Origin: PVC group bacterium
GTDB taxonomy: Bacteria; Omnitrophota; Gorgyraeia; B26-G9
NCBI GenBank assembly: GCA_024231215.1
Contig: JAAEQR010000195.1
Span: 363,724-427,723 of the forward strand
Direction of reading: 5' to 3'
Length of the DNA: 64,000 nt
Shown: positions 1 through 64,000 of the stretch, piece after piece
Layout: each line of letters opens with the position of its first letter
Position numbering within the stretch: the stretch's first letter is position 1
Position numbers and translations under genes: made by a program
Notes under the pieces: generated by a model
What the model was told of the DNA's origin: nothing
The model's input: only the letters and a program-made list of their open reading frames with translations
The model's database searches: none

Positions 1-2
1 TT

Positions 3-377
3 ATGGGAAATGATTGTGTGAGGAAAGGATTTGTTGTGAGGAAAACACGGAACTTATTTGAAGAAATTCCTAAGGAAATTCCGGAAGAAATATTTGAGAC
101 ATTGGTTGAAACCGGAGAGTTGAAAATGGAGCGCATTATTTCTTTAGGCCAGGTTACTCCGACAGGGAAGTGGCTTAAGCAGGAGCAGGATGAGTGGGTA
201 ATACTGCTCAAAGGAGGCGCAAAACTTTTATTTGAAGCAGAAAATCAGGTGATAGAGTTTGCCCCTGGAGATTGTCTTCATATCCCGGCTGATTGTCGTC
301 ATCGTGTAGAATGGACAGACCCGGTTCAAAAAACTGTGTGGCTGGCACTTCATTATAGTGATAAGCCGAAGATGTAA
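3..377 (+). CDS. cupin-domain protein (5' end may be cut by window edge)
   Basis: ORF with cupin-like His-containing strands (PGDCLHIPADCRHRVEW). Confidence 0.5.
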   Translation: MGNDCVRKGFVVRKTRNLFEEIPKEIPEEIFETLVETGELKMERIISLGQVTPTGKWLKQEQDEWVILLKGGAKLLFEAENQVIEFAPGDCLHIPADCRHRVEWTDPVQKTVWLALHYSDKPKM

Positions 378-457
378 TAAACTTGCACAAATCCCTTGCT
401 CGATATACAATAAATTAAATCATGTTTTTGCAGTCTTAGTATTGGTGAATACATATT

Positions 458-775
458 ATGAAAAAAGTTTGTTCCGGAAATTTTTTTGTTTATATGGTTG
501 AATGCTCTGATGGGACTTATTACACTGGATATACTAATGACCTTCCTAGGCGCATTAAAGCTCATAATGAAGGAAAGAGTGGGGCAAAGTATACCAGGGG
601 CAGAGGACCGGTAAAGCTGGTATGGCGGGAGAAATATAAAGAATTGAAATCAGCATTGAGAACAGAAAGAGCTATTAAAGGTTTGACTAGATTGCAGAAA
701 AAATTGTTGGTTGGGGGTAGGAGGTTGGATAAAGTATTGGCCCGGGCACAAAGATCACGGGGAAATACCCCGTAG
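458..775 (+). CDS. GIY-YIG nuclease family protein (UPF0213-like)
   Basis: FFVYMVECSDGTYYTGYTNDLPRRIKAHNEG...AKYTR motif typical of small GIY-YIG proteins. Confidence 0.75.
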   Translation: MKKVCSGNFFVYMVECSDGTYYTGYTNDLPRRIKAHNEGKSGAKYTRGRGPVKLVWREKYKELKSALRTERAIKGLTRLQKKLLVGGRRLDKVLARAQRSRGNTP

Positions 776-799
776 TGCCACGGGCATAAATTCCCGCAG

Positions 800-831
800 A
801 TAACTTAGCTTCACGTTGTTCGCTAAGTTAT
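800..831. promoter_or_regulatory. perfect 10-bp inverted repeat ATAACTTAGC-N12-GCTAAGTTAT between GIY-YIG gene and hydrolase gene
   Basis: read directly from sequence; no T-run, so operator or attenuator-like rather than a clear intrinsic terminator. Confidence 0.35.
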
Positions 832-853
832 GCGCTCATTTAGAAAGGTAATA

Positions 854-1717
854 ATGGGAAAAGTTAAATATGTTATTGTGGTATTTATTGTTTGTTTTTT
901 ATTTATAGGGTGTAGTGCAAAAGACGAGCCAAAAATCTTTGGTAATACAATGTCAAAGGATGGAGTGTCTATTGCTTATTCTGTGTACGGACAGGGGGAA
1001 GTAACCCTTGTTTTTATCCACGGGTGGAGTTGTGATAGCAGGTATTGGAATAAACAGATAGCTTATTTTTCAAAAAAATATAAAGTAGTTACTATTGATC
1101 TTGCTGGTCATGGCAATTCCGGATTAGGGAGAAAGACATATACTATGGCAGCATTTGGTCAGGATATTGCCGCTGTGTTACAGAAAATAGATGCAAAGAA
1201 TGTTGTGTTAGCCGGGCATTCTATGGGGGGAGGAGTTATCCTTCATGCAGCAACAATTGCTCCGGAGAGAATAATAGGGTTAATCGGGGTAGATACTCTA
1301 CAAGATATGGGCAGAAGGGCGACTGAAGAAGAAAAACGAGGATTTTATGATCCGCTGGCGGCTGATTTTAAAAATAATGTAAAAAATATGGTTAGAACAA
1401 TGTTTCTTGAAAATGCAGATAAGGAGCTTATTAAAACTGTTGCGCTTGATATGTCATCAGCACCAGAGGCGGTTGCTTTAAGCGCGCTGGATGAGTATCT
1501 GAAAATGTTTGATGCGGAATTAGTTAAGAACATAGATGTTCCGATTAAATGTGTTAATGCTGATCTTTGGTCGACAAATGTCGAAAGAAATAAACGATTG
1601 GTACCTTCATACGAAATGGCGCTGATGAAAGGGTATGGGCATTTTATTATGCTAGAGGCTCCGGATGAATTTAATGAACTGTTGGGCAAAATGATGATTA
1701 AGATACTGAATAAGTAA
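854..1717 (+). CDS. alpha/beta-hydrolase fold lipoprotein
   Basis: lipoprotein signal (FLFIGCSAK), HGWSCDSRYW and GHSMGG nucleophile-elbow motifs; start moved to ATG 854 after AAAGG. Confidence 0.75.
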   Translation: MGKVKYVIVVFIVCFLFIGCSAKDEPKIFGNTMSKDGVSIAYSVYGQGEVTLVFIHGWSCDSRYWNKQIAYFSKKYKVVTIDLAGHGNSGLGRKTYTMAAFGQDIAAVLQKIDAKNVVLAGHSMGGGVILHAATIAPERIIGLIGVDTLQDMGRRATEEEKRGFYDPLAADFKNNVKNMVRTMFLENADKELIKTVALDMSSAPEAVALSALDEYLKMFDAELVKNIDVPIKCVNADLWSTNVERNKRLVPSYEMALMKGYGHFIMLEAPDEFNELLGKMMIKILNK

Positions 1718-1732
1718 TAATAAGGATATATT

Positions 1733-2479
1733 ATGAATGAAAGAACAGATGATACCTGGAGAGATTCTGAAAACGCGAAAAAATTTCTTAATGAGATTGC
1801 CGGAGCAATCCCGCTTGAAGCAGAACAACTTGATATAATGATGCGTCTTATTTCTGAACAAAGAAATGAGGTAAGATCAATACTTGATATTGGCTGTGGT
1901 AATGGGATATTGGCTTCAGTTATCCTTAATCAATATTCAAATGCAAGAGCTACTTTACTTGATTTTTCTGATACTATGCTTGATGCTGCCAAAGAAAAGC
2001 TTTCGTCTTATAAAGATCAGGTGAGATATGTAAAATCTGATTATGGGGATGAGGCTCTGGATAAAAAATTAGCTGATGAAAAAGCAAGTTTTGATGTAAT
2101 TGTTTCACGGTTTTCTATCCATCATCAGTCGGATGAACGTAAATATCAAGTCTATCAGGAAATATTTAATTTACTGGCTCCAAATGGAATTTTTATAAAT
2201 ATCGAACATGTTGCATCTAAGAGTAAATGGGTAAATAAGATATTTGAAAAATATATGATCGACTATATGTATGACTCGTATAATAAGAAAGGCAAAGTTA
2301 AAAGCAGAGATGAAATTGCTCAGGAGTTTCGCGGCCGACATGATAAAGATGCAAATGTTATAGCTTTGGCTGAAAAACAATGTGCCTGGCTTAGTGAGAT
2401 AGGTTTTGTTGATGTTGATTGCTATTTCAAAGTTTTTGAAATAGCAATATTCGGTGGAAGGCGCTTGAATAGATCGTAA
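1733..2479 (+). CDS. class I SAM-dependent methyltransferase
   Basis: ILDIGCGNGIL motif I, acidic motif II LLDFSD. Confidence 0.8.
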   Translation: MNERTDDTWRDSENAKKFLNEIAGAIPLEAEQLDIMMRLISEQRNEVRSILDIGCGNGILASVILNQYSNARATLLDFSDTMLDAAKEKLSSYKDQVRYVKSDYGDEALDKKLADEKASFDVIVSRFSIHHQSDERKYQVYQEIFNLLAPNGIFINIEHVASKSKWVNKIFEKYMIDYMYDSYNKKGKVKSRDEIAQEFRGRHDKDANVIALAEKQCAWLSEIGFVDVDCYFKVFEIAIFGGRRLNRS

Positions 2480-2504
2480 GAATGCAAGGTAGTTAATAGG
2501 CTTT

Positions 2505-2601
2505 TTACCATACAAAAGTAAGTTGCGTGCAGTTTGTATAGTAAGTTTTGTTTGACAAATGTTACCATACGTTATATGTTAATAATATATTTGTATGGTA
2601 A
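2505..2601. promoter_or_regulatory. two operator-like inverted repeats, each TTACCATAC-N22-GTAT(G/A)GTAA, over a TTGACA -35-like box
   Basis: IR1 2505-2513/2536-2544 (one mismatch); IR2 2562-2570/2593-2601 (perfect); TTGACA at 2552-2557; RBS AAGGAG 2606-2611 before ATG 2620. Confidence 0.5.
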
Positions 2602-2619
2602 TATTAAGGAGATCGTAGA

Positions 2620-2937
2620 ATGGCAATTAAAGCTGTTTTAAGGGAGGAGTTGAATAATTCTTTGCGTATTAAGAAAAAATACGAAGAAGAACTAAGCAAG
2701 CTCCCACTAGGAAGTCTGATCAAGAAAAAAATCAAGAAGTATGAATATTATTACATAGTTCTAAGGCAAAAAGGCAAAGTAAAATTTATCTATAAAGGTA
2801 AAAAAATTACCCCCAAAATTATTAAGCAATATAATGACGCAAAACAGTTAAGGGCAAAATATCGTAATCTATTATCAAAAGTAAAAAAACAAATCAAATT
2901 TTTAAGGAGCTCATTGCGTGGAAAAGAAGCCATCTGA
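2620..2937 (+). CDS. small lysine-rich hypothetical protein (105 aa)
   Basis: ORF with strong RBS; KKKIKKYEYYYIVLRQKGKVKFIYKGKK; no family recognised. Confidence 0.55.
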   Translation: MAIKAVLREELNNSLRIKKKYEEELSKLPLGSLIKKKIKKYEYYYIVLRQKGKVKFIYKGKKITPKIIKQYNDAKQLRAKYRNLLSKVKKQIKFLRSSLRGKEAI

Positions 2938-3107
2938 TTTTTGCCAAGAAGTATTAAATAGGTTTTATAACGAAGGAATGCTTCGAGATGTATTCCTTAA
3001 AGGTTAGAATTTTAAGAGTAAATAGCTAACTATATTGAATTATGGGAGAAATATGAAAAAGATTTGGATAAATGAGAAAGTTTATAAGTTGTGGAGAAAA
3101 TTGACAA

Positions 3108-4109
3108 ATGTTTAAGAATATTTTAATTATTGGCCATTCTAATATAGGCGATGTTATTTATGATTTAGCGGTGATAACACCGTTGCATAAGGCATACCCT
3201 AAGGCGCAAATTTCTTTCTTTGTATCCTATCGCTGTCAAGATATTGTGAGCGGTTATGAAGGCATCAATAGAATTATTATTTTTGACAGGCACGGCAAAC
3301 ATAAAGGTTTTTTAAATCGTTTACGATTTACTGCAGATTTACGAAAGGAAAAATTTGACCTTGTCATTGTTCTCAGTAGCTCTCTAAATCATATATTTAT
3401 GGGCGTTCCTAATGTCTGGTGCGCCAGGAGACAGGCGTCCAAAAAATATAGTCATCCCGTTGATAAGTATATCGATCTTTTACATTTTCACGGAGTAAAT
3501 ACTGAGGATTTTTCTTTTAGGTTCAATCTAACGAAAGCTGATGACATTTTTTGGGAAGATTTTTCCAAAAAAAAGGGGATCCTTTCCAATGATACGCTGA
3601 TCGGAATTTTGCCACTTGCTGCATGGTCTCTTAAAAGCTGGCCGATAGAAAGATGGAATAAATTAGCAGAAATACTGAAAAACCAATATGGCATAAAGGT
3701 TTTGAATTTAGCGAAGATGCCCAATAGTGATTTGGGACGGCGTATCGCAAAAGAAATTTCTAAGGAGATCATTCCTGCTGATAAAACCAGCCTGTCTCAA
3801 GCAAAGGCTTTATTAAAGCGCTGCCAGTTATTTATCGGACCGGATTCTAGTCTGTTGCATTTATCAAGTTGCATGGGCGTTGAAACAGTTGGTTTATATG
3901 GCGCCACATCCAGTGAGTATTTTTATCCATACTTTCATCGCCATAATATTGTATTTCCTGAAAAAAAATTATCCTGCGTGCCATGTTATCCGGGCAAAAA
4001 ACCCGTTTGCTGTGCAAATGGAACAAAACGCAATTTTGGAGCGTGCATGGAAGAAATTTCAGTTGAAAGTGTTTTAGATGTTATTCAAGAAAAGTTGAAT
4101 TTGAAATAG
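3108..4109 (+). CDS. glycosyltransferase family 9 (ADP-heptose:LPS heptosyltransferase-like)
   Basis: N-terminal LIIGHSNIGDVIY... typical of GT9 heptosyltransferases; C-terminal GPDSSLLHLSSCMGVETVGLYG. Confidence 0.8.
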   Translation: MFKNILIIGHSNIGDVIYDLAVITPLHKAYPKAQISFFVSYRCQDIVSGYEGINRIIIFDRHGKHKGFLNRLRFTADLRKEKFDLVIVLSSSLNHIFMGVPNVWCARRQASKKYSHPVDKYIDLLHFHGVNTEDFSFRFNLTKADDIFWEDFSKKKGILSNDTLIGILPLAAWSLKSWPIERWNKLAEILKNQYGIKVLNLAKMPNSDLGRRIAKEISKEIIPADKTSLSQAKALLKRCQLFIGPDSSLLHLSSCMGVETVGLYGATSSEYFYPYFHRHNIVFPEKKLSCVPCYPGKKPVCCANGTKRNFGACMEEISVESVLDVIQEKLNLK

Positions 4110-4158
4110 TTTTTAAGGTAGTTGTTGAAAATAATGGAAAACAAATAAAGGAGTTATC

Positions 4159-4635
4159 ATGGCGGAAACATTGGGTAGCATGATTGACAAATTATCAATC
4201 AAATCAATAAGGGAGTTTTACATCAAGAAAATGGTGAGTTCTAAAAAAGGAAGTTTTTCAAAGGAACAGCTTCAGCAAAAACTTGATATTTTAAAAAAAC
4301 AAAAAAAAGCATTGCTCTTAGAGATTGAGCAGTTTATCGTTTGTATTCCTCAAAATGAAATGATTTTAAAAGATGAAAAATTAAAACTGTATAACAAGCC
4401 TCAGACAATGAATAGAATTGGAAAAATCAGTTCTTTATCACGAGGGATAGACGCCTTGACAAAGAAGAATCTTGAATTATGGCAGTTGGAGGATGAAGCA
4501 CGCAGAGAAGACGTTTCATTATCTTATATCGGTAAAGTAAAAAAGAAAATAGACGCTGCTAATCAGCAGCGAAACGATTTGATAGATAAAATTGATGAGC
4601 TTCTTGAAAAAAACAAAAAAAAGAAAAAGATGTAA
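4159..4635 (+). CDS. hypothetical coiled-coil protein with poly-Lys C-terminus
   Basis: ORF downstream of GT9 gene; no recognised motif. Confidence 0.5.
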   Translation: MAETLGSMIDKLSIKSIREFYIKKMVSSKKGSFSKEQLQQKLDILKKQKKALLLEIEQFIVCIPQNEMILKDEKLKLYNKPQTMNRIGKISSLSRGIDALTKKNLELWQLEDEARREDVSLSYIGKVKKKIDAANQQRNDLIDKIDELLEKNKKKKKM

Positions 4636-4956
4636 TGATTTTTAACCTCAGCAATTTGATGGTTTCGAGCCGCTTCTTTTTTGCCATTGAAGGTGTTTAG
4701 TGTTTTTTGATCGTTATATAGCTTCATGTTTTCGATGAGTCAGCTGGGATTCAAAAGTAAAAGGGGCCTTTTCTAAAAAGTTAATTTCTCAACTAACCCA
4801 ATAGAAAGTTTTACACCATTCCTCTTAACTGTTTTTAATCCTGAATTAACTTGATACACCGTTCGCTCTCGCTGGCACCCCAAGGGCAGGCATCGCCCCG
4901 ACTTCTACGAACTCCAATCTGTACATCCCGCCATTTTGTGCTACAATATACCCACT

Positions 4957-6099
4957 ATGAAAAAATTCTACATTAAAACTTACGGATGTCAGATGAATGC
5001 CCGGGATTCGGAACTGGTAGTAGGGATGCTGATAAAGCATGGCTATAAGCTGGTTGATGATTCAAAAAAAGCAGATATTATTCTGTTTAATACCTGTAGT
5101 GTACGCCAGCATGCGGAAGATCGGGTGTGGTCTGAGATTGGCTCATTGAAAAAACGAAAGAGGGCGCAAGGCAAAAAGCCGATTGTGTGTTTAATTGGCT
5201 GTATGGCCCAGAATTTTCAGAAGAAAGCGTTTGCTCGGTCTGAATTTATTGATCTGGTAGTTGGCCCAAATAATATTTCAGAATTGCCGGGATTGATCGA
5301 AACAGTATTAAAAAAACAAGGTAAGAGTCTTTCTGTCGGTAAGATTAAACGGGATAGCGGAGTTTATAATACCGAGTATATTGAAGATAAGTTGCATTGT
5401 AATGTAATTATCATGGAGGGGTGTAATAATTTTTGTTCTTATTGTATTGTTCCTTATGTAAGAGGTAGAGAGCGCAGTCGGCCTGCAAAAGATATACTTA
5501 ACGAAATAAAAAGGCTGGTTGCCAAAGGAGTTAAAGAAATCACGCTACTTGGTCAAAATGTGAATAGTTACAAATTCCAGATTTCAGATTCCAAATCCCA
5601 AATTGTTGAATTTATTGATTTAATAAAAATGGTGAATGATGTTGAAGGATTAAAGAGGTTTGGTTTTGTTACAGCTCATCCTAAAGATGCATCGGTAGAG
5701 ATGTTCAAGGCTATAGCTGCATTGGATAAATGTAAAAAGTCTTTACATTTGCCGGTACAGTCAGGCTCTGATAGAATACTAAAGTTGATGAATCGTAAGT
5801 ATACACGTAAGCATTATCTTGATTTGGTGAAAAAAGCTAGAGAAATTGTTCCCGGCATACGATTAACAACTGATGTTATGGTTGGGTTTCCGACAGAGAC
5901 AGATAAAAATTTTCAGGATACAGTTGATTTATTTGAAGATGTAAAGTTTGATGCGGCGTATGTTTTTAAATATTCTCCCCGGCCGCATACGAAAGCTTCA
6001 GATATGGAAGATGATGTGTCAATGCAAGTGAAAAAAGAAAGAAATCAGATCCTTCTAAAATTTCAGAAACAATTGCATAAAAAAAGGATAGATGGCTAA
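4957..6099 (+). CDS. miaB: MiaB/RimO-family radical SAM methylthiotransferase, apparently lacking C-terminal TRAM domain
   Basis: MTTase N-domain YIKTYGCQMN, radical SAM CNNFCSYCIVPY, MVGFPTET; ends about 25 aa after VKKERNQIL where TRAM would begin; start set to ATG 4957 (MKKFYIKTYGCQMN). Confidence 0.7.
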   Translation: MKKFYIKTYGCQMNARDSELVVGMLIKHGYKLVDDSKKADIILFNTCSVRQHAEDRVWSEIGSLKKRKRAQGKKPIVCLIGCMAQNFQKKAFARSEFIDLVVGPNNISELPGLIETVLKKQGKSLSVGKIKRDSGVYNTEYIEDKLHCNVIIMEGCNNFCSYCIVPYVRGRERSRPAKDILNEIKRLVAKGVKEITLLGQNVNSYKFQISDSKSQIVEFIDLIKMVNDVEGLKRFGFVTAHPKDASVEMFKAIAALDKCKKSLHLPVQSGSDRILKLMNRKYTRKHYLDLVKKAREIVPGIRLTTDVMVGFPTETDKNFQDTVDLFEDVKFDAAYVFKYSPRPHTKASDMEDDVSMQVKKERNQILLKFQKQLHKKRIDG

Positions 6100-6132
6100 T
6101 AGCTGATGGTCAATAGTTAATAAAAGATAAAT

Positions 6133-6906
6133 ATGAAAAATAGATTTAAAATTAATTTAATTGTGTTAGTGCTGTTATGTTTATTTTGTTCGAATGTATT
6201 TGCTTATACATTTAGCAGTAATGCGAGGGAAATCATAGCAGCTATATTACAAGGCCATTACCGGGATGCTTTGGATAAATGTTATGCTTTGGAGTATGAG
6301 GCAGCCGGGGTGGTAAAAGGGGAGGCTTTGTATTTGCAGGGGGCTTGTTTGATGCAGCGAAGTGATTATAAGGAAGCGCGTGATGCATTTAAACAGGCGT
6401 TGCCTTTTATAGAAGGAGATTTGGTTATAGAGGCTTATATGGGAATTGCCGATACATATTTTGAACAGTATACATTTAAAGATGCAATTAGTATTTATGA
6501 ACAATTGCTGGTGCAATATCAGGACAGCGATTATGAAGCGATGTTGTATTATAAAGTGGGCAAGGCACATCAGAAATTAAGTGAATGGGTAAAAGCAGAG
6601 CAGTACTTTGAAAAATTGAAAAAAAAGTTTCCCGATAGTTTTGAGAATGAATTAGTTGCACGGAATTCTACCGGAGGCAACTTTTTTACAATACAGGTAG
6701 GATCTTTTACGAATAAGCCTAATGCTCAGAAACTGCATAATGATTTAAAGAATAAAGGCTATGAAGTGTATATTACTGATTTGCAGATCAACGGGCATAA
6801 AGTGTATCGTGTGCGGGTCGGGAAATTTGTGTCGCGTATAGCGGCTGAATACGCCGAAAATCGTTTGCGTAATCAGGAAAGTCTCCCAACCCATATGTTT
6901 CCTTAA
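6133..6906 (+). CDS. secreted TPR-repeat / SPOR-domain protein
   Basis: signal peptide, TPR-like helices, C-terminal SPOR-like FTIQVGSFTNKPNAQKLHNDLKNKGYEVYITDLQINGHKVYRVRVGKF. Confidence 0.7.
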   Translation: MKNRFKINLIVLVLLCLFCSNVFAYTFSSNAREIIAAILQGHYRDALDKCYALEYEAAGVVKGEALYLQGACLMQRSDYKEARDAFKQALPFIEGDLVIEAYMGIADTYFEQYTFKDAISIYEQLLVQYQDSDYEAMLYYKVGKAHQKLSEWVKAEQYFEKLKKKFPDSFENELVARNSTGGNFFTIQVGSFTNKPNAQKLHNDLKNKGYEVYITDLQINGHKVYRVRVGKFVSRIAAEYAENRLRNQESLPTHMFP

Positions 6907-6991
6907 TGAATTGAAGATTGTATGTTGAATGTTGAGGATTGAAAATAGAAATAGATTTTTAATATAAAATCTGGGATATGGAATCTGGAAT

Positions 6992-7924
6992 ATGGAATTG
7001 AAAACTGATAGACCCTTAGTAGTTTTTATTGTTGGGCCTACGGCAAGCGGCAAGTCTGATGCTGCGGTATTATTAGCCGAAAAAATTAATGCAGAAATCA
7101 TCTCAGCTGATTCTATGCAGGTGTACTGGGGCATGGATATTTTAAGTGCCAAGCCTGCAGAAAAGCTGCGGGAAAGAGTACCACATTATCTTATTGATAT
7201 TTTAGAGACATTTGAAGGATACAGTGCTGCGTTGTTTCGCGAGCATGCCCTAACGCTAATCAAGGAAATTCATTCTCGAAATAAAATTCCGCTTATTGTG
7301 GGTGGTACCGGATTATATGTGCGTGCGCTTACCAAAGGTTTATTTGTGGATAAGGGTAGAGATTCTGTTCTCAGAGAAAAGCTGACCGAAGAGGCGATTG
7401 TAAATGGTAGTGAATGGCTGCATAATAAATTACAAGCAGTTGATCCTAAGTCTGCAGAAAAGATACACCCGAATAATCTACGTCGAGTTATCCGGGCTTT
7501 GGAAGCATTTGAAGTAAATAATACAGCTATTTCTGAATTGCAGACTCAAGTTGATGGATTGGATAAAGACTATAATCTCAAGATATTTGGAATCAACAGA
7601 GATCGTAAAGAATTATATCAAAGGATTGAACAGCGTGTAGATGCAATGTTTGATGCGGGGTTGGTAGAAGAAGTGAAAAGCTTAAGAGATGTCCCCCTAA
7701 ACCGGATTGCCGCTCAGGCATTGGGCATGAAGCAGATCGGGGCTTATTTAGACGGAGAAGCTACTTTGGAGGAAGCTAAAACTCAGCTTAAGCGAGATAC
7801 CCGTCGCTTTGCCAAACGTCAGCTTACCTGGTTTAGGCGTCAGGAACCGGATATCATCTGGATCGAAGCTAGAAAAAATGATTTGCCTAAAGATCTTGCT
7901 GCAAAAATCCATAAATATTTATAA
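6992..7924 (+). CDS. miaA: tRNA dimethylallyltransferase
   Basis: P-loop GPTASGKS, ISADSMQVY, conserved MiaA length. Confidence 0.9.
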   Translation: MELKTDRPLVVFIVGPTASGKSDAAVLLAEKINAEIISADSMQVYWGMDILSAKPAEKLRERVPHYLIDILETFEGYSAALFREHALTLIKEIHSRNKIPLIVGGTGLYVRALTKGLFVDKGRDSVLREKLTEEAIVNGSEWLHNKLQAVDPKSAEKIHPNNLRRVIRALEAFEVNNTAISELQTQVDGLDKDYNLKIFGINRDRKELYQRIEQRVDAMFDAGLVEEVKSLRDVPLNRIAAQALGMKQIGAYLDGEATLEEAKTQLKRDTRRFAKRQLTWFRRQEPDIIWIEARKNDLPKDLAAKIHKYL

Positions 7925-8040
7925 TCCTACCTACAAACTATCCTTAATAAAAACTCTCTGGGGTGATGTTCCTCCTATTGAAAAGTCGGCATATATTTTG
8001 AAAACAGGGGAGTTTTTAATTTTACGGGAGGATTTGTGCC

Positions 8041-8892
8041 TTATTGAGCAAGGGGTTTAGTTTTTGTCTGGATTTCATCAGAGAGTTTGCCGAGTTCTTT
8101 AAGCGATAGTTGCTCTCCTCGGATATTGGGTTTTATATTTAAGCTTTCCAGGATTGTTTTTAAATCTTCTTTTGTTAGGCATAGTCCGCCGCTGCCTGCC
8201 AAACTGTTTAATAATGTTTTTCTGCGCTGTGCAAATGCAGATTTTACTGTGCGGAAAAATGTTTTTTCACAAAGCACATCTATGGATGGTTTCTCGAGTA
8301 TATCTAATCGGACTAGAGCTGAGTCTACTTCCGGACGGGGATAGAATAGCTTTTTCGGGAATATTTCTAAAAGCTGAGGTTCTGTGTAAAATTGTAAAAG
8401 ACAGCTTAGCCTACCGTAATTTTTCTTCCCGGGAGGTGATACAATCCTTTGGGCGACTTCTTTTTGAATCGTAATAAGGATAGTTTGAATGTATTCTTTT
8501 TGTTCGATAAGCTTGATGAGAATAGGGGAGGTTATATAATAAGGCAGATTGCCGACCACGATTAACGGGGTATCTTTAAAAATTGTCTTCAAGTTGAATT
8601 CAAGAATATCAGCAAAGATTATTTCTGTGTTATTGAAAGGTTTTAATGTTTCAGTAAGAGGTTTTTTTAAAGACCGGTCTTTTTCCAATGCATAGAATTT
8701 TTCTGCTGTTTTTGCAAGTAAAACACTGAGATTTCCGATTCCGGCGCCGATTTCAAGTATATGATTTTTCTTTGATAGACCTGTATTATCGGCAATGAGT
8801 TGGAGTGATTCTTCATCGCTCAAGAAATTTTGTCCCAGTCTCTTTTTAGGGCGAAGCTTATGTTTAGCGAGAACGGCTTGCGGTTGGGACAT
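8041..8892 (-). CDS. rsmA: 16S rRNA (adenine1518/1519-N6)-dimethyltransferase
   Basis: LGQNFLSDEE and EIGAGIGNLS motifs. Confidence 0.9.
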   Translation of the reverse strand: MSQPQAVLAKHKLRPKKRLGQNFLSDEESLQLIADNTGLSKKNHILEIGAGIGNLSVLLAKTAEKFYALEKDRSLKKPLTETLKPFNNTEIIFADILEFNLKTIFKDTPLIVVGNLPYYITSPILIKLIEQKEYIQTILITIQKEVAQRIVSPPGKKNYGRLSCLLQFYTEPQLLEIFPKKLFYPRPEVDSALVRLDILEKPSIDVLCEKTFFRTVKSAFAQRRKTLLNSLAGSGGLCLTKEDLKTILESLNIKPNIRGEQLSLKELGKLSDEIQTKTKPLAQ

Positions 8893-9919
8893 ATACTTTC
8901 TTTTTCTTTCGCTTTCGTGGCATGTTGGAAGCCATTTCTACAGCTACACGGATAGCTTCTTTCATCGCACTAGGATCAGCTTGGCCTTTGCCGGCAATAT
9001 CAAAAGCAGTGCCGTGGTCAGGCGAAGTGCGTACAAAAGGCAAGCCTAATGTAACATTTACTCCCTTGTCAAAATAGAGGGTTTTAAAAGGAATGCAAGC
9101 CTGGTCATGATACATTGCGATTACTGCATCATATTGGCCTTCTTTTGCTTTCCAGAATAATGTGTCGGCAGGGATTGGACCTTCTACTTTTATTTTTTGC
9201 TGTCTTGCTTTGGCAATTGCCGGAATAATGTGCTCTTTTTCTTCTGTGCCAAACAACCCTTCTTCTGATGCATGGGGATTTAAGGCGCAAACCGCAATCT
9301 TAGGTCTTTTAATTTTAAAATGTGTATTCATGGCACGGTGGGTTTCAAAAATAGTATCTGCAACTGCTTTTTTGGTGATAACCCCAGGCACATTCTTAAG
9401 AGGAATATGTACGCTAACGAGTACAATACGCAGACTTTCGGCAATGAACATCATACGTACATAGCGAGAATTAAATCTTTGGGCTAAAAGTTGGGTGTGT
9501 CCTTGATATTTGTGTCCGGCCAGGTTCATGGATTCTTTACTGATCGGTGCGGTAACTAATCCGTTAAGGTCGTTTTTAGATCTAAGGAGTAGGCAGGCCA
9601 TATTGATATATTCGTAAGCTGCTTTCCCGCAACGTTTATCAACTTTCCCGTAGGGAATGGTAAAGTTAACATTTCCCAGATTTACAAAGTTTATTAATTC
9701 GTCAGTTAAATGCAAACGTCCGATATCGGAAAGGATATGATAATTAAAAGATATTCCGATTTGTCTCTGGGTATGGACTAATGTCGCATAATCGCCGATA
9801 AGCAAAAAGGTAGCAGATGAACGCAGTTTTTTATCCTTTAATGCTCTTAAAGTTATTTCTGTTCCGATTCCGGCTGGATCTCCCAGGGTAATGCCAATTC
9901 TAGGTTTTTTCTTCATCAT
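8864..9919 (-). CDS. pdxA: 4-hydroxythreonine-4-phosphate dehydrogenase
   Basis: GITLGDPAGIG N-terminus; conserved surA-pdxA-rsmA order. Confidence 0.85.
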   Translation of the reverse strand: MMKKKPRIGITLGDPAGIGTEITLRALKDKKLRSSATFLLIGDYATLVHTQRQIGISFNYHILSDIGRLHLTDELINFVNLGNVNFTIPYGKVDKRCGKAAYEYINMACLLLRSKNDLNGLVTAPISKESMNLAGHKYQGHTQLLAQRFNSRYVRMMFIAESLRIVLVSVHIPLKNVPGVITKKAVADTIFETHRAMNTHFKIKRPKIAVCALNPHASEEGLFGTEEKEHIIPAIAKARQQKIKVEGPIPADTLFWKAKEGQYDAVIAMYHDQACIPFKTLYFDKGVNVTLGLPFVRTSPDHGTAFDIAGKGQADPSAMKEAIRVAVEMASNMPRKRKKKKVYVPTASRSR

Positions 9920-10883
9920 CTTTTACCTCGATTAGTGTAGATTCTTTTAATTCATTTATCCAAATTTCCAGTTTCTTTTTGGATTTTTCTTGATAGATAG
10001 CGCGGCGGATTTCATCCTGAACATCTTCTACAGGAGGAATCATAGCTTCTTTTTTTTCTTCAACTTTAAAAAGATAATATCCGGATGCGGTTTTTATCGG
10101 TGCGGTAAAACCTCCGACTTCAAGTGCGAAAGTTGCATCTTCAATCTCTTTGCGCATACTGCCGCGTTTCATGTATCCCATATCTCCGGCATCGACTACA
10201 TTCGGTGCTTCAGAATACTTTTCTACAAGTTCTACGAATTCAGCGCCTGATTTTAATTGCTCGTGGATATCATTTGTTTTTTTAATTATATCTTCCTCAT
10301 TTTCTTCGCTGGCTTGGATAAATATATTTCTTAGTTTTACCTGTGCAGGTATTTCTAGTTCTTGTTTGTGCTCTTCGTAATGGGCAGCGATTTCACTGGG
10401 AGAGATAATAATTTTGCTAAATATTTCTCTTTGTACGATTTTTTTTATGAGTAACTGTTCTTTGTAGCGTTTTCTTAAGTCGTGCAGAGTGACGTTTTGA
10501 TTTTCAAGAACCTTGAAAAATTCCTCTTCCGACTGAAAATTATTTTTTAATTTATCTATTAATGAGTCTATTTCTTTTTCGTCTACTTCTAGTTCTTGTT
10601 TAATAGCTTTTTGCAGGAGAAGTTTGTCTTCAATAAGCTGATTTAAGATATCTTTCTTGGCAATTTCCAGTTTCTTTTTTAATTCCTCTCCTTGATAGGT
10701 GCTTTTATATTGAATATAGATAGGCGCGAGTATTTCATCTACGTCGGTCTGAGTTATTGCGTCGCCGTTGACTACCGCAAGTATTTTTTCAGTAAATTGC
10801 GCGGTTACGGGAAATTGATAGATTAATAGCCCTAAAATACTAATAATAATGGTTAAAAATAAAAGATGAAGTGCTTTTTTCAT
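9900..10883 (-). CDS. surA: SurA-like periplasmic chaperone / parvulin PPIase
   Basis: signal peptide, SurA_N-like helical region, PpiC domain (GDMGYMKRGSM). Confidence 0.75.
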   Translation of the reverse strand: MKKALHLLFLTIIISILGLLIYQFPVTAQFTEKILAVVNGDAITQTDVDEILAPIYIQYKSTYQGEELKKKLEIAKKDILNQLIEDKLLLQKAIKQELEVDEKEIDSLIDKLKNNFQSEEEFFKVLENQNVTLHDLRKRYKEQLLIKKIVQREIFSKIIISPSEIAAHYEEHKQELEIPAQVKLRNIFIQASEENEEDIIKKTNDIHEQLKSGAEFVELVEKYSEAPNVVDAGDMGYMKRGSMRKEIEDATFALEVGGFTAPIKTASGYYLFKVEEKKEAMIPPVEDVQDEIRRAIYQEKSKKKLEIWINELKESTLIEVKDDEEKT

Positions 10884-10992
10884 TATATCCTCTTAAAGTT
10901 GTACGAACTCAAATTATATCATAGTATTCGACGGAGTACAAGGGGGTTAAATTTTGTGTTTTTTAAAACCCGGATTATGTATTAGCCGCGGC

Positions 10993-12858
10993 CTAATGCA
11001 TGGTTCGGGTTAATCCGTCAATAGCGTGGTTTAGGAGTTGGCAGTAGAAATCAAACCCTACAGCCATAATATATCCGTGTTGTTCTTCTCCTAAGAGGTT
11101 GCCTGCGCCGCGTATTTCCAGGTCTTCCATGGCAATTTTGAAGCCGGATCCTAAAGCAGTGAATTTACGGATTGAATGCAGCCTTCTTTGGGCTTCGGGA
11201 TTGAAGGTTGCGTGTTTGGGCGTGAGAAAGTAAGCATAGGCTTTACGGTCAAAGCGGCCGACTCTGCCGCGTAGTTGGTATAGATCAGCTAGGCCGAAAT
11301 TTTCCGCATGGTTTACAATAAGAGTATTGGCGTTGGGGATATCCAGCCCGGATTCTACGATTGTTGTAGATATGAGAATATCGATTTTGTGTTCAATAAA
11401 ATCAATCATTACCTTTTCCAGGTTTTTTTCATTCATACGGCCATGACCAATAGCAATTCGGGCTTGCGGTACCATGCGCTTAACTTTTTTATATATTTTG
11501 TCTATATCTTTAATTCGATTATGGATAAAAAAGACTTGTCCTTTTCGATCTAGTTCGTTTTCTAATGCGTGTTTGACCAATTCTTCATCGTATACACAGA
11601 CAAAAGTTTCAATGGGCATTCTTTTTTCCGGAGGAGTGTTTATAGTGGACATATCTTTAACTCCCAAAAGGGACATGTATAATGTGCGGGGGATTGGTGT
11701 AGCTGTGAGTGTGAGTACGTCGACAAGAGATCGTAAGGATTTTAATTGTTCTTTTGCCCGCACTCCGAAGCGCTGTTCTTCGTCAATTATGATTAGCCCT
11801 AAATTTTTAAATTGTACGTCTTTAGATAAGAGTCGATGTGTTCCGATCACGATATCTACTGTTCCCTTAAAGAGTTCTTTTACAATCAGATCCTGTTCAG
11901 ATGCTTTTTTGAAACGGCTGAGCATTTGTACATTTATTGGGAAATCTTTAACGCGTTTACTGAAATTGTGATAGTGTTGTTCAGTTAGAATAGTTGTAGG
12001 AACGAGCATAGCGACTTGTTTGTTATCAAGGATTGCTTTGAATGCAGCGCGAAAAGCAACCTCTGTTTTTCCGTAACCAACATCTCCGCAAAGTAAACGG
12101 TCCATGGGTTTTGTTGCTTCCATATCCTGTTTTACGGCTTTTACAGCTTTTTCCTGATCGGGGGTTTCCTGATAAGGGAATTTTTTCTCAAAATCTTTTT
12201 GCCAGTCAACGTCTTTGGAAAAAGCGAATCCGGAAAGAGAAGCGCGTTGTGCTTGAAGTTTTAAAAGTTCTAAAGCAAAACTGGTTATGCCTTTTTGTGT
12301 TTTTGTTTTTGTATTCTGCCATATCTTTCCGCCTAGTTTATGTAGGCGAGGGGAGTGCCCGCTAAAACCGATATATTTTTGCAGGAGATTTTTTTGGGCA
12401 AGCGGAATGTATAGTTTGTCTCCTTCGGCATATTCGAGTTTTAAATGTATTCTATTTTTTATTTTCTCTGTGCCTAAGTATTTGCCAATACCGTGATCGA
12501 GGTGAACAATAAGATCGCCTCTGTGCAATTCTTCAAATTTGTTTATACTTATACGTTGTGCATTTACGGATGCAGAAAGTGTTTTGCAGGGTAAAATAAT
12601 AAGCGGGTTTTGTTCGTTTTGAATTTTTCCGCTGGTGATTAGATAAGTGGCTATTTTTTTGATTGTATCGAATTCGGTTTCAATGCGTGCGGGATTTTCG
12701 TAATTGACGGGATAGATATCAAGTATTTCTCCGCGTCTGGCAAATTCGCCTTTTTGAGAGATGCGTTCTACCCGTTCATAGCCAAATGACAAAAGTTCGC
12801 CAGAAAACTTTTCGGGATCAATTTTTTGTCGGGGATAGAGTTTTAGGGTTTTGAACAT
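10993..12858 (-). CDS. mfd: Mfd-like transcription-repair coupling factor, shortened (621 aa; lacks most N-terminal UvrB-homology module and the C-terminal D7)
   Basis: CarD/TRCF RNAP-interacting motif LIVHLDHGIGKYLG, SF2 helicase motifs (GDVGYGKTEVA, DEEQRFGV, TATPIPRT), TRG-like region; fhs lies directly upstream so no room for a full N-terminus. Confidence 0.7.
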   Translation of the reverse strand: MFKTLKLYPRQKIDPEKFSGELLSFGYERVERISQKGEFARRGEILDIYPVNYENPARIETEFDTIKKIATYLITSGKIQNEQNPLIILPCKTLSASVNAQRISINKFEELHRGDLIVHLDHGIGKYLGTEKIKNRIHLKLEYAEGDKLYIPLAQKNLLQKYIGFSGHSPRLHKLGGKIWQNTKTKTQKGITSFALELLKLQAQRASLSGFAFSKDVDWQKDFEKKFPYQETPDQEKAVKAVKQDMEATKPMDRLLCGDVGYGKTEVAFRAAFKAILDNKQVAMLVPTTILTEQHYHNFSKRVKDFPINVQMLSRFKKASEQDLIVKELFKGTVDIVIGTHRLLSKDVQFKNLGLIIIDEEQRFGVRAKEQLKSLRSLVDVLTLTATPIPRTLYMSLLGVKDMSTINTPPEKRMPIETFVCVYDEELVKHALENELDRKGQVFFIHNRIKDIDKIYKKVKRMVPQARIAIGHGRMNEKNLEKVMIDFIEHKIDILISTTIVESGLDIPNANTLIVNHAENFGLADLYQLRGRVGRFDRKAYAYFLTPKHATFNPEAQRRLHSIRKFTALGSGFKIAMEDLEIRGAGNLLGEEQHGYIMAVGFDFYCQLLNHAIDGLTRTMH

Positions 12859-12950
12859 TTTTTCAATTTAAACGATCGTAGGGGCGCCGCTTGCCTGCGC
12901 CTGAGACAATGCTATGTAGATGATTTGGCATTATCAATATTATTATATGT

Positions 12951-14645
12951 TTAGAATAATCCGCGAACTTTTCCATTTTCATCGATATCTACATTTGTAC
13001 CGCACGGGGTTGAAGGGAGTCCGGGCATAGTACGCATTTTCCCACACAAAGGATATATAAACCCGGCACCGACTGATGCGCGGATATCTTCTATCGGCAA
13101 AATAAAATCTTTGGGTGTGCCTTTTAATGCAGGGTCATGTGAAAGAGAAAGATGTGTTTTAGCCATGCAGATTGGCAGTTTGTCAAATCCGAGTTCGGTA
13201 TATTGTTTTATTTTTTTCTGGGCGGCAGGATGATACTTTACTGCTTTAGCTCCATATATTTTCTGAGCTATGATTTCTATTTTTTCTTGTATGGAAAGAT
13301 CTAGAGGATAGAGGAACTCAAAATTGTTTGGTTTATCTGCGGCTTTGCTCACTGCTTCGGCCAACTCTTTGGTTCCTTCTCCGCCTTTTGCATGAGCTAA
13401 ACTTACGACTGCATCTTCAGCTCCGTATTCTACTGCCTTACGTTTTATAATTTCAAGTTCCTGATCAGTGTCTGTGGCAAAACGATTGATTGCTACAACA
13501 ACCGGGACTTTAAACATAAGGATATTTTCGATTTGTTTTTTTAAATTGCAGCAGCCTTCTTCTACGGCTTGAAGGTGTTCTTGTTTGAGAGCTTCATCCA
13601 TGGGTTTTCCAGCGACAACTTTAAATCTTCCGCTGTGCATTTTTAGGGCACGGACTGAGCAAACTAAGACAACGCAATCCGGCGTAAGTCCACTGTAACG
13701 GCATTTTATATTCATGAATTTCTCGGCACCGCAGTCAGCTCCGAATCCACTTTCGGTTACAACGTAGTCGGCAAGTTTTAAGGCTGTTTTATCAGCAAGG
13801 ATAGAGCTGTTGCCGTGTGCGATATTACCGAACGGACCGGTGTGTACAAAACAGGGAGTATGTTCTGTGGTTTGGATAAGATTTGGTTTTATAGCGTCTT
13901 TTAATAGTACTGCCATAGAACCGGCTACTTTAATATCTTCCGGGGTGATTGGTTTGCCGTCATAGGTAGTGCCTAAAAATATTTTACCTAAGCGTTCCCG
14001 AAGGTCTTTTAAAGTTGTGGTCAAAGCCAGAATGGCCATGACTTCACTAGCTTCGGTAATATCAAATCCTGTTTGGCGCAGGAATCCGTTTGCCGGTCCC
14101 CCTAGGCCGATTATTACATTTCTTAAGAATCTGTCGCTTACGTCTATGACTCTACGCCAGTTGATGCTTTGCGGATCGATATCTAAAAGATTATCTTTTA
14201 GAATATGATTGTCTAAAAACGCTGCGCATAAATTGTGTGCCATACCTATAGCATGTACATCTCCGGTGAGGTGAAGATTGAAATCTTCCATGGGTATTAC
14301 CTGAGAATAGCCGCCGCCGGCAGCACCGCCTTTGATTCCAAATACAGGTCCCAGGGATGGTTGGCGGATACAGCAAATTGCTTTCTTACCAATTTTATTT
14401 AATCCTAAGGAAAGACCGATAGTATTGAGTGTTTTTCCTTCTCCTAAAGGCGTGGGGGTGATTGCCGTGACATCAATGTATTTACCGTTAGGTTTATCCT
14501 GAAGCCGTTCTAAAACATTTAAAGATATCTTTGCTTTATAATGTCCGTATAATTCCAGCTCATCTTCATTAATGCCGATTGATGAAGCAACTTTAGTTAT
14601 CGGAACCGGCTGTATTGATTGGGCTATTTCAAGGTCACTGCGCAT
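12951..14645 (-). CDS. fhs: formate--tetrahydrofolate ligase
   Basis: PTPLGEGKT signature, about 560 aa. Confidence 0.92.
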   Translation of the reverse strand: MRSDLEIAQSIQPVPITKVASSIGINEDELELYGHYKAKISLNVLERLQDKPNGKYIDVTAITPTPLGEGKTLNTIGLSLGLNKIGKKAICCIRQPSLGPVFGIKGGAAGGGYSQVIPMEDFNLHLTGDVHAIGMAHNLCAAFLDNHILKDNLLDIDPQSINWRRVIDVSDRFLRNVIIGLGGPANGFLRQTGFDITEASEVMAILALTTTLKDLRERLGKIFLGTTYDGKPITPEDIKVAGSMAVLLKDAIKPNLIQTTEHTPCFVHTGPFGNIAHGNSSILADKTALKLADYVVTESGFGADCGAEKFMNIKCRYSGLTPDCVVLVCSVRALKMHSGRFKVVAGKPMDEALKQEHLQAVEEGCCNLKKQIENILMFKVPVVVAINRFATDTDQELEIIKRKAVEYGAEDAVVSLAHAKGGEGTKELAEAVSKAADKPNNFEFLYPLDLSIQEKIEIIAQKIYGAKAVKYHPAAQKKIKQYTELGFDKLPICMAKTHLSLSHDPALKGTPKDFILPIEDIRASVGAGFIYPLCGKMRTMPGLPSTPCGTNVDIDENGKVRGLF

Positions 14646-14850
14646 AGTATTTCCTCCACGTTATATTCCATTATAATGAGATAGGATCCAAAACACTTAA
14701 CATCATTATAGATATAGAGATAAGTACTGTCAAGCGGATTCGAAAAGGACTTACGATATATTGTATCATTTTTTGCAAAATAATATAAATATGGTATACT
14801 TTAATGTTTTTAATTAGAGATATTAAGATATATGTAATTAACTGGAAATA

Positions 14851-16233
14851 ATGAAGATAACAAAAGATAAAAAAATATCTAGAATAATTGTACTTATCCT
14901 GATCTATGTTTTATTTTTAGGAGAGGGGGGTGTGCTTTTAGCAAATACGCTGGGCCGGCAAAGTGATACGTTGTCACCCCGGAGTAGTGTTACTGCGCTT
15001 TTCTTGCAAAAAACTTTTCTGAAAAAATCTTTGGTAGTAAGTAATACACACACGTATGTTGAAGTAGAAGAAACTGAAAGAACGCAAATATATAATCAGA
15101 TAGCAAGGCAATGGAATAATAATAGAGAAAAAAGATTGAAACGTTTTTTGCGTAAGTATAATGCTTCTGCGAATAGCCGAGCATCGCATATTAATTTTGC
15201 AGGTGAGAGTACAGGGATATCGTTTGAGTATGGGTTCAGAGAGGCAAGGGTTTTTCATCATGGTTTGTTTAAAGATGAAGAAGGCGGTTTCTGGATTCTG
15301 AAGAAAAAGGTAAAAGTTGTAGATGATGACGATGAGGATGACTTTATAGAGATGAGAAGATATAGGCAGAAAAACTTTTCTCCGCGAGAACGTTTGGCAT
15401 ATTTGATTGCCAAAGATAGGGCAAATTTTACAGAGATCAGACTTTTGAATTTTAAAGAAGCTTCTGCTATGGGAATTACGGAACAAGATAAAGATAAGTA
15501 CTACCTGACTAGAGTTACAACCAGGAAAGATGTAAGGGCTGAAAAAGTGGCGCATAAAGATATTAAACAGGCATTTTCATCTCTTTTTGTTGCATATATA
15601 TTCTTAAGAAAGATTGATCCATTTCATGGAAATGTTGTTTATGCTGATAATCTTCCGGTAGCAATAGATCATGATGAGATCCTTAGATATGATCTGTTTT
15701 TTAATAAGAAAGATGGCTTTAATGGATTCGCGACATTGTTTATGTCACATTTCTTTTTTCGTTCATTACCGATAGCTCCTTATGAGGAGTATAGACGGAA
15801 TAATAATCTTAAATTTGAATGTAAACTCAGAAAAATTAATGAGGTTATTGATGAGGATAATTATAGTAAAGCATGTGGAATGATTCGCAAAGTTATAGAA
15901 GAGTTTGGGCTATCAGAAGCTTTCATGGTATCAGAAAACTTGGATGAGGAATATATCCGGCAGAGCATATTGGAATTTAAACAAACAAAAAATGCTCGTA
16001 AGTTAGCCAAGCAGGCAGGGTATAAACGAAAGAAGGCACTTGATTCTGCGGTGAGAATGATTGAAAGCAATAAGGATACATTAGGCAGAGACGTGAATGA
16101 AGTGCTTAAACTTATGACAGGAGAAGATTACGGATTGGATAAATTAGATGTTAGCTCTAGGAAAAAAACACGCGGTTTAAAAATTAATAAAGGAAATATT
16201 AATCTTGAAAATATAGTCGGGATGGCGATATAA
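14851..16233 (+). CDS. membrane-anchored hypothetical protein with atypical-kinase-like motifs
   Basis: N-terminal TM/signal; GLFKDEEGGFWILKKK (glycine-loop/Lys-like), IDPFHGNVVYADN (catalytic-loop-like) and AIDHDE (DFG-like Asp), reminiscent of PI4K type II; hypothesis only. Confidence 0.45.
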   Translation: MKITKDKKISRIIVLILIYVLFLGEGGVLLANTLGRQSDTLSPRSSVTALFLQKTFLKKSLVVSNTHTYVEVEETERTQIYNQIARQWNNNREKRLKRFLRKYNASANSRASHINFAGESTGISFEYGFREARVFHHGLFKDEEGGFWILKKKVKVVDDDDEDDFIEMRRYRQKNFSPRERLAYLIAKDRANFTEIRLLNFKEASAMGITEQDKDKYYLTRVTTRKDVRAEKVAHKDIKQAFSSLFVAYIFLRKIDPFHGNVVYADNLPVAIDHDEILRYDLFFNKKDGFNGFATLFMSHFFFRSLPIAPYEEYRRNNNLKFECKLRKINEVIDEDNYSKACGMIRKVIEEFGLSEAFMVSENLDEEYIRQSILEFKQTKNARKLAKQAGYKRKKALDSAVRMIESNKDTLGRDVNEVLKLMTGEDYGLDKLDVSSRKKTRGLKINKGNINLENIVGMAI

Positions 16234-16266
16234 TAGATTTTGTATTTAACTTATAGGGAGGGAAAG

Positions 16267-16818
16267 ATGAAAGTTGATGGCAAAATCTTGAAAATTTTAT
16301 TTTTGGCAGTATTTTGTATTGCGGTGAGTTCTTTTACGGTATATGCTTTAGAATTAACCAGCCCGGTATTTAAGGATGGGGAATATATTCCCCATGAATA
16401 TACCGGAGAAGGTCCGGATTTGTCTCCGGAACTTGCCTGGAAAGGGGTGCCGAAGGGGACAAAGAGTTTTGCGCTTATCTGCGATGATCCGGATGCCCCG
16501 GTAGGTAATTGGGTGCACTGGGTAGTTTATAATATCCCAGCTGATGTAAAGTCTTTGGATCGAGCTGTGCCGGAACTTGAGGTTTTTGAAGAAAGCGGGA
16601 TGAAGCAGGGACTTAATGATTTTCAAAATATCGGCTATGGCGGACCAATGCCTCCTCGTGGAAATCCACATCGGTATTTCTTTAAACTGTATGCGCTTGA
16701 TGTAGTGCTGGAACTTGATCCGGGGCTGATGAAAGAAGCACTTCTTAAGGCCATGGAAGGACATGTGTTAGAAGAAACAATGCTTATGGGTATGTATAAA
16801 CGTTGGGAAGAGAGATAA
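16267..16818 (+). CDS. PEBP/YbhB/YbcL-family (Raf kinase inhibitor-like) secreted protein
   Basis: signal peptide; CDDPDAPVGNWVHWVVYNIPA and GYGGPMPPRGNPHRYFFKLYALD PEBP motifs; start at ATG 16267 after GGGAGGG. Confidence 0.85.
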   Translation: MKVDGKILKILFLAVFCIAVSSFTVYALELTSPVFKDGEYIPHEYTGEGPDLSPELAWKGVPKGTKSFALICDDPDAPVGNWVHWVVYNIPADVKSLDRAVPELEVFEESGMKQGLNDFQNIGYGGPMPPRGNPHRYFFKLYALDVVLELDPGLMKEALLKAMEGHVLEETMLMGMYKRWEER

Positions 16819-16835
16819 ATTTTTTCTTTTTTCTC

Positions 16836-16864
16836 TTGACATAATATGGTTCTCATGCTATATT
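16836..16864 (+). promoter_or_regulatory. sigma70-like promoter for rplM-rpsI
   Basis: TTGACA (16836-16841), 17-nt spacer, TATATT (16859-16864). Confidence 0.5.
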
Positions 16865-16915
16865 TCTATTCTTACAAATGTTGATTTGAAATTACTTTAA
16901 AGAGAAAAGCGAAAA

Positions 16916-17347
16916 ATGAAAAAAACATTTATTCAGAAGCCAAAAGATGTAGTACGCAAATGGTATCTTGTTGATGCCGACGGAAAAATACTCGGTCGAT
17001 TAGCGACTAAAATTGCTATGATTCTCCGTGGCAAAACTAAGCCGGAATTCACTCCACATGTGGATATGGGAGATGAGGTTGTGGTGATTAACGCAGCAAA
17101 GATACGAGTGACCGGTAAAAAATTAAAAGATAAAAAATATCAGAGCTACAGCGGATATCCGAGTGGTCAGAAAGAAGTTAATTTAGAAGTAATGCTGGCT
17201 AAAAAACCGGAAGATGTGATTCGTTTGGCAGTTAGAGGTATGCTGCCGCATAATGCTTTAGGTAGAAAAATGTTAAAACACCTGAAGGTTTATGCTCAGA
17301 ATGAGCATCCGCATAGTGCGCAAAAAACAGAAGAACTTAAGGTATAA
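16916..17347 (+). CDS. rplM: 50S ribosomal protein L13
   Basis: conserved L13 N-terminus [16 protein letters not shown]. Confidence 0.95.
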
Positions 17348-17356
17348 GGGAGGTAA

Positions 17357-17746
17357 TTGGTGCAGAAGTATACCGCTACAGGAAGAAGAAAAGAAGCTGT
17401 TGCCAGAGTAGCACTTAAGCCGGGCAGTGGAGAATTTGTAATTAATAAACGTACTCTAGAAAGCTATTTTCCGAGAGAAGTATTAAGAATGCTTATTAGA
17501 GAGCCGTTAATTCAGACTGATTCGTTGAAGAAATTAGATATATCTGCTAATGTACGCGGCGGTGGTGTAGCTGGCCAGGCAGGAGCTATTTGCCATGGTA
17601 TTGCCCGTGCTTTACTTAAATATGATGATACTTTAAGACCAATCTTGAAAAAAGGTCATTTTCTTACTAGAGATCCTCGAATGAAAGAGCGTAAAAAGCC
17701 CGGACAAAAGGGTGCACGTGCTCGCTTCCAGTGGACAAAGCGTTAA
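17357..17746 (+). CDS. rpsI: 30S ribosomal protein S9
   Basis: [11 protein letters not shown]...C-terminal RFQWTKR; TTG/GTG start. Confidence 0.95.
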
Positions 17747-17894
17747 GCTTACTCCTATTAAGACTTAAAGTCCTAATAAAATAATCTGCAGTTGAACTAT
17801 GTCCACAGCCATTTTATGAGCTAACTCATCCTATAGCATGTAGTTGCGTAACTTTTTGCCCATTCCGGCTATATTGTTCCCGTCGAAAAATATA

Positions 17895-17923
17895 TTGACG
17901 ATTGCTTATTTTTATTCTATAAT
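17895..17923 (+). promoter_or_regulatory. sigma70-like promoter upstream of argC
   Basis: TTGACG (17895-17900), 17-nt spacer, TATAAT (17918-17923); ATG at 17961. Confidence 0.5.
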
Positions 17924-17960
17924 AATCTTTTAATTATTATATTAAATAAGAGAGGATATT

Positions 17961-18977
17961 ATGTTAAAAGTTGCCATAATTGGAGCTACCGGATATGCCG
18001 GAGAAGAATTGATTCGGATTTTATTGCGACATCCAGATGCTGAAATTGTTCATTTAGTAGCAAAGATAGAACAGAGTTGCCCAATTAATGATATCTTCCC
18101 CTGGTTAAAAGGGTTGTTGGATGTAGAATGCAAAAATGAAATCAATGAGGAAGAAATTGCGAAAAATAGCGATATTATATTTTTAGCGCTTCCGCATCGA
18201 GTGTCTATGCAGATAGCACCGGATTTTTTAAAGCTGGGTAAAAGGGTTATTGATTTTAGTGCGGATTACCGATTGAAAGATGTAACTGAATATGAGAAAT
18301 GGTATGAAGTTTCTCATAATAGCCAGGAATTTGTTAAAGAAAGTGTATATGGGCTTTGTGAATTGCATCGAAAAGATATACAAAAAGCTCGTTTAATTGC
18401 TAATCCAGGATGTTTTCCGACCGGAGCGATACTGGCAACAGCACCGTTTTTAAAAGAGCAGCTGGTGGAACCGGATATTATCCTTGATGCTAAGACCGGT
18501 GTTAGTGGTGCAGGCAGGAAACCATCTACAGCTTTGCTTTTTTCAGAGGTGAACGAGAATTTTAAGGCATATAAGGTTTGTGATCATCAGCATTCCCCGG
18601 AGATATTGCAGGAATTACAGGCATTTTCTAAAGATAAGCTGTCGTTGATCTTTGTGCCGCATCTTGTACCTATGAACCGGGGGATATTGAGCACTTTGTA
18701 TATGAAGCTGAAAAAGAATATTTCTGTATTTGAAGCGGTTGATGTTGTGAAAAAGTTCTATCAGGATGAACCTTTTGTGCGAGTAAGGCCGGCGGATGTA
18801 TTTCCGGAAATTAAAGATGTGGTACATTCCAATTTTTGTGATATTGGGATTAAGATTGTAGATAAACAACTGATTGTGATTGCTGCAATTGATAATTTGG
18901 TTAAAGGAGCAGCTGGTCAGGCGGTACAGAATTTTAATATTATGTTTGGACTTGATGAAACATTAGGAATTATTTGA
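17961..18977 (+). CDS. argC: N-acetyl-gamma-glutamyl-phosphate reductase
   Basis: VAIIGATGYAGEEL Rossmann; active-site region ANPGCFPTG. Confidence 0.92.
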   Translation: MLKVAIIGATGYAGEELIRILLRHPDAEIVHLVAKIEQSCPINDIFPWLKGLLDVECKNEINEEEIAKNSDIIFLALPHRVSMQIAPDFLKLGKRVIDFSADYRLKDVTEYEKWYEVSHNSQEFVKESVYGLCELHRKDIQKARLIANPGCFPTGAILATAPFLKEQLVEPDIILDAKTGVSGAGRKPSTALLFSEVNENFKAYKVCDHQHSPEILQELQAFSKDKLSLIFVPHLVPMNRGILSTLYMKLKKNISVFEAVDVVKKFYQDEPFVRVRPADVFPEIKDVVHSNFCDIGIKIVDKQLIVIAAIDNLVKGAAGQAVQNFNIMFGLDETLGII

Positions 18978-20176
18978 TGAAAGATTTAAAGCAGGGAACA
19001 ATTACCAGCCCGTTAGGGTTTAAAACAAATGCCTTATGGTGCGGGTTAAAGCAAAAGAATCCGGATTTAGGCCTAATTTATTCTATAGTTGAAGCTAATG
19101 CTGCTGCAGTGTTTACTTCCAATAAAGTGAAGGCTGCACATATAGAGATTGATCAGGCTAATTTGCGGAATAATTCTGCGCAGGCAGTTATTATAAACAG
19201 CGGTAATGCTAATTGTTGTACCGGTAAAAAGGGCAAACAAGATGCACTTAAGATTATTAGTGGGTTAGCGAAAAATCTGGATATTAAAGAAAAATCAGTG
19301 CTTATTGCCTCAACCGGAGTTATCGGAAAATATTTACCGATAAATAAGATAATCAGTAAAATTCCGGAGCTTGTTAAAGGGCTTAATTTTAATAAGGCAG
19401 AGAAGACAGCCAAGGCAATAATGACTACAGATACTTATCCAAAGCAAATGGCTGTGGAGATAAAGCTAAACGGTAAGAAAGTGACAATTGCAGCGGTTGC
19501 TAAGGGGGCGGGAATGATTTGTCCTAATATGGCAACTATGCTTTGTTTTGTGACGACGGATGCATATATTCAGCCAAAGGCTTTAAAACAAGCATTAAAA
19601 GAGGCTGTGGATAATTCTTTTAACTGTATTAGTGTCGATGGCGAGATGAGTACTAATGATACGGTAGCGGTTTTAGCTAACGGATTAGCCGGGAATACAC
19701 AGATTAAAGATAAGTCTAAAGAGTTGAAGAAATTTAGCGCGACTTTAAAATATGTATGTTTTAAGTTGGCGATGATGATTGTAGAAGACGGGGAAGGTGC
19801 AAACAAAATTATTCAGACTACGATAAAAGGTGCTAAGAGTAAACAGCAAGCACAAGCAGCAGCTTTGTGTGTTGTTAATTCGCCGTTGGTTAAGACGATG
19901 ATTGCTGGTAATAACCCGAATTGGGGTAGGATTCCGGCGAGTATTGGTGCAGCCGGAGTTGATTTTAAAGAAGAAAAATTAGAGGTAACATTACAGAATA
20001 AAATAGTATATAAAAAATCATCGCCGGTTTTAAAAGATAATAAAGTATTGATCAACTTGCTCAAGAAAAAGCAGGTGAGCATAGACATTAACTTAAATGC
20101 GGGGAAATTTTCTCATACAATGTGGGGAAGTGATTTAACTGCAGAATATGTAAAAATAAACACGGAGTATAACTGA
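18974..20176 (+). CDS. argJ: bifunctional glutamate N-acetyltransferase / amino-acid acetyltransferase
   Basis: ATMLCFVTTDA autoprocessing-site motif. Confidence 0.92.
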   Translation: MMKDLKQGTITSPLGFKTNALWCGLKQKNPDLGLIYSIVEANAAAVFTSNKVKAAHIEIDQANLRNNSAQAVIINSGNANCCTGKKGKQDALKIISGLAKNLDIKEKSVLIASTGVIGKYLPINKIISKIPELVKGLNFNKAEKTAKAIMTTDTYPKQMAVEIKLNGKKVTIAAVAKGAGMICPNMATMLCFVTTDAYIQPKALKQALKEAVDNSFNCISVDGEMSTNDTVAVLANGLAGNTQIKDKSKELKKFSATLKYVCFKLAMMIVEDGEGANKIIQTTIKGAKSKQQAQAAALCVVNSPLVKTMIAGNNPNWGRIPASIGAAGVDFKEEKLEVTLQNKIVYKKSSPVLKDNKVLINLLKKKQVSIDINLNAGKFSHTMWGSDLTAEYVKINTEYN

Positions 20177-20180
20177 AAAT

Positions 20181-21044
20181 ATGGAAGAAGCCTCAAAAAA
20201 AGTAGATATTTTAATTGAAGCATTACCGTATATCCAACGGTTTTTTGGAAAAGTGGTAGTGGTCAAGTATGGTGGTAGTGCCGTGGAACAGGCGGAATTA
20301 AACCATTCTATACTTGAAGATATTACCTTTATGAATCATGTGGGGATACATCCGGTGGTAGTTCACGGTGCCGGTCCGTTTATATCTCAGAAAATGAGGG
20401 ATAAAGGGGTTGAAGTAAAATTTATTGATGGTATCCGGGTTACAAATGAACAAACTCTGGATATTGCCAGCGATGCGCTTAATATAGTGAATCGAAGCAT
20501 TGTTAAATATTTAAAAAAATTGGGGAATGAATCAAAAGGATTTGTCGGTAGGAACGGCGAATTGATCGTTGCCAAGAAAAAAAAGACTAAACCTGATGTC
20601 GGATTTGTAGGAAATGTTGTTGGTTTTGATAAAAAATTGATTCATAGCTTATTGCATTCAAAAATTGTTCCTGTGGTTGCTCCTTTAGGTATAGGAGAAA
20701 ACGGAGAGATGTATAATTTAAATGCTGATACTGTGGCAGCAGAGATTGCTGTGGCCATGGGAGCAGAGAAATTGGTATTGCTTACTAATGTGCGTGGAAT
20801 AATGGCAGATGTTAAGAATTCGGAGTCATTGGTATCTAGTGTTACGGTTGAAGAAGTGAAAAGTTTAATAGATAGGGATGTTGTGCATGGGGGGATGATT
20901 CCTAAGGTAAAGGCGTGTGTTATGGCGGCGGAGAATGGGGTGCATAAAACCCATATTATCGATGCTCAGATATTGCATGCTTTGCTTTTAGAGGTTTATA
21001 CAGATAAAGGTATTGGAACTGAAATTATAAAAAGAGGGGTTTAA
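20181..21044 (+). CDS. argB: acetylglutamate kinase
   Basis: VVKYGGSA, HGAGPFIS motifs. Confidence 0.92.
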   Translation: MEEASKKVDILIEALPYIQRFFGKVVVVKYGGSAVEQAELNHSILEDITFMNHVGIHPVVVHGAGPFISQKMRDKGVEVKFIDGIRVTNEQTLDIASDALNIVNRSIVKYLKKLGNESKGFVGRNGELIVAKKKKTKPDVGFVGNVVGFDKKLIHSLLHSKIVPVVAPLGIGENGEMYNLNADTVAAEIAVAMGAEKLVLLTNVRGIMADVKNSESLVSSVTVEEVKSLIDRDVVHGGMIPKVKACVMAAENGVHKTHIIDAQILHALLLEVYTDKGIGTEIIKRGV

Positions 21045-22231
21045 TGATGGTAATGGATGCCCAAGATGTAATGGACTTATATAATAATAATGTGGTTGGT
21101 AATTATACCAAGGTGAATTTGGTAATCAGCCGGGCGCGTGGCAGCTGGGTCTGGGATACGCAAAAACGACTTTATCTGGATTTTTTTCCAGGTTGGGCGG
21201 TAAGCGGAATAGGACATTGTCATAAACGGGTGGTAAAGGCGATTTCAAATCAGGCTAAGCAGTTGTTGCATGTATCTAATAATTATTATAACGAATTACA
21301 GGGTAAATTAGCTCAGCGGATTTCTCTGAATTCTTTTGGCGGTAAAGTTTTTTTCTGTAATTCCGGAGCTGAAGCGAATGAGGCAGCGTTTAAATTAGCA
21401 CGTGCTTTTGGTCATCCTAACCGACATGAGATTATTACTATGGAAAAGTCTTTTCATGGGCGGACACTTGCTTGCACTGCAGCTACAGGGCAAGAGGTTT
21501 GTCAAAAAGGCATGGGCCCGATGCCGGATGGATTTAAAAGTGTACCGTTCAATGATAAACAGGCATTGATTAATGCAGTTAGTGATAAGACAGCAGCAAT
21601 AATGATAGAATTGATTCAGGGTGAAGGCGGAGTACGGGTTGCCGGGAAGGAATATGTACGGTTTGTTCGGGACTTTTGTTTTCAGAAAAATATATTGCTT
21701 ATTATTGACGAAGTGCAGACTGGTATGGGTAGAACCGGAGAATTGTTTGCATATCAACATTATGGAATAGAACCGGATATGATGACTTTAGCGAAAAGCT
21801 TAGGTGGAGGAATGCCGATTGGAGCAATGGTTGTACAGAAAAAGATTGCCGGGATGTTAAAGCCGGGAATGCATGCTTCTACATTTGGGGGTAGTCCGAT
21901 TGTCTGTGCAGCTGCTTTGGGGGTTTTTGATGCGATTGAAAAAGATCGATTATTAAAAAATACTGCTAAGATGGGTAGTTATCTACGTGATGAACTTATT
22001 AGGATGAAAGGTCGGCATCCGGTGATAAAAGAAATAAGGGGCATGGGATTGATGTTGGCTGTGGAATTGCTGATGAATGCGCAAAAAGCATACGAATATT
22101 GTTTTTCTATGGGGTTGTTAATAAATTGTACGCAGAACAATACACTGCGGATTATGCCGGCGATGACGGTTACTAAAAAAGAGATCGATCAGGCGATGGA
22201 GATTTTAGAAAAGGCGATCAGTAAATGCTGA
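21044..22231 (+). CDS. argD: acetylornithine aminotransferase
   Basis: class III aminotransferase; PLP-lysine region TLAKSLGGGMPIGA. Confidence 0.9.
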   Translation: MMVMDAQDVMDLYNNNVVGNYTKVNLVISRARGSWVWDTQKRLYLDFFPGWAVSGIGHCHKRVVKAISNQAKQLLHVSNNYYNELQGKLAQRISLNSFGGKVFFCNSGAEANEAAFKLARAFGHPNRHEIITMEKSFHGRTLACTAATGQEVCQKGMGPMPDGFKSVPFNDKQALINAVSDKTAAIMIELIQGEGGVRVAGKEYVRFVRDFCFQKNILLIIDEVQTGMGRTGELFAYQHYGIEPDMMTLAKSLGGGMPIGAMVVQKKIAGMLKPGMHASTFGGSPIVCAAALGVFDAIEKDRLLKNTAKMGSYLRDELIRMKGRHPVIKEIRGMGLMLAVELLMNAQKAYEYCFSMGLLINCTQNNTLRIMPAMTVTKKEIDQAMEILEKAISKC

Positions 22232-22241
22232 TAGGCTGTAG

Positions 22242-22261
22242 GGCCCCGAAGCTTCGGGGCC
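22242..22261. repeat. perfect GC-rich palindrome GGCCCCGAAGCTTCGGGGCC just after the argD stop
   Basis: read from sequence; preceded by GGCTGTAGGG motif shared with two other intergenic copies. Confidence 0.6.
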
Positions 22262-22279
22262 GAGACAAGGGATAATATT

Positions 22280-23197
22280 ATGAATAAAGATTTATTATCA
22301 GGATTTGATCTTACGGAAAAAGATGTTGCCAATATTTTTAAGCAGACAAAAATATTAAAGAAGAAAAAAATAAGCAATGTTCTTAATGGTAAAGTAGCGG
22401 CGCTTGTTTTTCAAAAGCCGTCTAATCGGACCAGAGTGTCTTTTGAAGTCGGAGCGCGACAGTTAGGGGCGTATTCTATTTATCTGGCTCCGCGTGATAT
22501 TCGATTGGGAGAACGGGAGCCAATTAAAGATGTGGCTCGGGTACTTGCGCGATACGCAGACGGAATTATTGCCCGGACATTTTCACATGAAGATGTTTGT
22601 GAACTGGCAAAGTATTCAGATGTCGGAGTTATTAACGGCTTGAGTGATATGTATCACCCCTGTCAGGCTTTGGCTGATGTATATACAGTTTATGAAAATG
22701 CAGGAAAGTTTAAAGGCGTTAAGCTGGCTTATGTTGGTGATGGAAATAATGTGGTGCATTCATTACTGGCGATCGGGACTAAAGTTGGATTGTCGATTAG
22801 TGTGGCAACTCCAAAAGGATATGAGCCGGATAAAGAGATTTGGGCCCAGGCTGTAAAAATAAGTAAGAAGACTAAAGCGAAAATTTTACATACTCATGAT
22901 CCCGAAGATGCAGTTAAAGGCGCAGATTTTATATATACTGATGTGTGGACTTCTATGGGGCAGGAAAAAGAGAAGCTTGCACGTAAGCGTATATTTAAAA
23001 AATATCAGATCAACAGTCAGTTGTTGAAAAAAGCAAAGAAAAATTGTTTAGTATTACATTGTATGCCGATGCACAGGGGCGAGGAAATAACCGATGAGGT
23101 GGCAGAGTCAAAGCAGTCGGTGGTTTTTGATCAGGCGGAAAATCGTTTACATGTGCAGAAAGCGGTAATGGCAATGCTATTTAAAAAGCATAAATAG
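22280..23197 (+). CDS. argF: ornithine carbamoyltransferase
   Basis: STRTR carbamoyl-phosphate motif, HCMP. Confidence 0.92.
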   Translation: MNKDLLSGFDLTEKDVANIFKQTKILKKKKISNVLNGKVAALVFQKPSNRTRVSFEVGARQLGAYSIYLAPRDIRLGEREPIKDVARVLARYADGIIARTFSHEDVCELAKYSDVGVINGLSDMYHPCQALADVYTVYENAGKFKGVKLAYVGDGNNVVHSLLAIGTKVGLSISVATPKGYEPDKEIWAQAVKISKKTKAKILHTHDPEDAVKGADFIYTDVWTSMGQEKEKLARKRIFKKYQINSQLLKKAKKNCLVLHCMPMHRGEEITDEVAESKQSVVFDQAENRLHVQKAVMAMLFKKHK

Positions 23198-23287
23198 CAG
23201 GTAATAGTCTATGGTCAATAGTCCATAGAAAAAGCAAAAACTGTAGGTGACAATTATTAAGAAAAATCATATGGAAAGGTTCTAATC

Positions 23288-24460
23288 ATGAAAAAAGTAG
23301 TATTAGCTTATTCAGGGGGATTGGATACTTCTTGCTGTGTGCAGTGGCTTCAGGATAAAGGATTTGAAGTGATATGTTTTAGTGCTAATTTGGGAAGTGA
23401 ATTTTCTCCTGCACAGTTGAAAAAGAAAGCAAAGGCTAGTGGTATTAAGAAAATATATGTCGAAGATTTGCAAAAAGAATTTGCAGATGACTATATTCTC
23501 CCGGCATTAAAGGCAAATGCTGTTTATGAGTCCAAATATGTTTTATCTACAGCTTTGGGTCGGCCGTTGATCGCAAAATATTTAGTTGATATTGCGCATA
23601 AAGAAAAAGCTTCATATGTTGCCCATGGCTGTACCGGCAAAGGAAATGATCAGGTCAGGATTGATACAACAGTAAAAATTTTAGATCCGAAATTAAAAAT
23701 AATTGCGCCGTTACGGGTTTGGGAGCTTACATCACGTGAATCGGAAATTGCATATGCAAAGCAAAAAAAGATTGCAATCTCTACAACTCGAGAAAAGATT
23801 TACAGTATTGATCAAAACATGTGGGGTATTAGCATTGAAGGCGGAATGATGGAGGATTTAACTAATGCTCCGGATGAATCAGCCTATGTCTTAACTAAGA
23901 GCATTGATAAGACTCCAAATAGGGCAGAGTACGTTGAGATTGAATTTAACAAGGGAGCTCCGGTCAAGATCAACGGAAAGAAAAAGAATTTTTTGGAAAT
24001 AATTGAGATTTTAAATAAATTAGGTGGCAAGCATGGTATTGGAAGGACGGATCTTGTTGAGGATCGGACTGTAGGTATTAAATCACGGGAGATTTATGAA
24101 GCTCCTGCGGCTTGGATTTTGCACCGGGCCCATCAAGAGCTCGAGAGTGTGGTTTTAGATAAAGATACGTTAAGTTTTAAAGAAACAGTATCCCAGAGGT
24201 ATTCGCAGCTTGCCTATCAGGGATTGTGGTTCTCAAGGTTGCGCAGGAGTCTGAATGCTTTTGTTGAGTTGACACAGCAAAAAGTAACGGGTTCGATAAA
24301 ATTAAAACTTTATAAAGGTAGTATTACAGTTGCTTCAAGAAAATCAAAGTATTCTTTATATAAAAAAGAATTAGCGACATATGGTGAGGATGACCAGTTT
24401 GACCGGGAAGATGCAAAAGGTTTTATAGAAATATTTTCTTTACCATATCGGGAGAAATAG
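23288..24460 (+). CDS. argG: argininosuccinate synthase
   Basis: AYSGGLDTS PP-loop. Confidence 0.92.
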   Translation: MKKVVLAYSGGLDTSCCVQWLQDKGFEVICFSANLGSEFSPAQLKKKAKASGIKKIYVEDLQKEFADDYILPALKANAVYESKYVLSTALGRPLIAKYLVDIAHKEKASYVAHGCTGKGNDQVRIDTTVKILDPKLKIIAPLRVWELTSRESEIAYAKQKKIAISTTREKIYSIDQNMWGISIEGGMMEDLTNAPDESAYVLTKSIDKTPNRAEYVEIEFNKGAPVKINGKKKNFLEIIEILNKLGGKHGIGRTDLVEDRTVGIKSREIYEAPAAWILHRAHQELESVVLDKDTLSFKETVSQRYSQLAYQGLWFSRLRRSLNAFVELTQQKVTGSIKLKLYKGSITVASRKSKYSLYKKELATYGEDDQFDREDAKGFIEIFSLPYREK

Positions 24461-24521
24461 AAAAAAGGCTAATAGCTGATGGCTGATAGCTTATAATTGT
24501 TGATGGATTAACTTAGGAGTT

Positions 24522-25895
24522 GTGATGGCTAAAAAATTATGGGGTGGACGGTTTAAAAAATCGATTGATAAGGATTTTGAAGAATTTTCAAAGTCTATAC
24601 AGTACGACTATAAGCTGGCAAAGTATGATATTTACCATTCTAAGATCCATGCGCTTGCTTTGAAAAACAGTGGGATTTTAACGGCTGCGGAATCGAAAAA
24701 AATTATTACTGTTTTAGATGGTATATTGGGCAATATTGAAAGTGGAGATTTTAAATTCAACTCTACTTCCGAGGATATTCATACTGAAATCCAGAATTTT
24801 TTAGAAAAAAAAGTGGGCAAATTAGCTTTAAAACTACATACCTTACGATCGCGGAATGATCAAGTGGTTTTTGATGCAAAATGGTTTTGTAAATTTGAAG
24901 CTGTGCAGATTATATGTTTGTTGAATGAACTCGAGAAAAATTTACAAACAATCAGCAGAAAACATAAAGACAAAGCGTTTATTGGATATACTCATACTCA
25001 GAGGGCACAGGTAGTTCGGTTCGATGATTATATTAATGCGTATTATTTTATGTTTAAGAGGGATTTTCAGCGGGTATCAAAGTTTTTTGATGGACTTAAT
25101 GTCTATATCGGTGCCGGAGCTTTAGCCGGGAGTTCTTTGACTAAGGATGCTTATGATCAGGCAGCATCGTATTTATTGGATAAGATGAAAGAACTATCAA
25201 AAATAGTAAAGCCTGTAGAAAATTCATTGGATAATGTTAGTGACCGGGATTTTATTGTTGAGTTTTTGAGCATCTTATCTATTATTCAGATGCATCTTTC
25301 CCGTTTTAGCGAGGATATGATTTTGTATTCTACTCAGGAGTTTAATTATATTGATTTGCCGGAAGAGTTTTGTACAGGAAGCAGTCTAATGCCGCATAAA
25401 AAGAATCCGGATTTCTTAGAACTGGTACGAGGGTATACAGGGCAGGTTAATGGTAATTTGATTGCCGTGCTTACAACAATGAAGGGATTGCCCCTTACTT
25501 ATAACCGGGATATGCAATTAGATAAAGAGCCATTGTTTTCTTCGGTGGAGATTTTAAAGAATGAATTGAAAATAATGGCTAAATTTGTAAAAGGTATAAA
25601 AATTAAGGAAGAAATCATTGCGAAAGCTCTGGAAGATGAATGCTTATATGCTACAGAATTAGCTGAGTTTCTGGTGCATGAAAACGTAGCGTTTAAAGAA
25701 GCGCATGATATTGTAGGTAAACTTATTCGATATTCGCAAGATAAGAAAGTGAAGATAAGGGAGATTTCAGATAAGCAATTGCGGGGATTTCATAAGGCGC
25801 TTAATCAAAAAGAAATAAAAAAGATAATGACACCGCAATATGCGATAAAATCAAAAAAATCAATCAACAGAAAGGTGCTGAAAATTAATGCATGA
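24522..25895 (+). CDS. argH: argininosuccinate lyase
   Basis: fumarate-lyase signature GSSLMPHKKNP. Confidence 0.92.
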   Translation: MMAKKLWGGRFKKSIDKDFEEFSKSIQYDYKLAKYDIYHSKIHALALKNSGILTAAESKKIITVLDGILGNIESGDFKFNSTSEDIHTEIQNFLEKKVGKLALKLHTLRSRNDQVVFDAKWFCKFEAVQIICLLNELEKNLQTISRKHKDKAFIGYTHTQRAQVVRFDDYINAYYFMFKRDFQRVSKFFDGLNVYIGAGALAGSSLTKDAYDQAASYLLDKMKELSKIVKPVENSLDNVSDRDFIVEFLSILSIIQMHLSRFSEDMILYSTQEFNYIDLPEEFCTGSSLMPHKKNPDFLELVRGYTGQVNGNLIAVLTTMKGLPLTYNRDMQLDKEPLFSSVEILKNELKIMAKFVKGIKIKEEIIAKALEDECLYATELAEFLVHENVAFKEAHDIVGKLIRYSQDKKVKIREISDKQLRGFHKALNQKEIKKIMTPQYAIKSKKSINRKVLKINA

Positions 25896-27147
25896 TTTTA
25901 ACTTTAAAAAAGATCAACTTTTTTGCGAAAATGTAAGCGTGGAGAAAATAGTTAAAGAGGTAGGAACTCCGGTGTTTGTATACAGCCATAAAACACTGGT
26001 TGACCATCTTATTAAAATAAAAACTGCATTTGCGAAAATCTCTCCGCTTATATGTTATTCCATGAAGGCCAATTCGAATTTAACTATTTGCAGTGAATTA
26101 GTTAAAAATGGTGCGGGAATAGACATCGTTTCCGGAGGAGAATTATATCGTGCAAAAAAAATTGGCGTGTCTGGTAAAAAGATTGTTTATGCTTCGGTTG
26201 GTAAGACAGAAACGGAAATAGCCGAAGCGATTAAAACCGGCATTTTATTTTTTAATGCGGAGTCAATTCCTGAGCTTGAACTAATCAATTCAGTGGCTGG
26301 AAGACTTAGAAAAAAACAAAATGTAGCGATTCGGATCAATCCGAATGTTGATGCGCATACGCATCATTACATTACTACAGCAAAGAAACAAAATAAGTTC
26401 GGAATTGATATGGGTACCAGCCGAAAGATTTTTCTACAATTAAGTAAAAAGCTTAAGAATGTAAAACTGTGCGGCGTGCATGTGCATATCGGTTCTCAGA
26501 TTGAAGAGGTGACCCCGTTTATCCAGGCTATAAAAAAGTCTTTGGCTTTGATTAATGAGTTAAATAAAAAAGGTGCAGGAATCACGCATCTGAACATCGG
26601 TGGTGGATTAGGAATAGTTTATCGTAAGGAAAGACCTCAGACCGCGGATGATTATGCACGGGCGATACTGCCTTTATTGAAGGATTCAGGGCTTAAAGTG
26701 ATTTTAGAGCCGGGTAGATTTATTGCCGGAAATGCCGGGATATTGCTGGCTAAAATTACCTATGTAAAAGATACCCCGGCAAAACGTTTTGTTATTGTGG
26801 ACGCAGCAATGAACGATTTAATACGACCTTCATTTTACGATGCATATCATGAAATTGTACCGGTGAAAGCGGACAAAAAAGAAAAACTTAAAAAAGCAGA
26901 TGTTGTCGGAGCTATCTGCGAAAGCGGTGATTTTATTGCCAAAGACAGGCGTTTGCCGGAAGCATTAAAACCTGCGGATATTTTAGCGGTAATGAGTGCA
27001 GGTGCTTATGGGTTTACAATGTCCAGTAATTATAACAGTCGGCGGCGTGCGGCTGAAGTGTTAGTAAAAGGTAACCGGTATTTTATTATAACAAAGAGAG
27101 AGAGTTATGCTGATTTAATACGAAATGAGGTTGTAGCTAAAGTGTAA
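25888..27147 (+). CDS. lysA: diaminopimelate decarboxylase
   Basis: PLP-lysine region LICYSMKAN, GGGLG, CESGD. Confidence 0.9.
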   Translation: MHDFNFKKDQLFCENVSVEKIVKEVGTPVFVYSHKTLVDHLIKIKTAFAKISPLICYSMKANSNLTICSELVKNGAGIDIVSGGELYRAKKIGVSGKKIVYASVGKTETEIAEAIKTGILFFNAESIPELELINSVAGRLRKKQNVAIRINPNVDAHTHHYITTAKKQNKFGIDMGTSRKIFLQLSKKLKNVKLCGVHVHIGSQIEEVTPFIQAIKKSLALINELNKKGAGITHLNIGGGLGIVYRKERPQTADDYARAILPLLKDSGLKVILEPGRFIAGNAGILLAKITYVKDTPAKRFVIVDAAMNDLIRPSFYDAYHEIVPVKADKKEKLKKADVVGAICESGDFIAKDRRLPEALKPADILAVMSAGAYGFTMSSNYNSRRRAAEVLVKGNRYFIITKRESYADLIRNEVVAKV

Positions 27148-27156
27148 GGAGTTGTT

Positions 27157-28107
27157 ATGAAAAAGAAGGCTAAACAAAAAAAGCAGGTGAAGCTCAAAAA
27201 AGCAAAGAAGAGTCTGCGTCCGAAGAAAGTTGTGAAAAAGGTGATTAAAAAGAAAAAGACTGTTTCTGTGAAAAAGGCAAAACCCAAAAAAGCTAAAGTG
27301 GTAAGAAAGAGGAAATTTCAGTTTGCCAAAATGGTTGCGTCGGGAAATGATTTCATTGTATTTGATAACCGTCGCAGTGGATTAAAGAATGGTTCGGAAT
27401 TGGCTGCAGTGTTATGTAATAGAATAGAAGGTATTGGGGCTGATGGGTTGATTTTCATTGAACAATCCCGAAAGGCAGATTTTAAAATGCGCATTTTTAA
27501 TTCCGATGGCTCAGAAGCGGAAATGTGCGGGAATGGAATGCGTTGCGCTGCGCTTTTTAAGGGCAAGAAAAATGCCAAAGTTGAGACACTGGCAGGGATG
27601 TTAAAGGCTGAACTTAAAAATGATCAGATAAAGGTGAAAATGACACCGCCTAAGAATTTACAGATTAATATGAATATAAATGTGAACGGGCGTTTTTATC
27701 CAATCAATATGGTTAATACCGGAGTACCTCATGCAATTTATTTTGTGGAAAACGCGGATGTGGCAAATGTCCGGGTTTTAGGCAGATTGATTCGTTATCA
27801 CCAGATTTTTCAGCCGGAAGGAACTAATGTAGATTTTGTTGCAGTTACAGACGAGGAAAATCTGAATATTCGAACATATGAGCGTGGTGTGGAAGCCGAG
27901 ACGCTGGCTTGTGGGACTGGTTCGGTTGCGGCAGCTTTGATTTATCATCATAAGTTTATAACCACAGAAGGCAGCTTTATGATAAACATTCACACAAAAA
28001 GCGGTGAAATTGTAAAAGTTTATTTTGATTATCAGAATAATTCTTATGAAAACGTGTGGTTAGAAGGAACGGCAAAGATTGTTTATAAGGGGGAATGTTA
28101 TGTTTAA
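27157..28107 (+). CDS. dapF: diaminopimelate epimerase with about 52-aa lysine-rich N-terminal extension
   Basis: canonical DapF core begins FQFAKMVASGNDF; catalytic EMCGNG and ACGTGS; in-frame upstream K-rich stretch with strong RBS AAGGAG before ATG 27157. Confidence 0.85.
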   Translation: MKKKAKQKKQVKLKKAKKSLRPKKVVKKVIKKKKTVSVKKAKPKKAKVVRKRKFQFAKMVASGNDFIVFDNRRSGLKNGSELAAVLCNRIEGIGADGLIFIEQSRKADFKMRIFNSDGSEAEMCGNGMRCAALFKGKKNAKVETLAGMLKAELKNDQIKVKMTPPKNLQINMNINVNGRFYPINMVNTGVPHAIYFVENADVANVRVLGRLIRYHQIFQPEGTNVDFVAVTDEENLNIRTYERGVEAETLACGTGSVAAALIYHHKFITTEGSFMINIHTKSGEIVKVYFDYQNNSYENVWLEGTAKIVYKGECYV

Positions 28108-28990
28108 AGGTTCAATGGTTGCGATTGTTACCCCGTTTAAAGACGGTAGGCTTGATGAAGATAAACTTAAAGAGTTAGTAGAATTTCATGTTAAAAACAA
28201 AACTACTGCCATTGTGCCTTGTGGAACAACCGGTGAGTCAGCAACTTTGTCTCTGGCTGAACATGAGCGGGTGATTGAACTTGTTGTGGAAACTGCGGGT
28301 AGAAAAGTCCCGGTTATTGCCGGTACAGGCTCAAATAATACTGCAGAAGCAATTAGGCTGACTAAACATGCAAAGGAAGCTGGTGCAGATGCGGCGTTGT
28401 TAATATCACCGTACTATAATAAGCCGACGCAAGAAGGGTTATATTTACATTTTAAAGAAATTGCAGATAATGTGGATATCCCGATTATTCTTTATAATAT
28501 TGCCGGAAGAACTGCGGTTAATATGCTGCCGGAAACAGTAGCTAGACTTGCGCATGAGTGCAAAAATATTGTTGGGGTAAAAGAGGCTTCAGGTAATCTG
28601 GAACAAATGGCGAGGGTAAAGCTGCTTTGTCCTAAGGATTTTGCGTTGATTTCCGGAGATGATGCTTTGATACTGCCGATTTTATCTATCGGCGGTGTGG
28701 GTGTGATTTCAGTGGTTGCAAATATTGTACCGCAGGATGTATCAAGGGTGATTACTGAATTTCAAAAAGGAAATATGAAGAAAGCTCAGGAAGCTTATTA
28801 TAAATTGCTGCCTTTAGTAAAGGCAATGTTTCTGGAGACAAACCCGATTCCGGTTAAGACGGCAATGGGATTATTGGGGATGATAACACCAGAACTTCGT
28901 TTACCGCTTTGCGCTTTAAGTGATGCTAATGTGAAAAAACTTAAGCAGGAATTAGCGGCATATGGGATATTGAAGGGGAAGAAGAAATGA
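28100..28990 (+). CDS. dapA: 4-hydroxy-tetrahydrodipicolinate synthase
   Basis: AIVTPF, GTTGES, active-site Lys region; start at ATG 28100 after AAGGGGGAA. Confidence 0.9.
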   Translation: MFKGSMVAIVTPFKDGRLDEDKLKELVEFHVKNKTTAIVPCGTTGESATLSLAEHERVIELVVETAGRKVPVIAGTGSNNTAEAIRLTKHAKEAGADAALLISPYYNKPTQEGLYLHFKEIADNVDIPIILYNIAGRTAVNMLPETVARLAHECKNIVGVKEASGNLEQMARVKLLCPKDFALISGDDALILPILSIGGVGVISVVANIVPQDVSRVITEFQKGNMKKAQEAYYKLLPLVKAMFLETNPIPVKTAMGLLGMITPELRLPLCALSDANVKKLKQELAAYGILKGKKK

Positions 28991-29700
28991 CTAGTATAGC
29001 GATAACCGGTGCTTGCGGAAAAATGGGCAAGCGGATTAGGGATTTGGCAAATGCTGATGCGGATGTGCAGGTATCAGCTTTGCTGGAACAAGCAGGACAC
29101 CCGGAGATTAATTTGAAGATAGATGAAGTGTTATTAAGCAGTGATGCGAGTGTGATTGATAATGCTGAGGTGGTAATTGATTTTACTGCACCTGTGTCCA
29201 CAGTGGCGCTTTTAGAAACTGCTTTGCAGTATAAAAAAGGGGTGGTCATCGGAACTACGGGGTTAAGTCCGGAACAAATACAAGTGATTCAAGATGCATC
29301 ATCACAGATTCCGATTGTGTTTGCGCCTAATATGTCGGTAGGTGTAAATTTCTTATTTCGTTTAGTAAAAGAAGCTGCGGCAAAATTGAAAGATTATGAG
29401 ATTGCAATTACCGAAGCGCATCATGTTCATAAAAAGGATGCTCCCAGCGGAACAGCTAAGCTTCTGGCGCAAATAATCGAAGCAGAGGCAGATAAGAAAG
29501 TGGATGATATAAAGGCAATCCGGGAAGGTGAGATCATTGGAGATCATGAGGTAAGATTTGAAAGTGATCTGGATACGATTGTACTCAGTCATTCTGCTAA
29601 AACACGTGATATTTTTGCTAAAGGTGCGATAGATGCGGCGAAATGGTTAGCAAACCGTGCTCCTGGATTATATAGTATGCAGGATGTTTTAGGTAAGTGA
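28987..29700 (+). CDS. dapB: 4-hydroxy-tetrahydrodipicolinate reductase
   Basis: IAITGACGKMGKRI N-terminus, EAHHVHKKDAPSGTA. Confidence 0.9.
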   Translation: MTSIAITGACGKMGKRIRDLANADADVQVSALLEQAGHPEINLKIDEVLLSSDASVIDNAEVVIDFTAPVSTVALLETALQYKKGVVIGTTGLSPEQIQVIQDASSQIPIVFAPNMSVGVNFLFRLVKEAAAKLKDYEIAITEAHHVHKKDAPSGTAKLLAQIIEAEADKKVDDIKAIREGEIIGDHEVRFESDLDTIVLSHSAKTRDIFAKGAIDAAKWLANRAPGLYSMQDVLGK

Positions 29701-29794
29701 TAAGTGACAGGTTATAAATGCTAAATTTTAGGTTTTTTACTTGTAATTTGTCATTTGTAATTTGTAACTTTTAAAGAAAGGATGAAACAAGTAT

Positions 29795-30955
29795 ATGGAT
29801 ATAAAGACAGCTGATTCATTAAAAAAACTACCACCGTATCTTTTCGTGGAAATTGACAAAGCAAAAAGAATTGCAAGAAAAGCAGGTAAAGATTTAATAG
29901 ATTTAGGAATAGGGGATCCGGATACTCCGACACCTAAACATATTATAGATGCTTTAAATAAAGCGGTAAAAATCCCGGCAAATCATAAATACGCTATGGA
30001 CGCGGGCATGCCTGTTTTGCGTCAGGAAATTGCCAGATGGTATAAGAACAGGTTTAAAGTATCTTTAAACCCCGATACGGAAATATTACCTGTTTTGGGT
30101 TCTAAAGAAGCGATTGCCCATACCCCATTCGCATTTTTAAATAGAGGCGATGTTACGCTAGTGCCTGATCCGGGTTATCCTCCATATAATAATGCTACAA
30201 TTTTAGCCGGAGGAAAACCATATAAGATGCCTTTATTGGAAGAAAACGCGTTTTTGCCGGATCTTAAAAAAATTCCAGCTTCGATTTTAAAAAAAGCAAA
30301 GCTTATGTTTCTTAATTATCCCAATAATCCTACTGCAGCATTAGCTCCGAAGAGTTTTTTAAAAGATGTAGTAAAATTTGCTAAAAAACATAAAATTATC
30401 ATATGCTTTGATATGGCTTATTCGGAGATGTGTTATGATAATTATCGTTCTCCGGGAATTTTGCAGATAAGCGGAGCTAAAGAAGTAGCGGTTGAATTTC
30501 ATTCTCTTTCTAAGACATTTAATATGACTGGGTGGAGAATTGGCTGGGTTTGCGGGAATAAAGATATTGTAGCTGGAATTGCAAAGATTAAATCTAATAT
30601 GGATTCCGGCATTTTTCAAGCGGTACAGTTGGCTGGAATGGCAGCTTTGAAAAGCAATACTTCTTTTTATAAAAATATGGCTAGGATATACGAAGAACGC
30701 CGCGATATTTTAGTAAGTGGATTAGAAAAGATCGGATTTTCTATAAATAAGCCCAAGGCAACTTTTTATATTTGGACAAAAATCCCAAAAGGGAAAAACT
30801 CTATGAAATTCGCTAATGAATTGATGCAAAAGGCGGATATTGTAGCTACCCCGGGAGTTGGATTTGGTAAGTTTGGGGAAGGGTATATCAGGTTTGCTTT
30901 AACTCAAAATAAAACCAGAATGAAAGAAGCAGTAAAGCGTTTATCTTCTTTATGA
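29795..30955 (+). CDS. dapL: class I aminotransferase, probably LL-diaminopimelate aminotransferase
   Basis: fold-type I aminotransferase with PLP-Lys SLSKTFNMTGWRIGW; sits in dapFAB cluster; no dapD/dapE seen in window. Confidence 0.6.
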   Translation: MDIKTADSLKKLPPYLFVEIDKAKRIARKAGKDLIDLGIGDPDTPTPKHIIDALNKAVKIPANHKYAMDAGMPVLRQEIARWYKNRFKVSLNPDTEILPVLGSKEAIAHTPFAFLNRGDVTLVPDPGYPPYNNATILAGGKPYKMPLLEENAFLPDLKKIPASILKKAKLMFLNYPNNPTAALAPKSFLKDVVKFAKKHKIIICFDMAYSEMCYDNYRSPGILQISGAKEVAVEFHSLSKTFNMTGWRIGWVCGNKDIVAGIAKIKSNMDSGIFQAVQLAGMAALKSNTSFYKNMARIYEERRDILVSGLEKIGFSINKPKATFYIWTKIPKGKNSMKFANELMQKADIVATPGVGFGKFGEGYIRFALTQNKTRMKEAVKRLSSL

Positions 30956-31443
30956 ATCAGAAATGGCGAAAAGTTTATTTAGGTATCGGCTCTAATCTGG
31001 GTAACAGAAAAGACAATATCGAGATTGTACTTTCCTGCCTGTCAGTAAAAAAAGAAATTCGAATTGCTAAAATTTCTCCTTTGTATGAGACCACCCCAGT
31101 TGGTGGTCCACCGCAGGATATGTTCTTAAACGGAGTGCTCTGCATCGAAACTACAGCTGCGCCGTTTAATCTATTGCAGACTTTAAAAGCAATAGAACAG
31201 GATATGGGTCGTAAGCAACAAAAAATCAAATGGAGCCCCCGGATCATTGATCTGGATATCCTTTTTTATGAAGAATTTTTTATAGTGATGGAGGGGTTGG
31301 TTATTCCTCATCCTTTATTGCATAGACGTATGTTTGTTTTACAGCCTTTGGCAGACATTGCGCCTGGGCAGAAACATCCGCTATTTAAAAAAACTGTCCA
31401 AAAACTTTACAATGAGTTAATAGAAAAAAATGAAACTAATTAA
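30952..31443 (+). CDS. folK: 2-amino-4-hydroxy-6-hydroxymethyldihydropteridine pyrophosphokinase
   Basis: VYLGIGSNLG...RIIDLDIL HPPK motifs. Confidence 0.88.
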   Translation: MNQKWRKVYLGIGSNLGNRKDNIEIVLSCLSVKKEIRIAKISPLYETTPVGGPPQDMFLNGVLCIETTAAPFNLLQTLKAIEQDMGRKQQKIKWSPRIIDLDILFYEEFFIVMEGLVIPHPLLHRRMFVLQPLADIAPGQKHPLFKKTVQKLYNELIEKNETN

Positions 31444-32275
31444 AAGTATTACTTCAATGCAGAAAATCAGTAGAATATTAAGGAAAAATAGAAAGACTAT
31501 TGGGTTTGTTCCGACTATGGGTTATTTGCATGAAGGACATCTTTCCTTAGTTAAGCGTGCGGTTCGTGATTGCGATATTACGGTGATGAGTATTTATGTA
31601 AATCCTCTGCAGTTTGGGCCGAGTGAAGATTTCAAGTCCTATCCACGTGATTTAAAAAGAGATATGTCTTTGGCAAAAAGTGCTGGGGCCGATTATATTT
31701 TTTTACCTTCGAATAAACAGATGTATCCATCTCAATGTCTTACAAGTGTTGAAGTTACGGGTATTTCTAGGGTTTTGTGCGGGGTTTCTCGCCCGGGACA
31801 TTTTAAGGGTGTAACTACAGTGGTAGCAAAGCTTTTTAATGTTGTATCACCGGATATGGCGTATTTTGGGCAGAAAGATGCTCAACAATCGATTTTAATC
31901 CAAAAGATGGTTAAGGATCTTAATTTACCTCTTAAAGTAAAGGTGCTTCCTATTATAAGGGAATCTGACGGGTTAGCGATGAGTTCGCGTAATGCATACT
32001 TAACTTCTGCTCAGAGGAAGGTGGCGGTGTTGTTGTATAAATCGCTACAGCAAGCTAAAGCTCAAATTAGTCAGGGAGAGCGAAATCCCCGTAAAATTGT
32101 TCAGAGAATGAAAAGATTGATATCTGAGTCGAAATTTGCTACAATAGACTACATTAATATCGTCGATGCCGACGATCTGTCCGAGAAGAAAAAAATCAAA
32201 GGTAGAGTGTTAATAGCATTAGCGGTTTTTATTGGTAAGGTTAGATTGATCGATAATGTGATCATAAGAGTTTAG
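31430..32275 (+). CDS. panC: pantoate--beta-alanine ligase
   Basis: GFVPTMGYLHEGHLSL HIGH-type motif. Confidence 0.92.
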   Translation: MKLIKSITSMQKISRILRKNRKTIGFVPTMGYLHEGHLSLVKRAVRDCDITVMSIYVNPLQFGPSEDFKSYPRDLKRDMSLAKSAGADYIFLPSNKQMYPSQCLTSVEVTGISRVLCGVSRPGHFKGVTTVVAKLFNVVSPDMAYFGQKDAQQSILIQKMVKDLNLPLKVKVLPIIRESDGLAMSSRNAYLTSAQRKVAVLLYKSLQQAKAQISQGERNPRKIVQRMKRLISESKFATIDYINIVDADDLSEKKKIKGRVLIALAVFIGKVRLIDNVIIRV

Positions 32276-32284
32276 GAGTTATAA

Positions 32285-32650
32285 ATGCTACGTATAATGT
32301 GCAAGTCAAAAATTCATAGAGCAACAGTAACAGATGCTAATTTGCAGTATATGGGAAGCATCACGATTGATAAAGAATTATTAGATGTCGCGGATATTTA
32401 TCCGAACGAGCGGGTGCAAGTTGTAAATCTGAATAATGGGGCACGAGTTGAGACCTATGTCTTTGAAGGAGAACCTGGTTCAGGTGTGATTTGTATGAAT
32501 GGTGCAGCTGCAAGATGGGCAGAGCAGGGAGATAAAGTTATTATAATTGCTTATGGTTTGTTTGATTCTGATGAGGCTAAGAATTGTAGTCCAAAAGTGA
32601 TTTTTGTTGATGATAAAAATAAAGTAACTGATGGCAAGGGAAGAGAATGA
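32285..32650 (+). CDS. panD: aspartate 1-decarboxylase
   Basis: KIHRATVT...YMGSITID self-processing site. Confidence 0.92.
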
Positions 32651-33453
32651 TTAAAGTTGGCATTATTGGTTGTGGAACAATTGGTTCTTATTTGATAAAT
32701 ACAATAATAAAAAAGTATAAAAAGAATGTTTGTGTTGTCGGAGTTTGTGAAATCCAGAAAGAGAAGCTGGATTCGTTAAATCGCTCCCGCAAAGTAAAAA
32801 TTAAAAACTATCCGCTTGATTCTCTAATAAAAAAGTCAGATTTAGTTATTGAAGCTGCTTCTGGGGCAATTGCTGCAAAAGTTGTTGCCCGGGCGGTATT
32901 TTTCGGAAAAGATGTTATGATTATGAGTGTCGGAGGACTTCTGAAGAATCCACAATTATTTAAAAAGGTTAAAAAAAGAAAAATTAAACTTTATATTCCC
33001 AGTGGTGCGATTGCCGGATTAGATGCAGTAAAAGCAGCACGCATGGGAAAGATTAAAAGTGTTACGCTTACGACGAAGAAGCCAATAGCCGGACTTAGGG
33101 GGGCTGAATATCTTCAAAAGAAAAAAATAGACTTAACGAAGATAAAAAAAGAGAGAGTTGTATTTAATGGAACGGCACTTGAAGCTGTTGCAGGGTTCCC
33201 TAAAAACATTAATGTAGCAGCTGTTTTAAGCCTGGCTGGGATTGGAGCCGGAAAAACCCGGGTTTGTATCATTGCATCACGGCTGACAAAAAGAAATTCA
33301 CATACTATTGCAATTGAGGGAGATTTTGGTAAAATAGTATGTTGCACGGAGAATGTGCCGTCAAAGCTAAATCCAAAGACAAGCCAGATGGCAATCTTAT
33401 CAGCTTTGGCGACATTAGACGGAATACTTGATAACGTACGGATTGGTAATTAA
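32647..33453 (+). CDS. NadX-like L-aspartate dehydrogenase family protein
   Basis: N-terminal Rossmann [13 protein letters not shown], about 268 aa, DUF108/NadX-like organisation; assignment by resemblance only. Confidence 0.55.
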
Positions 33454-33652
33454 AGTAATTATGAATTGTAACAATCATGAACGAAATATGCAGGTATGTA
33501 ATTGTAGTTATGAACCTTGTTCACGCAAAGGAAAATGTTGTGAATGCCTTCACTATCATCGTAAGATGAATGAACTTCCTGCGTGTTTTTTTAATAATAA
33601 GGTTGAGAGTACATACGACCGATCGATTCAGCGCTTTATTAAAACACAGTAA
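33428..33652 (+). CDS. small cysteine-rich protein (true start may be ATG 33461)
   Basis: [23 protein letters not shown]...LPACF; nine Cys and two His in about 45 aa. Confidence 0.45.
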
Positions 33653-33693
33653 AACGGTCGTTAAAAATTTAATTTCGGAAGGGAGGTGACAAC

Positions 33694-33927
33694 ATGGCAG
33701 AAAAAGTGACAAAAGCTGGTGTGAAGAGAGAAAAAGGGTATCTCTATTATTTGGACAAACAAGGAGATGTCTCCAGAGCTAAGATGGCAAGAGGCGGTAA
33801 GAAGGGCGGAAAGCCGGAAAAGGTGAATAAAGTAGGTGTAGCCAGAGAAGAAGGCTTTTTGTATTTCATCGATAAGGAAGGTGACGTTTCCAGAGCTAAA
33901 ATGGCAAGACGTAAAAAGAAAAAATAA
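33694..33927 (+). CDS. small basic protein built from two tandem ~36-aa repeats
   Basis: GVKREKGYLYYLDKQGDVSRAKMAR / GVAREEGFLYFIDKEGDVSRAKMAR; RBS GGGAGG before ATG. Confidence 0.6.
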   Translation: MAEKVTKAGVKREKGYLYYLDKQGDVSRAKMARGGKKGGKPEKVNKVGVAREEGFLYFIDKEGDVSRAKMARRKKKK

Positions 33928-33991
33928 AATATAGATATTAGATAAACGAGGGGTCGGGATATTTCTCCGAGCCTTCAGAGAAATAATATTG

Positions 33992-34019
33992 GCCCCTGTG
34001 AAGATATCTTCGCGGGGGC
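33992..34019 (+). terminator. GC-stem hairpin GCCCC-(TGTGAAGATATCTTCGC)-GGGGC
   Basis: stem plus internal 12-bp palindrome GAAGATATCTTC, followed by AT-rich tract. Confidence 0.4.
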
Positions 34020-34037
34020 TCAATAGTCATTATAAAT

Positions 34038-34090
34038 AAATTTTAAAGAAGGCTGTAGGGGCGAACCCCCGCCATGGCGGGACAGGCTTG
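34038..34090. repeat. GC-rich palindromic intergenic element (GGCTGTAGGGGC + CCCGCCATGGCGGG + GGCGGGACA-N6-TGTCCGCCC)
   Basis: read from sequence; related copies at 22232 and 50281. Confidence 0.55.
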
Positions 34091-34136
34091 TGTCCGCCCG
34101 TGACAAAAAAACGTAAAGTGAAAGGAGCAGATTCAT

Positions 34137-34625
34137 ATGTCAGATGAAGTAAAAAAAGAGGAATCGCAAGAGGGAAAACAGGAACAACCGGTCGAAGCAC
34201 AACCTGAGGAAAAGCAGCCGGAACAAGCAGAAGCTAAGGCAGAAGAGACTCCGGAAGCAAAGCCAGAAGTTGCTGCAGTAGAAGAAAAAGTAGAAGCTAA
34301 AGCGGAAGAGGCTCCAGAAGCAAAGCCGGAAGAAGTTGCTGTTGTAGAGGAAAAAGTAGAAGCTAAGGTAGAAGAGACTCCAGGAGCAAAGCCGGAAGTT
34401 GCTGTTGTAGAGGAAAAAGCAGAAGAGGAAAAGAAGGATAAAACTCCTTCTAAAGTAGAAATTCCGAAGAATTGTGGATCCTGTAAGAAGCCCGTAGAAA
34501 AGATTCGTTACTATCGGAACATGCAGTTTTTCTGTAATACCAAATGCTGGAAAAATTTCAAGAAGAAACAAGCGGAAGATAAAAAGAAAGCAGAAGAAGA
34601 AAAGCAGCAGAAAGAAGCTGCATAG
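34137..34625 (+). CDS. acidic E/K/P/A-repeat protein with C-terminal Cx2Cx16Cx3C (YHS/TRASH-like) zinc ribbon
   Basis: three tandem ~63-66-bp DNA repeats (34239-34430) encoding AEE(T/A)PEAKPEV..EEKVEAK; C-terminal CGSCKKPVEKIRYYRNMQFFCNTKCW. Confidence 0.6.
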   Translation: MSDEVKKEESQEGKQEQPVEAQPEEKQPEQAEAKAEETPEAKPEVAAVEEKVEAKAEEAPEAKPEEVAVVEEKVEAKVEETPGAKPEVAVVEEKAEEEKKDKTPSKVEIPKNCGSCKKPVEKIRYYRNMQFFCNTKCWKNFKKKQAEDKKKAEEEKQQKEAA

Positions 34626-34635
34626 AATTAACTTT

Positions 34636-35700
34636 ATGGAAAGTATTCTTATTGTTTTGCTATTTATTGTAATTGTAGCTGTGGTGCTTTTGTATTTAAA
34701 GCTTCAGCAGAAGCGTACAAAAGGCGACGCATTAGGTCTTATGCAGCAACAGATGGATAGTATGCGTCAGCAGGTAAATCAGCAATTAGGTGATCTTAAT
34801 AACAGTATAAATCAGAATTTGCAGGCAGTAACTAAGCAGATGCTTTCTTCTCAGCAGACAGTTGGAGACAGGCTTGATAGCGCGACCCGAGTGGTTGGGC
34901 AGGTGCAGAAAGATCTAGTATCTTTGTCCGAAGCAACACAACGCGTTTTTGAAGTAGGAAAAGATATCTCGGGATTGCAGGATATTTTGAAAGCACCTAA
35001 ACTGCGTGGTGGGTTAGGAGAGTTGTTTCTGGAAGATATCTTGCGGCAGATTTTGCCGACGGCCAACTTTGACTTACAGTATAAGTTTAAGAACGGTGAT
35101 ACGGTAGATGCAATTATTCGTTTGGGGCAGGGGCTTGTTAGTGTAGATTCAAAGTTTCCTTTAGAAAATTTTTGCCGGATTATGAGTGGAACAAGCGAAG
35201 AAGAAAAGCAAAAAGCTCGCAGGACTTTTAAAAGCGACGTTAAGAAACATATAGATAGTATTGCCGAAAAATATATTGTTCCGGATGAGGGAACGTTTGA
35301 TTTTGCGCTGATGTATATTATGGCGGAAAATGTATATTATGAGATGATTATAAAAGAAGATTCCGATAGTGAACGCAGTCTTAGCGCTTATGCTTTGACA
35401 AAAAAAGTTATTCCCGTTAGCCCGAATTCTTTTTATGCGTATTTACAGGCGATTGTCTTAGGTCTAAAAGGATTAAGAGTCGAGAAGAATGTGGAAGAAA
35501 TCATTCGCTATTTATCGCGGTTGAGTTCTGATATGCAGCATTTCCGAAAAGATTTTGACGTAATTGGCCGGCACATTGTTAATATTAAGAACAAATATGA
35601 TGAAGCAGACAAAAAGATTGTTAACTTTGAAGAAAAACTTTTAACTGTTTGCAGTGTGGATAAGCAAGATAACCTTTTAGGTGATAATGATGAAAAATAA
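34636..35700 (+). CDS. rmuC: DNA recombination protein RmuC
   Basis: N-terminal TM, long coiled coil, RmuC-family C-terminal region. Confidence 0.75.
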   Translation: MESILIVLLFIVIVAVVLLYLKLQQKRTKGDALGLMQQQMDSMRQQVNQQLGDLNNSINQNLQAVTKQMLSSQQTVGDRLDSATRVVGQVQKDLVSLSEATQRVFEVGKDISGLQDILKAPKLRGGLGELFLEDILRQILPTANFDLQYKFKNGDTVDAIIRLGQGLVSVDSKFPLENFCRIMSGTSEEEKQKARRTFKSDVKKHIDSIAEKYIVPDEGTFDFALMYIMAENVYYEMIIKEDSDSERSLSAYALTKKVIPVSPNSFYAYLQAIVLGLKGLRVEKNVEEIIRYLSRLSSDMQHFRKDFDVIGRHIVNIKNKYDEADKKIVNFEEKLLTVCSVDKQDNLLGDNDEK

Positions 35701-36238
35701 CCATGAAGAAAGAAGAAGCCATCCTCGTTTTATTTCTACTTTGCCGTTAGAAATCAGCACCCCTGATTTTAATTTTCAGACGAGGACTACGAATCTGAGT
35801 TGTTCTGGAATTCTCTGCGAAATAGATCGGTTTATTCCGGTGCAGACTAAGTTAAATGTGACGATGCGTCTTTCATTAGTTGTTGATGATCATAAGATAA
35901 AAAAATCAGTAAGTTGTCCGGCTATAGTAAGCCGGATAGATCCTGCTGAGCAAAAAGATATTGGAAATTATAATGTTGGCATTGTTTTTTTGCATATTGA
36001 GGGAAAAGACAAGGAGTTTATTTTACAGTTTATTCGTCAGAAGAATTTAAAAGAAGCGAAAGAGTTGAAACGTTTGTATTTGCAATTAAAAGAAATGGCT
36101 GGACGCTTAGTGGAATTAGAAGAATGTCATCCTACTGCAGAACATTTTCGCAAGGTTATTAGCGGTGCAATTATGGAACTTGATGCAGCGGCACATATTC
36201 TGGATTATGAAATAAACGAATTAAAAAATTTGGAGTAA
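35681..36238 (+). CDS. PilZ-domain protein
   Basis: RRSHPRF (RxxxR) and NLSCSGI (D/NxSxxG) c-di-GMP-binding motifs. Confidence 0.7.
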   Translation: MIMMKNNHEERRSHPRFISTLPLEISTPDFNFQTRTTNLSCSGILCEIDRFIPVQTKLNVTMRLSLVVDDHKIKKSVSCPAIVSRIDPAEQKDIGNYNVGIVFLHIEGKDKEFILQFIRQKNLKEAKELKRLYLQLKEMAGRLVELEECHPTAEHFRKVISGAIMELDAAAHILDYEINELKNLE

Positions 36239-36245
36239 TTTGAGT

Positions 36246-36629
36246 ATGGAAAACAATAATAATAGGTTAGAAAGAAGAGCTTATGAACGATTTGATGTTG
36301 GTCTTGAGTTCAAACTTAAGGGTATTGATTTTCATCTGACTGCGGAAACAAAGAATTTAAGCGGTTCCGGGCTTTATTGCCAGGTGGATCGATTTATTCC
36401 GATGATGACCAAGTTGGCCTTAACAATGTTTGTTCCGGGAATTAATAATGGAGAAAAAGCAGAAAAAGAGATCAACTGTGTAGCTGTAGTAATTAGAATT
36501 ATGCCGGAAACAGAACAAGAGTCTTTAGATCGTTATAATATAGGTCTTTTTTTTATAGAAATTGCAGATAAAGATAGGGATTGGCTATTGACCTATATGC
36601 GTCAGGCTTTTTGTGCGGGAAATAATTGA
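36246..36629 (+). CDS. PilZ-domain protein (paralog)
   Basis: RRAYERF and NLSGSGL motifs; start at ATG 36246. Confidence 0.7.
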   Translation: MENNNNRLERRAYERFDVGLEFKLKGIDFHLTAETKNLSGSGLYCQVDRFIPMMTKLALTMFVPGINNGEKAEKEINCVAVVIRIMPETEQESLDRYNIGLFFIEIADKDRDWLLTYMRQAFCAGNN

Positions 36630-36767
36630 TATATTGCGCCTGTCCCGAAAGAAGTGCATCTTTAGAGGATTTCTTCGGGATGCCGAAGAGTTTCAGAAGT
36701 AAGTTTCTACATTCGGCATAGCTCAAAATTAGTAACAAAGCATGATAAAGAAAGTTATTGTTACAAT

Positions 36768-36844
36768 GCGCCTGTAGCTCAATTGGATAGAGCACTAGTC
36801 TTCGGAACTAGGGGTTGGGGGTTCGAGTCTTCCCGGGCGCGCCA
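36768..36844 (+). tRNA. tRNA-Arg (anticodon UCG)
   Basis: manual cloverleaf fold: acceptor GCGCCTG, T-arm GGTTCGAGTC, anticodon loop CTTCGGA, encoded CCA. Confidence 0.85.
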
Positions 36845-36861
36845 ATCGAAGGGCAGATAAA

Positions 36862-36890
36862 TTGACTTTAAGTTTATTTTTTGTTATAAT
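36862..36890 (+). promoter_or_regulatory. sigma70-like promoter ahead of tRNA-Lys
   Basis: TTGACT (36862-36867), 17-nt spacer, TATAAT (36885-36890). Confidence 0.55.
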
Positions 36891-36923
36891 TTAGACTTCT
36901 AAAGTTAGAACATCAGGAGTAAT

Positions 36924-36999
36924 GGGCCGTTAGCTCAATCGGCAGAGCATCTGACTCTTAATCAGGGGGTTGAAGGTTCGATTCCTTCACGGCCCACCA
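36924..36999 (+). tRNA. tRNA-Lys (anticodon CUU)
   Basis: manual fold: acceptor GGGCCGT, anticodon loop CTCTTAA, T-arm GGTTCGATTCC, encoded CCA. Confidence 0.85.
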
Positions 37000-37078
37000 T
37001 TCGACTCGACGCTAAAGCGTCTCGCTCATGGTAAACCAGAGAGAGTGGCGAAGAGTGATAGAAAGACTGTATTGACGG

Positions 37079-37163
37079 GCGGACGTGGCGGAATTGGCAT
37101 ACGCGTGCGGCTTAGGACCGTATCCCTCACGGGATGAGAGTTCGACTCTCTCCGTCCGCACCA
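37079..37163 (+). tRNA. tRNA-Leu (anticodon UAG), long variable arm
   Basis: 85 nt, acceptor GCGGACG/CGTCCGC, anticodon loop CTTAGGA, encoded CCA. Confidence 0.8.
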
Positions 37164-37215
37164 TTCGACTCGAATGCAAAGTCGATAAATATTTATATAG
37201 AATTTTAGCAAATAT

Positions 37216-37290
37216 GCGGCGGTAATTCAGTGGTAGAATGTCTGCTTGCCAAGCAGAATGTCGTGGGTTCGACCCCCATCCGCCGCTCCA
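37216..37290 (+). tRNA. tRNA-Gly (anticodon GCC)
   Basis: acceptor GCGGCGG/CCGCCGC, anticodon loop TTGCCAA, T-arm GGGTTCGACCCCC, encoded CCA. Confidence 0.85.
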
Positions 37291-37306
37291 AAATTGTACC
37301 CCTCTA

Positions 37307-37445
37307 AATGGGGGGCGAAGCAAGCTGAACGCCGAGCAGATGCGAGGATCAGCGAGCAGGACTGCGAGCGGCAGTGAAGCGGGTGGGCCTGCGCAGTCCC
37401 GAATAGGACATTTGGGATGTAGTAGGCGACCCCCATCCGCCGCTC
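37307..37445 (+). ncRNA. candidate small structured RNA or integration scar: GC-rich element closed by GGGGGG...CCCCC helix, ending in a 19-nt copy of the tRNA-Gly 3' end, then a T-run
   Basis: 5' ATGGGGGGCG pairs with 3' CGACCCCCAT; internal 8-bp stem GGACTGCG/CGCAGTCC; 3' GGGATGTAG..CCCCCATCC weakly resembles a small-SRP-RNA 3' end; TATTTTTT follows. Confidence 0.35.
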
Positions 37446-37493
37446 TATTTTTTCCTCTAAGTTCTAATAAAACCAGAAAGTGAGTGAGTATTT

Positions 37494-38777
37494 GTGAAAG
37501 TTAAAGTCAAAAATGCAGAAAAATGTCAGAAAGTTTTAGAAATTGAAGTTCCAAAAGAAACAGTGCAGGCTGAATTCGACACTTATTATAACGAAGTACG
37601 CAAAACAGCCCAAGTTCCCGGATTTAGAAAAGGGAAAGCACCACGTAAAATCCTGGAAGAATATTATGCTGGGAAAGCTTATGAACAAGTGTTGTCTGAT
37701 CTTGTGAATAATCATTATCGAAAAGCCATAGAAAAAGAAAATATTGATACCGTAAGTATGCCGGAAGTTTCTGATGTAGATTTGAATAAAGACGGAAATC
37801 TTACGTTTAAGAGTAAGGTTAATATCCGCCCGCAGTTTAGTTTAAAAGGATATAAGGGGCTAAAGATTAAAAAAGACTCGGTGGAGGTCACTGAAGAGGA
37901 AGTTACTAAGGTTCTTAGCTATTTGCAAGATCGTTATGCGCAGTTTTTACCGATAGAAGGCAGGGCTACGAAGCAGGACGATTATATTATCTGTGACTAT
38001 AGTTATGAAGTAGAAGGAAAGACTATAGAAAAAAAAGATAAAGCATGGTTCTGGTTAGATAAAGAGATGTTTATCCCGGGGCTTTCGAAAGAACTTCAGG
38101 GAGTAAATGCCGGTGATACAAAAGAGTTTGAACTTACTTTGCCGGAAAATTTTCGTCCAGAAGAAGTTGCTAAGAAAAAGGCTAAATTTAAAGTTGTTGT
38201 TAACGAAATAAAAGAAAAAAAACAACCGGAATTAAATGATGAATTTGCTAAAACAGCTGGAAAAAAATCTGTTGATGAGTTGAAACAGCATATAAAAGAT
38301 GATTTAGTCAGAGAAAAAGAAGCACAAGCAAAGCAGACTTTAAAGGCGCAGATAGTAGATGAATTGATAAAAGCAATGCCGATCGATGTGCCTCAGGAAT
38401 TGGTGGACAAAAGAGATAAATTATTGAGAGATACAGCTAGCCAGAAATTAAAACAACAGGGATTGGATGTTCAGCAAATTGAGCAAGAAGAAAAGAAGCT
38501 GGGGGATTATTTTCCTCAGGAAGCTTTGAAACAGATCAGAATATTTTTCATTCTTGAAGAAATAGCTGCGAAAGAAAAAATTACTGTTACCGAAAAAGAG
38601 ATGGAAGAAAGAATCGAGACTATTGCAAAGTCTTACGGACATACCAAAGAAGAAGTTTTGAAGTATTTTTCTGAGAAAAATATGTTGGAAAGTATACATT
38701 GGGAAATATGGGAAGAGAAAGTGATTTCTTTTCTTGTCGATAATGCTAATGTTCAGGGAGTTACTGCGAAATCTTAA
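37494..38777 (+). CDS. tig: trigger factor
   Basis: GTG start; conserved [11 protein letters not shown] ribosome-binding motif; about 427 aa. Confidence 0.92.
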
Positions 38778-38790
38778 CCAAGGGGGAGTT

Positions 38791-39405
38791 ATGAAAGAAA
38801 CGAATCAGATGTTGGTTCCGATGGTAGTAGAGCAGACGAATCGTGGGGAACGTGCATACGATATTTATTCACGTTTATTAAAAGACAGAATTATTTTTAT
38901 TGGTACAGCTATTGATGATATGGTTTCTAATCTGGTAATTGCACAGATGTTGTTTTTGCAGATGGAAGATCCTGATAAAGATATAAATATTTATATTAAT
39001 TCTCCGGGAGGGGTGGTTACCGCAGGTTTAGCTATTTATGACACAATGCAGTTTGTAAAATGCGATGTTAATACTTATTGTGTTGGGCAGGCGGCAAGTA
39101 TGGGAGCAGTTCTTTTAGCAGCTGGAACAAAAGGTAAAAGATTTGTTCTTCCTAATGCGCGAGTTATGATTCATCAGCCTTGGGGAGGTGCTCAGGGAGC
39201 TGCATCTGATATTAGTATCCAAGCACAGGAAATCCTGAAGATGCGCGATAACTTAAACAAAATATTAAGCAAGCATACCGGACAACCGGTAGAAAAAATA
39301 GCCAAAGATACAGATAGAGATTTCTTTATGTCCGCTAAAGAATCAGTAGAGTATGGGATTATTGACACTGTAATTGGAATTGAGCCCGAGAAGAAGAAAA
39401 AGTAA
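38791..39405 (+). CDS. clpP: ATP-dependent Clp protease proteolytic subunit
   Basis: catalytic Ser region GQAASMGA and His region MIHQP; start at ATG 38791 after GGGGGAG. Confidence 0.93.
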
Positions 39406-39422
39406 GAAAGGGTTTTACCGGA

Positions 39423-40568
39423 ATGAAGAAAACATCTCTATTGACTCCGGGGCCGACTCCAGTACCCCCGCGGGTTTTACTCGCTATGGCTGCTCCGATA
39501 ATACATCATCGCACGCCGCAGTTCAGAGCAATTCTAAAAGAGATGTATGAGAATCTTCAATATGTGTTCCAGACGTCGAATCCTGTATTTCCCTTAGCAT
39601 GTTCGGGAACCGGTGCAATGGAAGCGACAGTTGCTAACCTACTTTCTCCGGGTGATAAAGCGATATGTGTGCAAGGCGGAAAATTTGCTGAACGCTGGTC
39701 AGAAATATGCAAAGTTTATGGAATTAATACCGTACTTATAGATGTGGAATGGGGTGATATCGTATCTCCCGGGGTGATTGCCAAGACATTAGAAGAGAAT
39801 GAAGATGCTAAAGTTGTATTTACTACACTTTGTGAGACCTCAACCGGAGTGGTAACTGATATAGCGGCGATTGCTCAAGTTTTGAAGGGCAAAGATACTG
39901 TTTTAGTCACAGATGCGATCAGTGCTTTAGGGGGCATGGAATTACAGACTGATAAATGGGGGATAGATGTTGTTGTTGCCGGATCACAAAAAGGACTTAT
40001 GACTCCGCCGGGATTGGGGTTGTGTTCAGTAAGTGAAAAAGCTTGGAAACTTGTAGAAGATTCAAACTCTCCCAGGTATTATTTTGATTTCAGAATAGCC
40101 AGAAAGGCTTATGATAAATCCAATACTCCGTATACTTCAGCAATTACCTTATGTATAGGTTTAAATGAAGCATTGCGGATGATTAGAGAAGAGACTTTGG
40201 AAAAAGTATTGCAGCGACATGAGCAGTTAGCTGTGGCGGTTCGTGCCGCAATGCAGGCGCTTGGTTTAAAACTTTTTGCTAAATATCCGGCGAATGTAGT
40301 AACTGCTGTTTGTGTTCCGGAAGGGATAGATGGAGTAGAGTTGGTCAAGGTGATGCGAGATGCTTACGGGGTTAGTATTGCGGGTGGCCAGGCTCAGCTT
40401 GAAGGTAAGATATTCAGAATCGGACAGCTTGGATTTATGAACGAATTTGATATTATTACCGGAATTAGCTGTTTAGAAATTGTCCTTAAAAAAATGGGAT
40501 ATAAGTTTGAAGCAGGTAAAGGTGTTGGAGCTGCCGAGGAAATATTTAAAGAGGTATGTGTAGAATGA
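39423..40568 (+). CDS. class V aminotransferase (AGXT/archaeal-type phosphoserine aminotransferase-like)
   Basis: fold-type I class V motifs; adjacent serA suggests a serine-pathway role. Confidence 0.65.
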   Translation: MKKTSLLTPGPTPVPPRVLLAMAAPIIHHRTPQFRAILKEMYENLQYVFQTSNPVFPLACSGTGAMEATVANLLSPGDKAICVQGGKFAERWSEICKVYGINTVLIDVEWGDIVSPGVIAKTLEENEDAKVVFTTLCETSTGVVTDIAAIAQVLKGKDTVLVTDAISALGGMELQTDKWGIDVVVAGSQKGLMTPPGLGLCSVSEKAWKLVEDSNSPRYYFDFRIARKAYDKSNTPYTSAITLCIGLNEALRMIREETLEKVLQRHEQLAVAVRAAMQALGLKLFAKYPANVVTAVCVPEGIDGVELVKVMRDAYGVSIAGGQAQLEGKIFRIGQLGFMNEFDIITGISCLEIVLKKMGYKFEAGKGVGAAEEIFKEVCVE

Positions 40569-42142
40569 GAATTTTAGTAACTGATCCTTTAGCAGAAGAA
40601 GGAATGAAAGTTTTAAAAGAAAATGGTCTTTCGGTTGATTTGAAACCTAAATTGCCTTTGGAAAAATTAAAAGAGATAATTGGTGAATATGAAGCATTAA
40701 TTGTAAGAAGTGGAACAACGGCAACTGCGGAAATAATTAATGAGGCTAAAAACTTAAAGGTGATTGGCCGGGCTGGGGTGGGTGTGGATAATGTGGATAT
40801 TGATGCTGCAACCACTCAAGGTATTGTGGTTATGAACACTCCTGGCGGTAATACAATATCAACAGCAGAACACACTGTAAGTATGATGCTTGCTTTAAAT
40901 AGAAATATTCCTCAGGCAAATGTTTCCTTGAAAAATGGGGAGTGGAATCGCAAGAAATTCCAGGGCAAGGAATTACTAAAAAAAACTCTGGGTATAATAG
41001 GGTTGGGCAGAATTGGTTTTGAAGTTGCAAAGAGGGCTCAGTCTTTTGGGATGAGGACTATTGCCTATGATCCGTTTCTTTCGACAAAGAAAGCTCAGCA
41101 GGCAGATATAGAACTTCTAGAGTTAAAAGAATTGTTTAGCCGGGCTGACTATATTACTGTACATACTCCCTTGACAGATGAAACCCGGCATATGATTGGC
41201 AAAAAAGAATTTAGCCAAATGAAAAAAGGGGTAAAGATTCTTAATTGTGCGCGTGGTGGTATTGTGGATGAAAAAGCATTATATGAAGCAATACAGGAAG
41301 GGATTGTTTCCGGAGCAGCTTTGGATGTGTTTGAACAGGAACCTCCTAAAGATAATGATTTGGTCGGTCTTGATTGCGTGATTGCTACTCCTCATCTTGG
41401 GGCTGCAACTGAAGAAGCTCAGGTTAATGTAGCTATAGAAATTGCTCAGCAGGTAACAGATATGCTCAAGGGGAAAGGGATTAGAAATGCTGTTAACTTT
41501 CCTTGTATAGAAGGTGAAACACGAGCGATTATTGAACCCTATATAAGGTTGGCAGAAAAGTTAGGAACATTACAAGGACAGATTATTACTGGACATATTA
41601 ATAAGGTCAGTATAAAATATGGAGGGGAGATTGTAAATCAAGAGGTTGCACCCATAACCATAGCTTTGATAAAGGGATTGCTATCTCCGATATTACAAGA
41701 ATCTGTGAATTTTGTTAATGCTTCGTTGATTGCCAAGGAGCGTGGAATTTCAGTAAGTGAAACCAAAATACTTGAGACAGAAGAATTTGCTAACCTTATA
41801 AATGTTGAGGTAGAAACGAATAAAGGCAAAACTGCTGTTGCCGGGACATTGTTTTCAAAGCATAATCCGCGGATAGTTAAAATAAACGAATTTTATATAG
41901 ATGCAATTCCGGAAGGGGTAATAATTGTTACCCATAACCATGATAAACCGGGCATTGTTGGAGAAATCGGTACTATTTTAGGTGAGAACAATATTAATAT
42001 TGCGGCCATGAATTTTGGCCGGAGCTGCCCCGGTGGCGAGTCTTTGATTATTCTTAACGTGGATAGTGATGTTCCCGGGGAAGTTTTAGAAAAAATTAAA
42101 CAAAGTGAAAATGTGTTGGATATCAAACTCATAAAACTTTAA
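40556..42142 (+). CDS. serA: D-3-phosphoglycerate dehydrogenase with C-terminal ACT domain
   Basis: GLGRIGFEVAKRA NAD-binding, 2-hydroxyacid dehydrogenase catalytic region, 528 aa. Confidence 0.9.
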   Translation: MCRMRILVTDPLAEEGMKVLKENGLSVDLKPKLPLEKLKEIIGEYEALIVRSGTTATAEIINEAKNLKVIGRAGVGVDNVDIDAATTQGIVVMNTPGGNTISTAEHTVSMMLALNRNIPQANVSLKNGEWNRKKFQGKELLKKTLGIIGLGRIGFEVAKRAQSFGMRTIAYDPFLSTKKAQQADIELLELKELFSRADYITVHTPLTDETRHMIGKKEFSQMKKGVKILNCARGGIVDEKALYEAIQEGIVSGAALDVFEQEPPKDNDLVGLDCVIATPHLGAATEEAQVNVAIEIAQQVTDMLKGKGIRNAVNFPCIEGETRAIIEPYIRLAEKLGTLQGQIITGHINKVSIKYGGEIVNQEVAPITIALIKGLLSPILQESVNFVNASLIAKERGISVSETKILETEEFANLINVEVETNKGKTAVAGTLFSKHNPRIVKINEFYIDAIPEGVIIVTHNHDKPGIVGEIGTILGENNINIAAMNFGRSCPGGESLIILNVDSDVPGEVLEKIKQSENVLDIKLIKL

Positions 42143-42157
42143 CCCAAATTTTGGGTT
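42141..42157 (+). terminator. palindrome AACCCAAATTTTGGGTT after serA
   Basis: read from sequence. Confidence 0.35.
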
Positions 42158-42184
42158 AGAACCTAAAAAACTATGGGGTGAAGG

Positions 42185-43648
42185 ATGAAATGTAAACTGT
42201 TTTATTTTATCGCGGTGCTGTTAGGAATAATACTTATTCCTGTGGTTTCCCAAGCAGAACCAACGATCATTAAGGATATCAACATTGATACGGATGGACA
42301 GGTTGTAAAGATTTCTATTATTTCAAACCAGTCTTTTCAGGTAGAAAGTTTTAAAAACGAAGAAGATACGGCTAGTTATATAGTGGTTGATTTTCTAGGT
42401 ACTGTATATACAGATCTTCCCTCGGTTATTAAGGTTGATACCGAGACAGTCGGAAAAATAAATCTTGTGCGGGGAGATGCCGGGCAGATAACTGTAGCGG
42501 GAAAAGATTATCGTACTTTAGATTTTTTAGCGATCATGTTGGAGATTGCAGCGGATTATAATATTGTCCAAGAAGAGACAATATCAAAACTGAATGTTGC
42601 TCCGGTTGGTTCTCTGACAAAACAAAAAGCAGTTGCCTTAGAGCCGCCGATTGTAGTGGCTAAAGTAAAAAAAACAAATATCCAGCCAAAAAAAGAAATT
42701 ATTAAGAAAAAAGAATTTTATGAATCGCCACGTAAGAAAATAAGGAAGAAAAAAGTCAGCAGGAAAAAGACGAAAAAGAAAAAAACAATAAAAAAAGCCA
42801 AGTCTTCTAGAAAGGCTAAGCGTACGCGTGTAACAGACGATGATTTGATTAATAGAATAGTAGAGGAAACAGTTAAGGAAAAAGAAGCAGCTAATGCTCA
42901 GATAGAGGAATTAACTACGCAGTTGCATAAGATGCAGGATGAGCTGAATATTTCTAAGACTGAACAGGCTGAACTGGAAAACCGGATCAATGCAATAATA
43001 TCTAAACTGGATAATTTAAATGATGCTTTAACCGAAGGAATTCGTAAACGTCGTGAGCTGGGAGAACAGGTTGATGATCTGGTTTCCAAGCGGAAGATAT
43101 ATTTAGAAGCAAAGAAAAGATTTGAGTCTTTGCAGGAACAGTTTGCGGAGATAAATGATAAGGTAGAGGTATTGAACGAGGATATCGGAGTTGTTAAAAC
43201 AGACTTAGATGATGCGCTGGTTGAAGAGAAAAAACTCGAGAAAGAATTTGACGCAGCAGATAAGGGATATGAGGATATTAAAACAGAGTATGATGACAAA
43301 TTCAAACAGAAGAAAACAGTAGCTGATAAAGTTTCTGTTTTAAATGAGCAGATCGCAAAGTTGAAAAAACAACTTGGTGACGCATCTGCGAAAAAAGACA
43401 GACTTTCAAATCAATTGAAAAACTTAGAAAGCAAACGCAGGTATAACGAAATTGAACGTATGCGGATAAAAGAAAAGTTAGTTGATAAAAAAGCGCAGAC
43501 TGCAGATCTTTCCCAAAAGCACATGTTGTTCAAACAGGATTTAAGTGCAGCTGTGATAGAACAAGATAAGACGGACAATCTTTATAGAGATGCGGAGTTT
43601 GACTACGAGAAGATACGTTCGGAATTAGAGTCATTTTTAGAGAACTAA
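42185..43648 (+). CDS. secreted AMIN-like domain / lysine-rich / long coiled-coil protein
   Basis: signal peptide; AMIN-like N-domain (ASYIVVDFLGTVY); KKKIRKKKVSRKKTKKKKTIKK; heptad-rich remainder. Confidence 0.6.
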   Translation: MKCKLFYFIAVLLGIILIPVVSQAEPTIIKDINIDTDGQVVKISIISNQSFQVESFKNEEDTASYIVVDFLGTVYTDLPSVIKVDTETVGKINLVRGDAGQITVAGKDYRTLDFLAIMLEIAADYNIVQEETISKLNVAPVGSLTKQKAVALEPPIVVAKVKKTNIQPKKEIIKKKEFYESPRKKIRKKKVSRKKTKKKKTIKKAKSSRKAKRTRVTDDDLINRIVEETVKEKEAANAQIEELTTQLHKMQDELNISKTEQAELENRINAIISKLDNLNDALTEGIRKRRELGEQVDDLVSKRKIYLEAKKRFESLQEQFAEINDKVEVLNEDIGVVKTDLDDALVEEKKLEKEFDAADKGYEDIKTEYDDKFKQKKTVADKVSVLNEQIAKLKKQLGDASAKKDRLSNQLKNLESKRRYNEIERMRIKEKLVDKKAQTADLSQKHMLFKQDLSAAVIEQDKTDNLYRDAEFDYEKIRSELESFLEN

Positions 43649-43695
43649 TATATTTACTAATTAAATAAATCGATAGTGGAAAGGATGGTGAATCC

Positions 43696-46218
43696 ATGAG
43701 GAAACGATTTGCCCGGTTATTAATATTTACCGTAGTTATCTTATGTGGATATTGTAATGTGCAACTTTTTGCTGAGCCGGTTATAATGACAGAAGTGGAG
43801 ATAACCGAGGGCAGTGATGCAGTCAAGATGTTGTTTTCGACCAATAAATCGATTCCAATTGAATGTTATGATTTGAGCACTCCGCCACAAATCATTATTG
43901 ATTTCATGGGAGAAATATACACTGATGGTGCTGAGATAATAACGGTTGATAAGGGAGCGGTTAAACAGATACGCATTATTAAAGGGACCCGGGATTCTCA
44001 AACTCTGGACAAATCTTATTATTCCATGGATTTTTTAATTGTTGATCTTAAAGAGCCTTTACGATATGACTTTAGTCAGGGGCTTACTACCGCGATTTTG
44101 GTTATATCAAAGCCGGGTAAAATGGTAACAGCGAGTATTCCCAGTACCAAGGTATCAATGTCCGAGGTTGAAGTTAAGGCGGAGATTCCTGTAGAAAAAG
44201 TAGAGATAGAAGAAAAGCCAGAGCCGGTGGTTATTGCCAAGAAGGCTGATCCAGTGCAGCTTGAAGAAAAAGAATATGATATGCCGGCACCTATTCCTGC
44301 GGCTGCTCCGATGCCAAGGGCGAAAGAGGACGGAAAAGTTAAAAAAGGAGCGAAAGCTGTTGGACGTGGTATAGCTGGTGTAGGTAAGGGGATAAAGAAT
44401 TTTTTCTTTGGGAATAAAAAGAAAAAAGATGCAAAAAAAGAAGATCTGAAGAAAAAAGAGGAAGAGAAAAAAGAGGAAGAGAAAAAAGAGGTAAAAAAGA
44501 ACAAAAGAAGAAAGAAAAAAGAAGTAAAACCGCAAAAGAAAAAGACTGTAAAGAAAAAAACCGAGAAGAAAAAGGAAATAGCGCGTAAGAAAAAATCTCC
44601 AGCCAAGAAGAAAATTAACACTAAGAAATTTAAAACAGCTTTATCTCGAGCTGAAAAAAAGCTGAAAGCAGCGAAAAAGGAATATGAAGAATGTAAAGCA
44701 GAGACCGAACGCCTTGAACGGAAGCTTGCGGATACAAAAAAAGAATTAACTCAGGCTAAACAGGATCAGAAAAATAATAATAAAAATATACCTGTAACTA
44801 GAAAGAAAAAAGAAAAGGCTGAACGTGAATTTGAAAAAAGTTTAAAGGATGCTGAATCGGCAAAGAATAAAGCCAATGCTATCTGGGTGGAATATTCACG
44901 ATCTAAAGAGGAGCTGAGTTTGCTATTAGAAAAAAATGCCAAGAAACAATTTATTGCGGATAAACAGAAAAGGTATGATAAGAAAAAGAACGAGTTAGAA
45001 GCGGCAATAAAGAGTGCTGAGGCAGCAAAATCAGAGAGTAATAAGAAACTTGACAAATACACTTTGGCTAAGGAAAACCTAGAGAAACTGTTGAGTAGTT
45101 CTAAGCCCTCTGAGCAGAAATTGAATTTATTGCAGAGTAAATATGAGGTAACCGAAGAGGAACTTACTATTGCAAGACAGAAAATGAATAATGCGCAGCA
45201 AAAATTATCCGAAGCAGAGAGATTTTATAAAAAATGTGAATTAGAAAAATCGGACGCAGAATACAGAGCATCAATGATGAAAATGGATGCAACCATGGGA
45301 GCGGATAAGTCTGCAATTGAAGCAGCACCTGTTTATGTAGAAGTAGAATCGAAATATGATGCCCGGGAAGCTAGAAAAGCTGAGCTGGCTAAGAAAAAAG
45401 AAGAAAAGCGAAAAGCTAAAGAGGCTAAAATAGCAAAGCTGGCAAGAAAACGCGAGGAAGTTAGGAAGAAAAAGAAAGAGAGAAAGGCAGAATTGGCCAG
45501 GAAAAAAGAAGAAAAGCGAAAAGCTAAAAAGGCTAAGAAAGCAGAATTGGCAGAGGCCAGAGAAGAGGAAAGAAAGGCCGAAGCAGCTAAGAGAATGGGG
45601 GCAGTTAGAAAGAGTGAAGAGCAAAAACAAGCAGAAGAAGCAGAACGAATTGAACAGGCTAAGCTGGCTGCGCAGGAAGCAGCATTGCAAAAACTGATGG
45701 CTCAAAACAAAGATGCATCAGTTATCGCAGAGGAAACTAAGGTTGAAGAAGTAAAACCAGTTATAGTGAAACCCAAACGGAGAAAAAAGTCTAATTTAGG
45801 GACAACTCCTAAAGTAGCTAAACAAAAATCATCGAAAGAAGAAGTTCTTAAAGCTGCAGTAGAATTGCGTAATGCCGGACTTGAAATGCAGAGGAACGGG
45901 AATATGGACGGAGCGATGAGGTTTTATCAGAAGGCATTGATGAGTGATCCCCAATACGCTACTGTGTATAATGATTTAGGAATACTATATGAGCAAAAAG
46001 GATTGGATGATAAGGCCAAAATGGAATACATTAAGGCTTTAAAAATTAATTCGCATTATATAAAAGCACATAGTAATTTGGCGCTTTTATATGAAAAATT
46101 GGGAGATGATAAGAAAGCTTATTATCATTGGAAACAGAGGGCAGAGTTGGGAGATCCCAACGATCCCTGGACAAATAAAGCTGCAGAAAAACTTAAAGAA
46201 ATTGAGCAGAGAAAGTGA
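43696..46218 (+). CDS. paralogous secreted AMIN-like / K-rich / coiled-coil protein with TolA-like A/K/E repeats and C-terminal TPR repeats
   Basis: signal peptide; AMIN-like PPQIIIDFMGEIY; 28-nt exact DNA repeat (45396-45424 and 45504-45532) encoding ELA(K/R)KKEEKRKAK; TPR-like AMRFYQKAL...YNDLGILYEQKG. Confidence 0.6.
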   Translation: MRKRFARLLIFTVVILCGYCNVQLFAEPVIMTEVEITEGSDAVKMLFSTNKSIPIECYDLSTPPQIIIDFMGEIYTDGAEIITVDKGAVKQIRIIKGTRDSQTLDKSYYSMDFLIVDLKEPLRYDFSQGLTTAILVISKPGKMVTASIPSTKVSMSEVEVKAEIPVEKVEIEEKPEPVVIAKKADPVQLEEKEYDMPAPIPAAAPMPRAKEDGKVKKGAKAVGRGIAGVGKGIKNFFFGNKKKKDAKKEDLKKKEEEKKEEEKKEVKKNKRRKKKEVKPQKKKTVKKKTEKKKEIARKKKSPAKKKINTKKFKTALSRAEKKLKAAKKEYEECKAETERLERKLADTKKELTQAKQDQKNNNKNIPVTRKKKEKAEREFEKSLKDAESAKNKANAIWVEYSRSKEELSLLLEKNAKKQFIADKQKRYDKKKNELEAAIKSAEAAKSESNKKLDKYTLAKENLEKLLSSSKPSEQKLNLLQSKYEVTEEELTIARQKMNNAQQKLSEAERFYKKCELEKSDAEYRASMMKMDATMGADKSAIEAAPVYVEVESKYDAREARKAELAKKKEEKRKAKEAKIAKLARKREEVRKKKKERKAELARKKEEKRKAKKAKKAELAEAREEERKAEAAKRMGAVRKSEEQKQAEEAERIEQAKLAAQEAALQKLMAQNKDASVIAEETKVEEVKPVIVKPKRRKKSNLGTTPKVAKQKSSKEEVLKAAVELRNAGLEMQRNGNMDGAMRFYQKALMSDPQYATVYNDLGILYEQKGLDDKAKMEYIKALKINSHYIKAHSNLALLYEKLGDDKKAYYHWKQRAELGDPNDPWTNKAAEKLKEIEQRK

Positions 46219-46222
46219 GATC

Positions 46223-47497
46223 ATGTCTAATTTAGTTATTGTTGGTGCCCAGTGGGGAGACGAGGGCAAAGGTAAAATCATTGATATTCTCTCCAAAGAT
46301 GCTGATTATGTTGTAAGATATCAAGGGGGTAATAACGCGGGGCATACAGTTGTGGTGGGGAAGGAAGAAATAATTTTACATCTTATCCCTTCGGGAGTTT
46401 TGCACAAAAACAAGGTATGTATAATTGGTAATGGTGTGGTTATAGATCCGGAAGCATTGCTGGCGGAGGTTTCATATTTAAAAGCTAAGAAGATAAATGT
46501 TAATAATAGTCTTCGTATAAGTGATTCTGCACATGTTATTTTCCCCTACCATAAGATATTGGATAAGTTAAGAGAGGAAAAGTTTAGAAAAACAAAGATA
46601 GGTACTACCGGCAGGGGGATTGGTCCTTGTTACACAGATAAGCTTTCCCGGGGAGGTATCCGGATTGCAGATCTTCTTAATAAGCGTATATTTAAAGAAA
46701 AATTAGAAGCTAATATAGAAGAGAAAAATGCTATTTTTACTAAAGTGTATAACTATAAAAGGTATTCTTTTAAAGATATATATGCGCAGTATTTAAAATA
46801 TGCAAAAAAAATAAAGCCGTATGTTTGTAATTGTTCGGTAGTTTTAAATGAAGCAATTAGTAAACGTAAAAATATTCTTTTCGAGGGAGCTCAAGGGACA
46901 CTTTTAGATGTAGATCATGGAACATATCCATTTGTCACATCTTCTAATTCTACAGCCGGCGGAGCATGTGTTGGTAGTGGTATTGGGCCGACAAAAATAG
47001 ATAAGGTTATAGGGATCGTAAAGGCTTATACTACACGTGTGGGAGAAGGGCCTTTGCCAACAGAATTTTCTGCGGATCTTCTGAAAAAAATTAGACATAT
47101 AGGAAAAGAATTTGGTGCCACCACCGGACGGCCGCGGCGTTGTGGTTGGTTTGATGCTGTGGTAGTTAAACATGCTGTGGCAATAAATGGGATTAATACT
47201 ATTGCAGTTACAAAACTGGATGTTCTTGATACTATGCCGATTTTAAAAATATGTATAGGATATAAGTATAAAGGTAAGATTTATGAGAACTTTCCGGCTG
47301 ATATTGAGGCGCTTTGGAAAGCCAAACCTATCTACGAAGAATGTAAAGGGTGGATGAAGGATACAACCAAGGCTAAGAAATATTCTGATTTACCGAATAA
47401 TGCTCGTAAATATCTAAAGAGGATATCTAATCTTGTCGGAGCTAAAATACAGATAGTTTCTGTTGGATCAGATCGAAATCAAACATTATTTGTTTAA
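46223..47497 (+). CDS. purA: adenylosuccinate synthetase
   Basis: VIVGAQWGDEGKGK P-loop, GNNAGHTV; start ATG 46223. Confidence 0.93.
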   Translation: MSNLVIVGAQWGDEGKGKIIDILSKDADYVVRYQGGNNAGHTVVVGKEEIILHLIPSGVLHKNKVCIIGNGVVIDPEALLAEVSYLKAKKINVNNSLRISDSAHVIFPYHKILDKLREEKFRKTKIGTTGRGIGPCYTDKLSRGGIRIADLLNKRIFKEKLEANIEEKNAIFTKVYNYKRYSFKDIYAQYLKYAKKIKPYVCNCSVVLNEAISKRKNILFEGAQGTLLDVDHGTYPFVTSSNSTAGGACVGSGIGPTKIDKVIGIVKAYTTRVGEGPLPTEFSADLLKKIRHIGKEFGATTGRPRRCGWFDAVVVKHAVAINGINTIAVTKLDVLDTMPILKICIGYKYKGKIYENFPADIEALWKAKPIYEECKGWMKDTTKAKKYSDLPNNARKYLKRISNLVGAKIQIVSVGSDRNQTLFV

Positions 47498-47547
47498 ATC
47501 CAGAGGTCTAATGCAAATTCTGGGTTTAAGAGTTCAAGGGGAATATT

Positions 47548-48237
47548 ATGATGACCGTAGACAATATTACACCTATTTTTTTGCGGTTAATCCTAGCTGC
47601 ATTTTTGAGTGGATTAATTGGATATGAACGCGAATTGCATGGTCGTGCTGCAGGGTTACGAACAACAATTCTGGTGGGAGTAGGATCTTGTCTTATGATG
47701 ATTACTTCTATGCATATCCAGGAGATGTATCGTGGTATAGCTGTAGTTGATCCGGCCAGGATTGCTGCTCAGGTGGTAAGTGGAATTGGCTTTTTGGGGG
47801 CTGGGACTATCTTGCGCTTTCGTGCTTCTGTGCGGGGGTTGACTACTGCAGCTGGTCTTTGGGCCGTGGCGGGGATAGGTCTTGCCGTAGGAAGCGGATT
47901 TTATTCTGCGGCACTTATATCTACGGCTGTAATTTATATTGTTTTGGTTACTTTGTCCCGAGTGGAAAGAAAAATAAAGAAAGAAATTTATAAGGTATTA
48001 AGAATAAAATTATCTGACGGAGAATCATCCAGAAGTGGAATTAAAAAGCTGGATAAAATAAGTAAAATTCTTACGCATCATCAAATTGAAATTAAAGATC
48101 TTGAAATAGATCATTCGGATAAAGACGGAGATTTTGGGGTTTCTCTTCAAGTTTGGCTGAGCAATGCTAATATTATTAGCCGGGTAACTGAAGCTGTTTT
48201 GAAAATTGAAGGCATAATTGCAATAAAATGGGAATAG
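47548..48237 (+). CDS. mgtC: MgtC/SapB-family membrane protein
   Basis: LRLILAAFLSGLIGYERE MgtC N-terminal motif, four or five TM segments. Confidence 0.8.
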   Translation: MMTVDNITPIFLRLILAAFLSGLIGYERELHGRAAGLRTTILVGVGSCLMMITSMHIQEMYRGIAVVDPARIAAQVVSGIGFLGAGTILRFRASVRGLTTAAGLWAVAGIGLAVGSGFYSAALISTAVIYIVLVTLSRVERKIKKEIYKVLRIKLSDGESSRSGIKKLDKISKILTHHQIEIKDLEIDHSDKDGDFGVSLQVWLSNANIISRVTEAVLKIEGIIAIKWE

Positions 48238-48947
48238 GTAAAAGAAGACAAAAGAAATCATTGTCTTCGCAGAGCGTCAAGAATATCACTCTTCGCGGAC
48301 AAAATGATTGTGCGGTGAGAGTAGATATCGGCCGTGAAAAACGGCGAGGTTTTCCTGAAGTTATTTATTGTCCGCAAAAAACAGTTGAGCAGATTGAGCA
48401 GGTTGCTCAATGTATTCTTCAGCACAATGACACCTTACTTTTAACCAGAGCTAATCAGGAGATTTTTCAGTGTATAAAAAAACTGGATTCCCGTGCTGTT
48501 TATAATGCTCCGGCTAAGCTTATCTATATTAAAAAAAAGCAAAAGATATTAAATAAAGGTATGATCCTGGTTATTAGTGCTGGGACAAGTGATATTCCAG
48601 TTGCAGAGGAAGCTGCGGTGACCGCGGAACTTATGCGGAATAAAGTAAAGAGACTTTATGATGTGGGGGTAGCAGGGATTCATCGTCTTTTATCTCAATC
48701 AAATCTTTTAAAAAAGGCAAATGTTCTTGTCGTAGTTGCCGGGATGGAAGGAGCTTTAGCCAGTGTTGTCAGCGGTATGGTGAAAAAACCGGTGATCGGG
48801 GTTCCGACCAGTGTAGGTTATGGTGCGAGTTTCTCCGGGATTGCCCCGTTATTGACGATGTTGAATAGCTGTTCACCGGGGGTATCTGTTGTAAATATAG
48901 ATAACGGTTTTGGTGCAGGATACCTGGCGGGATTAATTAATAAATAG
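48228..48947 (+). CDS. larB: LarB-family (PurE-like) nickel-pincer cofactor biosynthesis carboxylase
   Basis: ISAGTSDIPVAEEA and VVVAGMEGALASVV PurE-like motifs; adjacent larC. Confidence 0.7.
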   Translation: MGIGKRRQKKSLSSQSVKNITLRGQNDCAVRVDIGREKRRGFPEVIYCPQKTVEQIEQVAQCILQHNDTLLLTRANQEIFQCIKKLDSRAVYNAPAKLIYIKKKQKILNKGMILVISAGTSDIPVAEEAAVTAELMRNKVKRLYDVGVAGIHRLLSQSNLLKKANVLVVVAGMEGALASVVSGMVKKPVIGVPTSVGYGASFSGIAPLLTMLNSCSPGVSVVNIDNGFGAGYLAGLINK

Positions 48948-49104
48948 ATAGAATATGCAAAAACCTATCTTTTCGCTAAGCCCGCTGCGGCATCCATGCC
49001 TTGCGGCCGCGTGTTGAATCTATTTTTACCTCCTGTAAAAATGACGATTCAAAGCGCCGCTCAAAGACAGTTTTTGCATATTAAAATTAGAGAAGGTAGT
49101 ATTT

Positions 49105-50283
49105 ATGAAAATTGCTTATCTTGATTGCTTTTCCGGAATTAGCGGAGATATGACTCTCGGTGCCTTTATCGATTGTGGAGTAAAGGTTGCTGATTTAAAA
49201 AAGCAGTTGGCAAAATTAAAAATAAAAGGTTTTGATCTTAAAGTACGAAGAGTAAAACGAGGTCATATTAGCGGGACTAAAGTTGATGTTATGGTAGGTA
49301 ATAAAGTTAGATTTTCTAACCTGAAACGCGTTTTTAGTCTTATTGATAAAAGTAGTCTTGATAAAGAGGTTAAACAGAGAGCAAAAGATGTTTATAGTAA
49401 CTTAGCTAAGGCTGAGGCTGCTGTACACAGAGAAAAGATAGATTCAGTACATTTTCACCAGCTAGGTGATTTAGATACAGTAATTGATATTGTCGGATGT
49501 GTGATTTGCATGAAATTGCTGGGTATAGAAAAAATGTATGCTTCGAGTCTTACTTTGGGAAGTGGTATGGTAAGGTGTGGTAAGGATATATTTCCTTTGC
49601 CTGCTCCGGCTACTTTGCAGTTGCTGAAAAAACGTTCTGTTGCGATGGATCCGGGGTTAAAACATGAAACGGTTACTCCCACTGGTGCGGCGATTATTGC
49701 GACTCTTACTCAGGAGGTAGTGGGGAGTTTGCCTATGAGGGTCATTAAGACCGGATATGGTGCCGGGACTTATCAGGATCCACAAATGCCGAATCTTTTA
49801 ACGGTCATAATTGCCGATGTAGAGAAGAAATACGTTCATGATACGGTGAATGTAGTTGCCGTGAATATCGATGATACATTACCGTTAAATTTTGAAATTT
49901 TATTTGAACGCTTATTTGCCAGTGGAGCTTTAGATGTATATACTGTCCCGGTAATGATGAAAAAGATGCGACCGGGTATATTATTGCATGTTTTAGCTGA
50001 GGATGGGTGCTTGGACAAGGTTTTGGCGCATATCTTCGAGGAAACGACGACTTTGGGGGTAAGGATTAGTAAGGTCTTTCGTCGGAAAATAGAAAGAAAA
50101 GTCTTGAATCTGAAGACTGATTATGGGATAATTGTGGGAGTAAAAATCGGATCTCTGGGAGGTCAGATAGTTAATATTGCCCCGGAATACGAAGACTGTA
50201 AAAAGATTGCTTTGCGAAAGAAATTACCTTTTAAGACTGTATATGATAGGGTGAAAGCACAGGCAGTAAAAAAATTTTTGTAG
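49105..50283 (+). CDS. larC: LarC-family nickel insertion protein (DUF111)
   Basis: MKIAYLDCFSGISGDMTLGA N-terminus typical of LarC. Confidence 0.75.
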   Translation: MKIAYLDCFSGISGDMTLGAFIDCGVKVADLKKQLAKLKIKGFDLKVRRVKRGHISGTKVDVMVGNKVRFSNLKRVFSLIDKSSLDKEVKQRAKDVYSNLAKAEAAVHREKIDSVHFHQLGDLDTVIDIVGCVICMKLLGIEKMYASSLTLGSGMVRCGKDIFPLPAPATLQLLKKRSVAMDPGLKHETVTPTGAAIIATLTQEVVGSLPMRVIKTGYGAGTYQDPQMPNLLTVIIADVEKKYVHDTVNVVAVNIDDTLPLNFEILFERLFASGALDVYTVPVMMKKMRPGILLHVLAEDGCLDKVLAHIFEETTTLGVRISKVFRRKIERKVLNLKTDYGIIVGVKIGSLGGQIVNIAPEYEDCKKIALRKKLPFKTVYDRVKAQAVKKFL

Positions 50284-50303
50284 GGGCGGATGGATGTCCG
50301 CCC
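50284..50303 (+). terminator. GC hairpin GGGCGGA-TGGATG-TCCGCCC overlapping the larC stop (GTAGGGGCGG family)
   Basis: read from sequence. Confidence 0.5.
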
Positions 50304-50348
50304 GGTATAAAGTATCTTATAATATGTAAAAAAAAGAGGAGTAAGTAG

Positions 50349-50714
50349 ATGTATACGTTTTTATTAATAATTCATGTTATTGTGTCGTTGTTTTTGATCT
50401 TTATCATTTTAATTCAAAGTGGTAAAGGTGAAGGGTTATCCGATGTTTTCGGTGGCGGATCCAGTCAATCAACAATCTTTGGTACTCGTACCGGAACATT
50501 TTTGACTAAAGCAACTACGGCTTCAGCCATTATTTTTATGATTACATGTCTTAGTCTTGCGCTTGTATCTCGTAAGCAGCGAGGATCTGTGGTTGAACAG
50601 GAGCTTAAAAAGCAAGAAGTTACGGGCAAAATAAAGGAACTTATTCAGGGGAAAGAAGTTCCTGCTGAGGAAGCAGTGCCTGTTACTGATGAAGCAACGC
50701 CTTCTGAAAAATAA
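50349..50714 (+). CDS. secG: preprotein translocase subunit SecG
   Basis: LIQSGKGEGLSDVFGGG motif, two TM. Confidence 0.85.
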   Translation: MYTFLLIIHVIVSLFLIFIILIQSGKGEGLSDVFGGGSSQSTIFGTRTGTFLTKATTASAIIFMITCLSLALVSRKQRGSVVEQELKKQEVTGKIKELIQGKEVPAEEAVPVTDEATPSEK

Positions 50715-50751
50715 AATGGTAAATATTGATTGTATATTTCGATTTAAAAAT

Positions 50752-52383
50752 ATGACTAAAAAAATACCGCTTATTGCGGTATTTTTTTTACTATGCCTAT
50801 TGGTTCATGGCTGTTCAAAATCTACTCAAGATGTTGTTAGCCAGGATCAGAAAGTTTATCCTCCGGCATATGGAGATGCGATTATAGAAGCAGGAATTGG
50901 TGATGCAAGCAGCTTAGTTCCGATTCTTGCCTCAGATAGTGCTTCCGGTAAGATCTGCGGAAATGTGTTCAATGGAGTGGTTAAATATGATAAAGATTTG
51001 AATTTAGTGGGGGATTTAGCACAAAATTGGGAAATACAAGAAAATGGTTTGGTTATTATTTTCCATCTTAGAAAGGATGTTAGATGGCATGACGGAGAGC
51101 CGTTTACCTCAGCTGATGTAGAATTTACCTATAAAAAATTAATTGATCCTAAGGTAAAAACTCCTTACAGTGGTGATTTTGAAAATGTAAAAAAATTCGA
51201 GATAATTGATGATTATACGGTAAGGATTACATATGGTGAGCCTTTTTCTCCGGCATTGGCTAGCTGGGGTATGTCTGTTATGCCGCAGCATCTCTTAGAA
51301 ACCGAAGATTTAAACAATACTTCTTTTTCGCGTGCTCCAATAGGAACCGGTCCGTATCGTTTTAAACGATGGAAAACACAAGAACTTATTGAACTTGAAT
51401 CTAATCACGATTATTTTGAAGGACGTCCTTATATAGACAAATATATATTACGTATTATCCCAGACCCAGCAACGATGTTTCTTGAGCTTCAGAATCGTAC
51501 GATTGATTATATGGGGCTTACTAGCCTACAGTATGTTCGTCAGACAGAAACGGATTTTTTTAAACAGGCCTATCAAAAATTTAGATACCAGGGATTTCTT
51601 TTTACGTATTTAGGTTATAATCTTAATGACCCAAAATTTAAAGATGTCAGGGTACGCAAGGCAATTAATTATGCGGTGGATAAAAATGAAATTATAAACG
51701 GGGTTTTGCTGGGGATGGGGAGTGAGTGTACCGGGCCGTTTGCGCCGCGTTCCTGGGCTTATAATAAACAGATTGTGCCTGTAGCGTATGATTCTGATAA
51801 GGCTCATCAGCTTTTGAAAGAAGCCGGGTGGTATCTTAATAAAGATGGAATATTGGAGAAAAATGGGGAGCTTTTTGAATTTACAATTATTACTAATCAG
51901 GGGAATGAAGAAAGAAAGAGGGCAGCTGAGATAATCCAGAAGCGTTTGCAGAAAATCGGGATGAAGGTGAAAATAAAAATTATCGAGTGGAGTGCGTTTA
52001 TTAACGAGTTTATTAATAAGCGTAAATTTGAAGCTGTGCTTTTGGGCTGGTCTTTGGCGCTTGACCCAGATTTGTATGATATTTGGCATTCGAGTAAAAT
52101 TCCAGCACCGGGTTTTAATTTTGTGGGTTATAAAAATGAAGAAGTGGATAAGCTGATCGAAAAAGGGCGTAAGAGTTTTGATCGAGCCCAACGGAAAGAA
52201 ATATCTAATCGTCTTCATGAGATAATTTATGATGAACAGCCGTATTTGTTTCTATATACCCCGGATAGTTTACCGATACTCAGCAGTCGTTTCCAAGGGA
52301 TAAAAGTTGCACCGGCTGGTATTGGATATAATTTTATTAAATGGTATGTACCGAAAAGCCGGCAGAAATATATTCTGCCTTAA
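50752..52383 (+). CDS. ABC transporter substrate-binding lipoprotein, family 5 (peptide/nickel type)
   Basis: lipobox LVHGCS; SBP_bac_5 organisation; start set to ATG 50752. Confidence 0.8.
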   Translation: MTKKIPLIAVFFLLCLLVHGCSKSTQDVVSQDQKVYPPAYGDAIIEAGIGDASSLVPILASDSASGKICGNVFNGVVKYDKDLNLVGDLAQNWEIQENGLVIIFHLRKDVRWHDGEPFTSADVEFTYKKLIDPKVKTPYSGDFENVKKFEIIDDYTVRITYGEPFSPALASWGMSVMPQHLLETEDLNNTSFSRAPIGTGPYRFKRWKTQELIELESNHDYFEGRPYIDKYILRIIPDPATMFLELQNRTIDYMGLTSLQYVRQTETDFFKQAYQKFRYQGFLFTYLGYNLNDPKFKDVRVRKAINYAVDKNEIINGVLLGMGSECTGPFAPRSWAYNKQIVPVAYDSDKAHQLLKEAGWYLNKDGILEKNGELFEFTIITNQGNEERKRAAEIIQKRLQKIGMKVKIKIIEWSAFINEFINKRKFEAVLLGWSLALDPDLYDIWHSSKIPAPGFNFVGYKNEEVDKLIEKGRKSFDRAQRKEISNRLHEIIYDEQPYLFLYTPDSLPILSSRFQGIKVAPAGIGYNFIKWYVPKSRQKYILP

Positions 52384-52389
52384 GTCAAA

Positions 52390-53205
52390 ATGCAAAACTC
52401 AAAAATCAAAATTACAACTCAAAATTCAAAAATTCTTAAAAGAATTTTTCTGTTGTTGCTTGTTATTTTTATCTTTTCCGGTTGCACTCAGAGGTACTAT
52501 AATGTGGCGACCCAGGAAGAAGAGATATATTTTTACTCTACGGAAAAAGAGGTAAAGATAGGTAAATCGGTTTCCCGACAAGCAGAACGTCAATTTAAGG
52601 TTGAAGCCGATGCATTAGTTCAAAAACGAATTAATGATATCGGACAGAAATTGGCTTTAGTGTGTGATCGTCGGGAGATAAAATATTATTTTAAGGTGCT
52701 GGAAAAAGATGATGTTAATGCCTTTGCTCTGCCAGGAGGATATATATATATATTTAAAGGACTTTGGGATAAAATAGAAAAGGAAGATGATTTAATTGCC
52801 GCAGTCTTAGCCCATGAAATCGGTCATTTGTGTGCGCGGCATAATATAAAGCGTTTACAACAGTCGATGGGGTATGGAGTTTTGACTGTTTTAGTCAATA
52901 CAGCTTCCGGAATGGATGGATATTCCAGAAGGAAAGCAACTGTGGGTATTAATGAACTATTACTTTCGTATTCCCGCCGAGATGAATTGCAATCTGACCG
53001 ACTCGCCGTATCTTATTTGCAAAAAGCAGGTTATAATAGTTTAAAAATAATAGAATTATTGGAGATATTACAAAAAGAATCCCGGGATAAACCGGTCGGG
53101 CCTTTGCATGTACTGACACATCCGTATATAACAGAGAGGATGAGAGCTGTACGTGAATTAATTAAAGGTGGTAATATAGAGTTTGATGACTATATAAATA
53201 GTTGA
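52390..53205 (+). CDS. M48-family zinc metallopeptidase lipoprotein
   Basis: lipobox FSGCTQ; HEIGHL zinc motif. Confidence 0.8.
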   Translation: MQNSKIKITTQNSKILKRIFLLLLVIFIFSGCTQRYYNVATQEEEIYFYSTEKEVKIGKSVSRQAERQFKVEADALVQKRINDIGQKLALVCDRREIKYYFKVLEKDDVNAFALPGGYIYIFKGLWDKIEKEDDLIAAVLAHEIGHLCARHNIKRLQQSMGYGVLTVLVNTASGMDGYSRRKATVGINELLLSYSRRDELQSDRLAVSYLQKAGYNSLKIIELLEILQKESRDKPVGPLHVLTHPYITERMRAVRELIKGGNIEFDDYINS

Positions 53206-53268
53206 ATAACTTGATTTTAGGTGCCAAATCTGATAGAATTTTAAGAGGGAAGATACATCTGTGTAGTT

Positions 53269-53290
53269 CAAGTATTATGGATAATACTTG
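53269..53290. promoter_or_regulatory. perfect 22-bp palindrome CAAGTATTATGGATAATACTTG upstream of the polysaccharide locus
   Basis: read from sequence; followed by GC hairpins at 53302-53315 and 53317-53354 and TATAAT at 53358-53363. Confidence 0.45.
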
Positions 53291-53380
53291 TTATGTTACA
53301 TCCCGCCATAACGGGACCCCGAAGGCTAGCTCAAAGATGTAGCTTCATTCGGGGCAGTATAATAGACAGGGAAGTATTTA

Positions 53381-55312
53381 ATGGCACAATATGAGCTCAA
53401 TTTAAGAGATTATATCCGCATATTCCGCAAACGTAGAACAGTTATTCTCCTTACCTTTTTCGTTGTTACTGCCGTTAGTGGAATGTTTTCCACAAAACAG
53501 ATTGCTTCTTACCGAGCTGTTACTACAGTTAAAATAGAAGAACATAAAACAGTTGCCGGGCTTCTTACCGAATGGATTGTATATAATCCAGGCGATACAA
53601 TGGAGTCAGAAGCAAAGATTTTAAAGGGTTTTCCGGTGATGCAGGCAGCGGCAATACGCATGGGGTTGATTAAATCAGATACCTTAGAAGATGAAGTTAA
53701 TGCTGTAGTAAGTGGGCTTCAAGAACAAATTGAAACGGAGCGAGTTACAAATACTAATATTATCCGCATTATTGTAACTTCAGAGAATTCTCAGCAGGCT
53801 ATAGAATTAGCAAATATTGTAGCCCAGGTCTATATAGAATATAATCTTTTAGAAAGAAGGAAACAGGCCAGCAGTGCCCGGCAGTTTATAGAGGAAAAGC
53901 TTATAGATTTAGAGGCAAGATTAAAAGGAAGTGAAGAAAAAGTCAGGCGTATGATGGAAGGGCCTTCCGGGATAACTATGGGGGAGTCTTTGCAAAGCAA
54001 GATATTCGATCTAGAGTTTCAGATGAAAGAATTATTGCGCAAATATACAGAAAAACATCCGAAGATAATCCAGTTGCAGGAACAGGTTGACTCATTGCGG
54101 CAGCGGGATCAGGGAGGGGCTAGTAAGGGGTTAGAGTACGATCGTGTTAAAAGGGAGATAGACTCCGATAAAAAATTGTATATGATGCTTAAAGAACGCT
54201 TAGAAGAAGCTCGTATAAACGAATCACAAAAAGTGGGAGCGGTTTCTATCGTTGACCCGGCTGTAACAGCAGAAATTAAGACAGTTGGACTGAATAAATA
54301 TATTTCTTTTATTATCGGCGGTATTTTAGGTGTTATATTGGGATTTGCCTTTGCTTTAATCATGGAAAGTCTGGATACCTCCATTGCTACGATTGAAGAT
54401 GTGGAAAAGATTGTCAAGGTTCCGGTATTAGGTGTTATTCCTTCGGTTTTTACAGACAGCGATGCAGGTATAAAAAAAGGATTATTTGCAAGTTTAAAAA
54501 ATAAAGTTTTACGTCGTCCTAAAACAGAAGCTGAGGAAAAAGCTATACGTTTGATTATGCATTATAATCCGACATCACCTATCTCGGAAGCATTTAGAAA
54601 CGTATACACTAATCTTAAAATTAGTAAAAAGAAAAAGACTATTCTGGTTACCAGTGCCGGGCCTCGAGAAGGGAAAAGTACGACTATAAGTAATCTGGCT
54701 TTAGCAATGGCTCAGACTGGAATGAAAGTGCTTCTTGTTTCCTCGGATATTCGTCGCCCGATAATCGCCAGGACATTCGGTATATATAAAGAACGGGGGT
54801 TAAATGATGTTTTACTGGGGATGTCACATTTAGACGAAGCAATAAAAAATATTACGGATATTATGCTTGGAGATATGACTTTTGAAGAAATACAGCAGAC
54901 ACCCGGGCTTGATAATCTTTGGCTTTTAACGAGTGGTAAACTGCAGTTTAACCCGGCAAAACTATTAGAGTCAAAAGAATTTTTCGATACAGTAGAAGAG
55001 ATGAAGAAACGGTTTGATATTATCCTTTTTGATTCACCTCCGGTACTGCCGGTTACGGATGCGAGTCTTTTATCTACCAAAATGGATTGTGTGATTATGG
55101 TCTATGAAATCGGCAGAACAAGCCGGGAAGCTTTGCTGAGGGCAAAAAATCAGCTGGACTCGGTAGGAGCCAAGATTTCCGGGATTGTGCTGAATCAAAC
55201 CAGACAAGAAATTGAAGCAGATGTGATTAGTCCGTATTACTATAAATATAAATACTACAAAGCTGACAAAGAAGATTTAGAAGAAACGGATGCTAAGACT
55301 GTAAAAAGTTGA
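53381..55312 (+). CDS. polysaccharide co-polymerase / BY-kinase (Wzc-like)
   Basis: N-terminal TM + Wzz-like coiled coil, second TM, Walker A SAGPREGKST, C-terminal Tyr cluster YYYKYKYY. Confidence 0.85.
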   Translation: MAQYELNLRDYIRIFRKRRTVILLTFFVVTAVSGMFSTKQIASYRAVTTVKIEEHKTVAGLLTEWIVYNPGDTMESEAKILKGFPVMQAAAIRMGLIKSDTLEDEVNAVVSGLQEQIETERVTNTNIIRIIVTSENSQQAIELANIVAQVYIEYNLLERRKQASSARQFIEEKLIDLEARLKGSEEKVRRMMEGPSGITMGESLQSKIFDLEFQMKELLRKYTEKHPKIIQLQEQVDSLRQRDQGGASKGLEYDRVKREIDSDKKLYMMLKERLEEARINESQKVGAVSIVDPAVTAEIKTVGLNKYISFIIGGILGVILGFAFALIMESLDTSIATIEDVEKIVKVPVLGVIPSVFTDSDAGIKKGLFASLKNKVLRRPKTEAEEKAIRLIMHYNPTSPISEAFRNVYTNLKISKKKKTILVTSAGPREGKSTTISNLALAMAQTGMKVLLVSSDIRRPIIARTFGIYKERGLNDVLLGMSHLDEAIKNITDIMLGDMTFEEIQQTPGLDNLWLLTSGKLQFNPAKLLESKEFFDTVEEMKKRFDIILFDSPPVLPVTDASLLSTKMDCVIMVYEIGRTSREALLRAKNQLDSVGAKISGIVLNQTRQEIEADVISPYYYKYKYYKADKEDLEETDAKTVKS

Positions 55313-55342
55313 ATCTAGAAAGTACTTTCCAATTTAAAAACA

Positions 55343-56710
55343 ATGCTTAAAGAAAATGGAAATGTTACATTTGGTATTATCGTTGTATTGTTTCTTGTTC
55401 TCATAACAAGTGTTCTGTTTGTTTTTTATCCAGCGTCTTCCTGGACACCTTTTCTTTTTTTACTTATCCCGGTAGTCTTTATTATTGCGTTTACTAATAC
55501 TGATTTTGCTTTAATTGTGCTTATTTTTTCCATGCTTTTATCGCCGGAAATTGGGTTAGGGGGTATTCCAGGACGTGTTGTAGTAATTCGTTTGGACGAT
55601 ATATTTTTGTTCATTATATTTTTTGGTTGGCTGGCAAAAACAGCTTTAAATAAAGAAATGGGTTTATTAAAAGTTGCATTACTAAATAAGCCTATTATTT
55701 TTTATGTTTTTGTTTGTATAGTATCTTCGTGTTTTGGAGCTTTGCGTGGAACAACTAATCCGACACATAGCATTTTTTATATTTTAAAATATGTAGAATA
55801 TTTCATTGTATTTTTCATGGTTAGTAATAATATAAAAGATAAAAATCAGGTGAGAATATTTGTAGGGTTAATGTTGTTAACTTGTGTAATAGTATGCATC
55901 TATGGTTCTTATATATCATTAGCAGAGGGGTTGAGAGCTACTGCCCCTTTTGAGGGCATAGGAGAGGCAAATACTTTAGCTGGGTATTTAATTATTATGG
56001 GAGGGCTTGTCCTTGGATTATTTATTTACGCGGCAGATTCTGTGCGTAAACGAGTATTGTTAGCTGTATTATTTTCTGTTATTGTTTTTACTTTGATTTA
56101 TACTCTTTCCCGTAGTGGGTGGGTAGGGTTTGGTTTTATGCTTTTATTTTTTACGTTTTTTTCTAAACGAAGTAGGATTTTTATGATTTTTTTGATAGTG
56201 TGTGGGGTATTAATTCTTCCTCTGGTATTACCACAAAGAGTTTATAAACGGATAGATGCTACGTTTAAAGGGTATGAGCAGTATAAAGTCATGGGAAAAT
56301 ATGTAACAATAGATGATTCAGGTGCGGCTAGAGTCAGATCAATGGAATATTCAATTCAGGCTTGGCTTAAAAATCCGATATTAGGGCAGGGGGTTCCCGG
56401 AACAGATGTTTCGGATGTGCAATACGGCCGGATATTAAGAGAGGTGGGGATTGTCGGGCTTCTGGCTTTTATCTGGATTATAAGGATGGTTTTTAGAACA
56501 GGATTAAGGAGTTATAATTATCCGGATATGGATGGTTTTGGGAGAGGCTTGAGCGTTGGCCTTATTAGCGGTTTGGTGGGGCTTCTGGTAATGGGCTTAG
56601 GCGCGGAATTTTTTATTATTATCAGGATAATGGAGCCATTTTGGTTTTTAGCGGGGATTGTATCTGTACTTCCGCAGATAAATCATATCGCAGAGCATAG
56701 AGAAGCTTAA
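55343..56710 (+). CDS. O-antigen ligase / Wzy-type polymerase family membrane protein
   Basis: about 10-12 TM segments, O-antigen-ligase-like loop YTLSRSGW. Confidence 0.7.
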   Translation: MLKENGNVTFGIIVVLFLVLITSVLFVFYPASSWTPFLFLLIPVVFIIAFTNTDFALIVLIFSMLLSPEIGLGGIPGRVVVIRLDDIFLFIIFFGWLAKTALNKEMGLLKVALLNKPIIFYVFVCIVSSCFGALRGTTNPTHSIFYILKYVEYFIVFFMVSNNIKDKNQVRIFVGLMLLTCVIVCIYGSYISLAEGLRATAPFEGIGEANTLAGYLIIMGGLVLGLFIYAADSVRKRVLLAVLFSVIVFTLIYTLSRSGWVGFGFMLLFFTFFSKRSRIFMIFLIVCGVLILPLVLPQRVYKRIDATFKGYEQYKVMGKYVTIDDSGAARVRSMEYSIQAWLKNPILGQGVPGTDVSDVQYGRILREVGIVGLLAFIWIIRMVFRTGLRSYNYPDMDGFGRGLSVGLISGLVGLLVMGLGAEFFIIIRIMEPFWFLAGIVSVLPQINHIAEHREA

Positions 56711-56742
56711 AATATTATTGATAACTAATAGAAAGTATAATT

Positions 56743-58623
56743 ATGAGCGGGATTGCCGGTTTTATAAGCAATATACAGCCAGTAGACATCAACTTGCTAG
56801 AACGCATGGCAGATGCAATGTGCTATGTAAAAGAAGATAAGGAAGATAAATGGCAGCATGATTTATTTGGTATCTGTTGTGTTCATCATGGCCGGATAAA
56901 TCAGCAAACTCAGCCGATATTTAATGAAGACAAAAGTTTAATGATTGTAATGGCTGGTGAAGTTTTTGATTATGATGCAGCTAAGGCTGATTTAATTAAA
57001 AAAGGTCATAAATTTATTTATGAGGATAATGATGCGGAATATTGTCTTCATTTATATGAAGCCAAAGGTAGTGATTGCTTTAAAGAATTGAATGGTTCTT
57101 TTGCTATCGTGATATATAATTTAAAAACCAAGGAGCTATTATTAGTCAATGACAGGATGTCTACTTATTCTCTGTTTTATCATCATGGGCAAAAATTTAT
57201 TTTTGGCACACAATTGTCTTCATTGATGCAGGATTCTGATTTACCACGTGAATTAGATATCTGTTCTTATTTTGAGTTCTTCAGTTTTGAAAAGGTACTG
57301 GGTGATAAAACATTCTACAAAAATGTAAAAATGCTTTCTCCAGCTTCGATTTTAACTTGCGCTGAGGGGAATATAGAGATTAAAACTTATTGGCAAAGAA
57401 AGTATACAAATGGTAACTATCCTGAAGAATATTTTGTAGATAAATTATCTAAGGGGCTAAAAAAATCAATAGAACGCAGGATGCGTGGTGATTATCGTTT
57501 TGGTCTTCTTTTAAGTGGAGGACTAGATTCAAGGGTGATAGCCTCTCTTAGCAACAAAAAAATGACTGCTTTTACGGTAGGAGAATCATCAGCCCATCAG
57601 CAGGTTAAAGTATCTAAAATGATTGCTGATAAATTAGGTTTTGATCATATATTTCTTGAACGTGGTTCTGATCACTATGCTAATTTATTAGATATGGCTG
57701 TTGAAATAGGGAACGGCATGTCTTTATTTGTAAATGCCCATAATTTGGGGTTTTTCCCTGCAATAAAGAAAAAATGCGATCTTTTACTGCATGGTTATCT
57801 GTGTGATACTTTATTTAAAGCATGGAAGATCCCGACAAGAAAGATTAATATATTTGGAAAAAAAATTGCAATTCCGTTTTTAGCGCTACCGTTTGATAAA
57901 AAGGTAATATTAAAAAATAGTTTATATTCAAAGAATCCGGCACAATTTTTTTCACCCAAATTTGCTAAGCAATTTGAAAAAAGCATAGATGATTCGCTGG
58001 ATAATTTTTTTGCTCAGACTGAAGAAAATGGAGTTAAAGAATCTAATAGAGAATATGAATACTTTGCTTTTCCATCAGCTATTCAGCAGATAGATTGTTT
58101 ATATGCATCGCATAATAATGCATGTTTGCATGAACGGACAGCATTACTTGATAATGATATTTTAGATTTATATCTAGAAACTCCGGTTAAAATAAGATTA
58201 AATGGTAGGATTTTTAAGAAAGTTATAAAAAAGCTTTGCCAAAAAATATCATCTATTCCTGATGCAAATACTGGAATGCCTGTTATGAACGGAGGAGTTT
58301 TAGAATGGGTTATTTTGAAAACTAAAATGGTCTTAGGTGAAATCGCAGCATATGGAAAAAAAGGAAAAAAGTTGTCACCTCAAATGTGCAATCCTGATTC
58401 TTGGCCAAATTATTCAGAATTGCTAAGATACATCCCGGAATTAAAACAGCAGCTAAGTGACATTATTAATGATCCTCAGGCGATTGATCCAGCTGTTTTT
58501 AATGTCCCGAGATTAAAAGAAATGTTTTTAGAGCATATGAAATATAAAAAAGATTACACGCTGTTCATGTTATTATTGCTTACTTTTGGTAAATGGAATA
58601 AAAAGTATCCAGGGAAGATTTAA
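56743..58623 (+). CDS. asparagine synthetase B-family amidotransferase homolog with Ser in place of the N-terminal nucleophile Cys
   Basis: MSGIAGF (not MCGI); PP-loop LLSGGLDSR; 626 aa. Confidence 0.75.
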   Translation: MSGIAGFISNIQPVDINLLERMADAMCYVKEDKEDKWQHDLFGICCVHHGRINQQTQPIFNEDKSLMIVMAGEVFDYDAAKADLIKKGHKFIYEDNDAEYCLHLYEAKGSDCFKELNGSFAIVIYNLKTKELLLVNDRMSTYSLFYHHGQKFIFGTQLSSLMQDSDLPRELDICSYFEFFSFEKVLGDKTFYKNVKMLSPASILTCAEGNIEIKTYWQRKYTNGNYPEEYFVDKLSKGLKKSIERRMRGDYRFGLLLSGGLDSRVIASLSNKKMTAFTVGESSAHQQVKVSKMIADKLGFDHIFLERGSDHYANLLDMAVEIGNGMSLFVNAHNLGFFPAIKKKCDLLLHGYLCDTLFKAWKIPTRKINIFGKKIAIPFLALPFDKKVILKNSLYSKNPAQFFSPKFAKQFEKSIDDSLDNFFAQTEENGVKESNREYEYFAFPSAIQQIDCLYASHNNACLHERTALLDNDILDLYLETPVKIRLNGRIFKKVIKKLCQKISSIPDANTGMPVMNGGVLEWVILKTKMVLGEIAAYGKKGKKLSPQMCNPDSWPNYSELLRYIPELKQQLSDIINDPQAIDPAVFNVPRLKEMFLEHMKYKKDYTLFMLLLLTFGKWNKKYPGKI

Positions 58624-58629
58624 TTTTAT

Positions 58630-60093
58630 ATGGAAAATAAAAATAGCTTAAAGCAGAATATGGTTTCAGGGGTGAAATGGACGGCTGTTTCTCAAGTAGC
58701 CAGACAGTTATTGCAGGTTACTTTTATTGCGATTTTAGCTAGGTTGTTGTCGGTAGATGATTTTGGTGTAATTGCTATTGCTGTGATTTTTTTGGAATTT
58801 GGCATGATGCTTAGAGATTTGGGGTTTGGCTCAGCTATAATTCAAAAAAAAGATATTCAAGAGGAACATCTTTCTACAACGTTTTTTGTTTGTATTCTGG
58901 GCGGAATAGTAATGTTTGTAATATTAAATATGACAGCTCCGTTTATAGCCAGTTTTTTTAGCAGAGAGAGTTTGCGTTTTGTTATTCCAGTTTTAGCTTT
59001 GCGTTTCATTTTTTATTCTTTGAGTGTGGTTCACGAATTTATGCTTATGAAAAAAATGCTATTTAGAAAACTAGCTATTGTTGAAATAGGGGAGACAATA
59101 ACTTATGGGACGGTAGCGATTACAATGGCACTGAATGGATGGGGAATATGGGCGCTTGTTTTTGGGTATGTGATTAGTGGTTGTGTGAGATTTCTCTTAT
59201 CTTGGAGTGTGTATAGGTGGAAAGCAAAATTCAGCATACATATTAAAGCTTTTAAAGAAATCTTTGGATTTGCTGGTAATATGGTTGGGTTTAAAGTAGT
59301 GAATTATACTAATGCTAATCTTGATCGTTTTTTAGTTGGAAGATTTTTGCCGGCAGCAAGCTTAGGGTTGTACTCAATGGCTTATAATTTAGCTGTTTTC
59401 CCTCATCAACAGACAGCGACAATGATTTCTAGAATAGGTTTTGCAGCATTTTCTAAGATCCAGGACGAATTAGAAAGAATAAGATTAGGTTATTTGAAGA
59501 TGGTTGGCTATGTTTCAACTGTTACCTTTCCTTTACTCTTTGGATTGTTTGTTTTAGCTCGTTATTTTGTGCTGACGGTTTATTCAAGTAAATGGTTACC
59601 GATGGTTATGCCGCTTAGAATGTTATGTGTTGCAGGATTAATGCTTTCTATTACTGCTTTCGGAGGCATTGTTATGCTTGCTGTGGGGCGTGTCGATAAA
59701 TTGCTTAAGCTTTCTTTAATTGGTCTTGTAATTAAAGCAGGGTTACTTTTATTTGGGATAAGGTATGGTTTGAACGGAGTTGCCTTAATGATTGTTATTT
59801 ATGCGGTTGTGATTAATGTGCTTATGCAAATGATGATTAAGGAAGTTGTAAAAATGAAATTAAGACAGTATTTCCTAGCTTTTGTTCCAGCATTTTTGAG
59901 TTCATTGTGTATGGGGGGGGTGTTGTGGGGAGTGGCCACAGTATATCCTAATAAGCTTTTCTTGCATACTATTCCGGGCATAATGAGTCTTGTTTTAGTG
60001 GGAGCGGCTGTTTATTTATCGGTAGGATTTGTGATAAATAGACAATCTTTAACAGGATTACTAAATATACTCAAAGGAGCGTTCATTAAATGA
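58630..60093 (+). CDS. Wzx-type polysaccharide flippase (MOP superfamily)
   Basis: about 12-14 TM, polysaccharide-biosynthesis-protein N-terminal pattern. Confidence 0.75.
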   Translation: MENKNSLKQNMVSGVKWTAVSQVARQLLQVTFIAILARLLSVDDFGVIAIAVIFLEFGMMLRDLGFGSAIIQKKDIQEEHLSTTFFVCILGGIVMFVILNMTAPFIASFFSRESLRFVIPVLALRFIFYSLSVVHEFMLMKKMLFRKLAIVEIGETITYGTVAITMALNGWGIWALVFGYVISGCVRFLLSWSVYRWKAKFSIHIKAFKEIFGFAGNMVGFKVVNYTNANLDRFLVGRFLPAASLGLYSMAYNLAVFPHQQTATMISRIGFAAFSKIQDELERIRLGYLKMVGYVSTVTFPLLFGLFVLARYFVLTVYSSKWLPMVMPLRMLCVAGLMLSITAFGGIVMLAVGRVDKLLKLSLIGLVIKAGLLLFGIRYGLNGVALMIVIYAVVINVLMQMMIKEVVKMKLRQYFLAFVPAFLSSLCMGGVLWGVATVYPNKLFLHTIPGIMSLVLVGAAVYLSVGFVINRQSLTGLLNILKGAFIK

Positions 60094-60743
60094 AAAGAAT
60101 TATCCGGGAAATAATTGATAGTATTAAGAAAATTGATCGATTGACAGGATACAAGCTGGGAGCAATCTTTAGAAAAATGACTAATGTGAATACCGAAAAG
60201 CATTGGAATGATAAATTTAAAAGCCGGGGGGATTCCTGGCGTGATTTTAATTATACCTGGCTAATGGAATTTTTGCCGTCTGATTCAGCTTTTTCTCTTT
60301 TGGATATTGGGTGTGCAATGGGTGATGGCTGTATATTACTGAAAAAACATTTACCTAATGCCCAAATCAATGGGGCAGATTTTAGCGAAGTTGCGATAAG
60401 TAAAGCTAAACAAAAAACAAAGGATATGGATTTTTTTGTTTTAGATGTTTTAAAAAATATTCCTCCTAAAAAATATGATTATATAACGATGTTAAGTACT
60501 TTAGAGCATTTTGATGAGCCGTACAAAATAGTTGATAAATGTTTAAAGTTTGTTAATAAAGCGTTAATTATAGTGACTCCGTATGAGCCGAAATTTGATA
60601 ATCCACGGCTTTACAGTTCAGGGGAACATAGATTTTTATTTAATGAGAATACCTTCTCTCAATATAATTCCAAAGTGCTTAAAATTACCGAGCTTGCAGA
60701 AACTACTAATTACAAATACATAATATATGAATTAACTGTTTGA
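60090..60743 (+). CDS. class I SAM-dependent methyltransferase
   Basis: LLDIGCAMGDG motif I. Confidence 0.7.
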   Translation: MKRIIREIIDSIKKIDRLTGYKLGAIFRKMTNVNTEKHWNDKFKSRGDSWRDFNYTWLMEFLPSDSAFSLLDIGCAMGDGCILLKKHLPNAQINGADFSEVAISKAKQKTKDMDFFVLDVLKNIPPKKYDYITMLSTLEHFDEPYKIVDKCLKFVNKALIIVTPYEPKFDNPRLYSSGEHRFLFNENTFSQYNSKVLKITELAETTNYKYIIYELTV

Positions 60744-60758
60744 TGAATTGGATTTAGC

Positions 60759-61994
60759 ATGAAAATACTGAGTATTTCAAATATGGATATTTGGCCTTTT
60801 GGGAAAAATAAAGGAATTCCTTCGATATCTGCTTCCCAGACAGGATTTGCTGCATTAGGACATGAAGTTTATTTTTTATGTCCTCTAAAACGAAAAGGAT
60901 TGTTGGCAGAGGAAGAAATGGATGGGGTCAATATTAAACGCTATAGACTGCCGTTTGGTATTAGCAGTCTTTCTGTCTATAATCTTCCTTTAAATAATTT
61001 TTGGACTCGAGTTAAAGGTAGCATTATTTATAATTTGGAATGGTTTTTTGTTCAGGTGTATGCTTTATTTAAGGGCATTGCCTTGGCCAGAAAAATAAAA
61101 CCGGACATTATTTATGCACATAGTACGACAGCAGCATTACCAGCTTATTTAGTAAGTAGATTTTGCAAAGCGAAATTTGTGATTAGAGTTTATGGCATAA
61201 AAGATATGTCTACGTTTAATTTTTGGGGCAGAATAAGAGCATTTAGAGATATCGCGGTATTTAAGTTGCCAGCTGATTATTTTATTGTTACCAATGATGG
61301 TACCGGAGGATGTGCTTTACTTAAAGATTTAGGGGTAAAAGAAGAGAAAATAAAGAATTGGCGCAATGGAATTGATGTTTCTATATCTGAGCCTGTTTCA
61401 GATGCTAAGAACAAGGTGTGTGAGCAATTAAAGATACCTGAATCTTCACGTATTATTCTTTCCTTATCTAGATTTATTTCAATTTATGGTGTGGATGATT
61501 TAGTTTCGTCTCTACCAGAATTATTTAAAAAGCAGGATGATATTGTTTGTGTTATCGCAGGTAGTGGGCCGGATAAGACTAAACTAGAGACAATTGTTAA
61601 TAAGGCTGGAATTGCTTCTCGTGTTTTTTTTGTTGGAACAGTAGAGCGTGAAGAGGTGAAGAAGCTTTTATATGCATCGGATATTTATGTATTTTTGCCC
61701 CAGCTTCATAATTGTACGAATACGATGTGGGAGGCTATGTCGTGTGGAGTGTGTATTTTAACTACAGAAACAGAATCAATTAAAGAGATATTAACCTCAG
61801 GTGAAAATGGGGTATTAATATCACCGGATAAAGTTAAAGATTTACCCCAGGTTTTAGATGATCTTTTTGGTGATAAAGATTTGATGAAGCGTTTGGGGGA
61901 GAATGTATTAAATCGTTCGAGGGAAGTGCTGGAAAGTTGGCCGGATAGAATAAAAAAAGAAGCAAAACTTTTGGAAGAATTAGTTAAAGGATGA
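60759..61994 (+). CDS. glycosyltransferase family 4 (GT-B)
   Basis: C-terminal GT4-like region EAMSCGVCILTTE. Confidence 0.75.
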   Translation: MKILSISNMDIWPFGKNKGIPSISASQTGFAALGHEVYFLCPLKRKGLLAEEEMDGVNIKRYRLPFGISSLSVYNLPLNNFWTRVKGSIIYNLEWFFVQVYALFKGIALARKIKPDIIYAHSTTAALPAYLVSRFCKAKFVIRVYGIKDMSTFNFWGRIRAFRDIAVFKLPADYFIVTNDGTGGCALLKDLGVKEEKIKNWRNGIDVSISEPVSDAKNKVCEQLKIPESSRIILSLSRFISIYGVDDLVSSLPELFKKQDDIVCVIAGSGPDKTKLETIVNKAGIASRVFFVGTVEREEVKKLLYASDIYVFLPQLHNCTNTMWEAMSCGVCILTTETESIKEILTSGENGVLISPDKVKDLPQVLDDLFGDKDLMKRLGENVLNRSREVLESWPDRIKKEAKLLEELVKG

Positions 61995-63034
61995 ATAATA
62001 ATATAAAAGATTCAATTAATCTCATAGTCAGCGGAGACATTATGCTTGGTGGTAGTTTATCTGCGGAACTAGAGAAAGAAAAATTTTCACATCTTAAAAA
62101 TGATTTTCAGGATGCAGATATTGTCTTCGGAAATTTAGAAGCGCCTTTTTCTAATGAAGGGCAATCGCAGGAGAACAAAATAGTGCTTTCTCAGCCCAAG
62201 GAAGCGGCAGAGCTGATTGACTATTTAGGATTTAACATCTTATCCCTAGGAAATAATCATATTATGGATTATGGAGAAAAAGGATTAGATGAAACATTTC
62301 GAATTCTTAATGATAATAATATTCAATATGTTGGTGCAGGTAATGATCTTAGTCAGGCTAGAAAACCCGCAGAATTTACTATTAACGGGATAAAAACAGT
62401 ATTATTGGGCTATACCATTCAATCTACAGAAGAAAGTAATGATTTGCTGTATGCCAAGGAAAAGAAAAAAGGGTTGGCTCCCTTTGATATGGACATAATT
62501 AGAGAGGATATTAATCAGGCAAAGGCAAATGGAGCTAATATTGTTATAGTTTCTTTGCATTGGGGACAAGAGAAATATCATTATCCATTTCCTGAACAAA
62601 GAGAACAAGCATATGAAATTATTGATACCGGAGCTGATATTATTGCCGGGCATCATTCGCATCTTATTCAGGGAATTGAGAGGTATAAAAAAGGAGTTAT
62701 TGTTTATTCTCTGGGAAATTTTATTTTTGGTGAATTTATGATGCCGAATGGTTGTATTCAAAAATGGGGAGATAGGTATAGGCTTAGTGCTTATATAAAT
62801 TTTAATCTCGCTAAAAAAGGTGTGTTGGATTATGATGTTGTTCCTCTCTGGATAGGTAAAGACTTGATTCCTCGAAAGACAGAGAAAAAAGCGCATTTGC
62901 GCGCTTTGAAAAGATATTCGGCACGGATATCTGATGTAAATTATGAAGGTAAATTTCAACACATAGTTTGTATAGAAAAAATAGATATCGTATTAGATAA
63001 GATTAAAAGGAAGATATTTAGACATGGTTTGTAA
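61991..63034 (+). CDS. CapA/PGA_cap-family metallophosphatase-like protein
   Basis: YVGAGNDLSQARKP, VSLHWGQE, HHSHLIQGIE, YSLGNFIF motifs. Confidence 0.7.
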   Translation: MNNNIKDSINLIVSGDIMLGGSLSAELEKEKFSHLKNDFQDADIVFGNLEAPFSNEGQSQENKIVLSQPKEAAELIDYLGFNILSLGNNHIMDYGEKGLDETFRILNDNNIQYVGAGNDLSQARKPAEFTINGIKTVLLGYTIQSTEESNDLLYAKEKKKGLAPFDMDIIREDINQAKANGANIVIVSLHWGQEKYHYPFPEQREQAYEIIDTGADIIAGHHSHLIQGIERYKKGVIVYSLGNFIFGEFMMPNGCIQKWGDRYRLSAYINFNLAKKGVLDYDVVPLWIGKDLIPRKTEKKAHLRALKRYSARISDVNYEGKFQHIVCIEKIDIVLDKIKRKIFRHGL

Positions 63035-64000
63035 AAAAGTATTTTTATTAACCCCGCCATATAAAGGTACTCGTGTAAAAGGTGTTTTTTCTGCAGGTTT
63101 GGGATATGTAGCGGAAAGTCTTAAGACTGCGGGTATTGAATATGATATATGTAATATGAGTTTAGGTTATGATTATAAATATTTAAAAAACAAAATAAAT
63201 GAATTTGCCCCGGAATTGATTGGTATTTCGGTGATGACTTATAGATATAAGCAGACCTATGAATTAATAAAAACTCTAAAAAATGATTTTCCGCAAATTA
63301 AAATTGTTGCTGGCGGTCCTCATATATCTTTGTTTAGGGAAGAAGTTTTAACTGCTTGTCCGCAGTTAGATTTTGGAATTGTTTTAGAGGGCGAGGAGAC
63401 AATTGTAGAGTTGTGCAGCGGCGCTGAGCTTGAATCAATTAAAGGATTAATTTATCAGGGGGCAGAGGGAGGTGTTTATAACGGGGATAGACCGTTTATT
63501 GATCCATTAGATGAAATTGCTTTCCCTAAGTATGAAAAGTTTGAAATGGAAAGGATATTTAATAAAGAGATTAATTCATTACCCATAGTTTCTTCGCGAG
63601 GTTGTCCTTTTGCTTGTGTGTATTGTTCTGTTAAATTTGCTGTTGGTTGCAACTTTCGGGTGAGAAGCCCTGAAAGCATCATTAAGGAATTGAAATATTG
63701 GTATGATAAAGGATATAAGCGTTTTAGTTTTGCTGATGATAATTTTACTTTAAAAAAACAACGGATTGTTGATTTGTGTGAAGCTTTAAAACAAAGCGGT
63801 ATGAATGATTTAAAATTAAGTTGTGATAATGGCATTCGTGCAGATAAGGTTGATCGGGATCTTTTGAAATTAATGAAAGATGTAGGTTTTTATAGAATTG
63901 CTTTTGGCGTTGAAGCAGGTAATAACAAGGTTCTAAAACAGCTTAAAAAAAGCGAGAATATCGAGACGATAACTGCGCGGATAGAAGAAGCTTGTGAACT
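63024..64000 (+). CDS. B12-binding-domain radical SAM protein (3' end beyond window)
   Basis: open frame translated by hand from ATG 63024 to the window end (not in the supplied ORF track); Rossmann-like B12-binding region followed by CPFACVYC (CxxxCxxC). Confidence 0.7.
   Translation, partial: MVCKKVFLLTPPYKGTRVKGVFSAGLGYVAESLKTAGIEYDICNMSLGYDYKYLKNKINEFAPELIGISVMTYRYKQTYELIKTLKNDFPQIKIVAGGPHISLFREEVLTACPQLDFGIVLEGEETIVELCSGAELESIKGLIYQGAEGGVYNGDRPFIDPLDEIAFPKYEKFEMERIFNKEINSLPIVSSRGCPFACVYCSVKFAVGCNFRVRSPESIIKELKYWYDKGYKRFSFADDNFTLKKQRIVDLCEALKQSGMNDLKLSCDNGIRADKVDRDLLKLMKDVGFYRIAFGVEAGNNKVLKQLKKSENIETITARIEEACE

Follow-up and report, generated by a model that had tools for sequence, protein, structure and literature searches.

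A conserved tandem pair of exported proteins with divergent AMIN domains in Candidatus Omnitrophota, a candidate periplasmic scaffold

Two adjacent genes of an as yet uncultivated Candidatus Omnitrophota bacterium, here termed g1 and g2, encode exported proteins in which a very divergent AMIN domain is followed by a basic linker and a long helical region, with a TPR module added in g2. The g1-g2 pair is conserved yet restricted to Omnitrophota. The two proteins may well form a pair of periplasmic scaffolds or adaptors anchored to peptidoglycan in this diderm bacterium, a reading to which we assign a probability of roughly 0.55.

Gene models and export signals

Both open reading frames were verified in the window, the whole 64,000-nucleotide stretch of DNA analysed, exactly where they had been placed: g1 at 42185..43648 (487 amino acids) and g2 at 43696..46218 (840 amino acids). 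These genes and all features described below lie on the + strand. The product of g1 is NCBI MCP4650940.1, titled 'hypothetical protein [PVC group bacterium]'. From the reading frame and family alignment, it is an exported protein comprising a signal peptide, AMIN domain, basic linker and fixed-length helical rod. That of g2, for which a full-length AF2 model was also available (mean pLDDT 70.1), comprises a signal peptide, AMIN domain, disordered basic linker, helical hairpin, charged single helix, second linker and TPR module.

The signal peptides claimed for both proteins were borne out. That of g1 (amino acids 1-23, 42185..42253; MKCKLFYFIAVLLGIILIPVVSQ, then A|EP) has a positive n-region and a 14-residue uncharged run, while that of g2 (amino acids 1-25, 43696..43770) shares its layout with 12 of 12 g2-type homologs. 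A Sec-type layout, with a positive start and an uncharged run of 9-21 residues, is kept in g1, g2 and all 28 family members checked; a single signal peptide among the 28, in a truncated sequence, starts neutral. A conserved Ala stands immediately ahead of the AMIN domain, for example in 16 of 16 g1-type proteins. No lipobox was found in g1, g2 or the 28 family members, no lipobox Cys is conserved in the 12 g2-type homologs and no internal transmembrane segment was found in g1 or g2. Since neither a lipid anchor nor an internal membrane segment is predicted, both proteins are presumably soluble and periplasmic.

Divergent AMIN domains

The N-terminal domains occupy amino acids 24-140 of g1 (42254..42604) and 26-142 of g2 (43771..44121), the latter with the invariant motif ECYDL..PPQ..D.MG; the strings quoted for them in the original prediction, IVVDFLGTVYTD and IIIDFMGEIYTD, were located at amino acid 66 of g1 and of g2, respectively. 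The two domains are homologous (BLASTP, 27% identity over 179 amino acids, E 4e-16; hhalign of the g1 and g2 family profiles, E 1.2e-27), and by both methods detectable homology ends after the AMIN domain. The genes had been described as paralogs of one architecture. Paralogy is upheld for the signal peptide and AMIN domain but is undetectable beyond them, and the single architecture holds as a layout, not as homology.

The pair-only profile matched verified AMIN domains with 98.1% probability (hhalign, E 1.1e-13, 96 columns). The N-domain profile retrieved a PilQ-type secretin, in which the matched region (138-233) coincides with Pfam AMIN (141-233, E 2.4e-19), together with an AmiC-type amidase bearing three Pfam AMIN domains; in a scan of 90 proteins, most of them obtained with this profile, 24 were positive for Pfam AMIN. 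TolC-like, Wza-like, secretin and BamD-like proteins also carry the AMIN subtype of the pair as a fusion, which associates this subtype with the envelope, as do OmpA, PG_binding_1 and LysM-M23 genes in the vicinity of the single-gene forms described below. The AF2 model of the N-domain is confident (pLDDT 89.6). Compared with solved AMIN domains, the N-domain has ~10 extra residues (..L(D/G)xxYYxxDF) ahead of the penultimate strand. The N-domains of g1 and g2 are thus very divergent AMIN domains: the earlier assignment stands at the level of profiles, but the Pfam AMIN HMM did not match either N-domain even at E<=10, and a search with the pair-only profile reached no solved AMIN sequence. Given these two results, peptidoglycan binding by the domains would be an extrapolation across very low identity (~10-19%).

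Basic linkers

The polybasic linker of g1 (amino acids 161-216, 42665..42832) contains 30 K/R and 3 D/E, a net charge of +27. Its basic string from amino acid 184, RKKIRKKKVSRKKTKKKK, had been quoted correctly in 17 of 18 letters, the first K being in fact R; the other three quoted strings are exact, including KKNKRRKKKEVKPQKKKTVKKK at amino acid 267 of g2. The disordered linker of g2 (amino acids 144-308, 44125..44619; AF2 pLDDT <50) is P/A/E-rich at first and K-rich further on, with a net charge of +28 over a measured segment of 169 amino acids. The basic segments were rightly called very rich in K and R, the K+R fraction reaching 0.50-0.55 in 56-residue windows. Linkers of g1 type span 52-172 amino acids, are net positive in 15 of 16 cases and are not conserved in sequence, while those of g2-type homologs span 108-300 amino acids and are all net positive (+6 to +58). 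Across the family, 28 of 29 proteins have a net-positive linker, a few members having a weakly basic or neutral one (net -1 to +6). A basic-aromatic patch in the g2 linker (amino acids 224-245, 44365..44430; RGIAGVGKGIKNFFFGNKKKKD) has counterparts in 7 of 13 g2-type and 6 of 16 g1-type linkers, where shuffles would give 1.8 and 0.8; it is absent from about half of the family, the g1 of the window among them. Membrane binding by this patch is conjecture.

Helical regions and DNA repeat

The helical rod of g1 (amino acids 217-487, 42833..43645) includes a heptad coiled coil at amino acids ~225-420, where the core-hydrophobic periodicity of 3.5 residues is strong (z 3.5-9 against shuffles). Rod length is 272-276 amino acids in 16 of 16 homologs, the alignment is almost free of indels and the C-terminal motif is conserved (consensus ..EYSYRNAK.E.E.IK.EIE.FL). 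The hundreds of residues of heptad coiled coil ascribed to each protein are therefore present in g1 but were overstated for g2, in which periodicity is patchy (amino acids 295-365, 421-476 and 547-602; z 3-6).

In g2, the conserved helical region (amino acids 309-536, 44620..45303) is modelled as helices of 104 and 120 residues separated by a 4-residue break (AF2 pLDDT 90-96), likely an antiparallel hairpin ~15 nm long. Foldseek matched it to antiparallel coiled-coil hairpins, namely the SMC arm 5xg2 (224 columns, TMt 0.53) and SH3BP5, and W397, Y400 and L407 are invariant in the family alignment. Further along, an A/K/E-rich stretch (amino acids 554-670, 45355..45705) is predicted as one helix (AF2 pLDDT 64-86). 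Much of this stretch, roughly amino acids 545-640, faces gaps in 12 of 12 aligned g2 homologs, and the helix is an insertion relative to them. ER/K-type helices resembling it occur at other positions in distant relatives. The stretch is encoded in part by a DNA repeat of two 36-amino-acid units (45368..45552), whose 77-nt copies (45368-45444 and 45476-45552) are 82% identical and spaced 108 nt (36 codons) apart. The predicted exact 28-nt repeat, GAAAAAAGAAGAAAAGCGAAAAGCTAAA, was recovered within these copies at 45393-45420 and 45501-45528.

TPR module

The C-terminal TPR repeats foreseen in g2 are real: Pfam TPR_11 matched amino acids ~724-808 above its gathering score (E 4.6e-11). The module (amino acids 714-839, 45835..46212) comprises three TPRs plus capping helices, seven helices in the AF2 model, and ends in a nearly invariant motif, AYYHWKQR..LG...DPWT.KA. 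No part of the g2 family alignment is better conserved, and the module also occurs in short forms and in relatives lacking AMIN. The top NCBIfam matches were PilW (1.1e-8) and Tgl (2.4e-8), and the nearest structures by Foldseek were the consensus TPR 1na0 (33% identity) and OGT. Because the nearest structures are idealised TPRs, the module as modelled is generic and its partner cannot be guessed from it.

Synteny and origin

As predicted, the pairing is kept in relatives: every Candidatus Omnitrophota locus with enough sequence has g1 immediately upstream of g2, within the fixed order tig-clpP-(aminotransferase)-serA-g1-g2-purA-mgtC-larB-larC. The purA gene (adenylosuccinate synthase, 46223..47497) lies outside the g1-g2 module yet is invariably linked to it; its start codon falls 4 nt past the g2 stop, and this tight junction recurs in all relatives, single-gene forms included. 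The neighbourhood consists of housekeeping metabolism genes (tig, clpP, serA, purA, larBC, and arg and lys genes) and so lends no functional support. A polysaccharide/capsule gene cluster ~7 kb downstream of the pair is the exception among annotated neighbours in the window.

Other lineages possess a single AMIN-TPR gene (340-614 amino acids) upstream of purA, once in the exact serA-purA slot. This suggests that the pair arose by tandem duplication and elaboration of an ancestral 'AMIN - linker - TPR' gene upstream of purA. Distant relatives retain the TPR without AMIN, so the core function of the family does not depend on wall anchoring.

Proposed function and alternatives

The original reading of the pair as an envelope scaffold can reasonably be inferred. 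After Sec export and signal-peptide cleavage, the divergent AMIN domain would dock g1 and g2 each on peptidoglycan, perhaps at specialised wall such as septal or polar sites, as with the AMIN domains of AmiC and PilQ. The disordered, strongly basic linker of variable length would serve as a flexible tether, and its basic-aromatic patch, where present, may contact an anionic membrane surface. The rigid helices, the rod of ~272 residues in g1 and the hairpin plus charged single helix in g2, would act as spacers or oligomerisation rods, and the near-invariant TPR of g2 would recruit a partner protein. Peptidoglycan binding, periplasmic location, cooperation of g1 with g2, the function of the linker and recruitment through the TPR are what we infer.

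A role as accessories of division and wall remodelling is conceivable but unlikely. AMIN would bring the proteins to septal peptidoglycan, where coiled coils and TPR would couple hydrolysis or synthesis of the wall to constriction of the outer membrane. In this role g2 would be the functional counterpart of CpoB, which likewise has a coiled coil and TPR, and g1 that of the coiled-coil arm of EnvC. Septal targeting of AmiC is the best-established AMIN function (PMC2572700), an AmiC-type amidase has the same AMIN type at profile level, and exported g2 joins a helical region to a C-terminal three-TPR module. Near the single-gene forms, OmpA-family, PG_binding_1 and LysM-Peptidase_M23 (NlpD-like) genes lie a few genes downstream; these are, however, scattered among purine genes, and the pair clade does not conserve them. 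Neither g1 nor g2 has a LytM, amidase or other enzymatic domain, NCBIfam CpoB/YbgF gave no match at E<=10, and tol-pal, fts and ami genes are absent from the window and from 17 syntenic loci. It seems quite improbable that the pair assists type IV pilus or secretin assembly, with g2 as a TPR protein resembling pilotins of the PilF, PilW or Tgl type, whose own AMIN would carry it to the wall sites where AMIN-bearing PilQ inserts, and with g1 as an accessory strut. The best NCBIfam matches of the TPR point that way, as do AMIN being the hallmark N-domain of PilQ, the retrieval of a PilQ-type secretin, the action of the Tgl pilotin at AMIN-defined sites (PMC10653833) and the near-universal type IVa pilus genes of Omnitrophota (PMC10066038). 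The PilW and Tgl scores nevertheless fall far under the family cut-offs (34.9 against 154 and 33.6 against 225), and the proximity of the TPR to idealised repeats makes the similarity generic. Pilotins, moreover, are lipoproteins, whereas a lipobox is neither present nor conserved in this family, and no pil genes occur in the annotated regions of the window or in the syntenic loci.

We are equally doubtful that the polybasic tracts are the functional part of envelope or surface proteins that bind polyanions (DNA, acidic exopolysaccharide, LPS or a host-cell surface), AMIN being only an anchor. The prevalence of net-positive linkers, up to +58, the polysaccharide cluster in the window and the proposal that Omnitrophota are host-attached predators or parasites (PMC10066038) would fit such a role. 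Linker sequence and length are not conserved, however, some members are close to neutral, the best-conserved parts are instead AMIN, rod or hairpin, and TPR, and the conserved synteny does not extend to the cluster. Scarcely credible, and already disfavoured, is the notion of cytoplasmic histone-like or SMC-like chromosome proteins whose N-terminal hydrophobic stretch was mis-read as a signal peptide; the Lys-rich tracts, which we take to recall H1-like proteins, and weak SMC/Rad50 coiled-coil matches (NCBIfam E 1.6e-8, far below cut-offs) speak for it. Those matches reflect composition (32.8 bits, where the cut-off is 567), ATPase head and hinge are absent from g1 and g2, the signal-peptide layout is universal among members checked, and all proteins known to carry AMIN are exported (PMC2572700).

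Comparison with known systems

For the peptidoglycan-anchored scaffold, the closest precedents in architecture are two classes of de Souza et al. (2008), (viii) 'AMIN + TolA-like charged helical region' and (ix) 'AMIN + TPR repeats' (PMC2572700). Like these, g1 and g2 are exported, non-enzymatic proteins with a signal peptide, N-terminal AMIN and charged helical or coiled-coil regions, plus TPR in g2, and a predicted targeting or scaffold role. The 2008 classes, in contrast, come from delta- and alpha-proteobacteria and firmicutes and can be recognised with the AMIN model (PMC2572700), whereas the AMIN of g1 and g2 is too divergent for Pfam. The match is one of architecture: g2 joins both features in one protein, and the conserved tandem arrangement, polybasic disordered linkers, fixed-length rod and confinement to Omnitrophota set the pair apart. 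The solved AMIN domains of PilQ (3jc8, 4av2, 4aqz) and AmiC (4bin) are 9-11% identical to that of g1/g2. The secretin and amidase domains of PilQ and AmiC have no counterpart in the pair.

CpoB (YbgF) is an exported protein in which a helical or coiled-coil region precedes a small C-terminal TPR domain, and it acts at the interface of wall and outer membrane. The same order is seen in g2, but CpoB lacks AMIN and a polybasic linker and is encoded in the tol-pal cluster, a context that the pair does not share; the NCBIfam result led to rejection of CpoB/YbgF membership. TolA resembles g2 in its long A/K/E-rich helical segment (amino acids 554-670), yet the pair lacks the inner-membrane anchor that TolA has at its N-terminus, its domain III at the C-terminus and its tolQR partners. 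FimV/HubP, a polar landmark scaffold, combines a peptidoglycan-binding N-terminal domain, long low-complexity or helical regions and a TPR-like C-terminus, a layout paralleled here. FimV, however, has LysM in place of AMIN, a transmembrane segment and an acidic cytoplasmic part, whereas g1 and g2 have no LysM, no internal transmembrane segment and basic linkers. The resemblance to FimV or TolA originally proposed thus fails as membership: no defining feature of either was found, and the A/K/E segment regarded as TolA-like is missing from the aligned g2 homologs. Pilotin membership was likewise rejected on the lipobox and the PilW/Tgl scores. PflA, a Campylobacter flagellar disk scaffold (9leq), gave a structural score much lower than AMIN domains did, and the pair shows neither flagellar context nor detected sequence similarity to it. 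If the scaffold reading is correct, the pair would work like the CpoB/TolA/FimV class of wall-associated envelope scaffolds while belonging to none of them; the pair itself is real, conserved and confined to its lineage, a variant of an already described kind of envelope protein.

Gene models and genomic context

The two genes occupy 42185..43648 (g1, + strand, 487 aa) and 43696..46218 (g2, + strand, 840 aa), exactly the positions claimed for the two open reading frames (ORFs) in the original prediction. All of the peptide strings quoted there were present in the translations, with one wrong letter in the basic string of g1. The g1 product is deposited at NCBI as MCP4650940.1, 'hypothetical protein [PVC group bacterium]'. 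Both genes lie within a long series of same-strand genes, preceded on the 5' side by trigger factor, clpP, an aminotransferase and serA and followed on the 3' side by purA, mgtC, larB and larC. On the + strand, serA and g1 are separated by 42 nt containing the ribosome-binding site GGGGTGAAGG, and g1 and g2 by 47 nt containing the ribosome-binding site GGAAAGGATGG. The mechanical ORF of purA begins at 46091, an overlap of 128 nt with g2. The likeliest start is the ATG at 46223 (+ strand), 4 nt past the g2 stop codon, from which the conserved purA N-terminus MSNLVIVGAQWGDEGKGK is read; this spacing suggests that translation of the two genes is coupled, and the same tight junction was found in all relatives. 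Consensus scans between serA, g1, g2 and purA yielded no enrichment of promoters over shuffled sequences and no + strand terminators, which makes it probable that the pair is co-transcribed with its housekeeping neighbours. A 20-nt palindrome, TTAACCCAAATTTTGGGTTA, lies across the serA stop codon just 5' of g1 (42139-42158); without a subsequent T-run on the + strand, it differs from a typical terminator.

Elsewhere in the window, a contiguous arginine biosynthesis operon (argC, argJ, argB, argD, argF, argG and argH) and, after it, the lysine biosynthesis genes lysA, dapF and dapA were located at 17961-28987. The region 50689-63034 begins with a solute-binding protein and an M48 peptidase and continues as a polysaccharide or capsule cluster encoding a GNVR/AAA_31 chain-length-regulator or tyrosine-kinase-like protein, a Wzy_C ligase or polymerase, asparagine synthase, a Wzx-type flippase, a methyltransferase, a GT1 glycosyltransferase and PGA_cap. 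GC skew was positive in all 2-kb bins of the window (1-64000; 0.07-0.34), and the large ORFs are mostly on the + strand. AT skew reached its maximum of 0.40 over g2 (44001-46000) on account of the A-rich Lys/Glu codons. Antisense ORFs such as 44076-44621 were rejected as spurious, low-complexity artefacts of the Lys/Glu-rich coding strand.

Export signals

A positive N-terminus, an uncharged run of 9-21 residues and a conserved Ala before the first domain were observed in g1 and 27 homologs (28/28), and g2 of the window has the same layout. No lipobox cysteine was conserved among the 28 proteins checked. Beyond residue 40 the Kyte-Doolittle 19-residue maximum was 1.13-1.26 in g1 and g2 and did not exceed 1.66 across the family, below transmembrane level, and no internal transmembrane segment was found. 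As read from sequence, the layout of g1, g2 and their homologs is that of cleavable Sec signal peptides, from which we infer that both proteins are exported. The signal-peptide layout stands immediately ahead of the N-terminal AMIN-like domain (N-domain; aa 24-140 of g1, aa 26-142 of g2) in all 28 members. AMIN domains occur only in exported envelope proteins and are nearly always N-terminal (PMC2572700), the position found here.

The N-domains are divergent AMIN domains

The standard Pfam test failed. The AMIN family PF11741 (gathering score 20.5 bits) gave no match at E<=10 to full-length g1 and g2 or to their excised N-domains, and the nearest intermediates among the homologs scanned, P0027 (16.5 bits) and P0052 (17.2 bits), fell slightly under threshold. 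A word-indexed homolog search returned no proteins for the N-domain of g1 and three for that of g2. An exhaustive HMMER scan with the N-domain profile over 1.84 billion representatives retrieved 89 proteins, and 24 of the 90 proteins scanned, most of them obtained with the profile, were Pfam AMIN-positive. These included an amidase of the AmiC type, in which Pfam marks three AMIN domains (E 3.3e-46). Also among the proteins retrieved was a PilQ-type secretin, found with the HMM built from alignment A1, in which the Pfam AMIN domain at 141-233 (E 2.4e-19) coincided with the profile-matched stretch at 138-233. Alignment of 31 pair-only N-domains (A4) with five AMIN domains verified by Pfam and drawn from an amidase and a secretin (A5) using hhalign gave a probability of 98.1% (E 1.1e-13) over 96 of 103 columns. 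The predicted structure of the N-domain matches the all-beta sandwich fold of the solved AMIN domains of AmiC and PilQ.

Three independent deeper tests, transitive retrieval and profile-profile comparison among them, thus lead to the assignment of the N-domains of g1 and g2 as divergent AMIN domains. The subfamily is separated from canonical AMIN by an insertion of approximately 10 residues, ..L(D/G)xxYYxxDF, before the penultimate strand, which is probably the reason that Pfam misses it. The AMIN identity proposed originally did not survive scoring with PF11741; it was borne out by profile-level homology, by fold and by N-terminal position in an exported protein.

PDB sequences searched with the 31-sequence pair-only profile contained no significant match, solved AMIN domains included. 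The first profile had matched designed 'Pizza' beta-propellers (E 2e-9), which were discarded as an artefact because this value sums 6-7 repeats, each stretch of which had an i-E of at least 50.

Architecture beyond the AMIN domain

BLASTP aligned g1 and g2 over the N-terminal segment alone (27% identity, E 4e-16). Comparison of the two family alignments by hhalign likewise covered only the signal peptide and AMIN domain (E 1.2e-27, 144 columns), with no homology past the N-domain. The paralogy proposed for the pair therefore holds for signal peptide and AMIN domain and not for the remainder of the proteins.

In g1 the AMIN domain is followed by a short conserved motif, AVEL.PPIVV, a polybasic linker (aa 161-216, net +27) and a helical rod whose 3.5-residue periodicity is strong between approximately aa 225 and 420 (z as high as 9 relative to shuffles). 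In a set of 16 g1-type proteins sharing 32-40% identity, rod length stays within 272-276 residues and the rods align with hardly any indels, whereas linker length spans 52-172 residues. The full-length AF2 model of g2, built on a 13-sequence alignment, comprises a disordered linker (aa 144-308, pLDDT <50), two helices (aa 309-412 and 417-536, four residues apart, pLDDT 90-96), a single helix of lower confidence (aa 554-670), a second disordered linker (aa 670-712) and a TPR module of seven helices (aa 714-839). Foldseek matched the two-helix region to antiparallel coiled-coil hairpins, namely an SMC arm segment (5xg2) and SH3BP5. The heptad coiled coil claimed for both proteins was strong in g1 but patchy in g2. 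Pfam and NCBIfam coiled-coil matches to ATG16, SMC, Rad50 and crescentin were far under cut-off and were dismissed as compositional.

The C-terminal TPR repeats attributed to g2 were recovered by Pfam above the gathering score (TPR_11, 42.7 bits, cut-off 26.8; TPR_17, 28.4 bits, cut-off 24.4) as well as in the seven modelled helices. The best Foldseek matches were idealised consensus TPRs (1na0, E 7e-5, 33% identity) and OGT. Since the best matches are of this kind, the TPR of the g2 model is canonical and cannot be placed in the PilF, BamD or CpoB subtype. The exact 28-nt DNA repeat reported in g2 was found at 45393 and 45501, nested in a 77-nt repeat of 82% identity with a spacing of 36 codons. 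Much of the A/K/E-rich helix in which the repeat lies (approximately aa 545-640) stands opposite gaps in all 12 other g2-type proteins, and by this comparison is a lineage-specific insertion. Charged helices of the ER/K type recur in distant family members at other positions.

Net charge was positive in 28 of 29 family linkers, ranging from +4 to +58. A basic-aromatic patch, RGIAGVGKGIKNFFFGNKKKKD at aa 224-245 of g2 and, for example, KKRRGLFGLFSGRKKK in a g1-type protein, was present in 7 of 13 g2-type and 6 of 16 g1-type linkers, against 1.8 and 0.8 expected from shuffles. We take this patch to resemble peripheral membrane-binding motifs.

Distribution and evolutionary history

When one genome for each GTDB species was scanned by pattern, 34 loci emerged, all of them in Candidatus Omnitrophota MAGs or in differently labelled bins with the same genes. 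The pairing was conserved as predicted: a g1-type gene lies directly upstream on the same strand wherever a g2-type locus has sufficient upstream sequence (L001-L005, L007, L008, L010, L011 and L013-L017), and a fragmented g1-type gene is also present in the poor assembly of L009. The order tig-clpP-(aminotransferase)-serA-g1-g2-purA-mgtC-larB-larC was retained, as far as contigs extend, in 17/17 g2-type genome loci (L002-L018), and g1-g2-purA also in the metagenome contig L001. In L001 the g2 homolog is divided into ORFs of 258 and 408 aa (1461-3613) by a break within the A-rich Lys linker, either a homopolymer frameshift or assembly error, or a genuine split. In L009 (5044-12542, labelled Actinomycetota) the aminotransferase, serA, g1 and purA are all split, and so many split genes suggest an indel-rich assembly and a mis-assigned bin.

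Shorter relatives of 280-430 aa combine the same AMIN subtype with a linker and the same TPR module, ending W..R..LG..D.WT. All four single AMIN-TPR genes that could be placed on contigs, including one intermediate of 614 aa, lie directly 5' of purA, one exactly in the serA-purA slot. These loci (L036, L038, L039 and L040; genes for AMIN-like and TPR proteins of 340-614 aa) belong to other lineages. In L039 and L040, genes for OmpA-family, PG_binding_1 and LysM-Peptidase_M23 proteins follow within a few genes, and in L038 purA is flanked by a second TPR protein and a PilZ protein.

A mostly higher-GC Omnitrophota group (L019-L035) encodes AMIN-less relatives, such as L020:9890-10975 and L026:9785-11662, with a signal peptide and the same TPR subtype. 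Here the TPR is N-terminal, ending HW..R..G..DPW, and is followed by long charged helices rich in ER/K, by linkers rich in P/A and, at the end, by a TPR-like motif, with no informative fusion partner in these loci. The gene adjoins larB or the mgtC-larB-larC block in at least 9 of the 17. The most economical reconstruction starts from an exported TPR protein, in which AMIN was gained or already present, and which was duplicated in tandem in one clade; thereafter g2 would have retained the TPR and gained the hairpin, and g1 would have exchanged everything past the linker for a coiled-coil rod.

The AMIN subtype on other envelope proteins

One to four copies of the divergent subtype occur at the N-terminus of TolC-like efflux proteins of the outer membrane, with Pfam OEP found in 9 of the 90 proteins scanned (P0036, P0037, P0045, P0049, P0054, P0058, P0062, P0077 and P0078). 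At L037:174-8867 the genes after such an AMIN-OEP fusion encode an RND adaptor and two ACR_tran pumps. The 2008 AMIN paper (PMC2572700) had noted AMIN with OEP in 'at least one instance'. Three BamD/YfiO-like TPR lipoproteins (P0081, P0085 and P0087) carry an AMIN-like domain at the C-terminus, and P0052, a Wza-like Poly_export protein, has one at its N-terminus. In P0090 the AMIN-like domain occurs beside PilZ, an odd union of a periplasmic and a cytoplasmic domain. The occurrence of divergent AMIN on TolC-like, Wza-like, secretin and BamD-like proteins fits a general tying of outer-membrane components to the wall, and hints that AMIN-mediated wall attachment may be a general organising principle in lineages with this subtype.

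Possible role of the pair

Export signals, AMIN domains, disordered basic tethers, rigid helices, the conserved TPR module and strict co-inheritance of the two genes favour a peptidoglycan-anchored periplasmic scaffold or adaptor as the best explanation, with a probability of about 0.55. The AMIN domain would act as wall anchor and the linker as tether, the rods as spacers or oligomerisation elements, and the TPR of g2 as a docking site for a partner. An accessory of division or wall remodelling, which would have its AMIN domain in common with the AmiC-type amidase, is unlikely; annotation of the window outside the pair turned up no pil, tol, bam or ami genes. A factor for the assembly of pili or secretins, for which the AMIN domain of the PilQ-type secretin might speak, is more doubtful still, and a polyanion binder, to which the basic linkers could be suited, is doubtful to the same degree. 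That the pair comprises cytoplasmic chromosome proteins, as the weak SMC and Rad50 matches might bring to mind, is very improbable beside a signal-peptide layout in every member checked.

A more ambitious version of the scaffold, improbable in its entirety, is a periplasmic peptidoglycan-anchored lattice or 'ruler' specific to one Omnitrophota clade. The invariant g1 rod of 272-276 residues and the g2 hairpin of approximately 15 nm would set a defined wall-membrane spacing, while the basic-aromatic linkers would grip a membrane leaflet and the TPR would bind a partner in the outer membrane. If so, the pair would assume the envelope tethering performed by Lpp, Pal or Tol in model diderms, here in cells of the minimum size for life, and the single-gene, intermediate and pair forms 5' of purA would represent the stepwise evolution of an envelope module.

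The locus is a phylum-restricted, strongly conserved exported pair, at present annotated 'hypothetical', to which a wall-targeting AMIN domain invisible to standard Pfam scanning is assigned here. Most Omnitrophota, an uncultivated group, are ultra-small, and host dependence is probable for many of them. To our knowledge, almost nothing is known of how they construct their envelope. These results should concern those studying envelope organisation in uncultivated phyla, and also curators of domain databases, for whom A4 could serve as the seed alignment of an AMIN model with greater sensitivity. Their significance is limited, since the architectural classes were catalogued in 2008 and the function proposed is deduced.

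Comparison with known systems

The observation behind the original prediction was real and its reading largely right as to AMIN, TPR and pairing; the resemblance to TolA and FimV does not extend to membership of those families. TolA is defined by an N-terminal inner-membrane anchor, a C-terminal TolA domain III and a tolQ-tolR-tolB-pal context, none of which was found. Neither g1 nor g2 matched a TolA family in Pfam or NCBIfam. Unlike TolA, the pair begins with a cleavable-type signal peptide, has no other transmembrane segment and has serA and purA as neighbours in 17/17 syntenic loci, and the A/K/E helix on which the likeness drew is missing from 12/12 homologs. FimV/HubP proteins possess LysM, one transmembrane segment, a cytoplasmic region of acidic character and, at the C-terminus, the TPR-like motif of FimV. 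No match to LysM or FimV was found in the pair by Pfam or NCBIfam, there is no internal transmembrane segment, and the linkers are basic instead of acidic. CpoB (YbgF, TIGR02795) likewise had no Pfam or NCBIfam match at E<=10, nor was there a tol-pal context. Scores against the pilotins were 34.9 bits for PilF/PilW (TIGR02521, cut-off 154) and 33.6 bits for Tgl (NF033762, cut-off 225), and the pair family has no conserved lipobox Cys as a pilotin lipoprotein signal. The resemblance of the pair to TolA, FimV/HubP, CpoB and PilF/PilW/Tgl is limited to working principle.

The founding AMIN paper of 2008 lists 'AMIN + TolA-like charged helical region' and 'AMIN + TPR repeats' beside AMIN + OEP (PMC2572700). 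Both architectures of the pair are in that catalogue, and the general kind was therefore already known. What is new is how far AMIN has diverged here and that a conserved tandem pair unites both architectures. Also new are the constancy of rod length, the basic character that the linkers have kept, the invariable linkage of the pair to purA and the reconstruction of single-gene and duplicated forms.
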